DNA of 64,000 nucleotides. Origin: an uncultured Actinomycetota bacterium. Lineage in GTDB: Bacteria > Actinomycetota > Humimicrobiia > Humimicrobiales > Humimicrobiaceae. The number at the start of each line of letters is the position of its first letter. The stretch's first letter is position 1. The stretch covers positions 1,269 through 65,268 of the forward strand of contig CAZKVH010000005.1 of the NCBI GenBank assembly GCA_964556165.1, written 5' to 3'. Both the position numbers and the translations under genes were made by a program. Below, one piece after another: positions 1 to 64,000 of the stretch. The notes below the pieces were generated by a model. It was not told the DNA's origin. It saw nothing but the letters and a program-made list of their open reading frames with translations, and searched no databases.

Positions 1-1269
1 CTGGATAATCCCTGACGAAAGAGTGGAAATAAATCTTATCAAATGATCGCTTGCTTTAAGTTTTCCTTCAAGGCTATTTATATTATATTTTTTTATAATT
101 GAGTCAATAGTAAAATCAATAATCCCGGGCGCTTCTTCAACCTTTTTTATAAGAGCTTCCCTGCCCTTCTTTAATACAAAATCAGCAGGGTCGTAATTCT
201 CTTCAAGCACGGCAACCCTGATGTTTAAATTATTCTCATAATACAGGTCAAGCCTCTCGTTATATTCCCTCAATCGTTCTACCCCTTTTAGAGAAGCGCT
301 AATGCCCGCCTCATCACTGTCAAAAACAAGCACTATATTCTTTGTAAATCTTCCCAGAAGCTTTATCTGCTCGGAAGTAAGGGCCGTTCCAAGACTTGCA
401 ACCACATTTTTTATACCGGACTGAAAGAGTGCCATCACATCTGTATAGCCCTCCACTATAAGCACCTCATCTTTTTCAACGATATAATTCTTTGCCTGAT
501 ATATCCTGTAAATATTTTTACTTTTTGAATAAAGCCTTGTCTCGGGGGTATTTATATATTTTGCTTTCTGGTCTCCCGTCCTGCTTGTTTTAGAAATAAT
601 CCTTCCTCCAAAACCTATGGTCTTCCCAACAATATCGCCTATAGGAAAAATTATTCTTCCTCTAAATCTGTCATATACTCCCGTGCCCCCGCTTCTTCCT
701 TCTATAGCAAGACCGCACTGGACCAGCTCGACCGCAGTATACCCTCTCTTTATTGCAAACTTTGAAAAACTATCCCAGCTGTCAAGGCTGAACCCCACCT
801 CAAATTCATTCAGGATACTATCTGTAAATCCCCTTTCCTTTAGATAATTCAGGGAAGTCAGCCCGGCTTTACTGTTAAAAAGCACGAAATTGAAATATTT
901 TTTAGCCAGTTCATTTAACTCAATCAGCCTGTTTTTAACGTTTGTTGACTCTTTACTGGCACCTGATAAATTATACTTTAAATTATAACCAACCCTCTTT
1001 GCCAGAAATTCAACTGCTTCTACAAAATCCAGATTCTCAATTTTCTCTATAAAATTTATTACATCTCCGCCTGCTCCACAGCCGAAGCAGTGGTAAAGTT
1101 GCTTTGACGTATCAACAGTGAAAGACGGAGTTTTTTCTTTATGAAAAGGACAGAGACCCGTATAATTTTTGCCTGTTTTCTTTAGTTTAACGTAATTGGA
1201 TATAACACTATGGATATCTGCTCTGGATTTTAGTTCCTCTACTTCACCCTCTTTTAGACTTCTTCCCAT
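1..1269 (-). CDS. dnaG: DNA primase DnaG (N-terminal part; gene continues beyond window start)
   Basis: Reverse translation from 1269 gives MGRSLKEGEVEELKSRADIHSVISNYVKLKKTGKNYTGLCPFHKEKTPSF..CFGCGAGGDVINF, the zinc-ribbon CPFH/CFGCG motifs of bacterial primase. No stop before position 1, so the ORF is open to the window edge. Confidence 0.85.
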   Translation of the reverse strand, partial: MGRSLKEGEVEELKSRADIHSVISNYVKLKKTGKNYTGLCPFHKEKTPSFTVDTSKQLYHCFGCGAGGDVINFIEKIENLDFVEAVEFLAKRVGYNLKYNLSGASKESTNVKNRLIELNELAKKYFNFVLFNSKAGLTSLNYLKERGFTDSILNEFEVGFSLDSWDSFSKFAIKRGYTAVELVQCGLAIEGRSGGTGVYDRFRGRIIFPIGDIVGKTIGFGGRIISKTSRTGDQKAKYINTPETRLYSKSKNIYRIYQAKNYIVEKDEVLIVEGYTDVMALFQSGIKNVVASLGTALTSEQIKLLGRFTKNIVLVFDSDEAGISASLKGVERLREYNERLDLYYENNLNIRVAVLEENYDPADFVLKKGREALIKKVEEAPGIIDFTIDSIIKKYNINSLEGKLKASDHLIRFISTLSSGIIQ

Positions 1270-1467
1270 TATTTACCCGATACTTAAATATAATAGTTAT
1301 AAAATATTCCTGCAGGAACCGAATTAATTACAGAACTTAATTTTTTTAATTACTTATAGTTAAGAAATCTAAAATTATTTTACCACTAATATATTTTTTT
1401 ATAAGAGGATTATCTCCGATTATTTCAATAAATTCAGTGCTATTTTTTATTTTTCTGTTTTTTCTCT

Positions 1468-4101
1468 CTATTCGATTTCTCCTATTGCTGCTCTTGCTGC
1501 AGCCAGCCTTGCAATAGGAACCCTGTAAGGTGAGCAGCTTACATAATCCAGTCCTACATTATGACAGAATTCAACTGAGCTCGGGTCGCCACCATGCTCA
1601 CCGCATATTCCAATCTTTAGATCCTGTCTTGTTTTTCTTCCTCTTTCAACAGCCATTTTAATAAACTCGCCAACTCCGTTTCTGTCAATCGTGGCAAATG
1701 GGTCCTTTTCCAGTATCCCTTTTTCTATATAATCAGGAAGAAACTTTCCGGCATCGTCTCTTGAAAACCCAAATGTCATCTGGGTAAGGTCGTTAGTTCC
1801 AAAACTAAAGAATTCAGCTTCACTGGCTATCTCCCCTGCAACAACACATGCTCTTGGAACTTCTATCATGGTCCCTACTTTATAATCAAACTTCTTTTTC
1901 CCTTCCTTCATTGTTTCATCTGCAATCTTAACAATCTGTTCTTTAAGAACCTTGATTTCATTTATATTACCCACCAGTGGAACCATTACTTCCGGTTTTA
2001 CCTTAAGTCCCTTTTTGGCAAGCTCGATAGCTGCTTCGAAAATTGCCCTTACCTGCATTTCAAGAATTTCAGGGTAGCTAATAGAAAGTCTGCATCCTCT
2101 GTGGCCCAGCATCGGGTTCATTTCATGAAGAGATTTGACTGTCGCTTTCAGCTCATCGAATCCTATACCAAGTTCTCCTGCTATCTCTTTTATATCTTCA
2201 TCTTCATGGGGCAGAAACTCGTGAAGAGGCGGGTCAAGTAACCTTATGGTCACAGGTAACCCCTTCATTACTTTAAATATATCTACAAAGTCTTTTTTCT
2301 GCATCGGCAGAATCTGCTTCAGGGCTTTTTCTCTTTCTTCTCTGTTTTTAGCCACTATCATTTTTCTTACTGCCTTGATTCTATCTGCTTCAAAGAACAT
2401 ATGCTCTGTCCTGCACAGACCGATTCCTTCTGCTCCGAAACCCCTGGCAACTTCAGCATCATGAGGAGTATCGGCGTTTGCTCTTACACCTATAGATTTA
2501 AATTCATCAACCCAGCTCATAAACTTTTTGAAATCGTTTCCTATAACAGGGTCAACAACAGGAATTTTACCTTTAAACACTTCTCCCGTTGCGCCATCAA
2601 GAGTAATCCAGTCACCTTTGTTTATCCTGCTGCCGTTTACTTCAAAATATTTCTTGCTTTCGTACACTTTTATTTCTTCCGCACCTGCCACGCAGCATTT
2701 ACCCATCCCCCTTGCTACAACAGCAGCATGTGAGGTCATTCCTCCACGTGCAGTTAAAATACCCTGTGCCACTGCCATCCCCTGGATATCCTCCGGGGAA
2801 GTCTCTGTTCTTACCAGAACTACATTATCTTGCTTTGCATCTTCTACTGCGGCGTCGGCATCAAAAACAACCCTGCCCAGAGCAGCACCTGGAGATGCAG
2901 GAAGCCCTTTTGTAAGAAGTTCTGCTTTTTCTTTTGCTTTATTATCAAGCTGCTTGTGAAGTAGCTGGTCCAGCATCTGTGGCTCAACTCTTGTCACAGC
3001 AGTCTTTTTATCGATATATCCTTCCTTAACCATATCAACAGCAATTTTCAATGCAGCAAATGCTGTTCTTTTACCGGTCCTGGTCTGGAGTATGTATAAT
3101 TTACCCTCCTGGATTGTGAATTCCAGGTCCTCCATTTCTCTGTAATGGTCCTCAAGTTTTTCCCTTACACCAACCAGTTGCTTGTAGATTTCAGGCATTT
3201 CTTTCCCTAATTTGGATATAGGCTGGGGAGTTCTTATACCTGCAACAACATCTTCTCCCTGAGCATTAAGCAGATATTCACCATAAAATTTATCCTCTCC
3301 TGTTGCAGGATTCCTTGTAAAAGCAACACCTGTCGCTGAGTTTGTTCCCATATTGCCAAAAACCATTGCCTGAACATTCACAGCAGTCCCAATATTATGT
3401 GGTATATCATGAAGATTTCTGTAAGATATGGCTCTTTTATTGTTCCATGAGCCAAACACAGCATTAACAGACATCTCAAGCTGTTTCCTCGGTTCCTGTG
3501 GGAAACTTCTTCCTTTGCTCTCCTTTATAATTTTCTTATAATCCTCTACAAGCTCCTTTAAATCATCTGCATCCAGTTCAGTATCATATTTTACTTTTTT
3601 CTTATCCTTTCTTGCCTGGAGCGCTTTCTCAAAACTGTCATGTTCTACTCCCATTACCACGTCGCCAAACATCTGTATAAATCTCCTGTATGAGTCCCAG
3701 CCAAATCTTGCGTTGCCTGTCTTCTCAATCAGGCCCTTTACCGTCTTATCGTTCAGACCAAGGTTAAGAACCGTGTCCATCATACCCGGCATAGAAATAG
3801 CTGCCCCTGACCTTACGGAAACAAGAAGCGGGTTCTTTTCATCTCCAAATCCCATGCCCATTTTATTTTCAAGTTTCTCTAGATTCCTGTCAATCTGCTC
3901 GTCCAGACCTTCGGGACATTTCCTGCCAAGCTCATAAAACAGATTGCACACTTCAGTTGTTATGGTAAAACCACAGGGTACAGGTAGCCCTATGTTTGTC
4001 ATCTCCGAGAGGTTAGCTCCCTTTCCTCCCAGCAGTTTTTTCATCTCTTTTTTGCCTTCGCCAAAAAAATACACATACTTTTTTGAAGCCATTCTTATCA
4101 A
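1468..4101 (-). CDS. ppdK: pyruvate, phosphate dikinase
   Basis: 877 aa. N-terminal PEP-utilising ATP-grasp, central phosphohistidine region (GGMTSHAAVVARG) and C-terminal TIM-barrel motifs (RTND, GICGE). Confidence 0.95.
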   Translation of the reverse strand: MIRMASKKYVYFFGEGKKEMKKLLGGKGANLSEMTNIGLPVPCGFTITTEVCNLFYELGRKCPEGLDEQIDRNLEKLENKMGMGFGDEKNPLLVSVRSGAAISMPGMMDTVLNLGLNDKTVKGLIEKTGNARFGWDSYRRFIQMFGDVVMGVEHDSFEKALQARKDKKKVKYDTELDADDLKELVEDYKKIIKESKGRSFPQEPRKQLEMSVNAVFGSWNNKRAISYRNLHDIPHNIGTAVNVQAMVFGNMGTNSATGVAFTRNPATGEDKFYGEYLLNAQGEDVVAGIRTPQPISKLGKEMPEIYKQLVGVREKLEDHYREMEDLEFTIQEGKLYILQTRTGKRTAFAALKIAVDMVKEGYIDKKTAVTRVEPQMLDQLLHKQLDNKAKEKAELLTKGLPASPGAALGRVVFDADAAVEDAKQDNVVLVRTETSPEDIQGMAVAQGILTARGGMTSHAAVVARGMGKCCVAGAEEIKVYESKKYFEVNGSRINKGDWITLDGATGEVFKGKIPVVDPVIGNDFKKFMSWVDEFKSIGVRANADTPHDAEVARGFGAEGIGLCRTEHMFFEADRIKAVRKMIVAKNREEREKALKQILPMQKKDFVDIFKVMKGLPVTIRLLDPPLHEFLPHEDEDIKEIAGELGIGFDELKATVKSLHEMNPMLGHRGCRLSISYPEILEMQVRAIFEAAIELAKKGLKVKPEVMVPLVGNINEIKVLKEQIVKIADETMKEGKKKFDYKVGTMIEVPRACVVAGEIASEAEFFSFGTNDLTQMTFGFSRDDAGKFLPDYIEKGILEKDPFATIDRNGVGEFIKMAVERGRKTRQDLKIGICGEHGGDPSSVEFCHNVGLDYVSCSPYRVPIARLAAARAAIGEIE

Positions 4102-4217
4102 ACCCTTTCTTATTTTGAAATAAAATTACTAATAATCTAAAACCAAATTGAAATATGATAACAGAAAAATAAAAAAAAATTAAGAGGTATATTAATTTAA
4201 TTATTATTTATCAATTA

Positions 4218-6350
4218 TTAATTATCGTTAATCTCTAACTTCGAGAAATCTGCTATCGTCATATAAAGGTCAACTGCCTTCTTTACAAGACCAATACGAT
4301 TGTTCCTTAATTTTTCGTCTTTATCCATAACCAGGACTTTATCAAAAAACAAATCCACAACCACTCCGAAATCATAAAGCTCATTAAGAACATCTTTATA
4401 TTTTTTATCTTCCGAAAGCTTTCCAATCAATCCCTCTTTATCACTTATTGACCTGTAGAGCTCCTTTTCATGCTCTTCTTTAAGTAAATCAGCATCTACC
4501 CTGTCAGAGATGCTTCCCTTTATTATATTTTTGCATCTTACCATCGGGAAATATAGCTTTTTTATATCCTTTTCTTTAATAAATTCTTCAATAGCACCGT
4601 ATCTTAAATTTATCTCAGGAATCGAACTGCATCCTGAACCCAGGACTGATTCTAAAATGTCCAGTCTCCTGTTCTCTTTTTCAAACATAAATCTTAATCT
4701 TGCTATTATAAAATCTCTTATGTCCTTAGCTACTCGCAATTTATCTTCATTGCTGAGCTCAGAATATGCGGGATATAGCTTAAGGTTATAATCAATCAGA
4801 CCATCAAGGTTAAAATCATATTCGCCTTTAGGCACTGAAAGAATAATACCGGAGGCTTTTCTTCTTAAAGCAAAGGGGTCTTCAGAGCCGGTGGGTATTT
4901 TACCTGCCAGAAATATGCCTGTTATGGTGTCAACTTTATCGGCAATAGATAGTATAAGCCCAACATCGTTTGAAGGCAATATGTCATCTGCGAATCTCGG
5001 AAGATAATGTTCGAAAACTGCGCTTGATACTTCAGCCTTTTCGCCTCTTTCCTCTGAATACTGGCGCCCTACAATACCCTGAAGAGAAGGAAATTCCACT
5101 ACCATATCCGTAACAAGGTCACACTTGCAGAGCATACTTGCCCTGGCAAGGTCCTCTACTAAATCAGTATTCTTAAACTCCTGTTTTTTCTTTAACAATC
5201 CTGACATAAAGTTTGTTATTTTCTTCAACCTTACGCTCTTATCATAAATACTGCCAAGACCTGAAAAGAAAATAACTCCTTTCAGCTTTTCGGTCCAGAA
5301 ATCAAAGTCATGTTTTTTATCCACTTCATAAAAATATGCCGCATCACTCAATCTCGCTCTAAGCACCCTCTCGTTTCCTTTTCTGATTTCGCCTGTATCC
5401 TTAATTCCATTCTGAATAATTATAAAATTGGTGCTTATATTTCCAGAAGAATCAAGAACTGCAAAATACTTCTGGTGATATTGTATTGATTCGATTAATA
5501 ATTCTTTTGGAATGTATAAAAACTCTTCCGGGAAGCTGCCGGCAATAACATTTGGTATTTCAACCATGTTTACGACATCATTTAAAAGGTCATTATCAAT
5601 AATAACCTTAAATTTACCCTTCCATATTTTTTCTTCAAGATTCTTTATCTGTTCAAGTATTAATCTTCTTCTATCACCTGCGACAGCCATTACCCTGCCC
5701 TTTTTGCTCAGGATTTCTAAATAATCGTTGCTATTCTTTATGGTTATTGGTTCCGGGCTAATCATGCGGTGTCCATAAGTAATATTAGAAGAAACCAGGT
5801 TTTCAATATTAAATTTTATTATTTCATTATCATAGAGGGCAAGAATCCACCTTATGGGACGGGCAAATTTTATACTGTAATCAGCCCATGTCATCTGCTT
5901 GCTAAACTTTAAAGAAAGAATAGTATCCCTGAGTATAAACGCGAGAAGCTCCTTCGTTTTTTTACCTTTCTCTAAAATTCTTTTACCGAGATAGAGGCCT
6001 TTACCCTGCACTTCTATTTTTTCAAGCTCGCTTACTTTTAAATTTAAACTCTTTGCAAAACCCCTTGCAGCACCTGTGGGGTTACCAGAACTGTCAAAAG
6101 CAATTCCTACCGGGGGACCTGTTATTATTTTTTCTTCCGAATCCTGAGTTTCAATTAAATCATCAACTATAGAAACGAGTCTCCTCGGAGAGCTATATAT
6201 ATTAATACTGCCGAATTTTAATCTGTTTTCGGTAAATTTACTTTCTAAAACCTCTTTCAGGCCCCTGACTCCCTCCTGAATACACGACGGGGGCATCTCT
6301 TCCGTACCGATTTCAAAAAGTAATTGTTTTCCCTTCACATTAATATTCAT
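4218..6350 (-). CDS. glyS: glycine--tRNA ligase beta subunit
   Basis: 710 aa, immediately downstream of glyQ on the same strand. Typical GlyS length and conserved blocks. Confidence 0.9.
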   Translation of the reverse strand: MNINVKGKQLLFEIGTEEMPPSCIQEGVRGLKEVLESKFTENRLKFGSINIYSSPRRLVSIVDDLIETQDSEEKIITGPPVGIAFDSSGNPTGAARGFAKSLNLKVSELEKIEVQGKGLYLGKRILEKGKKTKELLAFILRDTILSLKFSKQMTWADYSIKFARPIRWILALYDNEIIKFNIENLVSSNITYGHRMISPEPITIKNSNDYLEILSKKGRVMAVAGDRRRLILEQIKNLEEKIWKGKFKVIIDNDLLNDVVNMVEIPNVIAGSFPEEFLYIPKELLIESIQYHQKYFAVLDSSGNISTNFIIIQNGIKDTGEIRKGNERVLRARLSDAAYFYEVDKKHDFDFWTEKLKGVIFFSGLGSIYDKSVRLKKITNFMSGLLKKKQEFKNTDLVEDLARASMLCKCDLVTDMVVEFPSLQGIVGRQYSEERGEKAEVSSAVFEHYLPRFADDILPSNDVGLILSIADKVDTITGIFLAGKIPTGSEDPFALRRKASGIILSVPKGEYDFNLDGLIDYNLKLYPAYSELSNEDKLRVAKDIRDFIIARLRFMFEKENRRLDILESVLGSGCSSIPEINLRYGAIEEFIKEKDIKKLYFPMVRCKNIIKGSISDRVDADLLKEEHEKELYRSISDKEGLIGKLSEDKKYKDVLNELYDFGVVVDLFFDKVLVMDKDEKLRNNRIGLVKKAVDLYMTIADFSKLEINDN

Positions 6351-6365
6351 GATTATCCTTTATTT

Positions 6366-7238
6366 TTATCCCTTCTCAAGAAGCGGGAAACCAAGCTCCT
6401 CTCTCTGCTTTATGTAAGCAGAGCATAATATCCTTGCGAGATTTCTTATCCTTGCTATATATGAAGTTCTCTCTGCCACACTTATGGCTTCCCTGGCATC
6501 AAGCAAATTAAAAATATGGGAACACTTAAGTACATATTCGCATCCCACAAAGACCAGGCCTTTTTTTATAACCAATTTAAACTCTCTCTCATATTTATCA
6601 AAAAAATCAAGAAGCATATCAATTGATGCTACCTCAAAGTTATAAGCCGACCATTCCTTCTCAGACTCAAGATGAATATCTCCATAATTTATATCATCAG
6701 ACCATTTAAGTTCCCAGAAGCTGTCTTTATCCTGCAGATACATCGCAATGCGCTCCAGACCGTAAGTTATTTCTGCTGACACGGGCTTGAGCGCCAGGCC
6801 ACCCATCTGCTGGAAATATGTAAACTGGGTTATTTCCATCCCGTCTGCCCATACTTCCCATCCCAGACCCGCAGCTCCAATTGTTGGTGACTGCCAGTCG
6901 TCTTCAACAAAGCGTATGTCATGTATCTTAAGGTCAATTCCAAGTCTCCTGAGGGAACCAAGGTAAAGCTCTATAACATTATCCGGGGATGGCTTAAGCA
7001 ATACCTGGAACTGATAATAAAACTGTGTCCTGAATGGATTCTCGCCGTACCTTCCGTCAGTAGGCCTTCTGCTTGGCTCAACATAGGCAACATTCCAGGG
7101 CTCGGGACCAAGACATCTGAGGAAAGTATCGGGATTAAATGTCCCCGCGCCTTTCTCAATGTCAAGGGGCTGCTTTATAATACAGTTATTATCTGCCCAG
7201 TATTTCTGCAGGTTAAAAATAATATCCTGAAAATTCAT
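6366..7238 (-). CDS. glyQ: glycine--tRNA ligase alpha subunit
   Basis: 290 aa. Conserved GlyQ sequence ([27 protein letters not shown]..). Confidence 0.95.
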
Positions 7239-7330
7239 AATTTACTTATTTTAATAACAATGATTTTAATAGTCAATTAAACCGGGAAGGATAAGCCGGG
7301 ATTTTATAATAAAAAAAACATCTGTAATAC

Positions 7331-8113
7331 TTATATTCCTATTTTTTTTAGATATTTAAAGCTATCTACATTACATTCGGTATGATAAACTAAATAATCT
7401 TCTATCAACTTATATACTCTTTTTAAAGTAAACGGATTTATCTCCATATCCCTGAAATCTTCTATTTTCATTCTGGATAAATCATATAAAAACCTGTAAT
7501 CCGAGGCGCTTAAAACTTCGCTGCCTGCCAGTGAAGATGCGCAGGTATCACAGAGCACCCCGCCATATTTTATAGAAAAATAAATTTTATCCCTGTTGAA
7601 AGAATATAGTTTTTCAAGAGGCCTGTTGCATTTGCTGCAGCTCTCAAGTAGGGGAGCATATCCCAGGACACTTAAAAACTTAATTCCAAAAAAACACATG
7701 ATTTTTTTTAATAACGGTATATCCTCCATTCCTGCATTGTTTATCTCATTAAAACATATGTAAATCAGCTTAAAAATAGAGGGAGAAGACTCGCTGCCTG
7801 ATGCCTGGGTTTTTAAAATGATATTGCTTATTATTTCACTAAAGACGAATTTGGAAAAATCAGAAGGAATATTTTTAAAGCTTTTTATTATTTCTACCTG
7901 ATTTATAATGTCCAGGTTCCTGCCCCTGGTAAGCTCCAGCTCCACAAGATTAAAGAGTTCCAGCCTCCCGCCAAACCTGCTGCGTATCTTACGTGCGCCC
8001 TTTGCAACTGCGCTTATTATATCCCCTTCAAGGGAATACATCTTCAGTATTTTATCAGACTCGCCCAGTTTATAAGTCTTTAAAATAATAGCCTTTGCTT
8101 TATAAGATGGCAT
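7331..8113 (-). CDS. recO: DNA repair protein RecO
   Basis: 260 aa. N-terminal OB fold and C-terminal Cys zinc motif (CSKC..CDTC). Sits in the conserved era-recO-glyQS neighbourhood. Confidence 0.8.
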   Translation of the reverse strand: MPSYKAKAIILKTYKLGESDKILKMYSLEGDIISAVAKGARKIRSRFGGRLELFNLVELELTRGRNLDIINQVEIIKSFKNIPSDFSKFVFSEIISNIILKTQASGSESSPSIFKLIYICFNEINNAGMEDIPLLKKIMCFFGIKFLSVLGYAPLLESCSKCNRPLEKLYSFNRDKIYFSIKYGGVLCDTCASSLAGSEVLSASDYRFLYDLSRMKIEDFRDMEINPFTLKRVYKLIEDYLVYHTECNVDSFKYLKKIGI

Positions 8114-8116
8114 TTT

Positions 8117-8827
8117 TTATTTATCAAAAATAGCGCTGTATTCTTTTAATATATTAACTCCACTGCTCGTCCCCAGCCTCGTAGCGCCAGCATCTATAAG
8201 CGCCTGTGCATCACCAAAAGTTCTTATCCCTCCTGAAGCTTTCACTCCTATATTCCTCGTAACCACTTCCCTTATCAGTCTTATATCGTCAAGCTCCACT
8301 CCCTTGACACCAAAGCCTGTAGAGGTTTTCACAAAATCGGCACCCGACTTTTCAATAATAGCGCATACTTTTTTTATCTCATCTTTGGTTAGCGCAGCAG
8401 TTTCTATGATAATTTTAATATCGATATGCTTGTTATACTCCGCTATCTGCTCGCGCCTGATTACATTTACCACAATCTTTATTTCCCTTTCGACATATTC
8501 GTAATTACCGCTCTTTACCGCCCCGAGATTTATAACCATATCGAGCTCATCCGCACCTTTTTTCACATTGTCTCGTGCTTCGAAAACCTTTGCCTCGGTA
8601 GTGTTTGCGCCCAGTGGGTAGCCAACCACCGAACAGACTTTTACGTCACTTCCAGCCAGCATTCTTTTTGCCTGTGTTATATAAGCTGGATTAATGCACA
8701 AAGCAGCAAAATGGTACTTTTTAGCACCGATACATAGCTGCTCTATTTCCTTTGATGTTGCAAGAGGATTAAGCAGTGTCTGGTCTATTGTTTTTGCCAA
8801 TTGTTCTTTAGTTAACGTTTTTACCAC
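8117..8827 (-). CDS. deoC: deoxyribose-phosphate aldolase
   Basis: 236 aa. DeoC family with the Schiff-base lysine context FVKTSTGF. Confidence 0.85.
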   Translation of the reverse strand: MVKTLTKEQLAKTIDQTLLNPLATSKEIEQLCIGAKKYHFAALCINPAYITQAKRMLAGSDVKVCSVVGYPLGANTTEAKVFEARDNVKKGADELDMVINLGAVKSGNYEYVEREIKIVVNVIRREQIAEYNKHIDIKIIIETAALTKDEIKKVCAIIEKSGADFVKTSTGFGVKGVELDDIRLIREVVTRNIGVKASGGIRTFGDAQALIDAGATRLGTSSGVNILKEYSAIFDK

Positions 8828-8936
8828 CGGCCTTTCGTTTAAGAATTTTTTTAATATATTTATTTTTTAATTTTATTAGCTTTCAGTTTATTCTAATTGC
8901 CTTTAATATTGAATAATATTTTTTATCCCGGAATAA

Positions 8937-9839
8937 TCAATAGCCAAATCTATCAAGCATCATTTCATTCTTTGTCCAGTTTTTTTCAACCTTAACCCAG
9001 AGCTCCAGAAAGACTTTACTGTGCAAAAGAGCTTCAAGCTCCAGTCTTGCCTCTCTCCCAGCTTCCTTAAGCATACTGCCTGACTTGCCAATTATTATAG
9101 CTTTATGTGAAAGTTTTTCAGCGTAAATGTTACAACCTATTATTATTAGATTCTCACCTTTACTGCTGGTGGTTTCCTCAAATCTCTCGACACTTACGCT
9201 TACGCTATGAGGGAGCTCCTCAGATAATCTTTCAAATAATTTTTCCCTTACTATCTCCGATATTGTTCTTTCCATGGTCTGGTCAGTGGTTACATCCATA
9301 TCAAAGTATCTGGGACCTTCCGGTAGCTTCCCTATCAAAGAACCCAGAAACCTGTCAAGATTCTTACCTGTTTTTGCTGAAATTTCACCCAAATAGTCAA
9401 AAAAATCAAAATCTTTTATTTTTTCCTTCTCTCTTTTTATTACATCTTCCGAAACCATATCAATTTTGTTTAAAAGAAGAAACTTTGGTACAGGTCTGTC
9501 TTTAACATGGTCAATTACAAAAAAATCACCGCTTCCTATCCCTGCGGCTACGTCCACCATTACTACAATCAAATCCGAGTCATTAATCACGCTTATAACA
9601 CGATTATATAATCTTCTTCCCAGTAAATTCCTTGGCTTAAAAAACCCCGGGCAATCAACAAATATTACCTGTGAATTTCCTGTATTTAAAATACAATTAA
9701 TTTTATCTCTGGTAGTTTGTGCCCTGCTTGAAGTTATAACCACTTTCCTGTCCATTATTTTATTGATTAGCGTTGATTTCCCTACATTTGTCCTTCCAAT
9801 CAGACCAACAAACCCCGATTTAAAGTTATCCTTACTCAT
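8937..9839 (-). CDS. era: GTPase Era
   Basis: 300 aa. G1 motif GRTNVGKST, DCPG, NKID, and a C-terminal KH domain. Confidence 0.92.
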   Translation of the reverse strand: MSKDNFKSGFVGLIGRTNVGKSTLINKIMDRKVVITSSRAQTTRDKINCILNTGNSQVIFVDCPGFFKPRNLLGRRLYNRVISVINDSDLIVVMVDVAAGIGSGDFFVIDHVKDRPVPKFLLLNKIDMVSEDVIKREKEKIKDFDFFDYLGEISAKTGKNLDRFLGSLIGKLPEGPRYFDMDVTTDQTMERTISEIVREKLFERLSEELPHSVSVSVERFEETTSSKGENLIIIGCNIYAEKLSHKAIIIGKSGSMLKEAGREARLELEALLHSKVFLELWVKVEKNWTKNEMMLDRFGY

Positions 9840-10303
9840 TTGAGTTCCAATCTCATTAAACTTCTGTCCACTCCTTTGCCATATTCATTTTTTCTATATC
9901 CAATTTTTTTGAAGCCAGATTTTTCATAAAGGTGTATTGCAATCTCATTCCCGGGGTCCACAGTCAGCTCCACCGCTATAAAACCATCTCGCCTCAATAT
10001 GCCAATTGAATTTTGCAGAAGTTCATTACCTATACTTTTATTTCTGTACTTTTTATCTACATAAAAGGAGTGAATAAAAGCAGTATTGTCTTCTCCCCAG
10101 CTCTTAATAATTTCACAAACCCCGATAATATCAGAGCTATTTTTTAATTTAGCTACAATAAATTTTCCATATCTTATTATTACCGGTATGACCCACTGGT
10201 TTATTGAGGCGTCTTTTCCAAGATTTCTTTTTTCAAGTTTCGATATTCTGTTAACCAATCTCAAATCAAAATCTTTTATTTCCTGGAAAATAATATCTTC
10301 CAT
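9836..10303 (-). CDS. GNAT family N-acetyltransferase (possibly RimI-like)
   Basis: 155 aa acetyl-CoA-binding fold. 4-nt overlap with era suggests translational coupling. Confidence 0.6.
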   Translation of the reverse strand: MEDIIFQEIKDFDLRLVNRISKLEKRNLGKDASINQWVIPVIIRYGKFIVAKLKNSSDIIGVCEIIKSWGEDNTAFIHSFYVDKKYRNKSIGNELLQNSIGILRRDGFIAVELTVDPGNEIAIHLYEKSGFKKIGYRKNEYGKGVDRSLMRLELK

Positions 10304-10433
10304 GTTAAGAAATGGTATCCGAAAAAAATTAAAAAAATATATCTACCTCAATTTTAGCATTGTCTGTCAATATTTTTTATTTTATAACAGAAGGTAGATA
10401 ATGAATAATGTGGATTTTTTATAAATACCTTAA

Positions 10434-11486
10434 TTAATATCCATTTCCAATAGCATCCAGCCACTGCTCCTCAAAAGAAGCCGGGCTCAGGCCCGTTGCA
10501 GTTTCAAGGGAAGTTAAGAGGTCTTTTTGATTGTTGTATTCTGAAAGAAATAAATTTAAGGCCTCAAAGCCAAATTCCATAGAAATGAAATTAACAAAAG
10601 ATATATATTCAGAAAATATAAAAGTTCCATCCTGACCCAGGTAACGCACTCCCTTGCTTTCCAGTTCCAGAATAGGTATAAAATTTCCTCCTGACACAAC
10701 TCCACAAATAGTTTCATTGCTTATGGAGTTCGGGTCGATAAAGCTACCGGATATGGACTTATCTGCCAGTGCTTCATTCAGCCATTCATTTTTTTTAGCT
10801 GCTTCAGGATATACCCAGAAATAATAGGCGTGACCTATCTCATGCAGAAGACCTATTCTGTAATTTGCCTCATCATCTACTATATCAGGCACCGGCTTGA
10901 ACCCCTCTGCTTTATATATATGTACTTCTCCATCTGATGCCTGCCCCGCGGATTTACTTCCATCAAAACCGGGTGGAGTCATGCCACCTGTTACAGTTTC
11001 AAACTCTTCGGTGGTATTACATAAAAAAATCTCTATTTTTTTATCCAGAACTTCTCCAAAAATCACCTCCAGGCCTTCCCATCCACTTTCGGCTATCTGT
11101 ATATAATCATTTAAAAAATCTTCATCAATCTCGTTAAAATAAAAAATGTAATGCTCGGCCTCAACTTTTCTCTGAAGCCCTTTCCTATCTGCCTGTGTTA
11201 TCTGGTACGATTCCGGGACTGAAAACTCCTGCTGTGTTTCGGTATCATCCCCGGACGCAGGATAAAAATCTCCTCCTGTATCATCTCTTTTATTTTCATC
11301 GTCTTCAGGTGTCCATCCTTCCGATGATATTGTTTTCGTAGATTCAGGCCTCCCAGACTGAAAACCTTCTAAAATTCCATTTATGTTTTCCATCAGGCTA
11401 CACGAACTCAGCTGAAATGAAAACAACAGCAAAATAAAAACTGAAACTATGAATAATATCTTTTTTTTATTTCTCATATCAAGCAC
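10434..11486 (-). CDS. secreted lipoprotein with HExxH zinc-metallopeptidase-like motif
   Basis: Signal peptide with lipobox (FQLSSC) and a HEIGH motif (LLHEIGHAYYF). No confident family assignment. Confidence 0.55.
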   Translation of the reverse strand: MLDMRNKKKILFIVSVFILLLFSFQLSSCSLMENINGILEGFQSGRPESTKTISSEGWTPEDDENKRDDTGGDFYPASGDDTETQQEFSVPESYQITQADRKGLQRKVEAEHYIFYFNEIDEDFLNDYIQIAESGWEGLEVIFGEVLDKKIEIFLCNTTEEFETVTGGMTPPGFDGSKSAGQASDGEVHIYKAEGFKPVPDIVDDEANYRIGLLHEIGHAYYFWVYPEAAKKNEWLNEALADKSISGSFIDPNSISNETICGVVSGGNFIPILELESKGVRYLGQDGTFIFSEYISFVNFISMEFGFEALNLFLSEYNNQKDLLTSLETATGLSPASFEEQWLDAIGNGY

Positions 11487-11689
11487 TCAAATAATTTTTT
11501 AAATAAATTATTTATTATATTAAACTGTATTTTCTAAATTTTGTAAATAATATTTTAAATATTGTATTAATATAATAATAAAATAAATATTATTAAAATA
11601 TCAAGAATATGGATTTATTTTGTATTGGCTATCTCTGTAGATGCCCTATATTGATTACATTATGATAAAATTATCGCTAGCTAAGATTG

Positions 11690-12163
11690 CTAGAGATTAA
11701 AATGTGCTCTTACATCAGATATAAGACTGTTCTGAATTCTTTCCATGTCCATCCTGTCTCTCTCATCGACATGGTCATAGTTATATATATGCAGCATTCC
11801 GTGGATTATAAGAAGTATTATTTCCAGACTGAGATTCCAGTCACCTTTCTGATATATTGAAACATTGGAATCAGCAACCTCAGGACATATATATATTTCT
11901 CCTATCGTTACAGCAAACGGCCCGGCTCCGGGAATCATATTTTCTTTATCGTCAATATATGAAAATGACAAAACATCAGTTTCTCTGTCTACTTTCCTGT
12001 ATTTTTTATTTAGCTCCTTTATTTTCTTACTGTCAGAAAAAATAATATTTAAATGGCTTCCGGGATCCTTATCAAATTTATTTGAAATATATCTGGAGAT
12101 CTTTTTTATCATGTCCATTTCTATATCTATTTTATCCTGGTCATTAATTACCTCTATCTTCAA
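11690..12163 (-). CDS. ybeY: rRNA maturation endoribonuclease YbeY
   Basis: 157 aa. HGMLHIYNYDH matches the YbeY H3xH5xH metal-binding motif. Confidence 0.9.
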   Translation of the reverse strand: MKIEVINDQDKIDIEMDMIKKISRYISNKFDKDPGSHLNIIFSDSKKIKELNKKYRKVDRETDVLSFSYIDDKENMIPGAGPFAVTIGEIYICPEVADSNVSIYQKGDWNLSLEIILLIIHGMLHIYNYDHVDERDRMDMERIQNSLISDVRAHFNL

Positions 12164-14361
12164 TTTGCCTCCACCTTTGTCTTAAGCTCTACCTTATCCC
12201 TTAAGTCATCCTCACCGTAAGAAATCCTTGAATGATATATCGATATAAGCCCATCAATCAGGGAATTCTTAACAGTATTAATCTCTTTAAGAGTAATACT
12301 GGTTTCATCAAGCTGGCCATCTTTTAATTTATCTTCAAAAATATCATTTACCATCTGCTCGATTTTTTTAGGAGTTACCTTTTCAATGGACCTCACTGCT
12401 GCTTCTGTCGAGTCTGAAAGCATAAGAATAGCTGCTTCTTTGCTCTGTGGCTTTTTTGCCTGATAACGGAAATGTTCCTTCATGCCAGCGGAGCTGCCAT
12501 TAGTTGCTAACGCCATATCCTTCTGCTTTTCATAAAAATAAGTTATTATTGAGTTCCCATGGTGCTGGGAAATAATATTTAAAACCTTCCTCGGAATCTT
12601 ATTCTTTGCGGCAAGCTCGAGACCATCTTTTACATGATTCGATATTATATGCCTGCTCATTGAAGGATTCAGACGGTCATGAACATTCTCAATGCTTGAT
12701 TGATTCTCATAAAAATATTCAGGTCTTTTCATTTTTCCAACATCATGGTAAAGAGCTGCTACTTTCACCAGCAAAGAATCAGCCCCTATGTCTTTTGCTG
12801 CATTTTCGGCAAGGTGAGCTACCAGAATACTATGATTATAAGTTCCCGGTGCTGACATAAGAAGTTTCTTGAGCAATGGATGGTCGGTATTTGAAAGCTC
12901 AAGTAACCCCATTGCGGTCGTGACATTAAAAGTGGACTCAATAAAAGGCAAAAGTCCTATAGCAATAACCGCACAGATTATCCCATTAACCAGCCCAAGC
13001 GCAGTATATAGTATGATTGTTTCCACTTCACCGCCAATAAGGCTGATTATTAAAAACAAGAATGCAAGAAAAAGTGAACTTAAAAAACCCGACCTCATTA
13101 CTGCAGAGCGCTGCGATACTTTTGACACGGTGTAGGAAGCAAAAATGCCTCCCAGCATATATGCAATCGCAAGACTGAAATCAAAATCAGTCGCAATCCC
13201 TGCAAATATACCCAGAGAAATTGTCATCATCATTCCTATACGGCTATTAAAAAGAATGGTCGAGATTAAAGACGCTGCAATCACAGGAAATAGATAATTC
13301 CAGAAATTCAGATGTATGGATGAAAGAATAGTTAACGCCTTTATTAAAGCCGTAAAAGTTACCATAAGAAAAGCAATTATGACCAGTTTCTTTGTGTTGC
13401 TGAATATATCAGGGTTAAATTTGAATATATAGAACCCAAATAGAGCAAGCGCTATCAAAGATGTAAAGAATATATATAAAAGTCTTTTCCAGTTAAGCCC
13501 CGTCTGCAGCAACCCCAGTTTATTTAATATAGTGATATCCGTTTCATTAACAATTTCTCCTTCAAAAACAATAGTCTGGCCTTCAAGTACGGAAACCATA
13601 TGAGGAGGAGTACTTGACCTCGCTTCCTGTCTTGCTTTTTCTGTGCCTTCAGGGTCAAAAACAGCCGTAGGCTCAATATTATTTTCAAGAACGCTTGTAA
13701 CTATGGGAATGTGTTCCTGTTTGATTTCACCATCCGCTTCAGCAAGTTCTATGGCTTCATTTTTAGCAATATCCACTCCCGTAGGTCTTATTTCCTTTTT
13801 CATTACCTCCCTTGCTATATCCTGGGTCTTATTTGCCAGTAAATCAAGCTCATCGGCTGAAAGATTAAGAGCAAGGGAAATAACTGAGCTCGTATATTTG
13901 CCGCTAAGAAGATTATTCATATAGTCAACCTTCTCTTCAAATGTCTTATCTTCCTTACCCTGAACTATGCCTGCCAGAAGATAAAAATATTTTATCTGAT
14001 AAAGAGCACCGTCCTCACCATTTAAAACATTGATATCATAAACATATACATCCTCTACTTCTGCTTCATTATTATTTCTATCTTCCTCTGTTTTTTCAGT
14101 GTCCTCAAACTCTATACTTCTGGTTGCCTTAATAGTCCTTGGGCTGGGTTTGGCAAGTTCTATTCCTATGTCCGGAGAATAATTATAAGAGAGAACAGCT
14201 ACAACTATAGCCAGGGTGAGAACAGATATATACATAACCTGGGCGATTCTGCTCCTGAATGAAAAATATTTTACGGCAAAATTTCTAAATTTCTCCAGCC
14301 TGCTCTCTTCACCATTATGAAATTCCTTATTTTTATTATTTCTCTTTATCATCTTAATCAC
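12160..14361 (-). CDS. 7TM-receptor with intracellular HD hydrolase (PgpH/YqfF family, c-di-AMP phosphodiesterase-like)
   Basis: 733 aa. Extracellular N-domain, 7 TM helices and a C-terminal HD domain (HDVGK). Conserved phoH-yqfF-ybeY arrangement. Confidence 0.85.
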   Translation of the reverse strand: MIKMIKRNNKNKEFHNGEESRLEKFRNFAVKYFSFRSRIAQVMYISVLTLAIVVAVLSYNYSPDIGIELAKPSPRTIKATRSIEFEDTEKTEEDRNNNEAEVEDVYVYDINVLNGEDGALYQIKYFYLLAGIVQGKEDKTFEEKVDYMNNLLSGKYTSSVISLALNLSADELDLLANKTQDIAREVMKKEIRPTGVDIAKNEAIELAEADGEIKQEHIPIVTSVLENNIEPTAVFDPEGTEKARQEARSSTPPHMVSVLEGQTIVFEGEIVNETDITILNKLGLLQTGLNWKRLLYIFFTSLIALALFGFYIFKFNPDIFSNTKKLVIIAFLMVTFTALIKALTILSSIHLNFWNYLFPVIAASLISTILFNSRIGMMMTISLGIFAGIATDFDFSLAIAYMLGGIFASYTVSKVSQRSAVMRSGFLSSLFLAFLFLIISLIGGEVETIILYTALGLVNGIICAVIAIGLLPFIESTFNVTTAMGLLELSNTDHPLLKKLLMSAPGTYNHSILVAHLAENAAKDIGADSLLVKVAALYHDVGKMKRPEYFYENQSSIENVHDRLNPSMSRHIISNHVKDGLELAAKNKIPRKVLNIISQHHGNSIITYFYEKQKDMALATNGSSAGMKEHFRYQAKKPQSKEAAILMLSDSTEAAVRSIEKVTPKKIEQMVNDIFEDKLKDGQLDETSITLKEINTVKNSLIDGLISIYHSRISYGEDDLRDKVELKTKVEAN

Positions 14362-14406
14362 TTATAAATTACAAAAAAATTTAACCTGCTAATTATAACC
14401 TGCTAA

Positions 14407-15384
14407 TTATTTTACTTTCTTATTTATTTCACCGTATATCTTATATGCATCAACAATTCTCTGTACCAGTTCATGCCTCACTACATCTTTCGAGCTGAGA
14501 TATACGAATTCTATTCCCTGTATACCCTTTAAAATCTTTTCTACTATGATAAGTCCTGATTCCCTATCAGGTGGCAGGTCAATCTGTGTAACATCTCCAG
14601 TTACTACTATCTTTGAACCAAAACCCAGCCTGGTAAGGAACATCTTCATCTGCTCCGGCGAAGTATTCTGGGCTTCGTCAAGAATTATAAAAGAATCGTT
14701 AAGAGTTCTGCCTCTCATATAGGCAAGAGGCACCACTTCAATAATGCCCATTTCACGGTACTGCTGAAATTTCTCTACATCCAGCATTTCATATAATGCA
14801 TCATACAGGGGTCTCAGGTATGGATTAACCTTATCATACATATCTCCCGGTAAAAATCCGAGTTTCTCCCCGGCTTCCACGACAGGCTTTATTAAAATAA
14901 TACGGCCCACTTTATTCTCCTTTAATTCTTCGACTGCCAGAGCGAGCGCAAGATAAGTTTTCCCGGTTCCAGCAGGTCCTATAACGAAAACAATTGTATT
15001 TTCCTTTATCGCCTCGATATATTCCTTTTGCCCTATCGTACGCGGTTTTATTTTCTTCCCGCTGTTTACAACTATACTGCTCCTGAAAACTTCATGTGGC
15101 TCCATATCTGATTTACCCTCCATAATTCTTATTGAATCACTGACTTTCTGCGAATTCAGTTTCTGCCCCAGATTTATCTGAAGAGCCAGTTCTTCTATTA
15201 ATTTTGAAACTTCTTTCACATTCTTGCTCTTACCTGAGATCTCAACATTATTCCCAAGAACGAAAATTTCCACATTATATTTTCTTTCAATCAAGCGCAA
15301 AAGCTCATCCCTGTTCCCAATCAGGTCAGCCATTGAATGCCTGTCTTTAAAATCAATTTTTAGCTTTTGTTTTACCGGAGACAA
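14407..15384 (-). CDS. phoH: PhoH-like ATPase
   Basis: 325 aa. Walker A GPAGTGKT and a KH-like N-domain. Confidence 0.9.
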   Translation of the reverse strand: MSPVKQKLKIDFKDRHSMADLIGNRDELLRLIERKYNVEIFVLGNNVEISGKSKNVKEVSKLIEELALQINLGQKLNSQKVSDSIRIMEGKSDMEPHEVFRSSIVVNSGKKIKPRTIGQKEYIEAIKENTIVFVIGPAGTGKTYLALALAVEELKENKVGRIILIKPVVEAGEKLGFLPGDMYDKVNPYLRPLYDALYEMLDVEKFQQYREMGIIEVVPLAYMRGRTLNDSFIILDEAQNTSPEQMKMFLTRLGFGSKIVVTGDVTQIDLPPDRESGLIIVEKILKGIQGIEFVYLSSKDVVRHELVQRIVDAYKIYGEINKKVK

Positions 15385-15484
15385 AATAACCTCCTTTTAG
15401 CAGATTTATTTTTAAATGCCATCGGTTTATTAAGAAGTCATATAACAGGAAACTAATATAGAATATATAATTTATATAATTTTT

Positions 15485-15838
15485 TTAACCCGGGGGCCAG
15501 CCAAATTTCCTCTTTCCCAGTATATGAAAATGTAGATGATTCACAACCTGACCTGCATTGCTTCCGGTATTTGTGACCACTCTGAATCCCTCCTTATCAA
15601 GTCCCATATCTTTCGCTACCCCGCCTATCGCCTCCATTAGCTCCTTTAACTCATCTCTTTCAAGTTTATCGATTTCCATAATAGAGCCGACGTGCTTTTT
15701 GGGTATAGCAATCAGATGAACCGGCGCTTCTGGTGATATATCCTCAAAAATTAAAACGCTGTCACTTTCAAATACTATATTGCTTTTAATTTCTCTTTTT
15801 ATAATTTTACAAAAAAGACAATCTTCCATTTCTTTCAA
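15485..15838 (-). CDS. HIT family (histidine triad) nucleotide hydrolase
   Basis: 117 aa with the HLHFHIL histidine triad. Confidence 0.85.
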   Translation of the reverse strand: MKEMEDCLFCKIIKREIKSNIVFESDSVLIFEDISPEAPVHLIAIPKKHVGSIMEIDKLERDELKELMEAIGGVAKDMGLDKEGFRVVTNTGSNAGQVVNHLHFHILGKRKFGWPPG

Positions 15839-16044
15839 AGCCTAAAAATAATTTTTATATAAAATCATAATAACCCTATGGCTATATTAAATAATTATAC
15901 AATCTTTCTAAATTTTTACATAGCCAATCAAATCCTAAATGGGGGATTATACTATTTTTTCAAAATTTTACAACTCTTATAAATTTAACTTCTGTTGTAA
16001 TTAAACAATATCGTTAGATTAGTCTTATTAAGAGGAATTTTATA

Positions 16045-16953
16045 TTAAAATTTTTTATTGATATATTTATTTATATAATTATATACTCTTGCTTTTACCC
16101 TCGCATTATTTATCTGATACCCCAGCTTACGGATGTATTTTTTTATAAACTGTTTTTGAATTAATTTCGCAGACAATTCCGCTTCAAGAGCCTTTCTTAA
16201 TATCATGGGATCACCGGATTTGCTATCTTTTTTCAATTCATAGGCTCTCTTTTCCTCATCTAAAATATCTTCCTCTGTTACAAGTGGAATAGATTCATAT
16301 TTGCTAAGATCCTCTTTTACTTCTGCCTCGATAATCTCTACAGGATAAACAGGAAAATTACGCATTCTTTTTCTTTTGATTTCCAGACGTATTGTCACAA
16401 TCTGACCCGGGTTAACCACAATTTCTATAGAACGGCCGTCATTATCTTTAATAACTTTTCTGTCTTCTTCAAGAAAGTTTACGTATTGAGCTTTTTTTAC
16501 CACAAAGTCTGAAATGATCTTTCCGTAAACCTTCTTTTCTGAAGGGTTATAACACCTTAATATTATTGCTTTTCCATCATCTGAGCGTTTCATTGATGTT
16601 ACTCTCAAAACTCTATCTTTATCATATACTTCCATAAACCCCCGGCTGCTTTTCAGGGGACCTTTATGAGAAACAGTCTTCATTATCATTAATTCCTTAT
16701 TAAAAGCATCTGCCTTTTGCTGAACTCCACCCCTGTGTACATCCCCCTCGTGTACATATACAGCGTACTCAAATGCCATCTGCCGCAGACACTGAGCTTC
16801 CGGAACCATAATTTCCGGTCCGGCATCTCCAATTCTGGTATTAATTTCTCTGGCAATCCATCCAACACTCCTAAAAAGTGTAAGAGCAATTGTTTTTTTC
16901 TCCGGAATTACCTGATATTCTTTAAGTCCTCTGCTTAATAATGCTACGCATTT
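16045..16953 (-). pseudogene. 3' remnant of a GH38-like glycoside hydrolase (alpha-mannosidase family) gene; only the C-terminal ~300 codons remain
   Basis: The reading frame is open from the stop at 16954-16956 down to 16045 with no ATG until an internal Met (16809). AGPEIMVPEAQCL..FEYAVYVHEG and AIILRCYNP..IVTIRLE resemble the C-terminal beta-sandwich of GH38 enzymes. A full gene would be roughly 1000 codons, and upstream sequence abuts the mtaB 3' end. Confidence 0.4.
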
Positions 16954-17152
16954 TTATCAAAAAAGTCACACACTTTAGACATATAGGAAATTATTAAATC
17001 CCTGCAAGATAGATGGTTTGGCTCAATATAACAATGCAAACTTTTTAAAAGCTACTGGCAGGCGGCAATTCATTATATCAGAAGGGTCCGCTCTACCTAA
17101 AAATAAACATTATCAAATCTGATATCCTGAAAAATATTTTATTTAACTCTTT

Positions 17153-18481
17153 CTAAGACTTAATTATATTCCCTATTAACCCTTTCTCATAAAGAGAATT
17201 CGTACTGATCTTTACCATTTTACCCTCAAGATTCCTGAATTCAGCACTATCGGACTTGAAATAAACTTTGATATAGTTTCCCGATGTACCACTTACTATA
17301 TTATCTTCGCCTATTTTTTCGCAGATAACACCGAGTGTTCTTCCAATATTATCCTTAATATATATATTTCTCAGCTCATCCCCCAGACTCCGCATAATCT
17401 TACTCCTAAGGGATTTAGACACTTCATCAACCTGCCCCGGCATTCTAAAGGCAGGGGTACGCTCCCTCCCAGAAAATTTAAACACATGGACTTTGCTAAA
17501 ACCAGATTTCTTTACAATATTAAGAGTATGCTCAAAGTCACCTTCTTCCTCGCCGGGGAAGCCTACCATAACATCTGTGGTCAATGCAATTTCAGGAAAA
17601 AACTTTTTGACCAGATTTACTTTTTTTAAAAAATATTCAGAATTATAAGGTCTTGCCATAAGCCGTAAAATTTTATCACTTCCGCTCTGAAGCGGGATGT
17701 GAAGATGAGACGCGAAGCGTACCTCATTGCTTTTTAAAATATCCAGAACCCCTGCATTGATATCATTTATCTCAATAGAGCTTAATCTTATTCTTTTTAT
17801 GCCCGTAAGCTCAAAAATTTTATTCAGCAAACCTGCAAGATTACCGGTTTCACTTCCGGATTTAGATGAATTCCTATTAAAGTCAATCCCGTATTTACCA
17901 ATATTAATCCCCGTAAGAACTACTTCCTCAAAATTGTTATTTTCAAGCTCTTTTATCTTTTCCAGTACTTCAGCAGAGAGCACACTTTTATAACCTCCTC
18001 TTACTTTAGGTATTATACAATAAGTGCAATTCTGCTCGCATCCATCCTGTATTTTTACCATGGGCCTGGAGTGAAGCATGTTTCCGGACAGTAAAACACC
18101 TTTACTGGAGGATTTTATATCATTAATATTTCTTTTCCCCGGCACATCCGAAATTAAATCAGGTATCTTCATCTTATCCTTATTCCCGACTATGAAATCA
18201 ACACCCGAGTCCCTTAAAAACTTTTTATTAAATACAACAAAACAGCCTGTAACAATTATTTTGCTTCTTTTATTTTCTGATTTTAATCTCCTCACGAGCT
18301 GTCTTACTTTTTTATCGCTCATTGAAGTCACAGTACAGGTATTGATAATACAGAAGTCAGGATTTTCATCAGATGAGACAAGCAAAAACCCTCTCTTTTG
18401 AAGTTCCGCCGAGATATAATCCGATTCACTCTGGTTTACTTTGCAGCCGAGTGTATTAATTGAAAAACTTATTCTGTCCAT
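17153..18481 (-). CDS. mtaB: tRNA threonylcarbamoyladenosine methylthiotransferase MtaB (MiaB-like radical SAM)
   Basis: 442 aa. MTTase N-domain, radical SAM CEQNCTYC, and a C-terminal TRAM domain. dnaJ-rsmE-mtaB synteny as in Bacillus yqeV. Confidence 0.85.
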   Translation of the reverse strand: MDRISFSINTLGCKVNQSESDYISAELQKRGFLLVSSDENPDFCIINTCTVTSMSDKKVRQLVRRLKSENKRSKIIVTGCFVVFNKKFLRDSGVDFIVGNKDKMKIPDLISDVPGKRNINDIKSSSKGVLLSGNMLHSRPMVKIQDGCEQNCTYCIIPKVRGGYKSVLSAEVLEKIKELENNNFEEVVLTGINIGKYGIDFNRNSSKSGSETGNLAGLLNKIFELTGIKRIRLSSIEINDINAGVLDILKSNEVRFASHLHIPLQSGSDKILRLMARPYNSEYFLKKVNLVKKFFPEIALTTDVMVGFPGEEEGDFEHTLNIVKKSGFSKVHVFKFSGRERTPAFRMPGQVDEVSKSLRSKIMRSLGDELRNIYIKDNIGRTLGVICEKIGEDNIVSGTSGNYIKVYFKSDSAEFRNLEGKMVKISTNSLYEKGLIGNIIKS

Positions 18482-19215
18482 CTCTTATTTCCAATCAGAT
18501 AATCCAGAACAGATAAAAAATAAATTGCCGCTGTCTCGGAGCGGTAAATATTTTTACCCAGTTTTATCTCTCTGGCTCCGTTTTTTTTCAGGTAATTAAG
18601 CTCGTTCTCTTCAAAACCACCTTCGGGTCCTATTATAAATCCGATTGCAGAAATCCTGGATAAGGCATCTGCATCTTCAGAAATGATTTTATTGTAATTG
18701 GCACTCTTCTCATAAGGAATAAAAAAATAGTCATATTCAGAGACCATTATTCCGTGAATATCTTCGGGTGAGCTTATCCTGCAGCTAAAATCTCTCTTGC
18801 ACTGCATTGAAGCTCCATCGGAAATCTTCTGCCATCTTGCCAGCTTGTCTGAAACCTTTCCGGAGTCTACGATAGTTCTCCTGCTTATAACTGGAACTAT
18901 CCTGTCCACACCTATCTCTGTGGATTTCTGGATCACAAATTCCATTGGATTTTTTTTAAGAACGCACTGAAACAAAATAATTTCCGGGAATTTTCTTAAA
19001 ATTTTTTCTTTCCCTTTTGTGGCAAGCGTAATTTCATTTTTACCAATCTTTAAAATCTCAGTTTTATATTTATACTGCTCATTATCCGATATATATACAG
19101 TATCTCCAATCTCCCCCCTGAGTACATTCTTGAGATGATTTAAATCCTCCCCTATTATTTTTATTTCATTCTTTTCTATACGACCGGAATCAACAAAAAA
19201 GTATGGGTAGCTCAT
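18469..19215 (-). CDS. rsmE: 16S rRNA (uracil1498-N3)-methyltransferase RsmE
   Basis: 248 aa with PUA-like and SPOUT domains. Located in the yqeU position after dnaJ. Confidence 0.8.
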   Translation of the reverse strand: MSYPYFFVDSGRIEKNEIKIIGEDLNHLKNVLRGEIGDTVYISDNEQYKYKTEILKIGKNEITLATKGKEKILRKFPEIILFQCVLKKNPMEFVIQKSTEIGVDRIVPVISRRTIVDSGKVSDKLARWQKISDGASMQCKRDFSCRISSPEDIHGIMVSEYDYFFIPYEKSANYNKIISEDADALSRISAIGFIIGPEGGFEENELNYLKKNGAREIKLGKNIYRSETAAIYFLSVLDYLIGNKRWTE

Positions 19216-19355
19216 TTTAAAAACCGATAACTGATAAAAATATATAAATTAATTGAATAATCATATTTAGATAAACAGAATCCAGATTAGAATACAGATT
19301 AACACAATATAAAAAGTAATAAAAAAAACAATATTTTAACTATTTTTATTTATAA

Positions 19356-20492
19356 TTACTTTCTAAACGCATCTTTAATATTGGAAAAAGCACTCTTATT
19401 TCCACTCCCTACATCTTCGTTTCTTCCACTGGCATATTTCCTTAAGAGCTCCACCTCTTCTCTGGTAAGCTTCCCGGGAATCTTGACATTTACATTTATT
19501 ATATGGTCGCCTCTTCTGTATCCATTAAGCTCTACCATTCCCATAGATTTCAATACTATCTTTTCTCCGGGCTGTGTCCCCGGCTTTATATTTATTTCCT
19601 CTTCACCATCAATAGTCTTTGCTTTTATTTTGCAACCGAGAGCCGCCTGTGCAAAAGATATATCGACATCTGAAAGAATATCATCTCCTGACCTTGTGAA
19701 CCCGGGTTGACTTATAACCCTCACAACTATATACAAATCTCCATTTATGGAGTCCCTTCCAAGCGAATGCCCCTTTCCTGTCAGCCTCAGGCTATCTCCA
19801 TTATGTATGCCGGCAGGAATATCGACACTTATTTTTTTCTTTTTACGGTAATAACCCTTTCCCTTACACTTAGGGCAGGGTTCTTTTATTATTTTGCCCG
19901 TACCGCCACACCTGCTGCATGTTGATGTAGTTATTATGCTTCCGAGAAAGGACTGCCTTGCAGTCCTTACTTTCCCAGTACCGCCACATTCAGGGCATGT
20001 TTCTATTCCACTCTCACTCAGGCTGCCTTTCCCATTACACCTGTCACATATATCATCAACACTATATTCTATTTCCTTTTTTACTCCATAGGCTGCCTCT
20101 TTTAATTTTATCTTTATTTCAAGCTTTATATCAGAGCCCCTCTTTTTTTGCCTGGTTGCTCTTCTGCTTGAAAAAGGCCCTCCAAATCCGGTTCCAAACA
20201 TTGAATCAAAGAAGTCGCCAAAACCAAACTCCGAAAATACGCTTCCAAAATCAAAATTTTCAAAAAGGCTCCTGCTGAAGCCGAACTGGTCATACTGTCT
20301 CCTCTTCTCATCATTGCTCAAGACCGCATAAGCTTCAGAAATTTCCTTAAATTTTTCCTCAGCCTCAGGATTGCCATTATTTACATCAGGATGGTACATT
20401 CGGGCAAGTTTTCTATATTCTCTTTTTATGTCCTCTGCCGTGCAGTCGCGGCTCAATCCAAGGACTTCATAATAATCTCTCTTATTCGCCAC
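19356..20492 (-). CDS. dnaJ: molecular chaperone DnaJ
   Basis: 378 aa. J domain (YYEVLGL..HPD), G/F region and four CxxCxGxG zinc-finger repeats. Confidence 0.95.
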   Translation of the reverse strand: MANKRDYYEVLGLSRDCTAEDIKREYRKLARMYHPDVNNGNPEAEEKFKEISEAYAVLSNDEKRRQYDQFGFSRSLFENFDFGSVFSEFGFGDFFDSMFGTGFGGPFSSRRATRQKKRGSDIKLEIKIKLKEAAYGVKKEIEYSVDDICDRCNGKGSLSESGIETCPECGGTGKVRTARQSFLGSIITTSTCSRCGGTGKIIKEPCPKCKGKGYYRKKKKISVDIPAGIHNGDSLRLTGKGHSLGRDSINGDLYIVVRVISQPGFTRSGDDILSDVDISFAQAALGCKIKAKTIDGEEEINIKPGTQPGEKIVLKSMGMVELNGYRRGDHIINVNVKIPGKLTREEVELLRKYASGRNEDVGSGNKSAFSNIKDAFRK

Positions 20493-20614
20493 CGGTAAAA
20501 ATCACCTCTAAAACAATTTTTTTATGATTTCAAAATAATTTAGCGCAGAAATAATAACTCTTTTAAGCACTTTTTTCCAGTTTTTCCCTTATTCCTCTAC
20601 TTCATCTTTCAGTA

Positions 20615-21664
20615 TTAAGTGCTTATTCTTGAATTAAAAATTTCGGTAAGGCTTCTTCTAAAAAGATTAAGACTCCTTATAACCTGGCAGTAATCCATTC
20701 TTTTCGGCCCCAAAACGCCTATTGCTCCGGCTGAGCTTCCGTAAATTTTGTATCTTGAAGCTATCAGGCTTAAATCTTCAGTGCCTTCCTCGAACAATTC
20801 TGAACCAATCTTCACCACAAAATCACTATCTTCCGAAAAATTAAGTAACATTTTCATAAGTAAATATTCATTTTCTATGACCCTCAGGATATTATGAATC
20901 TTTCTCAGGTCAATAAATTCGGGCTGTTTTAATATAACTGATGCCCCATGAACAAAGATTTTATTATACTGAAAATTCTCTTTGATACACTCTCTAATTA
21001 AATCAATAATCTTATTAACTAAAAGCACCAGGTTTGAATCACCCTTCTGCAGCTTTATATCCCCCATATTTATATCAATTATGCTCTTATCCCTCAGTTG
21101 CAAATTCATTACGTTAGAAGCCGACTGTAAATCAAGTTCCGTATATTCTCCCGGCAGGGAAGTGTTCCTTTTATAAACTCTTCCTGTATCAGTAATAAGC
21201 ACCATCAGAATATTATCGCCGCAGAATTTTAAGAGCTCAATATGCTTGAATTTACTCTGCTGTATCGTAGGAGCAATGACCATTGACAGATAGCTGGTAA
21301 ACTCGGCCAGCATTTCAGCAGACTTCTGCAGGACAGCCTCTATCTCCATATTCCTGTAATTAGCTATATCTATTGCATTGCTGGTTTTATCATCGTTATC
21401 GATACCTGCATTAAGCTCTTCTTTTATTAAATTATCTACATAAAAACGGTACCCTTTATCAGTTGGCATTCTACCTGCAGAAGTATGGGGATGAGTAAGA
21501 TAACCCATTGATTCAAGCTCTGCCATTTCCTTCCTTATAGTTGCTGTGCTAATGTCAAACTCTATTTTTTCTGATATTTCCTTTGACGAAACAGGGTCAG
21601 CATTTTCAATAAAACTATCCACAACTTCTTTAAGAATTCCGATTTTTCTATCACTAAAATTCAT
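20615..21664 (-). CDS. hrcA: heat-inducible transcription repressor HrcA
   Basis: 349 aa. N-terminal winged helix (ILKEVVDSFIENADPVSSKEISEK) and HrcA C-domain. Confidence 0.9.
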   Translation of the reverse strand: MNFSDRKIGILKEVVDSFIENADPVSSKEISEKIEFDISTATIRKEMAELESMGYLTHPHTSAGRMPTDKGYRFYVDNLIKEELNAGIDNDDKTSNAIDIANYRNMEIEAVLQKSAEMLAEFTSYLSMVIAPTIQQSKFKHIELLKFCGDNILMVLITDTGRVYKRNTSLPGEYTELDLQSASNVMNLQLRDKSIIDINMGDIKLQKGDSNLVLLVNKIIDLIRECIKENFQYNKIFVHGASVILKQPEFIDLRKIHNILRVIENEYLLMKMLLNFSEDSDFVVKIGSELFEEGTEDLSLIASRYKIYGSSAGAIGVLGPKRMDYCQVIRSLNLFRRSLTEIFNSRIST

Positions 21665-21847
21665 ATCTTATCACTACCTGTAAATAAAATTATCTACACT
21701 TTTTTAAGCTAATATTAATTGCACTATATTGTTATTATACCATTGTTATTAAGACTTTTTTATGTTAATATCCATTAGGCTTAAAGGAAAGCCAATTATT
21801 TTTCCTGTATATTATAGAGAAAATTCTTTGAAAATTAAATACGTATA

Positions 21848-21990
21848 ATACTTGGGGGAGCTCACAGGCTGAGAGGATGGCTCGTTAAAGCTATCGACCC
21901 CTTATAACCTGACCTGGGTAATGCTAGCGTAGGGAAAGTAGGAATTAAGAAAGCTACTTAAACTCGGGTTGGTAGCTTTTTTTATTTTAA
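21848..21990 (+). promoter_or_regulatory. TPP (THI-box) riboswitch with intrinsic-terminator expression platform
   Basis: Aptamer carries the GGGGAGC..CUGAGA..ACCUGACCUGGGUAAUGCUAGCGUAGGGAA hallmark. It is followed by the hairpin AAGCUACUUAAACUCGGGUUGGUAGCUU plus a U7 tract (21951-21987), then thiE about 100 nt downstream. Confidence 0.88.
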
Positions 21991-22091
21991 AAAAATATAA
22001 AAAAATTATAAAAAAATATTTATATATCCATCTCTCAAGTTTTTGATAGGTGAATCCAGGCCAGAGATGTTGTAGAATCAACAATTCCTGA

Positions 22092-22745
22092 ATGGAAAAA
22101 CAAATGAAAGAAATATTAAATAACATAGACCTGTATTTTATAACTGACCCGGCTTTAACCAGAAAAACTGTTCTGGAAGATGTAGAGGCTGCATTAAAAG
22201 CAGGGGTAAAAATAATACAATACAGGGAAAAAAATAAAAACACCCGGGATATGGTGGAAGAGGCAGTTAAAATAAGAGAGCTCTGTTTTAAAAACAATGC
22301 TTTATTGATTATAAACAACAGGGTTGATGTTGCTCTTGCGGTTGATGCCGATGGAATACATCTCGGCAACGAGGATATGCCTTACCAGACTGCAAGAAAA
22401 ATACTCGGAAATGAAAAGATAATAGGACTGACGGTACGCAATATTAAAGAGGCACTAAAAGCCCAGAATGAAGGCGCTGATTATATAGGAGTGGGCCCTA
22501 TTTTTGAAACCCGCACCAAAGAAGATGCCGGGGTACCATCCGGAATAAAATTTATAGAAGAGGTAAAAAAAACAATAAAGATACCATTTGTGGCTATTGG
22601 TGGAATTAATGAAAGCAATATTGATTATGTTCTTAAAGCAGGCGTAAAATCCGTTGCAATTATATCAGCTATAGTCACAGGTCCGGATGTTGAAAAAGAA
22701 TCTAAAAAGTTTAGAAATATTATTCTTAACTATAAAAAAATATAA
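22092..22745 (+). CDS. thiE: thiamine-phosphate synthase
   Basis: 217 aa ThiE fold (..IQYREK..GADYIGVGPIF..TK..GGI). Confidence 0.9.
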   Translation: MEKQMKEILNNIDLYFITDPALTRKTVLEDVEAALKAGVKIIQYREKNKNTRDMVEEAVKIRELCFKNNALLIINNRVDVALAVDADGIHLGNEDMPYQTARKILGNEKIIGLTVRNIKEALKAQNEGADYIGVGPIFETRTKEDAGVPSGIKFIEEVKKTIKIPFVAIGGINESNIDYVLKAGVKSVAIISAIVTGPDVEKESKKFRNIILNYKKI

Positions 22746-22862
22746 AAATATTTTTTTTGACTATTTTATATTTAAAAATTTTTCTAATTAAAAGCAAGGA
22801 TTGCAAAAAGATATATAATAAAAATATGAGGATAAATCATTAAAGGGAGGCTCAAATTTTAA

Positions 22863-24143
22863 ATGACTCAATTAACACAGGCATTAAATGGAAAAATAAC
22901 CAGACAAATGGAAATAGTAGCAGAACAGGAAGGATTAACTGCCGAATTTATAAGGGAGAAAATAGCCAGTGGCAGCATGGTAATCCCTTATAATAAAAAA
23001 CACAAATCCATGAAATCAATCTGCGCTATCGGCGAGGGAGCAAGTATTAAAGTCAATGCCAACATAGGTACTTCATCCGACCATGACAACCTTGATGAAG
23101 AATTAAAAAAGCTCGAGGTAGCAATTGAAGCAAAAACTGACACCGTAATGGATTTAAGTACAGGTAGCGATATAGATAAAGCAAGAAGAGAAATTATCAA
23201 AAATTCCCCTGTACCGGTAGGAACAGTTCCCATCTATCAGGCTGCCGTTGAAGCAGCAAAAGTAAAAGGTATCATAAACATGACTGGAGAACAGATTTTT
23301 GAAGTAATTGAAAGACAGGCAGAAGATGGGGTTGACTTCATGACCGTTCACTGCGGTGTAACTATAGAATCCATTAACAAATTAAAAACGCAGAAAAGAC
23401 TTCTTGATGTTGTAAGTAGAGGTGGGGCTTTTTTAATAACATGGATATTGTCCAATAAGAAAGAAAACCCGCTTTACGAGAACTTCGACAGACTCATAAA
23501 AATTGCAAAAAAATATGATATAACACTGAGTCTGGGAGACGGATTAAGACCGGGCTGCCTTTCTGATGCAACAGACAGGGGGCAGGTTCAGGAATTGTTA
23601 ATCCTTGGCGAACTTGCAAAAAAAGCCAGGGAAGAAGGTGTTCAGATAATAATAGAAGGACCGGGCCACATGTCAATAGACCAGATAGAAACAAATGTCC
23701 TGTTAGAGAAAAAACTCTGCAACAATGCACCCTTTTATGTACTGGGACCACTGGTTACAGACATAGCATCAGGCTATGACCATATAGCAGGTGCCATTGG
23801 AGGCGCGCTAGCAGGCTACTATGGAGCTGATTTTCTCTGTTATCTTACTCCATCCGAACACTTGAGATTGCCCGAAATTGAAGATGTAAAAGAAGGAGTT
23901 ATCGCTTCTAAAATAGCAGCTCATGCAGCAGACATCGCCCGGGGAAGAAAAAATGCCATGTTGCCGGATATAGAAATGGCAAAAGCAAGGAAACAGCTAA
24001 ACTGGAGAAAACAATTAAAACTATCCATTGACCCCGTAAAAGCAAGAAGATTCAGAAAAGAAAGCAAGATAATGAGCAAGGGCTGTACAATGTGCGGTAA
24101 GTACTGCGCAATTGACCTGGTAGATAAATTTCTTAATGGTTAA
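22863..24143 (+). CDS. thiC: phosphomethylpyrimidine synthase ThiC (short form)
   Basis: 426 aa radical-SAM ThiC with the C-terminal CTMCGKYC cluster motif. Confidence 0.92.
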   Translation: MTQLTQALNGKITRQMEIVAEQEGLTAEFIREKIASGSMVIPYNKKHKSMKSICAIGEGASIKVNANIGTSSDHDNLDEELKKLEVAIEAKTDTVMDLSTGSDIDKARREIIKNSPVPVGTVPIYQAAVEAAKVKGIINMTGEQIFEVIERQAEDGVDFMTVHCGVTIESINKLKTQKRLLDVVSRGGAFLITWILSNKKENPLYENFDRLIKIAKKYDITLSLGDGLRPGCLSDATDRGQVQELLILGELAKKAREEGVQIIIEGPGHMSIDQIETNVLLEKKLCNNAPFYVLGPLVTDIASGYDHIAGAIGGALAGYYGADFLCYLTPSEHLRLPEIEDVKEGVIASKIAAHAADIARGRKNAMLPDIEMAKARKQLNWRKQLKLSIDPVKARRFRKESKIMSKGCTMCGKYCAIDLVDKFLNG

Positions 24144-24227
24144 AATAAAAGAGAAAATTTTAAAAAACTATATTTGTAGATATATCAATAGATAAAAAAA
24201 TATTAAAATAAAAAAATGGACTTATAA

Positions 24228-25175
24228 ATGGATATTTCTAAAATAGGAGGGGAATTCGCCTTAATCGAAAGGCTTTCAAAAAAGCCCGTCAATAAAGACA
24301 TAATAAAAGGGATTGGCGATGACGCTGCAGTCATAAAAAAAGGAGATAGATACCTTGTCTTTACCACCGATACGCTGGTGGAGGGCGACCATTTCTCATT
24401 CAAGTACTTTACCCCCCTGCAGGCTGGCAAGAAAGCAGTTGAGATAAACGTCTCTGATATAGGAGCCATGGGTGCAAAACCTGAGTATTTTCTTGTTTCA
24501 CTGGTCCTGCCAGAAAAAATTGACGCAGAAATAATTGAAGAAATATACAGGGGTATGAGGAGCGCAGGAAAGAAATACCAGATTGAAATAATCGGAGGCA
24601 ATGTAACTCATGGCAATCAGCTTATAATAGATATATGCATGATTGGAGAGGCAAAAAAAGATAACCTCAAGTTCAGGTCATCCGCAAAGCCCGGTGATTT
24701 TATTATGGTTAGTGGAGACCTTGGTTCAAGTTCTGCAGGTTTGAATTTATTTCTGAAAAATGTGGATGGATTCGAAGAGGTGAAAAAGAAGCATCTGGAA
24801 CCTGAAGCAAAATTTTACAAAGTTATGCCCTTCTTAAAATACATAAATGCAATGATTGATGTATCGGACGGTCTTGCTTCTGAAGTAAAGCGAATATGTG
24901 AACAGAGCGGCACCGGTGCTGTTATCTACGAGGATTCGATTCCAATAAAACCTGCAACGGAAAAAGCAGCAAAAGTATCCGGTAAAAAGGCAATTGACTT
25001 TGCCTTATATGGCGGCGAGGATTTCGAACTGGTTTATACTGTATCAAAAGAAAACTTTGATAAGGTAAAAGGATATAAGGTAGGAGAAATAACAAGAAAA
25101 AAAGGTGTAAGACTATTAAGAAACGGTAAAGAAGAAATCATAAAAAAACATGGCTGGGACCATTTCTTAAGCTAA
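24228..25175 (+). CDS. thiL: thiamine-monophosphate kinase
   Basis: 315 aa AIR-synthase-related (PurM-like) fold. N-terminal GDDAAV..DTLVEGDHF is characteristic of ThiL. Confidence 0.85.
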   Translation: MDISKIGGEFALIERLSKKPVNKDIIKGIGDDAAVIKKGDRYLVFTTDTLVEGDHFSFKYFTPLQAGKKAVEINVSDIGAMGAKPEYFLVSLVLPEKIDAEIIEEIYRGMRSAGKKYQIEIIGGNVTHGNQLIIDICMIGEAKKDNLKFRSSAKPGDFIMVSGDLGSSSAGLNLFLKNVDGFEEVKKKHLEPEAKFYKVMPFLKYINAMIDVSDGLASEVKRICEQSGTGAVIYEDSIPIKPATEKAAKVSGKKAIDFALYGGEDFELVYTVSKENFDKVKGYKVGEITRKKGVRLLRNGKEEIIKKHGWDHFLS

Positions 25176-25486
25176 TCTGCACTGCCTCCCCGGTCTCACA
25201 ACATAAAGTAATCCTTCCAGTTAAAGATAAAAATACATAAGTTCTTTCCTGTAATAATTCACAATTTTAAATTATTATTACCCATCCTCAAAGCCAGAAT
25301 ATAAAAAAAAACTGCAGTAAAAACCCTGATTTTTAGATAATAAAAATTAGCTTAAAAATAGTTTTACGGTATAATTGTTATATTTCATTATGGTTTTTAA
25401 TATAATTTCTGTAAAATACATAAAATATATAAATAATTCTATATATAAGAATACATTAACATGAGTATTAAGAGGAGATAAGTAAA

Positions 25487-26599
25487 ATGGACCCAAGAAT
25501 AAAAAAACTTGCAGAAAATCTTGTGAATTATTCATGCAGGGTAAAAAAAGGCGAAAAAGTTCTAATAGAGTGCGTGGGTAATTCAGCAATACCGCTGGTA
25601 AAAGCTCTGGTGAAAGAAACTTACAAAGCGGGGGCCATACCTTTTACTGATTTAAAAGATTCCTCGACTACAAGAGAAGTATTAAAAGAGTGCACCATGC
25701 AGCAACTAAAATCCATGGCTAAATATGACCTCGTAAGGATTAAAGAAATGAATGCTTTTATTGGCATAAGAGCAAGTGATAATATAAGCGAACTCAGCGA
25801 TATTGAACCCGAAAAAATCAACGCTTATATGAAATACTATATCGAACCAGTAAGTGTAGATAGAATAACCAATACGAAGTGGGTAGTGCTGAGATACCCC
25901 AATTCTTCGATGGCACAGCTTGCAAATACGAGCCTTGAGGCATTTGAAGATTTTTATTTCAAAGTCTGTAACCTTGATTATTCCAAAATGTCAAAAGCAA
26001 TGGATAAGCTTGTAAAAATCATGAACAAAACCGACAGGGTGCACATAACCGGCAGGGATACTGATTTTAAATTTTCAATAAAGGATATACCCGCTATAAA
26101 ATGTGCCGGGGAATTCAACATACCGGATGGAGAAGTTTTTACCGCTCCTGTAAAGACTTCTGTTAACGGCACTGTAACCTTTAACACCCCTTCTGTTTAT
26201 CAGGGCGTTGTCTATGAAAATATCAGTCTTGTATTTAAAGACGGCAAAATCATTAAAGCTACATCAAACGACACCAGAAGAATCAACAGGGTTTTCGATA
26301 CCGATGAAGGCTCAAGATATGTAGGAGAATTTGCCATTGGAGTAAACCCCTATATTAAAAAACCAATGAAAGATATACTTTTCGACGAGAAGATAATGGG
26401 AAGCTTCCACTTTACACCGGGGAAATGTTATGAAGAGGCTTCAAACGGCAATAACTCTGCAATACACTGGGATCTCGTCTGCATACAGACAGCGGAATAT
26501 GGCGGAGGAGAAATTTATTTTGATGACATTCTTATTAGAAAGAATGGTAGATTTGTATTGCCCGAACTTGAATGCCTGAATCCCGAAAATTTAAAATAA
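25487..26599 (+). CDS. aminopeptidase, M29 (AmpS/PepS) family
   Basis: 370 aa with thermophilic-aminopeptidase family motifs (..NIPDGEVFTAP.., ..FAIGVNP..). Confidence 0.8.
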   Translation: MDPRIKKLAENLVNYSCRVKKGEKVLIECVGNSAIPLVKALVKETYKAGAIPFTDLKDSSTTREVLKECTMQQLKSMAKYDLVRIKEMNAFIGIRASDNISELSDIEPEKINAYMKYYIEPVSVDRITNTKWVVLRYPNSSMAQLANTSLEAFEDFYFKVCNLDYSKMSKAMDKLVKIMNKTDRVHITGRDTDFKFSIKDIPAIKCAGEFNIPDGEVFTAPVKTSVNGTVTFNTPSVYQGVVYENISLVFKDGKIIKATSNDTRRINRVFDTDEGSRYVGEFAIGVNPYIKKPMKDILFDEKIMGSFHFTPGKCYEEASNGNNSAIHWDLVCIQTAEYGGGEIYFDDILIRKNGRFVLPELECLNPENLK

Positions 26600-26666
26600 A
26601 TATTCTCCAGATTTAGAAAGAAAGATTTTTATAAAATCTAAAAAAATTATAAAGACTGCCGGTGAT

Positions 26667-28919
26667 TTATTTAACTTTTTTTATGGGGGCAAAGCTTACC
26701 AGAAGGTGTTTCAGGCCTACCTGTCCGAATATTACATCAAGCTCACAGTCATCAGAAAGTTTTTTAACTTTCACTACCTCGCCACTACCCCAGTATTTAT
26801 GCTCTATAATATCGCCTTTTTTATAAGCATAATCCCTATCGTATTCATTTCTGTATTCTTCAAGGCTTCTACTTTTGCTCCCCTTTTCTAATTCATTTTC
26901 ATCTATAAGCAAATCCTGGGAAATTTCATTCATAAATCTTGAAGCAGTCCTGAAACTCGTATCTCCATAAATGCTATGCGAGCGTGAAGCGGAAAGGAAA
27001 ACCTTCTCTTTAGCCCGGGTTATGCCAACATAACAGAGCCTTCTTTCTTCTTCCAGCTCCTCAATACTATTCATACTCCTTGAATGAGGGAAAATCCCCT
27101 CTTCCAGCCCTATTATAAAAACAACAGGAAATTCCAGGCCCTTGGCGTTGTGAAGGGTCATAAGAACCAGACCATCTGTATTCTCGTCATAATTATCTAT
27201 ATCAGTGAGTAGAGATACTTCCTCAAGGAATTTATCCAGGTTATATAGACTTTCTTCCTTAGTACTTTCATCTCCCGGACTAGCTCCGCCTTTCTCCTGT
27301 TTGCCAGCAGCTGGGTCAGTTTCTGATATATCAGTCAGCTCGTAGTCAAACTCAAATTTTTCTTCATATTCTTTAGTAACAGTCAGAAGCTCCTTAAGGT
27401 TATCTATTCTATTTAAAGCTTCTATGGTATTTTCATGTTCAAGCTCACTCAAATACCCTGTTTTCCCCCATATTTTCTTTAGCACCCTGCTAACGCCATT
27501 TCTCATGGCATAATCTCTTAGCTCTGACATAAGAGAAATAAAACCACTTATTCTTTCTTTGGTAGTATTGCTCAGCAGGTTAATTTCTTCAACTCTATAA
27601 AAAGCCTCGCAGAATGTCATATTATTTTTTCTCGAATAATTCTCTATAACCGAAATCGTGGTCTTGCCGATCTTACGCCTCGGAATATTAACAATTCTTA
27701 CAAGACTTACGACATCCTTAGGATTAACTATCAGCTTCATATAGGCAAGCATGTCCTTTATCTCTTTTCTGTCATAGAACCTCAAACCTCCATAGATTTT
27801 ATAGGGTATATTCTCTCTTACCAGATGTTCTTCAACGGCTCTTGACTGGGCATTTGTCCTGTAAAAAATAGCAAAATCTTTATATTTCTTATTACTCCTT
27901 ACCATATAATTTTTTATTTTTTTTACTATAAAACCAACCTCGTCTTTTTCATCCAGGGCTATGTATTTTGATACTCTTTCTCCTTCTGGATTCTCGGTCC
28001 ATAATTTCTTATCTTTTCTATTTTCATTGTTTTTTATTATACAGTTTGCTGTATTCAAAATATTTTGAGTAGAGCGGTAATTCTGTTCCAGTCTTATGAC
28101 AACAGTATCGTCAAACTGCCTGTCAAACTCAGTAATATTCCTTATCTCAGCTCCCCTCCAGCTGTATATGCTCTGGTCATCATCACCAACCACACACAAT
28201 CTCCTGTGCTCTTCAGATAAAAGCATAACAATTTCATTCTGAGCAATATTGGTATCCTGGAATTCATCAACAAGGATATACTTAAATTTCTCCTGATACT
28301 TTTTTTTGACCTCGGGATAGAGCTTAAAAACATTGGCAGTAAACATCAGCAGGTCATCAAAATCAAGAGCGCTGGCTTTAAACAATTTCTCCTGATACCT
28401 GGAGTAGATTTTAGATACCATTTTTTCAAAGTAGTCAGTCGCACTTAACGAATAATTTTCATGGTCAATTAACCTGTTTTTGGCATCGCTGATAACTGAA
28501 AGCACGGCTTTTGGAGGGAATCTTCTGATATCCAGGTCCAGCTCTTTCTCTACATTGGTCACAAGACTTACAGAGTCTTTTTCATCATAAATAACATAAT
28601 TCCTGGACATTCCCAGATAATGTATTTCATACCTGAGTAATCTTGCACAGAATGAATGAAAGGTGCTGACCCACATATATTCGCCTATCCGGCCTACAAG
28701 TTCTATCACTCTTCTTTTCATTTCTCTTGCCGCTTTATTGGTAAAAGTGATAGCTAAAATATTAAAGGGGTCCACTCCTTTATTTTTAATGAGATGTGCA
28801 ATCCTGTATGTAAGAACTCTTGTCTTCCCACTGCCCGCACCTGCAATAACCAGAAGTGGTTTTTCGGTGCTTTTTACAGCTTCAATTTGCTGGGGATTTA
28901 AATATTTTTCCAGTTCCAA
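26667..28919 (-). CDS. pcrA: ATP-dependent DNA helicase PcrA/UvrD
   Basis: 750 aa SF1 helicase with motif I AGAGSGKT and motif II DEFQDTN. Confidence 0.92.
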   Translation of the reverse strand: MELEKYLNPQQIEAVKSTEKPLLVIAGAGSGKTRVLTYRIAHLIKNKGVDPFNILAITFTNKAAREMKRRVIELVGRIGEYMWVSTFHSFCARLLRYEIHYLGMSRNYVIYDEKDSVSLVTNVEKELDLDIRRFPPKAVLSVISDAKNRLIDHENYSLSATDYFEKMVSKIYSRYQEKLFKASALDFDDLLMFTANVFKLYPEVKKKYQEKFKYILVDEFQDTNIAQNEIVMLLSEEHRRLCVVGDDDQSIYSWRGAEIRNITEFDRQFDDTVVIRLEQNYRSTQNILNTANCIIKNNENRKDKKLWTENPEGERVSKYIALDEKDEVGFIVKKIKNYMVRSNKKYKDFAIFYRTNAQSRAVEEHLVRENIPYKIYGGLRFYDRKEIKDMLAYMKLIVNPKDVVSLVRIVNIPRRKIGKTTISVIENYSRKNNMTFCEAFYRVEEINLLSNTTKERISGFISLMSELRDYAMRNGVSRVLKKIWGKTGYLSELEHENTIEALNRIDNLKELLTVTKEYEEKFEFDYELTDISETDPAAGKQEKGGASPGDESTKEESLYNLDKFLEEVSLLTDIDNYDENTDGLVLMTLHNAKGLEFPVVFIIGLEEGIFPHSRSMNSIEELEEERRLCYVGITRAKEKVFLSASRSHSIYGDTSFRTASRFMNEISQDLLIDENELEKGSKSRSLEEYRNEYDRDYAYKKGDIIEHKYWGSGEVVKVKKLSDDCELDVIFGQVGLKHLLVSFAPIKKVK

Positions 28920-28929
28920 ATTTCATCAA

Positions 28930-29748
28930 CTATCTTATTTTCTTTCCAATTGCACCAGACATGTTTCTTAATTGTCTGATTAACTCGACTAACTCTTTTG
29001 AATTCAACTGCTGCTGCCCGTCTGACAGTGCCTTGCTCGGGTTAATATGAGATTCCACAAGAAGGCCGTCAGCACCAACGGCAAGTGCAGCCCTGCTCAT
29101 AGGAATAACCAGGTCACTCTGCCCTACGGCATGCGAGGGGTCTATTATTATTGGAAGTTTGCTAAGTTTCTTTATAACAGGTACTGCCGATAAATCCAGA
29201 GTAAACCTTGTACTTGTTTCAAACGTCCTTATCCCCCTTTCACATAGCACCACTTCTACTTCAGCTTTATAGGTTATATACTCTACAGCCAGCAGCCACT
29301 CCTTTATAGAAGAAGCCCAGCCTCTTTTCAGTATAACCTTTTTATTTTTTCTGGCTGCCACTTCTCCGATTTTTTCAAGTAGTGCAAAATTGGACATATT
29401 CCTGGTGCCAACCTGAAGTACGTCCGCGTTATCCGCAACTACATCAACATTTTTGGTATCAGTAACTTCGGTTACGGTCTTAAGACCATATTTCTCACCA
29501 ATCTCCCTTAAATGCCTTAAACCTTCTTCCTTCAGACCCTGAAAACTATAAGGGGAAGTTCTTGGTTTATAAGCGCCACCTCTTATATATAAAAGACCCA
29601 GGTCTCTTATAACCTTTGCACTCTCCTCAAGCTGCTCCCGGCTTTCAATTGCACATGGACCGGCAATCACAGTAAAGTATCCTTCTTTAACAAGGCTATC
29701 ATTTTTTTTGTTTACGGCTTCTTTAGATTTTTCTTTCCTGGCTTCCAT
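28930..29748 (-). CDS. aroF: 3-deoxy-7-phosphoheptulonate (DAHP) synthase, class I-beta core (KDO8P-synthase-like fold)
   Basis: 272 aa DAHPS/KDO8PS family. Immediately downstream of a stand-alone chorismate mutase, a split form of the Bacillus-type CM-DAHPS fusion. Confidence 0.75.
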   Translation of the reverse strand: MEARKEKSKEAVNKKNDSLVKEGYFTVIAGPCAIESREQLEESAKVIRDLGLLYIRGGAYKPRTSPYSFQGLKEEGLRHLREIGEKYGLKTVTEVTDTKNVDVVADNADVLQVGTRNMSNFALLEKIGEVAARKNKKVILKRGWASSIKEWLLAVEYITYKAEVEVVLCERGIRTFETSTRFTLDLSAVPVIKKLSKLPIIIDPSHAVGQSDLVIPMSRAALAVGADGLLVESHINPSKALSDGQQQLNSKELVELIRQLRNMSGAIGKKIR

Positions 29749-29876
29749 TTAAATAAATCTCTTTCTTTTTCTCTAAAATAAATTTCCTAATAAAAAATAA
29801 TTGTTTAAATTAGCTTTCTTTAAGAATAATATTTTTCATATCATTCTTATTATTAACAAACAGAACTCCGGTATCT

Positions 29877-30161
29877 TTAAAGATTTTCGTCTTTCTCGAG
29901 AACCTGAACATTCCTCAGGATGCATTCGAAAATTTGAATTATATTATCGTTATAAAGAGGACCTTTGTTATATTTGACGATATTATCAAACAATTCCTCC
30001 TCCCTTTTGGCATCATAAAGGGGAACATTCCTGTCTTCTTTTAACTTCTTTACTTTCATTACTACAACTGCTCTCTTATTCAAAAATTCCACTATCTTTT
30101 CATCTATTTTATTTATATCCTCTCTATATTCAACCAGCTTCTCTTTAAACTCGTCCTTCAT
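29877..30161 (-). CDS. chorismate mutase (AroQ class, stand-alone)
   Basis: 94 aa all-helical CM_2 pattern (REDINKIDEKIVEFLNKR). Confidence 0.75.
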   Translation of the reverse strand: MKDEFKEKLVEYREDINKIDEKIVEFLNKRAVVVMKVKKLKEDRNVPLYDAKREEELFDNIVKYNKGPLYNDNIIQIFECILRNVQVLEKDENL

Positions 30162-30191
30162 AAGTACTCCTTTTAATTATTTAATTCCCAC

Positions 30192-31724
30192 TCACTCCCA
30201 CTCTATGGTACTTGGTGGCTTTGAACTTATATCATATACTACTCTATTCACTCCTTCAACCTCATTAACAATCCTATTGCTAATTCTTTCCAGCACCTTA
30301 TGCGGAAGTCTAACCCAATCAGCAGTCATTGCATCAATACTGCTAACTGCTCTTACTATTACCGGATAGCAGTATGTTCTTTCGTCTCCCATCACTCCCA
30401 CACTCCTGATACTCGGAAGCACTGCAAAAGACTGCCAGATTTTTCTATATAATTTCGCTCTCCTTATTTCCTCAATAACTATATCATCTGCATCCTGCAG
30501 TATCCTTATCTTCTCTCTGGTAACTTCTCCAATTATCCTGATTGCCAGGCCGGGTCCGGGAAAAGGCTGCCTCCATATTATTTCATCGGGCAGCCCGAGC
30601 TCTTCTCCTATTTTTCGTATCTCATCTTTAAACAGAAGTCTTAAGGGTTCAATCAACTTAAGCCTCATATCCTCTGGAAGACCGCCAACATTATGGTGAG
30701 ATTTTATTTTCGCTGCATCCCTCGTGCCACTTTCAATAACATCCGAGTACAATGTGCCCTGCACCAGATAATGCGCATCTTTTATACGGGAAGCTTCCTC
30801 TTCAAATACTTTTATAAACTCATTACCAATTATTTTCCTCTTTTCTTCAGGGTCAGTGACACCTACCAGCTTACCAAGGAACCTCTCGCTGGCATCCCTG
30901 TGTACCAGATTCATCTTAAAATTATCTTTAAAAGTCTGAATAACCTTTCCTGCTTCACCTTTGCGTAAAAGGCCGTGGTCAACAAATATACAGGTAAGTT
31001 TATCGCCAACAGCTTTATTTACAAGAACAGCAGCCACAGAAGAATCGACTCCACCACTCAATCCGCATATTACCCTTCCATCTTTTACCTCATCTTTTAT
31101 TTTTTTTATCTGATTTTCTATAATCGAGACCATGGTCCAGGTCGGCGAGCAGCCACATATATCAAAAAGGAAATTCTTGAGTATATCCATGCCGGAAGGG
31201 GTATGAACCACTTCGGGATGAAATTGTATCCCGTAGATCCTGTCTTTCTTATTCTCTATGCCGGCTATAGGAAGATTTCTGGTGGAAGCTATTATTTTAA
31301 ACCCCGGAGGAATCTTTGTTACACTATCTTTGTGGCTCATCCAGCAAACTTCCTCGTGTTTTAAATCTTTAAAAAGAGGCGAATCGGTATTTAACTTTAT
31401 TTTTACTTTTCCATATTCGTTATAGCCAGAAGCAGCAACTTCGCCACCATGTAATTTAGATATCAGCTGCATTCCGTAACAGATTCCCAGAACAGGCACT
31501 CCAAGTGAAAAAATCTTCTTATCCATTACAGGAATTTTTTTATTTTCAGAAAGAATACTATATGGAGAACCTGAGAGTATTAACCCACTCGGCTTTTTAT
31601 CCATTATCTCTTTTATATCTGCATCGTAAGGAATAAGCTCGGAGTAAACTCTGAGTTCCCTTATTCTCCTTGCAATTAAATGGCTGTACTGTCCACCAAA
31701 GTCTATAACAGGCACGCTGTTCAT
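30192..31724 (-). CDS. guaA: GMP synthase (glutamine-hydrolysing)
   Basis: 510 aa. GATase N-domain, PP-loop SGGVDSSV, and a C-terminal dimerisation domain ending in IEWE. Confidence 0.95.
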
Positions 31725-31725
31725 C

Positions 31726-32886
31726 TTAAAAACCCATACCCACTCTCTGCTGTTGTTGATAAAGCTTTCCTTCAGTCTTTATGGAAGGAGCTACCAGAAC
31801 CTCGGCTTTCTGAAAATCCTTTATATTTTCATATCCGCAGGTTGCCATCGAAGTTCTTAAAGCTCCAAACAGATTTAATGTTCCGTCATTTTCAAATGCA
31901 GGTCCAAGCAATATTTCCTTCAGGCTGGCTTTAACTTCTGTTTTAACCCTTGTGCCTCTCGGCAAATCGGGATGAAAAGTAGCCATGCCCCAGTGGTAGC
32001 CTCTTCCTGGAGCCTCCCTGGCACTTGAAAGAGGAGAACCTATCATAACCATATCTGCGCCGCATGCTATTGCCTTTGCTATATCGCCACCTGTACGCAT
32101 ACCGCCATCTGCAATAACCAGAGAGTAATTACCTGTTTCTTCAAGATGCCTCATCCTTGCAGCAGAAGCATCTGCGATAGCTGTAGCCTGAGGGGCTCCG
32201 ATACCCAGCACCTGTCTCGTTGTGCAGGCAGCTCCAGGCCCAACCCCTACCAGGACCCCAACGGCACCTGTCCTCATAAGGTGAAGTGAAGTAGAATATG
32301 ACGAGCATCCTCCTACTATAACGGGAATATTGCACTCAGGAATAAATTTCTTTAAATCAAGCGGTGTTTTTGTTTTACTGACGTGCTCAGCACTCACCAC
32401 CGTACCCTGAATTACCAGAATATCCAGCCCTGCTTCCAGTGCTATTTTATAATACCTTTCAACATTTTTTGGAGTAAGAGAAGCACAGGCAATATCACTA
32501 TCTTCCTTAATCTCTTTTATCCTTCTGGCTATCAACTCTTCCTTAATCGGCTCAGTATAAATTTCCTGCATCTTTCTTGTTGCTTCCTGATTGGAAAATT
32601 TAGAAATCTTTTCGAGAACTTCGTCGGCATTTTCATATCTGCACTGCAATCCTTCAAGATTAAGTACAGCAAGCCCTCCTATTTTTCTCATTTCTATTGC
32701 GAGCCGTACATCTACAACCCCATCCATAGCTGAAGCAAGAACAGGCAAATCAAGTCTATAATCACCGATATTTGCAGAAATATCAACATCTTCCGGGTCT
32801 CTGGTTCTTCTGCTGGGGACTATAGATATTTCATCAAAACCATAAGACCTCCTGCCAACCTTCCCCTTGCCAATTTCTATTTCCAT
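31726..32886 (-). CDS. IMP dehydrogenase/GMP reductase family protein (no CBS insert)
   Basis: 386 aa TIM barrel with an IMPDH-family catalytic loop (GGC..S). No start/stop gap with guaA. Confidence 0.75.
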
Positions 32887-32895
32887 TTAAACCCC

Positions 32896-33588
32896 TTATC
32901 CTTTAATTTTTTTTTCTTTCTTTTGCGTTAATCTCTTAATATTGTCCCTGTGAGTAATAATAGTGAGAATACTCAAGCAAAACGAAGCTATCACTATGGG
33001 CCAAACATATCCGGTAAAGTAAAATGAAATTGGATTTGCTATAGCTCCGCCAAGAGAAGCCAGGGATACTATTCTAAAAATAATAAAAATAACAGCCCAT
33101 GTTCCCAGAATAATAATGGCAGGCAAAATTTTAATCCATGCTGCACTATCTGAAATATTTATAAATGGGAGAAACGTAATACCAATAATAACTCCAAAAG
33201 AAGTCGCTATTCCCTTCCCTCCCTTAAACTTAATATATACAGGAAAGTCATGACCCAGTACAACAGCAACAGATACAGCTAAAAGAAGTATTGAATCTTC
33301 CGGATATATTAAATAAACCGCAAGTACGGGCAGAAATCCTTTAATTAAATCCACAATAATAGTAGTTATGCCATAAGCAGCACCAAGTGTACGGGTAACA
33401 TTTGTACCCCCTACATTTCCGCTTCCATAATTTCTTATATCATCACCTTTTTTTATTTTATGCAGTACATATGCAGTTGGAAAAGAACCAAAAAGATAGG
33501 AAGCAATTACAAGTAAAATTTTATAAAACAATTCAACTGCCATATTCGTAATAGATATAAAATAGACTAATCGGTAATTAAAAGACAA
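32896..33588 (-). CDS. plsY: glycerol-3-phosphate acyltransferase PlsY
   Basis: 230 aa polytopic membrane protein with GSGNVGGTN and FKGGKG motifs. Confidence 0.9.
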   Translation of the reverse strand: MSFNYRLVYFISITNMAVELFYKILLVIASYLFGSFPTAYVLHKIKKGDDIRNYGSGNVGGTNVTRTLGAAYGITTIIVDLIKGFLPVLAVYLIYPEDSILLLAVSVAVVLGHDFPVYIKFKGGKGIATSFGVIIGITFLPFINISDSAAWIKILPAIIILGTWAVIFIIFRIVSLASLGGAIANPISFYFTGYVWPIVIASFCLSILTIITHRDNIKRLTQKKEKKIKG

Positions 33589-33762
33589 AAACTATCAAAG
33601 ACTAAACTAATTAGAAACTACTGCTTTATACTATAAAATAATAATAAAAGAAATATTACTATAAGTTATGGATTTATTCAATTTATTAAAAGGAGTACTG
33701 GTGAGATTCTTTCAATTTTTTATCACGCCAGAAAAGCTATATAAGATACTATAAGAGATAAA

Positions 33763-34659
33763 TTAACAACTCGTTCCATGTAATTTACCAATCAAATTAT
33801 TCAGGCTTTCATCTTCTCTGCTATACTTAAGAGGTTCTCCTTTCAGCCATGATAGGGAAATTAAATCATCATCATAAATAGTCCCTACCGGCTCTATTTT
33901 TTCTTTTCTCAGTTTTCTCTTTATATAGCTCTCTACATCTTTTCCCTTTATTTTGTTCAATAAAACCAGAACATTCTTGATTTTTGCGTTAAGGAATATC
34001 TTATTTGCTATTTTTACAAGTTCGGGGTTTTCAAGATGTCTGGTTGCAGGTAATTTTCCTGCCATTATCTGACTTACCATATTTTTTATATCAACCGCTA
34101 TCTGAATAGAAGCATTATTGGCATCAACAACTACAATCACCCAATCCAGGCTTGTAATTACACCTCTTGCAGGGTCCTCGAGCCCTGCTTTGAGATCTAT
34201 AAGTGTTACAGGATTGTCGCCAATTCCGGATATTTTTAAATCCCTGCTTATTTTAGAAATAGGCCCATCACATCCAGCCCCCGGTCCTTTACCTCCTATC
34301 TTTCCTGCTGCGAGAAAATATATACCTTCTCTGCTCTGAGTGTAATATTCATCGGGAAGATTATTTAAAGAAATATCCGAACCAGGGAGAGGAGTAGGAT
34401 CATCGACGGGACAGGTCACAGAACCCCCGGTGAATGCAGTTCCACCGAAATAATCTATTAAAGATTCAGGGAATTTTGTAAGCCCCAATGCCTGATGAAG
34501 TCCTATATTTGTTGAATCAGCATCCAGTACACAAACTGAATATCCGCAGCTCTTAAGCGCCCTGGCTAATAAAACCGTAACGGTGCTTTTCCCGCTTCCT
34601 CCTTTACCAAGTATGCCTATCCTTTTATTCGCAAGAGTTTTAATTTCTTTTTTATTCAT
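33763..34659 (-). CDS. P-loop ATPase of the MinD/ParA superfamily, CooC/AcsF-like
   Basis: 298 aa. Deviant Walker A GKGGSGKST and a GAGCDGP Cys-containing motif reminiscent of Ni-insertion ATPases. Confidence 0.55.
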   Translation of the reverse strand: MNKKEIKTLANKRIGILGKGGSGKSTVTVLLARALKSCGYSVCVLDADSTNIGLHQALGLTKFPESLIDYFGGTAFTGGSVTCPVDDPTPLPGSDISLNNLPDEYYTQSREGIYFLAAGKIGGKGPGAGCDGPISKISRDLKISGIGDNPVTLIDLKAGLEDPARGVITSLDWVIVVVDANNASIQIAVDIKNMVSQIMAGKLPATRHLENPELVKIANKIFLNAKIKNVLVLLNKIKGKDVESYIKRKLRKEKIEPVGTIYDDDLISLSWLKGEPLKYSREDESLNNLIGKLHGTSC

Positions 34660-34860
34660 TTTATTTAATCTCCATTACATAAATTTTTTTTACTACTTCT
34701 TTTATATGAGTCTATAAAAATACTTCTCATTTTGATTTAACTTAACCTGCATACATAATTGTTAGATTTATATTAATAAGTTAGTTTTGACTAACTTTAT
34801 AATATACTTTTATCATATTCTGTCAAGAAAAAATCTCTCATAATTACTTAACAATATATT

Positions 34861-34900
34861 AAGGGCTGGCTTTATATAAAAACCAGCCCTTAATATTTAT
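34861..34900 (-). terminator. GC-rich hairpin (AAGGGCUGG..CCAGCCCUU) downstream of groEL; possible bidirectional terminator
   Basis: Perfect 9-bp stem flanked by A/T-rich sequence, about 90 nt after the groEL stop. Confidence 0.5.
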
Positions 34901-34982
34901 TATTGCTTAATCTATCAAAGAGAAATTAAAGCAACTCTACTGCAGTCTAACCCCGCCTTAACTCTGTCAGTTTTTTATGCCA

Positions 34983-36650
<1,668 letters not shown>

Positions 36651-36938
36651 TTACTCTACAATAGCAAGGATATCATTTTCCTTTATAATCAGGTATTCTT
36701 CTCCGTCAATTTTGACCTCGGTTCCTGAATATTTGGAATAAAGTACCGTATCTCCAACCTTTACCTCCATTGGAACTTTATTACCCTTCTCATCTCTTGC
36801 GCCGCTACCAACTGCAATTACTTTTCCTTCCTGCGGTTTTTCTTTTGCAGAATCCGGAAGAACGATTCCGCTCTTGGTTTTTTCCTCGCTGGGATTTGGC
36901 TTAACCAGTAATCTGTCGCCAAGTGGTTTGTATGCCAT
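36651..36938 (-). CDS. groS: co-chaperonin GroES
   Basis: 95 aa with GroES mobile loop and fold. Confidence 0.95.
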
Positions 36939-36992
36939 TATACTTCCTCCTTTTTATTAATTTGTGCATTTAATTAAATACATTAAATAAAG

Positions 36993-37019
36993 TTAGCACT
37001 CTCATGTATAGACTGCTGA
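36993..37019. promoter_or_regulatory. CIRCE operator (HrcA binding site) upstream of groES
   Basis: TTAGCACTC-N9-GACTGCTGA, against the consensus TTAGCACTC-N9-GAGTGCTAA. Left arm is perfect, right arm has 2 mismatches. Sits about 55 nt upstream of the groES start. Confidence 0.75.
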
Positions 37020-37114
37020 CATTAAAGAATAATATTATAACGAATATAAAAAATCAAGAAAAAATTATGTAAAAAATTATAGAAAATCTCATACATACAG
37101 ACTAAAAATATCAC

Positions 37115-38170
37115 TCAAACATCACTTCTGGAATATACATCAACTTCAAGGCTGTCAAATCTTTTTTTTAGGAACCTGTAGTAACCAAGGCATGCTACCA
37201 TCACTGCATTGTCCATACAGAGAGGCATTGGAGGAACAAATATTTTTATACCCGATTCTTCTCCTCTTTTCAGGAATTCTCTCCTCAGCTCGCTATTGGC
37301 GGCGACTCCACCGCTCACCAGTATCTTTTCCGCATCAAACTCCTTTGCTGCTCTTAATGTTTTTTCGGTCAAAACCTCCACTATCGCTCTCTGGAAACTT
37401 GCAACGAGATGGGGTATGTTTTCTTTTGAGGTTAGGCTCTTATCCTTCTTAGTTCTGTAAATCAAAGAAGTCTTAAGTCCGCTAAAACTAAAATTATAAT
37501 CACCGCTTTCCATCATCGGCCTCGGAAAATCTATGTAATGCGGATCCCCGCTCTGAGCCAGTCTGTCAATAACAGGACCGCCCGGATAACCGAGATTTAA
37601 ATATCTCGCAATTTTATCATAAGCTTCGCCTGCAGCATCGTCCAGAGTATGGCCTATTTGTTTTACGTTCCATTCTTTATCAACATAGTAAAGGCTTGAA
37701 TGCCCTCCCGATACAATGAGTCCTATAAAACCACCGGAGATACCGGGGTTATCAAGGATGTTTGAATATATGTGCGCCTCAAGATGATTGACCGCAATAA
37801 TGGGTATATTCCTGGAGTAGCTTATAGCCTTGGCTGCGCCCATTCCAACCAGAAGCGAACCTATAAGACCGGGTCTATTCGTGACGCTGACCGCATCGAT
37901 GTCATCAAAGCCGCATCCCGCTTTTTTTAGCGCCTCACCTATAATTATATCTATTACCTCTATGTGTTTTCTTGAAGCTATTTCAGGAACGATACCGCCA
38001 TATTTTCTATGTATCTCCTCCTGTGAAGAAACTATATTTGACAGAATCACAGAACCATTTTTTACAACCGCAGCACAGCTGTCGTCACAGGAAGTCTCTA
38101 TACCCAGTATATTTATATCTCCCCTTATGGCTTCTTCTCTAATTATACCTTCCGGAGTTCCGGCTTTCAT
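37115..38170 (-). CDS. tsaD: tRNA N6-adenosine threonylcarbamoyltransferase TsaD (Kae1/Gcp)
   Basis: 351 aa ASKHA fold with metal-binding His pair (NHLEAH). Confidence 0.9.
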   Translation of the reverse strand: MKAGTPEGIIREEAIRGDINILGIETSCDDSCAAVVKNGSVILSNIVSSQEEIHRKYGGIVPEIASRKHIEVIDIIIGEALKKAGCGFDDIDAVSVTNRPGLIGSLLVGMGAAKAISYSRNIPIIAVNHLEAHIYSNILDNPGISGGFIGLIVSGGHSSLYYVDKEWNVKQIGHTLDDAAGEAYDKIARYLNLGYPGGPVIDRLAQSGDPHYIDFPRPMMESGDYNFSFSGLKTSLIYRTKKDKSLTSKENIPHLVASFQRAIVEVLTEKTLRAAKEFDAEKILVSGGVAANSELRREFLKRGEESGIKIFVPPMPLCMDNAVMVACLGYYRFLKKRFDSLEVDVYSRSDV

Positions 38171-38316
38171 TTTATCTCCTTTGAAAAACTATCAGTAACT
38201 ATCAGCTATATATCACGGGTTTTATCCCTGAACCTATTAAATTTACTTCTTTTAATTATCTTTATTTAATATTCTTTCTCTATCTAATATTTTTAAAAAT
38301 TTATTTAGATGCTCAA

Positions 38317-39177
38317 TTACATAGAACTATTATCTTTATCATTCACTACAAACGGAATGAATTCCCTCACGTAAAACGAAGTAAGGTTTTTAACTTTAAC
38401 TTTATTTAAAAAATTATAATACGCGCAGACATTTACATATCCTGATCGGGGGTAAACTGTTTTTTTATCAAGTTTAAAAATGCTATCCTTCCTAATTATG
38501 CGAGCCAGGGTCTCTCTGTAACTTAAATGACAGTTGCCTCCTATAAGGATAACCTGACTCCCATGTTCAGCAGAAATTCCCGTAACTCCTGAAACATTTC
38601 CACTCCATAATTTATCAAGGAAAGCTTCCAGCTTATCATAGCGGACAAGGTACCTCTCACCTTTCCTTTTTATAAAAAATCTATCTTTCTTTAAATCAAT
38701 TCCAGCAATACAGTCTCTGTCGCTAACAGCTTCAGGGTAAACGCTATAAAAAGCGAAATAAACCTCCTTCTTCCTGACATCAAGACACGGCATCATAAAA
38801 GGAGAAACATCCCTTTTAAGACAACCGGCAATAAGATTGATATTGTTCAGAACCATTCCAACCGTAACAGCATCAAGCGAATTAATCCCAAACGCCGGTT
38901 TACCCTCCAGGTAAGATAACATCTTTATAACAGTAACACCGATTCGGGTACCCGTGAAATCACCCGGTCCATGATTTACCCCAAAAACATCTATATCTTT
39001 TAATCCAAGCTTTGATTTCTTTAATGCTTTATCCAGCATCCCCATTATATTTACCATATGCCCTCTGCCACCCCGGCTGATTACTTCCGAAATAATCCTG
39101 CCGTCGCGGCTAACAGCTACACTCAGGTATTTTGTACTGCTGTCAATTCCTAAAACATTCATTTTTCTATATCCCAA
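38317..39177 (-). CDS. tsaB: tRNA threonylcarbamoyladenosine biosynthesis protein TsaB (YeaZ), extended C-terminus
   Basis: N-terminal 110 aa are YeaZ-like (VLGIDSST..). The 286-aa length exceeds the usual ~230. Clustered with tsaD and tsaE. Confidence 0.7.
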   Translation of the reverse strand: MGYRKMNVLGIDSSTKYLSVAVSRDGRIISEVISRGGRGHMVNIMGMLDKALKKSKLGLKDIDVFGVNHGPGDFTGTRIGVTVIKMLSYLEGKPAFGINSLDAVTVGMVLNNINLIAGCLKRDVSPFMMPCLDVRKKEVYFAFYSVYPEAVSDRDCIAGIDLKKDRFFIKRKGERYLVRYDKLEAFLDKLWSGNVSGVTGISAEHGSQVILIGGNCHLSYRETLARIIRKDSIFKLDKKTVYPRSGYVNVCAYYNFLNKVKVKNLTSFYVREFIPFVVNDKDNSSM

Positions 39178-39263
39178 TAATGCTTTTTAAAAATTTTAAA
39201 AACTGCCTTGCTTATAAACTTACTAATACAGCATTTGCGGCATATTTTTTTAATATATAACTT

Positions 39264-39767
39264 CTATTCTTTGCTTTTGCCTAACATTTTTTTTAATTCC
39301 TCAAGCCTTCTATTCCAGTAACCGCTCGAACTCCTGAAAACTATTTTTCTTTTTGTTTCTGTGTCATCCTCGCCCTTAAGGTAGCTGAGGTTAACCTCTA
39401 AAAAATCCTTTTTTATATATTTTTTTATTTTATCTCCCCATTCTATGCAAACAATAGAACTGCTGCTGTATATGTAATCATCGATTCCAGTATCTTCTAT
39501 CTCACCAGTATCCCCCAGCCTGTACAGGTCCACATGCACGAGGCTTCTGGATTTATCAATCCTGTACTCGTTTAGAATTGCAAAACTCGGGCTGGAAAAA
39601 TTTTCGGTAATCCCCAGGCTTTCAGCTATACCGGATATAAAGGTGGTCTTGCCCCCGCCAAGCTCCCCCGTAAAAAGAATAACATTGCCTCCTGAAAGAA
39701 TATTTGAGAAAATCTTTCCGATTTTTTTGGTGAAAACTGAAGAATTTGAAATTACCTCAATTTGCAT
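39264..39767 (-). CDS. tsaE: tRNA threonylcarbamoyladenosine biosynthesis ATPase TsaE (YjeE)
   Basis: 167 aa with Walker A GELGGGKTTF. Confidence 0.85.
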   Translation of the reverse strand: MQIEVISNSSVFTKKIGKIFSNILSGGNVILFTGELGGGKTTFISGIAESLGITENFSSPSFAILNEYRIDKSRSLVHVDLYRLGDTGEIEDTGIDDYIYSSSSIVCIEWGDKIKKYIKKDFLEVNLSYLKGEDDTETKRKIVFRSSSGYWNRRLEELKKMLGKSKE

Positions 39768-39768
39768 A

Positions 39769-40422
39769 TTAAAAGAGCCCTAACTGTTCACTTGTGTTAT
39801 CTTCGCTTCCAGATTCAATACTTACAATATCTTCCTGATAACCAGTCTCCTCCGGCTTAGACTCAATAAGCTTTTTTATTTTCTGAAAATCCTGCCTTAA
39901 AATCTCCATTCTCGAAGGAGTATAAAGCACAGCAGCAGGATGGTTAATAGGCATAACAATGCGGTTATTAACTTTAAATATCTTTCCCCTCAGACCTGTA
40001 ATCCCCTTATATGTGTTAAGAAGCACCTGGGTTGAAAATTTACCCATGGTACATATTATTTTTGGGTCAATTATTTCTATCTGCCTGAAAAGATAGCCCT
40101 TGCAGGCATCAATCTCTTCTATCCTCGGGTCCCTATTCCCCGGCGGCCTGCATTTTAAAACGTTTGCAATGAAAACCTCGTTTCTCGTCATGCCAATTGA
40201 ATCAAGAAGCTCATCAAGAATCCTTCCTGCCTGTCCTACAAAAGGAAGTCCCTGCAGGTCTTCGTTTTTCCCGGGTGCCTCGCCAACAAGCATAATTTCA
40301 GCACTGGCGCTCCCACCACCGAAAACAAGCTTTGTCCTGGTTTTTGAAAGCTCACATTTTGTACAATCTTTAATCTTTAAATAAAAGTCCTTTAGCTTTT
40401 CTCTCCTGTCATATTCTTCCAT
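39769..40422 (-). CDS. uracil-DNA glycosylase, family 4 (Fe-S type)
   Basis: 217 aa. GEAPG..N..G.PFVG.AG motif ([25 protein letters not shown]) and Cys ligands. Confidence 0.85.
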
Positions 40423-40559
40423 ATATTTTTATGTCCCCCGGGTTTTTACTTTATTTATAACTAATAATATTACATACTTCAATATTTATATACATCTTCA
40501 TTTACAAAATATTAAAATTTCTTTATCATAAGATTGAAAGGTTGTAAGAACAACAATAT

Positions 40560-40988
40560 ATGAAAAAAAGGATAAATATGAAGACAAAAGCAGCAATTTT
40601 CCCTCTTATCGCAACACTTATCCTTGCAGCGCTTATCGGAGGCTGCAGCCAGGGTCCGGTTGAAGTTGAAGAAGTTATAATGTGCAAAGATGTGGACAGC
40701 GAATACAACCCTGTAGAGCCTACCGATGTTTTCCCGGCAGGGACCACTATCGTTTACGCAGCAGTAAAAGTTAACAACATAACCCCCGAAGATAAGATAA
40801 CCACAATATGGAACTACCTTGAAACAGGAGAAGAAATCAATCTAACTGACTTTACGACAGAACAAAGCGGTTCTGGTTACATAGGTTTCAGTCTCGAAGT
40901 TTCTGAAGGTTTTCCCACAGGTAGATACACCGCAGTGGTTTATCTTAATAACAAAGAGGTTAAGTCTGCTGAATTTTCAGTAGAGTAG
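40560..40988 (+). CDS. small lipoprotein, unknown function
   Basis: Signal peptide plus lipobox LIGGC. 142 aa. Confidence 0.6.
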   Translation: MKKRINMKTKAAIFPLIATLILAALIGGCSQGPVEVEEVIMCKDVDSEYNPVEPTDVFPAGTTIVYAAVKVNNITPEDKITTIWNYLETGEEINLTDFTTEQSGSGYIGFSLEVSEGFPTGRYTAVVYLNNKEVKSAEFSVE

Positions 40989-41013
40989 TTTTTTTTACTG
41001 ATGGTAATAAATT

Positions 41014-41241
41014 TTAACCGACTGCGATGCATGTCAGAGTGCGCGAAACCCCATCAACTTTTTGAATCTTATCTACTATCATACTTGTAAGAGAAGAAGT
41101 ATCAGGAGCTTCAACAAATGCAATTATGTCATACGGTCCAACTGTCATATAAGCACTCTTTACGCCTTCTACTTTCTTAACAGAATCCAGAGCATTTATT
41201 GCTTTTCCTGCATCAGCCGTAATAAGAATATATGCCTGCAT
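41014..41241 (-). CDS. stand-alone Lrp/AsnC-type ligand-binding (RAM) domain protein
   Basis: 75-aa beta-alpha-beta-beta-alpha-beta pattern (YILITADAGK..VKSAYMTVGPYDIIAFVEAPD). No HTH. Confidence 0.4.
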   Translation of the reverse strand: MQAYILITADAGKAINALDSVKKVEGVKSAYMTVGPYDIIAFVEAPDTSSLTSMIVDKIQKVDGVSRTLTCIAVG

Positions 41242-41338
41242 CTTTTCACCTCCAATCTTAACTTAAATAAAAAAGAATTTTATTCTGTTTTCCTAACCTA
41301 CAATTCAATGCTAAAACAAACATCAGGGTTTATCAACT

Positions 41339-41608
41339 TCAGATAAACCTTATTTCAAGCCTTTTGCCAAGACAATCCGCTATTTTCTTTAATTTAGATA
41401 AAGTCGGGTTATAACTTCCACTCTCAAGCCTTGAAATATTTGGCTGACTGTCGCCAATTAATTCAGCCAGTTCTTTTTGAGTTATTTTATTTTCTCTTCT
41501 TAAAAAAATAAGCTGGCTGATAATCTGGTATTCAGGCTCAAGATTTTTTAATTCTTTTATAACCTCCGGGTCTTTATTTATTATTCTTTTAGCTTCTTTC
41601 CATTCCAT
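41339..41608 (-). CDS. higA: HigA-like antitoxin (XRE-family HTH)
   Basis: 89 aa HTH (ITQKELAELIGDSQPNISRLESG). Lies 8 nt downstream of the toxin gene. Confidence 0.65.
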   Translation of the reverse strand: MEWKEAKRIINKDPEVIKELKNLEPEYQIISQLIFLRRENKITQKELAELIGDSQPNISRLESGSYNPTLSKLKKIADCLGKRLEIRFI

Positions 41609-41615
41609 AATTATT

Positions 41616-41978
41616 TTAACCCTTTATTCTATTTATATAATCAATCATCCGATTTCTTGCTATTTCTAACTCATCCCGGGGAGTCTTACTTCTTTTTTTA
41701 CAAAAAGCATCAATAAGAACAAATTTATTTTGATTGTATAAAAAATATATGACTCTTAAGAAGGACTTACCATATCTAATTCTTAACTCCCATAAATCTT
41801 TATACCTTTCTCCTTTAATTTTTCGCTTATAAGGATGGGGCAAATATATTCCATGTAACTCCAGCAAATCTATTTCTTTTTCTATTTTAGCTCTTTGTTT
41901 TGGCAAAAGAGTCTGTATGTAATCTAAAACAGGGCATTCCCCATTTGGTCTTTTATATAGCTCTATTTTCCAGTTCAT
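41616..41978 (-). CDS. higB: HigB/RelE-family type II toxin (phage gp49-like)
   Basis: 120 aa. Toxin-first gene order with a tightly linked XRE antitoxin. Conserved LPHPYKRKIKG..LWELR region. Confidence 0.6.
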   Translation of the reverse strand: MNWKIELYKRPNGECPVLDYIQTLLPKQRAKIEKEIDLLELHGIYLPHPYKRKIKGERYKDLWELRIRYGKSFLRVIYFLYNQNKFVLIDAFCKKRSKTPRDELEIARNRMIDYINRIKG

Positions 41979-42031
41979 TATATATCATTTATGATATACT
42001 TTCAATGTAATTTTAATCTATTTTATAATTG

Positions 42032-42484
42032 CTACTTAATTCTTCTCAGCCTGCCATTTGCGCTTGTGTGAATTGTTATATTATCTATTGAAATTATCTT
42101 TAAGAAAAAGCAGCTTATTTCTGCCTCGCAACTTACTTCTATATATTTTGGGTTATCGATGCTTTCTATTACATCGTAATCTAAATAATTTATTTTACAG
42201 CCATCTGCATCTTTATAGTTTTTATAGAAATATTCATAAATTATATCAGGATAATCATCTGCCAGTCTGTTAACACCAAGATTCTGGGCTGCTTCGATAT
42301 CGATGCACTTTGAAGCTTCTTCTGCTGCAATCATGCAGGCTTTATTTATTTCTTCTTTGTACAGGAAAGCTCTCCCTATATCAACAACAAATCCAGTTAA
42401 CAAAATAAAGATGGGCATAAGTATAGCTACCGTAATCAGTATCGAGCCTTTACTAACTTTAAGGCTAAAATTCAAACTCTTCAT
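42032..42484 (-). CDS. TadE/TadG-like Flp pseudopilin
   Basis: 150 aa with the N-terminal TadE-like hydrophobic segment (KGSILITVAILMPIFILLTGFVVDIGRAF). In the tad locus. Confidence 0.6.
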   Translation of the reverse strand: MKSLNFSLKVSKGSILITVAILMPIFILLTGFVVDIGRAFLYKEEINKACMIAAEEASKCIDIEAAQNLGVNRLADDYPDIIYEYFYKNYKDADGCKINYLDYDVIESIDNPKYIEVSCEAEISCFFLKIISIDNITIHTSANGRLRRIK

Positions 42485-51670: not shown

Positions 51671-51884
51671 TAAAGATAAAAAAATAATAACTTTTTTTGT
51701 AATACTGTCCTATTTGATTATTTTAAATAATAATTCTTCAAACGTATTCCAATTATTATCTAAATTAACAAGGTCATGCTATTTGCTTATGAACTATATA
51801 TTATTTATATTATGATCAATAAATTGTATTGTTTTCGGGTGTTAAATATAAGTAAGCTACATAACAAAACGCCAGATTAATATT

Positions 51885-51925
51885 TAAAAAAAGAAAGACC
51901 AAGCTAGCAATTTGGTCTTCTTCTA
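51885..51925. terminator. bidirectional intrinsic terminator (AGACCAA-loop-TTGGTCT) with T-runs on both strands
   Basis: Hairpin at 51894-51919 flanked by AAAAAAAG upstream and TCTTCT..TTTTT downstream. Sits ~125 nt past the stop of the 52046..53260 gene and ~215 nt past the 51323..51670 gene. Confidence 0.55.
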
Positions 51926-52045
51926 ATTATTTTTATGAAATAATTTATAAAAACTATGCACCAATACCCACTATTACTCCTCTCATTTCAAGTTAAAAAA
52001 CAATATTAATTCATTATAACAAAATAATCAACAATTAAAAGCAAT

Positions 52046-53260
52046 TCAAATAACAGTAGACCATTGAGCTCTCACAGTCCCATAAAAATCATTTTCGTTA
52101 TAATAAAAGGTAGTATAGATAATAGATTCCTCAGTTTTTTGAAATTTCATTTCCCTGCCGAAAGATGCGTGTTCTTCTATTGAAGATGACCTGGTTAAAA
52201 AAGGTTCCTTTCTAAATTTATAACCGTTCTCAACTATTAAACTTAAATTGATTGAATCAAGCAATCCATAAGTACTCTGAATCCTAAGTTCATAATAATC
52301 TTGGTGCTTGTTTTCAACTTTATAAAGCAAAGGATATCCCCACGCAAATTCATATTCTATTATATCTTCTGATTTAAGGGATTTAACTGGCAATTTATCA
52401 AAAGATGGAAACTCGAACAATAAAGGTATTTTTTTATCTTCTCGACCTATTCTTTCTTTAACATTAAAAGGAATATTAACTCTTTTATCATTAATACTCT
52501 TGATAAGAGTAGCGAAAAAGTGTTTGGTAGGCTTTTCAGAAGGAGTATTCCTAATCATCTTATTAAACTCTGGTAAGGATTTATTACCAACATTTAAGTA
52601 GATTAAATGATCTATGCCTTTGAATTCATCGGCATCCAATATGGTGACTTTACTATGAACTTCCGCAATAGCTGTACCGTTATTATATAAATATAAAGTT
52701 TTATCAAGTGAATTTTGCTTGTATGGATGTATTGAGCGTCTTTCAGTTTCTTCTATTAATTTTTTTCTGAAATCAATTAAATATTCTGCTAATATCTCTC
52801 TTAGATAGCCTGATTTAGATTTAAGAACCTTATCCCTCTCAAATTCCATCAGCTTAAGTCTACGTATTACTATTAGACCAATATCCCGAGGTTCTGGATT
52901 TATTCCTTTTTCATACATACCTGCACAGGTCTTTTTGGAAAAACTATACTTCCTTCCCATAGCAAAAGAAGATTCACTTATTACCATTGCTGGTGGTAAA
53001 ATATATTTCTTATTCTTAGCGTCAAGAGCATTATATCTTTTTGTAAAAATAGCAAAAATACCAGCACTTTCGTGAATGTTTTTTTGTATCTGTTCATCTA
53101 AAAAATCAACATTTTTATGTTCCCCTACAATATATGGGTCAAAACCAAATTCAGGTTTTTTTATAAAATCGATTATTTTCTTAATTAGAGATTTATCCTC
53201 TTCATCATAACTAAAAGCAACAAAAATTTTAATCTTTTCTTTTTTATCTTGAGTAATCAT
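52046..53260 (-). CDS. TIR-like (flavodoxin-fold) N-terminal domain protein with uncharacterised ~280-aa C-terminal domain
   Basis: N-terminus KIFVAFSYDEEDKSLIKKIIDFIKK..FDPYIVGEH..ESAGIFAIFTKRY follows the TIR/DUF1863 beta-A-alpha-A-beta-B pattern. The C-terminal domain has no motif I recognise. Isolated transcription unit with AT-rich flanks. Confidence 0.35.
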   Translation of the reverse strand: MITQDKKEKIKIFVAFSYDEEDKSLIKKIIDFIKKPEFGFDPYIVGEHKNVDFLDEQIQKNIHESAGIFAIFTKRYNALDAKNKKYILPPAMVISESSFAMGRKYSFSKKTCAGMYEKGINPEPRDIGLIVIRRLKLMEFERDKVLKSKSGYLREILAEYLIDFRKKLIEETERRSIHPYKQNSLDKTLYLYNNGTAIAEVHSKVTILDADEFKGIDHLIYLNVGNKSLPEFNKMIRNTPSEKPTKHFFATLIKSINDKRVNIPFNVKERIGREDKKIPLLFEFPSFDKLPVKSLKSEDIIEYEFAWGYPLLYKVENKHQDYYELRIQSTYGLLDSINLSLIVENGYKFRKEPFLTRSSSIEEHASFGREMKFQKTEESIIYTTFYYNENDFYGTVRAQWSTVI

Positions 53261-53541
53261 TAAAATTGCAAAGTTTATTGTATAAACAAATATTAATAAA
53301 CCATATAAGATAGAAATATAAAAAATTTTTTAATATATTATCTTAAAAAAAAATAAAAGTCAAAATTTTAAAATTTCAATATTCTTTGACGATATTTTCT
53401 TTGTTGTTGGTTATATCTTACAAGAAATAAATGTAAGACAAAAACTATTAAAACAGATACTAAGGTGAATAAAATAAAAAAAATACAATCGCCACTTTTT
53501 TCAAAGCAAAAGAAGAAATTGCTTAAAATTCTTTAGTCCCT

Positions 53542-54210
53542 TTAAGATTTACCAAACCTTTTAATCATCTCAAGGTCTACTCCCCTATAGCTATCGATTA
53601 CCAAATCAGCAATCCCTAAATCTTTAGCAGCATATGTATTTGTTATCGCTATGCAATTCATACCGGCACTTTTTGCAGCCGTTACACCTGCGATAGTATC
53701 TTCAAAAACAACGCATTCAGAGGGTTTTACATTAAAAATACTTGCACCCAGCAGGTAAATTTCAGGGTCGGGCTTTACTTTTTTTATATTATCCCTTGAA
53801 AGTTTGAGGTCAAAGTAGGGCGCAAGGTTCAATTTCTCAAATATTATATCAACCTCCCTGACCCTGCTGTTTGTGGCAAGTCCTATTTTAAAATTTCCTT
53901 TTATCATTTCGAGAAGGTCGTATATATAAGGTACAGGAACAACCTCTTTCCTTAAATTCCTGACATAGCGCTCCTTTAGCGTATTTTTTATACTCTGTTT
54001 ATACTCAATACCCCTGCTTTCCAGTATTATCTTTATCGATTCTTTCCATATAAGCCCATAAAATAATTTTTCTTCTGAGGAGGCTAAGATAATATTCCTT
54101 TTTGCCATAAAATCCCTTGTAACTTTCCAGAGTATCTTTTCACTATCTGCAATTGTCCCGTCCATATCAAAAAAAACAGCTTTAATCATTGACGACCTTT
54201 CTAAATACAT
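53542..54210 (-). CDS. HAD-superfamily hydrolase (beta-phosphoglucomutase-like subfamily IA)
   Basis: Motif I FDMDGT, motif II TNS, and C-terminal FEDTIAG. Confidence 0.8.
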   Translation of the reverse strand: MYLERSSMIKAVFFDMDGTIADSEKILWKVTRDFMAKRNIILASSEEKLFYGLIWKESIKIILESRGIEYKQSIKNTLKERYVRNLRKEVVPVPYIYDLLEMIKGNFKIGLATNSRVREVDIIFEKLNLAPYFDLKLSRDNIKKVKPDPEIYLLGASIFNVKPSECVVFEDTIAGVTAAKSAGMNCIAITNTYAAKDLGIADLVIDSYRGVDLEMIKRFGKS

Positions 54211-54666
54211 AACTAAATCGAATCAAATTATACTTAAAATTTGGGATTTTTAAATAACATTTTGTAATGTCATCAGTTGATTAACACTTTGGATAATTTT
54301 TCATACCTCTGCTTAATGCACTTTTCTAAAGAATCTTTTGTCCTCGAGTTTCACACAGATTATGTTTTACACCCCAAATAATCTATTTATATATTGAGGA
54401 CATTATTTTTATACATTATTAATTTTGCCCTATAATCTTCAAGCTCTTCTTTAGAAAAGCCCTCAAGCGTAAAGTCTATTTATTAAACTTATGGAACACC
54501 AATTAATAAAAGAAAACTGACTTTAGCTAAAAGAAAGGTTAATTTATAATTCCGTTAGTTCTGTATCAAAACAGGAATTAGTGGTTTCTACTCACTTCTG
54601 TTTTTCCATCTTAATTGCACTCTGAGTCATCAATTTCTGATACACTGTAATATAATACTACTTATA

Positions 54667-55122
54667 TTACTCATAACTTTTAAGTATAGATTCTATAATA
54701 TCTGCACGTGTTATTATTCCTACCAGTGTATTTTCTTTATCCAGTACCGGCACCCTGTTAATCTTATTATTAAGCATAACATTTACAACTTTTGACAATG
54801 GTTCATCTTCTTTAACAGTCCTTACCGTCCTGGTCATTACATCTTCAACTTTTGTTTTTAAGTACTCTTCTGTACTTTTCGTATAGGTTTCGTATTTATT
54901 CATAAAACTGTAACTAAAAGAAATAGGCAGGGGCAGACTTGATTCCTTTAAAATGATATCTCCTTCTGTAATGATACCAACAATAACTTTTTTTTCATCA
55001 ACAACAGGTACACCTGAAATCTTTTTCTTTATAAGCAGCTTAGCTAGATCACCAACAGTAGAATCCTTATCTATGGTAATTACTTTTTTTGTCATAATAT
55101 CTTTTGCAAAAAGCTCTTTCAT
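54667..55122 (-). CDS. CBS domain pair protein
   Basis: 151 aa with two CBS motifs (..IMTKKVITI.., ..VMTRTVRTV..). Downstream of the antiporter gene. Confidence 0.8.
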   Translation of the reverse strand: MKELFAKDIMTKKVITIDKDSTVGDLAKLLIKKKISGVPVVDEKKVIVGIITEGDIILKESSLPLPISFSYSFMNKYETYTKSTEEYLKTKVEDVMTRTVRTVKEDEPLSKVVNVMLNNKINRVPVLDKENTLVGIITRADIIESILKSYE

Positions 55123-55157
55123 TTTATCCTTAATTCACCTATTCATTGTATGATTGT

Positions 55158-56405
55158 TTAATCTTTTTTATAAGCCTCACCAGACTTAACCAGAGCGAGC
55201 TTAATCAATGGCGGTGAAATCAGCTCGTTTATTATCACTGATGTTATTATACCATTTATAAATACATTGGCGATATTGGCATCAATTAAAGGAATATGCT
55301 CCTTTATCAGCAATGCTAACCCCATGGTTACACCCGCTTTGGGAAAAAGCCCGAATGTTAAATATTTCTTAAAGATTGCCGGTGACTTAGAAACCGAAGT
55401 TCCAATAATAACCCCCACAAATTTTCCTAAAAATCTACTGATAACTAAGACTAAAGCTATGATTCCAGAAATTTTTAATATAGTATAATCGAAATGCGCG
55501 CCGGCTAAAGTAAAAAACATAGCAAAGATTACACCTTCAATGTCGTGTACTGCCTCAAACATTTTTTCACTCTCAACCATTCTGTTTACTACAATAAAAC
55601 CCATAACCATATTTGCCAGAATATTCGAAAACCCCAGTGCATCAGAAAGCCCTGTGCATAAAAAAACTGTGCCCAGGACTATAACCATCATCTGCGGCAT
55701 CTTTTTTACAAATTTACCTACAAAAGTCAGCCCAAAACCTAAAAGCGTTCCTAAAGCTATTGCCCCAAATATATCAATAATGGGGGTCAGAAACATTTTA
55801 TATAATGATATATTGCTTAATCCTATTATTAGTGAGTCAGCGATATTCGCGCCAATTGAATAAGCGATAACTGCTATAGCATCATCCAGCACAATTATTG
55901 CCAAAAGAGCAACTGTAAATGGACCAGTTGCTCTATATTCATGAATAACCGCTATAGTTGCAGCAGGAGCAGTGGCACAGGATATAGCTCCAATAATTAT
56001 AGCAATAGGCAGGCACGAAATAATAGTAGGTGTACTTACTCCATCAAGCCTTATCAAAAAAGGACAGAGAAAAGCTATTATTGCAGTTACGAATACCCAC
56101 GCGCCCATTGCTTGATAAAATGTAATTATAGAAATACTCTTACCAAATTGCTTTAGCCTTTTAAGATATAATCCTCCTCCCACCAGGTATCCAATTATTC
56201 CAAGACTAATCTCTGTAATTATGTTTAATTCCCCTTCAATTAATTCCCTGGGGATAATACCTGACAAGCTTAAAATTATACCTACTATGATAAATCCGCT
56301 TATAGTTGGGAAGTTAACCTTTCGAGCTACCAGGCCTCCAAAGAAACCAATTACCAAAAATATCCCAATGGTAAGAACGACATTAAATTCAAAATTAAAT
56401 TCCAT
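55158..56405 (-). CDS. monovalent cation:proton antiporter (CPA2/Kef-type membrane domain)
   Basis: 415 aa, about 12 TM helices, Na+/H+ exchanger family pattern. Paired with the CBS protein. Confidence 0.75.
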   Translation of the reverse strand: MEFNFEFNVVLTIGIFLVIGFFGGLVARKVNFPTISGFIIVGIILSLSGIIPRELIEGELNIITEISLGIIGYLVGGGLYLKRLKQFGKSISIITFYQAMGAWVFVTAIIAFLCPFLIRLDGVSTPTIISCLPIAIIIGAISCATAPAATIAVIHEYRATGPFTVALLAIIVLDDAIAVIAYSIGANIADSLIIGLSNISLYKMFLTPIIDIFGAIALGTLLGFGLTFVGKFVKKMPQMMVIVLGTVFLCTGLSDALGFSNILANMVMGFIVVNRMVESEKMFEAVHDIEGVIFAMFFTLAGAHFDYTILKISGIIALVLVISRFLGKFVGVIIGTSVSKSPAIFKKYLTFGLFPKAGVTMGLALLIKEHIPLIDANIANVFINGIITSVIINELISPPLIKLALVKSGEAYKKD

Positions 56406-56487
56406 ATTATTTTATAATAAATATGTTAAATGGCCCTTTTCGTAACTTAGTATTATACCACAACATATAGTCCAATCTTAAAATTTC

Positions 56488-56670
56488 TTATTTTTTTCTT
56501 AATTCTGCCACTTTTTCTGTAATAAACTCATATACATTACCGGAGTACTTCTCTATATGATATCTTATAATCGTTTTTGTTTCCCCTTTTCGAAGGACTA
56601 TAAGAACTCCGGTTACAATCCCCGGCTGCATAACAATCATGATATAGCCAGATATATCTGAATTAATCAT
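56488..56670 (-). CDS. small hypothetical protein (60 aa)
   Basis: ORF only. One hydrophobic stretch and no recognisable domain. Confidence 0.25.
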   Translation of the reverse strand: MINSDISGYIMIVMQPGIVTGVLIVLRKGETKTIIRYHIEKYSGNVYEFITEKVAELRKK

Positions 56671-56776
56671 AAATGAGATTTTTGTTATATCTTATTATTT
56701 AAGTTTCCAATCATTTTTTATATAATTTCATCCGGTGCCTAATTGACATGAAAGTTTTAAACAGGAAAGGTTTGAT

Positions 56777-57667
56777 ATGAAAACTGATATGGAGTGTATT
56801 CCATGTATAATAAACCAGTGTATCACTACATTGAATCTGACTGGCTGCAGGGAAAAATTAAAAAGAGAAGCACTAAAAAAGCTGCTAAACATACTATCGG
56901 AAGTAGATTATGATGCTTCTCCTGCATATAATTCTGATTTTGCCTATTCGGTGGCAAGGGAATTCACCGGAGTTAAGGACCCTTATCATAATTTAAAGAA
57001 GAAATATAACCGTATTGCACTGGAATTTTATCCTTCGCTAAAACAAATGGTCGAGTCGTCCGCAGACAGGTTATATACCGCTGCAAAAATATCCGTCGGG
57101 GGAAATATAATTGACTTTGGAATTAATATAAATAAGGGGAAAACACTGGATTTTAATAAAATTTTAAATGACATAAAAAATATACCCTTTGCAGCCGATG
57201 ACTATAAGGAATTCAGGAAATCACTTGATGAATCCGAAAATATTTTATATTTAAGCGATAATGCTGGTGAAATTGTTTTTGACAGAGTTCTAATAGAAGA
57301 GCTCGTCAGGATGAAAAAGAAAGTTATCCTGTCTGTTAAATCAGGTCCCGTTACAAATGATGCCACCATAGAAGATGCAAAGGAAGCCGGCCTTCTAGAT
57401 ATTGTCAGGATCATTGGAACAGGAAATGACAGAATCGGTGTAAATTTTGAAAGCTCATCGGTTGAATTTCTAAGAGAGTTTAAAAAAGCAGAGCTTATAA
57501 TTGCCAAAGGGCAGGGGAATTTAGAAAGCCTTGATAATGTTGAAGCAAATACCTTTTTTATATTGAGAGCTAAATGTGGAAAAATTGCCAGAGCCCTGGA
57601 GGTAAATCACATGGATATTGCTCTTGAAAAAAGAAAACCCAAATGGGGAAGTAGAAAGATTAAGTAA
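56777..57667 (+). CDS. DUF89 (ARMT1-like damage-control phosphatase) family protein
   Basis: N-terminal CIPC..NQC motif, conserved DNAGE metal site (YLSDNAGEIVFD), 296 aa. Confidence 0.7.
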   Translation: MKTDMECIPCIINQCITTLNLTGCREKLKREALKKLLNILSEVDYDASPAYNSDFAYSVAREFTGVKDPYHNLKKKYNRIALEFYPSLKQMVESSADRLYTAAKISVGGNIIDFGININKGKTLDFNKILNDIKNIPFAADDYKEFRKSLDESENILYLSDNAGEIVFDRVLIEELVRMKKKVILSVKSGPVTNDATIEDAKEAGLLDIVRIIGTGNDRIGVNFESSSVEFLREFKKAELIIAKGQGNLESLDNVEANTFFILRAKCGKIARALEVNHMDIALEKRKPKWGSRKIK

Positions 57668-57874
57668 AAACTCCCTGAACTTCTTATTGTATTTAATACC
57701 TTTTTAAAAAATAATATGCTACAAATGTTACATATTGATAAATATTTATTTATATTAGATAATCAATAATACTTTGTAATTATTTACTGATAGTTGCATA
57801 AAATTGCAAGATAATTTAGACCAGCATTTTAATGTTCTTTAACATATTTAAAACTTACTGCAAGGGAGTATAAA

Positions 57875-59209
57875 ATGGATAAGAAAAAACTTTATATTAT
57901 AATCGGTATACTGTCTGCTCTGATAGTAATCTTAGCAGTTGTAGCTTTCTTACTTTTTTATACTCCTATAATATCCAATATTTTCGAAAAGAAAACCGCA
58001 GAGGAAAAAGAAGCTGAAGAAGTAGTTTCAGAAGAAGAAGAGGAAGAAGAAACTGAAAAATTAGATACAAGTGAGGCTGAAGAGGAAGAAGAAACTACAA
58101 CTACTGAGGAAGAGGAAGAAGAAGAAGAAGAGGAAGTAGCTACAACTACTGAAGAGGAAGAAGAGGAGGAAAAGACAGCCCCAACCATCAGCGTTGAAGT
58201 ATACGAAGGACCTACTTATTCAGCATCAGACAGTATTTGCTTTTACAGGGTTAAGGCAACTGTAACAGGAAATCCTTCCCCGAGCGTTACCTGGAGCAAG
58301 GATGATAGCGGCGGATCATGGGGTACCAGAAAAGCCCAGGTTAATATTACAAGTCCTGATGAGACCTATAACCTTACTGCTACTGCCACTAATTCAGAAG
58401 GGACTGCAACTGATTATATCGTAATACCATGGGGATGCCCCATACCAAACAACCCTCCTGAAATATCTGAAATAACTGTAATGGGAACTAAATATATAGA
58501 TAGAACATACAGCCTGGGAGTCAGCGCCTCTGATACGGATGGGGATAGTCTTATATACAACTGGACTGTTACCGGTGGGACAATAGATAACCCACATGCA
58601 CAGAATATTAACTGGACCACTCCTTCTGAGTGCGGAGATTATAAAGTTACAGTTACAGTGTCTGATGGTAAAGGAGGAGAAGACAGTAAGTCTGAAGATA
58701 TATACGTTCACTTCTATTATGATGTACTGGGAAAAGCTCCCTATGCTGACTGGCAAAATGGTTCTGCTGTAAACGATCTATGGAATGTGGGTTTGGATGA
58801 CTCCCGTGGATTTGCATGTTACAGGACTAATATAACATTAGAGGATGGTAATACTTATCCCAGAGTACTTGAAATCCATCCCGAGTGGACCAGTGAGGGC
58901 AGTATAGCAGGATTCTACCCTGATGATATTACTATACCGGAAGGAGCAAGGTTTAGAGCGGAGATTGGTTTTATAGAAGGAGCAACCGGAACTGATGGTG
59001 TGGATTTTGATATTTTTATTTATGAAGGTGGACTTATTGCTACATTGGTAGCAGTACCCTCTCATACTTATGATGGAGCTTTAGATAGCTTAGATATTGA
59101 TCTTAGCCCATATGCTGGAAGATCAGGACAGGTTGTACTACTTATTAGAGCCTGCTCAACTTCTGCACAGGACTGGGCAGTCCTTGTTAACCCGAGGATA
59201 GAAAATTAG
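57875..59209 (+). CDS. membrane-anchored surface protein: N-terminal TM, poly-Glu/Thr low-complexity stalk, two PKD/Ig-like domains, C-terminal unknown domain
   Basis: TM ILSALIVILAVVAFLLFY. Acidic tract EEEEEEETEK..TTTTEEEEEEEEEEVATTTEEEEEEEK. PKD consensus SDTDGDSLIYNWTVTGG..GDYKVTVTVSDGKGG. Confidence 0.7.
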   Translation: MDKKKLYIIIGILSALIVILAVVAFLLFYTPIISNIFEKKTAEEKEAEEVVSEEEEEEETEKLDTSEAEEEEETTTTEEEEEEEEEEVATTTEEEEEEEKTAPTISVEVYEGPTYSASDSICFYRVKATVTGNPSPSVTWSKDDSGGSWGTRKAQVNITSPDETYNLTATATNSEGTATDYIVIPWGCPIPNNPPEISEITVMGTKYIDRTYSLGVSASDTDGDSLIYNWTVTGGTIDNPHAQNINWTTPSECGDYKVTVTVSDGKGGEDSKSEDIYVHFYYDVLGKAPYADWQNGSAVNDLWNVGLDDSRGFACYRTNITLEDGNTYPRVLEIHPEWTSEGSIAGFYPDDITIPEGARFRAEIGFIEGATGTDGVDFDIFIYEGGLIATLVAVPSHTYDGALDSLDIDLSPYAGRSGQVVLLIRACSTSAQDWAVLVNPRIEN

Positions 59210-59235
59210 AAAATAAAAAATTGCCTTAAATAAAA

Positions 59236-60210
59236 TTATAAATTTACCGAAGACAGGGAATACCTTATTTTTTCTGTATCCGCTTCATCCATAACAAAAT
59301 CTCCTGCTTTAGCAATTTCTCTTGCCTGAGACTCATCTCTTGCACCGCATAATGCCACCACTCCACCACCAGAAATCAACGCTGCCACAGAAAGCTGCAA
59401 AATAGAAACCCCATATTTTTCAGCAACAGGTTTAAAATCTTTTTCTAAAATTGATTGCATAAGCTTCCTGTTAGCCACACTAAACCTGGGGTTATTTTTT
59501 CTTAAATCGTCACCCTTAAATTCTCTTTCCGGCCCTAGTTTACCAGTTAAAAGACCCTGTGCCATCGAACTATAAGCCAGCATGGTTACTTTATTCTCTT
59601 TGCACCATGGGAGAATTTCCTTCTCTACTTCTATATCTATAAGACTATACTTCTCCTGGTCAACATCCAGTTGCCCGAATCTTTCATATTGTTTTAGCTC
59701 CTCAAGGGAAGCGTTACTTGCTCCAATAGCCCTGATTTTACCTTCTTTTTTTAAGTCCATTAATGCTCCCATTGTATCCTCGATAGGAGTGGTAATATCC
59801 TGCCAGTGTGTCTGGTAAACATCTATATAATTAATATTAAGCCTTTTTAAGCTTTCCTCTACCTCATACCTTATGGATTCAGGCGCTAAATACTTATGCA
59901 CCTGCTGGCCCGAAGGATAATCAAAATGATGTTCCCCCTTTTTAATATGCCATACAAGTCCGCATTTTGTAGCAATAACAACCCTGTCCCTTTTACTCCT
60001 TATGGCCCTGCCAACGATTCTTTCCGAAACACCCTGTCCGTAAGCAGGTGCGGTATCAATAAGGTTTATTCCCGAGTCAATAGCCGCCTCTATAGCGCGA
60101 ACAGACCTTTTCTCATCGGTACCTCCCCACATCCATCCGCCTATCGCCCAGGTCCCCAGGCCAATAACCGAAACTTTTATATCTGTCTTGCCTAAAGTAA
60201 TGAATTGCAT
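59236..60210 (-). CDS. aldo/keto reductase
   Basis: 324 aa AKR TIM barrel (IDTAPAYG, catalytic Y/K/H context). Confidence 0.85.
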   Translation of the reverse strand: MQFITLGKTDIKVSVIGLGTWAIGGWMWGGTDEKRSVRAIEAAIDSGINLIDTAPAYGQGVSERIVGRAIRSKRDRVVIATKCGLVWHIKKGEHHFDYPSGQQVHKYLAPESIRYEVEESLKRLNINYIDVYQTHWQDITTPIEDTMGALMDLKKEGKIRAIGASNASLEELKQYERFGQLDVDQEKYSLIDIEVEKEILPWCKENKVTMLAYSSMAQGLLTGKLGPEREFKGDDLRKNNPRFSVANRKLMQSILEKDFKPVAEKYGVSILQLSVAALISGGGVVALCGARDESQAREIAKAGDFVMDEADTEKIRYSLSSVNL

Positions 60211-60246
60211 ATTGCCTCCATTATAATTGATTTTGCATTATAAATT

Positions 60247-60300
60247 AAGAAAGCCCGGACATAAATCCTGGTGATTTTGCCCGGGCTTTCCTTTAAATAT
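60247..60300 (-). terminator. GC-rich hairpin terminator downstream of pfk
   Basis: GAAAGCCCGG..(loop)..CCGGGCTTTC stem at 60248-60289 with A/T-rich flanks. About 100 nt after the pfk stop. Confidence 0.55.
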
Positions 60301-60394
60301 TATTCTTTTAGAGAATCACGTATTTATATACTTTAGCCCTTCTTCTTTATTCATATGCTTTAATCTCTGCTTTATGGCTAAAGACTTATTTCCA

Positions 60395-61426
60395 CTAATT
60401 AAAAATTTTTGATATTTCGTAAAGCTCCATGTCAAGTGGCTTTTCTTCATCTATTGCCTTTGCCAGCGATACAGAACCGACTCTTCCATTTTCTATTACT
60501 GCCATCTCTCCGAACTTTCCTTCATGTACAAGCTCCACTGCCTTTACCCCCAGCTTTATAGCAACAAGCCTGTCAAAAGCTGAAGCCCTGCCGCCTCTCT
60601 GCAGATGACCCAGAATTGTGACCCTCGTGCTGTAGCCAGTTCTTTTCTCGATTTCCTTTGCAATGACATTCCCTACCCCGCCAAGCCTTACATGTCCGAA
60701 ACTGTCAACTTCGCCGCTGGAAGATACCTGGCCTTCAATCTCTGCAGGTTTAGCACCTTCTGCAACAGCTATAATACAGAAGTCCTGCCCTCTTTCTTTT
60801 CTTCTCTCAATTGTTTCTATTATCTCCTCGTATTCAAAAGGAACTTCCGGTACTAAAATAATATCTGCCCCTCCGGCAATTCCGCCATCAAGAGCAAGGC
60901 ATCCTGAATCTCTTCCCATAATCTCCACTATCATTATCCTGTGATGCGAATATGATGTAGTATGAAGTTTGTCAATGCAGTCAGTAACAACCTCAAGAGC
61001 TGTTGCATAACCAATTGAATAATCGGAATGAGCAATATCATTGTCTATAGTTTGCGGAACGCCAACTCCTTTTATCCCATACTGGGTCAGTCTTGTTATA
61101 ACTCCATTTGTATCGTCGCCGCCCATAGTTATTATCGCGTCGATTTCAAGTTTCTTTATATTTTTCTTAACTTTCTCAACCCCGTTTTCTATCTTAAAGG
61201 GATTGGTCCTGGAAGTACCGAGTATCGTACCGCCTTCAGCATGTATACCCGAAACCGATTCCCTGGTAAGTTCCTCTGCCCGTCCCTTAATCAGGCCGTC
61301 CCATCCGTCTTTTATGCCCAGCACCCTGTAACCATACTGCTGTGCTTTTGCAAAGATAGCCTTTGTTGCTGCATTTATTGCAGAAGAATCTCCGCCGCCT
61401 GTTAAAACACCTATTTTTTTAATCAT
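60395..61426 (-). CDS. pfkA: 6-phosphofructokinase, short (343 aa) form; residues suggest PPi-dependence
   Basis: GGDDTNG, against the ATP-PFK GGDGS (Gly104 equivalent is Asp). PQTIDND, against PGTIDND (Gly124 equivalent is Gln). ppdK is also in this window. Confidence 0.85.
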   Translation of the reverse strand: MIKKIGVLTGGGDSSAINAATKAIFAKAQQYGYRVLGIKDGWDGLIKGRAEELTRESVSGIHAEGGTILGTSRTNPFKIENGVEKVKKNIKKLEIDAIITMGGDDTNGVITRLTQYGIKGVGVPQTIDNDIAHSDYSIGYATALEVVTDCIDKLHTTSYSHHRIMIVEIMGRDSGCLALDGGIAGGADIILVPEVPFEYEEIIETIERRKERGQDFCIIAVAEGAKPAEIEGQVSSSGEVDSFGHVRLGGVGNVIAKEIEKRTGYSTRVTILGHLQRGGRASAFDRLVAIKLGVKAVELVHEGKFGEMAVIENGRVGSVSLAKAIDEEKPLDMELYEISKIFN

Positions 61427-61640
61427 GCTTATCCCTTTCTACTGTTAAAATTCTTTTCAATTTAATACAAAAATAACTTTGCATTATATCTTCCCTTCTC
61501 TCATAACGTTAAAACTCAAATATGCCCTGACGATTAATATACTCTGAATCAAAATAAAACAGCGAAACTATAAAAAATATAAAAAGTATAGATATAAAAA
61601 AATACCCAGATTTAAAATTATAATAATTTTAGCTTCAGTA

Positions 61641-64000: not shown

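Follow-up and report, generated by a model that had tools for sequence, protein, structure and literature searches.

Does the gene at 52-53 kb of this DNA from an uncultured Actinomycetota bacterium, which a sequence-only reading had described as a stand-alone TIR-like protein with an unrecognized C-terminal module, encode a single-gene defence system? NAD-cleaving domains of the TIR type serve immunity in bacteria, plants and animals alike; what varies is the attached sensor, which decides which invader is recognized. We investigated the gene, its relatives and its surroundings in the window, by which we mean the whole stretch of 64,000 nucleotides that was analysed. The features discussed below are collected in Table 1.

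The N-terminal sequence of the 404-aa product was the one quoted in the sequence-only reading, and the same protein, identical, was found on six contigs from several metagenome samples. Homologues were recovered at 50-71% identity, and the target is therefore a real, conserved gene. An exhaustive profile search of 1.84 billion representatives returned about 70 relatives, most of which were matched over their full length, and a family alignment of 54 sequences with 18-60% identity was used below. Used alone, the target protein had no match in Pfam, PADLOC, NCBIfam, PHROGs or PDB sequences; the family was absent from PHROGs and IMG/VR, and tblastn detected no match in sequenced plasmids and phages. 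A locus search of genome, metagenome and viral contigs gave no relatives with a single protein or a small alignment (A1) as query, and a two-sequence alignment of the Gimesia-type clade gave one further locus only. The family is rare and unannotated. In P0003, a close relative of the target, the gene is frameshifted, which indicates that a gene of the target type is dispensable.

Table 1. Features of the target gene and its surroundings (positions in the window)
Feature	Position	Strand	Description
Tad/Flp pilus operon	~44.4-51.2 kb		Neighbour of the target
Phd/YefM-type antitoxin-like gene	51323-51670	+	115 aa; PF02604, 31.4 bits vs cutoff of 29.8 bits
Hairpin, likely intrinsic terminator	51895-51919	.	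Between the converging target and Phd-like genes; U-tract on the target's strand
Cassette	52004-53396	-	DNA homologous to relatives' loci (blastn): gene, 136 nt upstream and ~40 nt downstream
Complete ORF (target)	52046-53260	-	404 aa and stop codon; TIR-like domain, helical linker, beta-sandwich domain
All-beta sandwich domain	52049-52723	-	Residues 180-404 (225 aa); new sequence family
Long linker helix (model)	52739-52810	-	Residues 151-174, between the domains
TIR-like (TIR/NDT superfamily) flavodoxin-fold domain	52820-53233	-	Residues 10-147
E96 codon, GAA	52973-52975	-	Putative catalytic Glu in helix alphaC; sole invariant alignment column
Promoter-like TTGACT-17-TAATAT	53335-53363	-	Sigma-70-like; ~75 nt 5' of the start codon; consensus scan
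Decayed relic of a Phd-like gene fragment	53413-53461	+	Direct repeat of 51479-51528 in the intact gene

AlphaFold run from a four-sequence alignment gave an unusable model (pLDDT 37); the AlphaFold2 model from the 54-sequence alignment had a pLDDT of 91.4 and a pTM of 0.81. This model comprises three parts, namely, a TIR/NDT-type domain, a long helix and a beta-sandwich. The first part (residues 10-147) was modelled as a five-stranded parallel beta/alpha flavodoxin-like fold, with a beta-hairpin (residues 76-88) inserted before alphaC, and superposes on solved TIR domains, in agreement with the earlier assignment of the N terminus to a TIR/flavodoxin pattern. It carries the motifs F13-x-x-x-S17-Y18-x-x-x-D22, F72-T73-K-R75, PPxMVxSE96xxFAxG, GMYE117xG and F140-x-R142. 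The conserved glutamate in alphaC that the sequence-only reading had proposed to look for was found: position 96 is E in 54/54 aligned sequences, and no other column is invariant. In an HMM alignment, E96 was aligned with E642 of SARM1 (the aligned range agreeing with the PDB-search match), the catalytic Glu of that protein, W638 being the aromatic residue four positions earlier. The position at -4 to E96 is aromatic in 42 of the 54 sequences (Y in 22, W in 14 and F in 6), and in the target and the three relatives closest to it a methionine, Met92, takes this place. F13 is kept in 49 of the 54 members, and E117, F13, F140 and R142 are near-invariant across the family. Together, the alignment and the model favour a divergent TIR-like domain with E96 as its putative catalytic residue. 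The model also has the fold of nucleoside deoxyribosyltransferases (NDTs); such a fold lacking the glutamate was what the sequence-only reading had set against its own proposal, but here the glutamate is invariant.

The target protein itself lies below the TIR membership threshold, with no TIR match in Pfam even at an E value of ≤10. Across the family, the commonest Pfam match was TIR_2 (PF13676; 28/54 members at E ≤1), followed by the CAP12/Pycsar TIR (12/54), and P0043 alone passed the TIR_2 gathering threshold through its own domain (31.2 versus 28 bits; model positions 4-119 of 122). The best TIR_2 match in the family (6.7e-32) probably stems from the extra canonical TIR of P0055, a 574-aa outlier with a TIR_2 domain fused at its C terminus (residues 425-558); PADLOC TIR models gave this extra domain high scores, and a precomputed TIR_2 match is assigned to it. 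The fusion ties the family scaffold to TIR biology. Comparison with a canonical TIR by hhalign gave an E value of 4e-5. DUF4062 (PF13271) was matched at E ≤1 by five of the 54 members, the best at 17.2 bits versus a threshold of 24.7 bits, and was not matched by the target. Judged by such matches, the TIR-like core sits in poorly charted space between canonical TIRs, DUF4062 NADases and deoxyribosyltransferases.

The linker is the least conserved segment of the protein: its mean top-residue frequency is 0.28, and the N- and C-domains reach 0.44 and 0.36, respectively. Conservation of each domain on its own was seen in about 48 of the 54 members, and the N-domain was the more conserved one in 91% of 1081 pairs. 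Conserved residues of the C-domain are H218, Y303, W307, P310, E344, P353 and W400. Sequence searches gave no match of this domain to known families, and at that level the sequence-only reading was right to recognize no match for the C-terminal ~280 aa. A fold search with the model recovered the N-terminal beta-saddle domains of M1 aminopeptidases, LTA4H, ribophorin I/OST1, BDI_1141 (PDB 3kd4), lpg2210 (4g2a) and ITIH1 as sharing its fold, at 8 to 12% identity, where a sequence relationship is undetectable and the similarity is one of fold only; the BFVD viral fold library gave single-domain matches only. Thus, the sequence searches and the predicted structure describe the C-domain as a previously undescribed sequence family on a known beta-saddle fold. 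The beta-saddle relatives belong to peptidases or extracytoplasmic complexes, unlike the TIR-fused C-domain. We know of no case in which the beta-saddle domain of those proteins is fused to a TIR and, to our knowledge, a sensor fold of this type has not been reported in prokaryotic immune proteins.

The AT-rich flanks noted in the sequence-only reading were confirmed, the GC content at 51-52 kb being 25% versus 35-43% elsewhere in the window. The hairpin downstream of the gene can form on either strand (-11.6 and -10.4 kcal/mol; z of -2.1 and -2.6), and on the strand of the target UCUUUUUUU comes after it. As a pattern match, this makes the earlier claim of a terminator of the gene's own, possibly a bidirectional one, reasonable. 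Upstream, the promoter-like site falls in a 136-nt stretch (53261-53396) that is conserved with the locus of a relative (L013; blastn). Sigma-70-like sites numbered 24 versus 21 expected by chance, and this site is not statistically distinguishable in AT-rich DNA. An Rfam search of the flanks found nothing.

The toxin-antitoxin and pilus neighbours named in the sequence-only reading are present in the form of the Phd/YefM-like gene and the Tad/Flp operon. The Phd-like gene and the target converge, and the listing of small ORFs showed no toxin ORF adjoining it. In the other contexts, no homologue of the target has a Phd-like gene next to it, and we rejected this gene as a system partner because of this absence and of the convergent orientation. 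Copies of two Phd-like repeat families, D1 and D2 (91% and 85% identity), bracket the target gene, and the relic translates with stops (VISYKK*M*DKNY* versus VIISYKKYMEDKNLL). Homology to relatives' loci, as detected by blastn, covers 52004-53250 at 71% for L004 and 52061-53396 at 68% for L013. The target abuts a synteny break relative to genomes that are ~88% identical: with the HAD flank as the anchor, the relatives' synteny ends exactly at the HAD stop codon and is followed by unrelated Feo, ferritin and ABC genes. A clean presence/absence polymorphism of a single gene was rejected in view of a large rearrangement with a variable junction.

A recombinase or transposase was found in six of the nine contexts of the family. 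A tyrosine recombinase is present at L001, L004 and L013 (188 aa) and at L020, a serine recombinase together with HipA at L016/L017, and an MmeI-type restriction-modification system with an IS element at L012. In close relatives, the gene travels together with genes for a recombinase, ParA and a primase-helicase, and a DrmC/MkoC-like PLD nuclease and a weakly viperin-like radical SAM protein are also among the family's neighbours. The sequence-only reading had named consistent location in housekeeping operons as evidence against itself; two of the contexts (Gimesia L011 and P0076) resemble housekeeping regions. No partner gene is shared by the nine independent contexts, and the description as a stand-alone single gene is upheld to that extent. 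The argument from a defence island proved weak; the genes adjoining the target in the window are not defence genes. The proposed PADLOC check returned no model matched by any member through the family's own domains. The structural side of the sequence-only reading was confirmed, and the target is a plausible candidate for a defence role.

Our main reading, to which we assign a probability of about one half, is that the gene is a self-contained single-protein conflict system, most likely of the anti-phage abortive-infection type, in which a divergent TIR-like N-glycosidase with E96 would be joined by a helix to a beta-sandwich sensor. It is the presence of the family on mobile DNA in related bacteria that makes a new single-gene anti-phage suicide switch the most likely role. 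Counting against this reading are the lack of matches in PADLOC, PHROGs, sequenced phages, plasmids and IMG/VR, the non-defence neighbours in the window, the two housekeeping-like contexts, Met92 in the target's subclade, the target's missing Pfam TIR match, the large rearrangement at the synteny break and the frameshift in P0003. The protein would be made constitutively from its own promoter and held inactive. The beta-sandwich would then bind a trigger, for which a phage protein or peptide is the most plausible candidate, because the fold has protein- and peptide-binding relatives and the domain diverges faster. By analogy with SARM1 and Swarozyc (see below), binding would make the TIR-like domains oligomerise or shift position by way of the linker helix, and the assembled domains, if they follow TIR biochemistry, would hydrolyse NAD+, resulting in its depletion and in a growth stop of the infected cell. 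More tentatively, the gene may be the first example of a single-gene abortive-infection family not described before, in which a beta-saddle sensor of a phage protein or peptide would switch on a TIR-like NADase of a separate lineage between TIR_2, DUF4062 and NDT, and which is carried as a cassette beside a small tyrosine recombinase in uncultured Actinomycetota.

An alternative is that the protein is an NDT/Rcl/MilB-type nucleoside or nucleotide N-glycosidase or transferase, acting in salvage or in a nucleotide-depleting defence, with the beta-sandwich as a regulatory or substrate-binding module. However, PF05014 (NDT) was matched at E ≤1 by 6/54 members, at best with 19.4 versus 28.8 bits, and not by the target; TIR-family matches are about 5× as frequent (28 + 12 versus 6 members), and the sole match above threshold is to TIR_2. 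Moreover, the N-domain profile retrieved TIR/SEFIR chains only, and no NDT chains, from the PDB sequences. Beyond strand A, the family has the motif F-x-[SA]-x-S-[FYW]-x-x-x-D, as in TIRs, and T73-[RK]74-R75 follows strand C; these stand in place of the Gly-rich loop after strand 1 and the sugar-binding Asp after strand 3 that are typical of NDTs, neither of which is found in the family. The weak sequence matches thus favour a TIR over a deoxyribosyltransferase, and a salvage role is further opposed by the sporadic, mobile-element-linked distribution, so that we consider an NDT-type enzyme unlikely.

Also unlikely, in our estimate, is a non-immune function, be it as a maintenance or addiction toxin of mobile elements, perhaps restrained by the Phd-like antitoxin, or as a non-enzymatic TIR-type adaptor. 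A Phd/YefM-like gene does lie beside the target, HipA lies near the family gene at L016, close relatives travel with mobile-element genes, and the target clade is without the aromatic residue at -4, all of which would suit such a function; but the Phd-like gene is not co-transcribed with the target and is absent from all the other contexts, the invariant Glu and the near-invariant E117, F13, F140 and R142 point to an enzyme, and the second domain, large and faster-evolving, resembles a sensor, for which a simple toxin would have no need. Sensing and signal generation are functions of many bacterial TIRs, and the beta-sandwich might instead sense infection so that the TIR-like domain, as in Thoeris ThsB or type IV Thoeris, makes a messenger of the cADPR-isomer type for an effector encoded elsewhere in the genome. 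ThsB (8wcf) is indeed among the structural and sequence neighbours, and the sensor-plus-TIR layout fits ThsB-like logic. Nevertheless, no ThsA, caspase-like, SLOG, Macro or other effector gene adjoins the gene in the nine contexts, no PADLOC ThsB model matches the family's own domains, and a mobile cassette with an unlinked effector would fail after transfer; we regard this reading, too, as unlikely.

If active, the self-contained TIR-like system would contribute both a sensor class and a TIR lineage that are new, would extend the principle of a TIR-like core plus auxiliary domain, as in Swarozyc and Evangelion, beyond DUF4062, and would provide a candidate for defence in an uncultured, low-GC lineage of actinobacteria whose defence biology, as far as we know, is undescribed. 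If inactive, the gene would be one more orphan accessory gene.

Among known systems, canonical TIR effectors (TIR_2; CAP12/Pycsar; TIR-STING, TIR-SAVED and SARM1-type) differ from the target in that it has no Pfam TIR match, one of the 54 members passing the threshold, the beta-hairpin is inserted before its alphaC, and its putative sensor is not a nucleotide-binding STING, SAVED, CARF or NLR module. SPARTA TIR-APAZ proteins resemble it in size (~400-450 aa) and in combining an N-terminal TIR with a large C-terminal module, and one member matched the PADLOC model Aga_TIR-PNTD1-PNTD2 at 5.8e-21. We rejected this assignment, since the PADLOC matches came only from the extra TIR of P0055 (model positions ~5-121), the fold matches of the C-domain are not to APAZ or Argonaute, and no pAgo gene adjoins the target or its homologues in any context. 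The family was not placed in Thoeris either, as no effector gene recurs in the nine contexts.

A closer likeness is seen to Swarozyc (KpSwz), a single-gene DUF4062 TIR-like NADase defence (Osinski et al., bioRxiv 10.64898/2026.05.01.722283), in which E97 is catalytic, a helical stalk follows, the auxiliary domain (AUX) is an HTH/winged fold that binds the phage portal, and the output is NAD+ depletion with abortive infection, as we propose for the target. Both are encoded by a single gene with a divergent N-terminal TIR-like domain between TIR and NDT and a comparable Glu (E97 versus E96), and in both a helical stalk follows that domain and leads to a C-terminal auxiliary domain, which in KpSwz is needed for sensing. 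Compared by description, the helical HTH/winged AUX of KpSwz differs from the 225-aa all-beta sandwich of the target, and the target family, unlike Swarozyc, falls below the DUF4062 threshold. Similarly, Evangelion (Eva01) is a single-gene family with a DUF4062 core and AUX that is found on plasmids, with a conserved F11, a catalytic E87, a DUF4062-specific Q/W/E motif (W162) and a loss of NAD+ when phage infects (Ibarra-Chavez et al., bioRxiv 10.64898/2026.06.25.731849). By the positions reported in the preprints, F11 and E87 are comparable to F13 and E96 of the target; in both families, the effector core is conserved, the C-terminal region has diversified and mobile elements serve as carriers. 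The AUX of Eva01 is short, whereas the target family is longer, its C-domain has a distinct fold that is conserved family-wide, and the search of sequenced plasmids gave no member of it. Swarozyc and Evangelion are the closest functional analogues of the target family.

The target has relatives at 50 to 71% identity and is thus a genuine conserved gene. The identical protein was found on six contigs (from three JGI and three Logan samples), and its context was constant throughout. The closest named relatives of the host's GuaA protein share 76 to 83% identity and all come from MAGs labeled Actinomycetota bacterium, which places the host among uncultured Actinomycetota. Searched alone against Pfam, PADLOC, NCBIfam, and PDB chains, the target gave no match even at E ≤ 10. 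The sequence-only reading had described this ORF, its AT-rich flanks, a bidirectional terminator, and an unmatched C-terminal part of ~280 aa, and it did so correctly: the ORF was exact, GC falls to 25% at 51 to 52 kb, and the hairpin forms on both strands, with a U-tract following it on the strand of the target. A TTGACT-17-TAATAT motif lies ~75 nt 5′ of the start codon, such sites occurring at chance frequency in this DNA. GC content is 25 to 33% across positions ~44000 to 57000 of the window versus 35 to 43% in the remainder, and this low-GC stretch spans the Tad/Flp pilus operon, the Phd-like gene, the target, and the HAD and CBS genes. No toxin ORF adjoins the Phd/YefM-like gene, and the interval separating it from the target holds only ORFs of <40 aa; this gene is an orphan antitoxin or small regulator.

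A word-indexed search of 5.8 billion clusters returned just four close proteins, and 1.84 billion representatives, searched exhaustively with a HMMER profile, yielded 70 proteins at E ≤ 1e-3, including 38 at ≤ 1e-10, mostly of 370 to 440 aa and aligned end to end. The family is rare. Pattern scans of ~186,000 species-representative genomes yielded one further family locus only, and no relatives were found in sequenced phages, sequenced plasmids, PHROGs, or IMG/VR. AlphaFold gave a pLDDT of 37 with a four-sequence alignment and a pLDDT of 91.4 (pTM 0.81) with 54 sequences. In the latter model, a five-stranded β/α domain (residues 10 to 147), with a β-hairpin (76 to 88) inserted ahead of helix αC (91 to 102), is followed by a 24-residue helix (151 to 174) and an all-β sandwich (180 to 404). 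Domain HMMs for residues 8 to 150 and 178 to 404, made from the 20 closest members, each recognized ~48 of the 54 full-length members in the alignment; the two modules are thus conserved together as one architecture and were not joined by chance. Over 1081 member pairs, mean identity was 29.6% for the TIR-like domain versus 22.8% for the β-sandwich, the former being higher in 91% of pairs, and the linker helix was the least conserved part. This is the pattern that a conserved effector with a diversifying sensor would leave. Three members of ~374 aa (P0051, P0063, and P0072) retain the TIR-like domain (domain HMM E values of 1e-24 to 1e-26) with an unrecognizable C-domain, and P0061 and P0073 have a weak C-domain match only; these proteins may form a sister lineage in which the sensor is another one or has diverged very far.

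ITIH1, the N-terminal part of which is the VIT ("vault protein inter-alpha-trypsin") domain, was among the best Foldseek fold matches of the β-sandwich. The vault protein TEP1 contains a DUF4062 TIR-like NADase, as described in the Swarozyc paper (bioRxiv 10.64898/2026.05.01.722283). That TIR-like and VIT-like folds occur together in both cases may be a coincidence.

Fold scores do not distinguish TIR domains from nucleoside 2-deoxyribosyltransferases (NDTs), since one superfamily holds both. Among the 54 members, Pfam matches at E ≤ 1 were to TIR_2 (28), CAP12/Pycsar-TIR (12), Nuc_deoxyrib_tr (6), and DUF4062 (5), nearly all of them below threshold; the two-domain member P0043 clears the gathering threshold of TIR_2, aligning with model positions 4 to 119 of 122. 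The N-domain profile gave 19 weak PDB matches, of which 14 were TIR or SEFIR chains (bacterial SEFIR, SNC1, Cat1, PycTIR, SARM1, ThsB, and AbTir) and none was an NDT. When hhalign compared this profile with the extra domain of P0055, which is a genuine TIR_2 domain, the match spanned strands A to C with 69% probability (E = 4e-5). E96 is the sole invariant column of the 54-sequence alignment. In the HMM alignment it falls on SARM1 E642 (PPAMVISE versus DWVHKE); the aligned range is consistent with the PDB search. The residue at −4 from this Glu is Y, W, or F in 42 of 54 members, comparable to SARM1 W638; in the target and the three members nearest to it, this residue is Met, which is possibly attenuating. 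F13, S17, D22, F72-T73, E117, F140, and R142 are also near invariant, and the strand-A motif F-x-S-x-S-F-x-x-x-D resembles TIR, unlike NDT. The sequence evidence thus favors TIR over NDT, and with it the TIR reading proposed from sequence alone, for which the named refuter was an NDT fold lacking the catalytic Glu. We consider the N-domain to be a divergent TIR-like domain with its putative catalytic Glu position intact, belonging by threshold to no current Pfam TIR family.

An all-member PADLOC scan gave matches to TIR-APAZ (5.8e-21), PDC-S66, SAVED-TIR, and ThsB, every one of which traced to residues 425 to 558 of the 574-aa outlier P0055. There, an additional canonical TIR domain (TIR_2) is fused after the β-sandwich as a third module. 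No PADLOC model matched the family's own domains, and a SPARTA/TIR-APAZ identity was rejected, since the matches stem only from this extra TIR. The fusion does link the TIR-like and β-sandwich scaffold to TIR biology. Upstream of P0055, at a distance of 1.2 kb, is a gene for a 494-aa integrase.

Nine independent contexts were recovered, and the target-family gene is a stand-alone unit, since no gene is common to all of them. A recombinase or transposase lies within a few kilobases in six of the nine. In three close relatives (L001, L004, and L013), the TIR gene is followed downstream by a 188-aa tyrosine recombinase, which is absent from the 64-kb window. In this clade, the recombinase proteins are 82 to 90% identical versus 50 to 63% for the TIR proteins. 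Pieces of ~110 nt from the recombinase upstream region are repeated, its 3′ end recurs as partial copies in L013, and a small ORF flanks the TIR gene on one side in L001 and on the other in L013. These shifts of recombinase-flank pieces and of the small ORF from locus to locus suggest shuffling or turnover of cassettes beside a conserved recombinase. In L004, two ORFs of 302 aa and 104 aa jointly make up the full length of the member P0003 (71% identical to the target); the split reflects either a frameshifted pseudogene or misassembly.

In the window, DNA homology to the relatives' loci covers the gene plus 136 nt upstream. The Phd-like relic beyond it is a ~50-nt direct repeat of a segment within the intact Phd-like gene (91% and 85% identity), so that the copies bracket the target; this repeat is probably the scar of an insertion or recombination. 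Three contigs of a closely related organism, retrieved with the HAD flank as the anchor, are collinear with the window from 60234 to 53541 at 80 to 88% nucleotide identity (87% for the HAD protein), and their homology ends at the base adjoining the HAD stop codon. This places the target at one margin of a region that varies between strains. Past the junction, Feo, ferritin, and ABC-transporter genes replace the TIR gene, the Phd-like gene, and the Tad operon, a large rearrangement and no clean single-gene insertion. No second boundary of this variable region was located in the window.

Features of the target locus and of loci carrying relatives
Sequence	Feature	Position	Strand	Remarks
Window	Target ORF	52046-53260	minus	404 codons; ORF listing
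Window	Hairpin between target and Phd/YefM-like gene	51895-51919	both	-11.6 and -10.4 kcal/mol
Window	Phd/YefM-like gene	51323-51670	plus	Convergent with target; 115 aa, C-terminal extension
Window	Segment repeated in relic	51479-51528
Window	Stop-ridden Phd-like relic	53413-53461		Intergenic, by HAD gene, 17 nt past end of cassette homology
Window	Homology to relatives' loci	52004-53396
Window	First Tad operon gene	49787-51172		461 aa; long Lys/Glu/Asn-rich N-terminal half, then weak ParA/CpaE-like ATPase domain
Window	Context			Orphan Phd-like gene, Tad pilus operon, HAD hydrolase
L001	Context			188-aa recombinase, RadC, PLD nuclease weakly like DrmC/MkoC
L001	188-aa tyrosine recombinase	5149-5715		Catalytic domain only; PHROG integrase match 8e-40 (likewise L004, L013)
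L001	Upstream-region piece	3533-3641
L001	Small ORF	3627-3875
L004	Context			DUF2958, same recombinase
L004	P0003	846-2058
L004	188-aa recombinase	2456-3064
L004	Upstream-region piece	2407-2517
L013	Context (Candidatus Humimicrobiaceae MAG)			Primase-helicase, ParA, same recombinase 300 bp downstream, DDE transposase
L013	188-aa recombinase	11133-11699
L013	Upstream-region piece	11031-11147
L013	Recombinase 3′-end copies	12652-12741, 13171-13293
L013	Small ORF	9195-9527
L011	Context (Gimesia algae)			PutA, sensor kinases
L012	Context			MmeI-type RM system, rSAM protein with weak viperin match, IS1595, ResIII
P0076	Context			Sulfatase, ThuA, PQQ genes
L016/L017	Context			Large serine recombinase, HipA
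L020	Context			494-aa tyrosine integrase
L020	P0055	5820-7544		Family member with extra TIR_2
L020	66-aa TIR_2 fragment	7617-7817	opposite to P0055	Just downstream of P0055
L022 (relative lacking target)	Post-junction genes	10166 onward		PadR/FeoA regulator, FeoB, ferritin, second Big_9/PKD protein copy, isochorismatase, MacB/HlyD transporters

This analysis establishes only the anatomy of the protein, its invariant Glu, the difference in conservation between the domains, and how the gene behaves in genomes. The best explanation, to which we give a probability of about one half, would be a TIR-like effector with a phage-sensing β-sandwich; by analogy with Swarozyc and Evangelion, the sandwich would bind a phage-derived protein or peptide, and we infer trigger binding, oligomerization, substrate, and phenotype. 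Among the alternatives, each of them unlikely and all close in weight, an NDT-like nucleotide or nucleoside glycosidase ranks highest; the PDB matches and strand-A motif argue against it. A non-immune toxin or adaptor is slightly less probable, the diversifying second domain arguing against a simple toxin. Marginally lower again is a signal-generating TIR, the effector of which would have to be unlinked.

Swarozyc is a single-gene system with a DUF4062 TIR-like NADase (catalytic E97) and a helical stalk, in which an AUX domain binds the phage portal, with NAD+ depletion and abortive infection (bioRxiv 10.64898/2026.05.01.722283). Evangelion, also a single gene, joins a DUF4062 core, in which F11 and E87 are found, to a diversified AUX region needed for defense (bioRxiv 10.64898/2026.06.25.731849). 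On paper, the target family has the same plan as both; however, it falls below the PF13271 threshold and hence is no member, and its sensor is all-β, whereas that of the Swarozyc protein KpSwz is HTH/winged. Membership in TIR_2, NDT, ThsB, and TIR-APAZ each failed by its defining tests. Thus, the known part is the class of single-gene architectures joining a TIR-like effector to a sensor, now familiar, and the new part is a separate sequence family for each of the two domains. To our knowledge, the fold of the putative β-sandwich sensor has not been tied to immunity before. The family escapes every annotation library and is a concrete, testable candidate.
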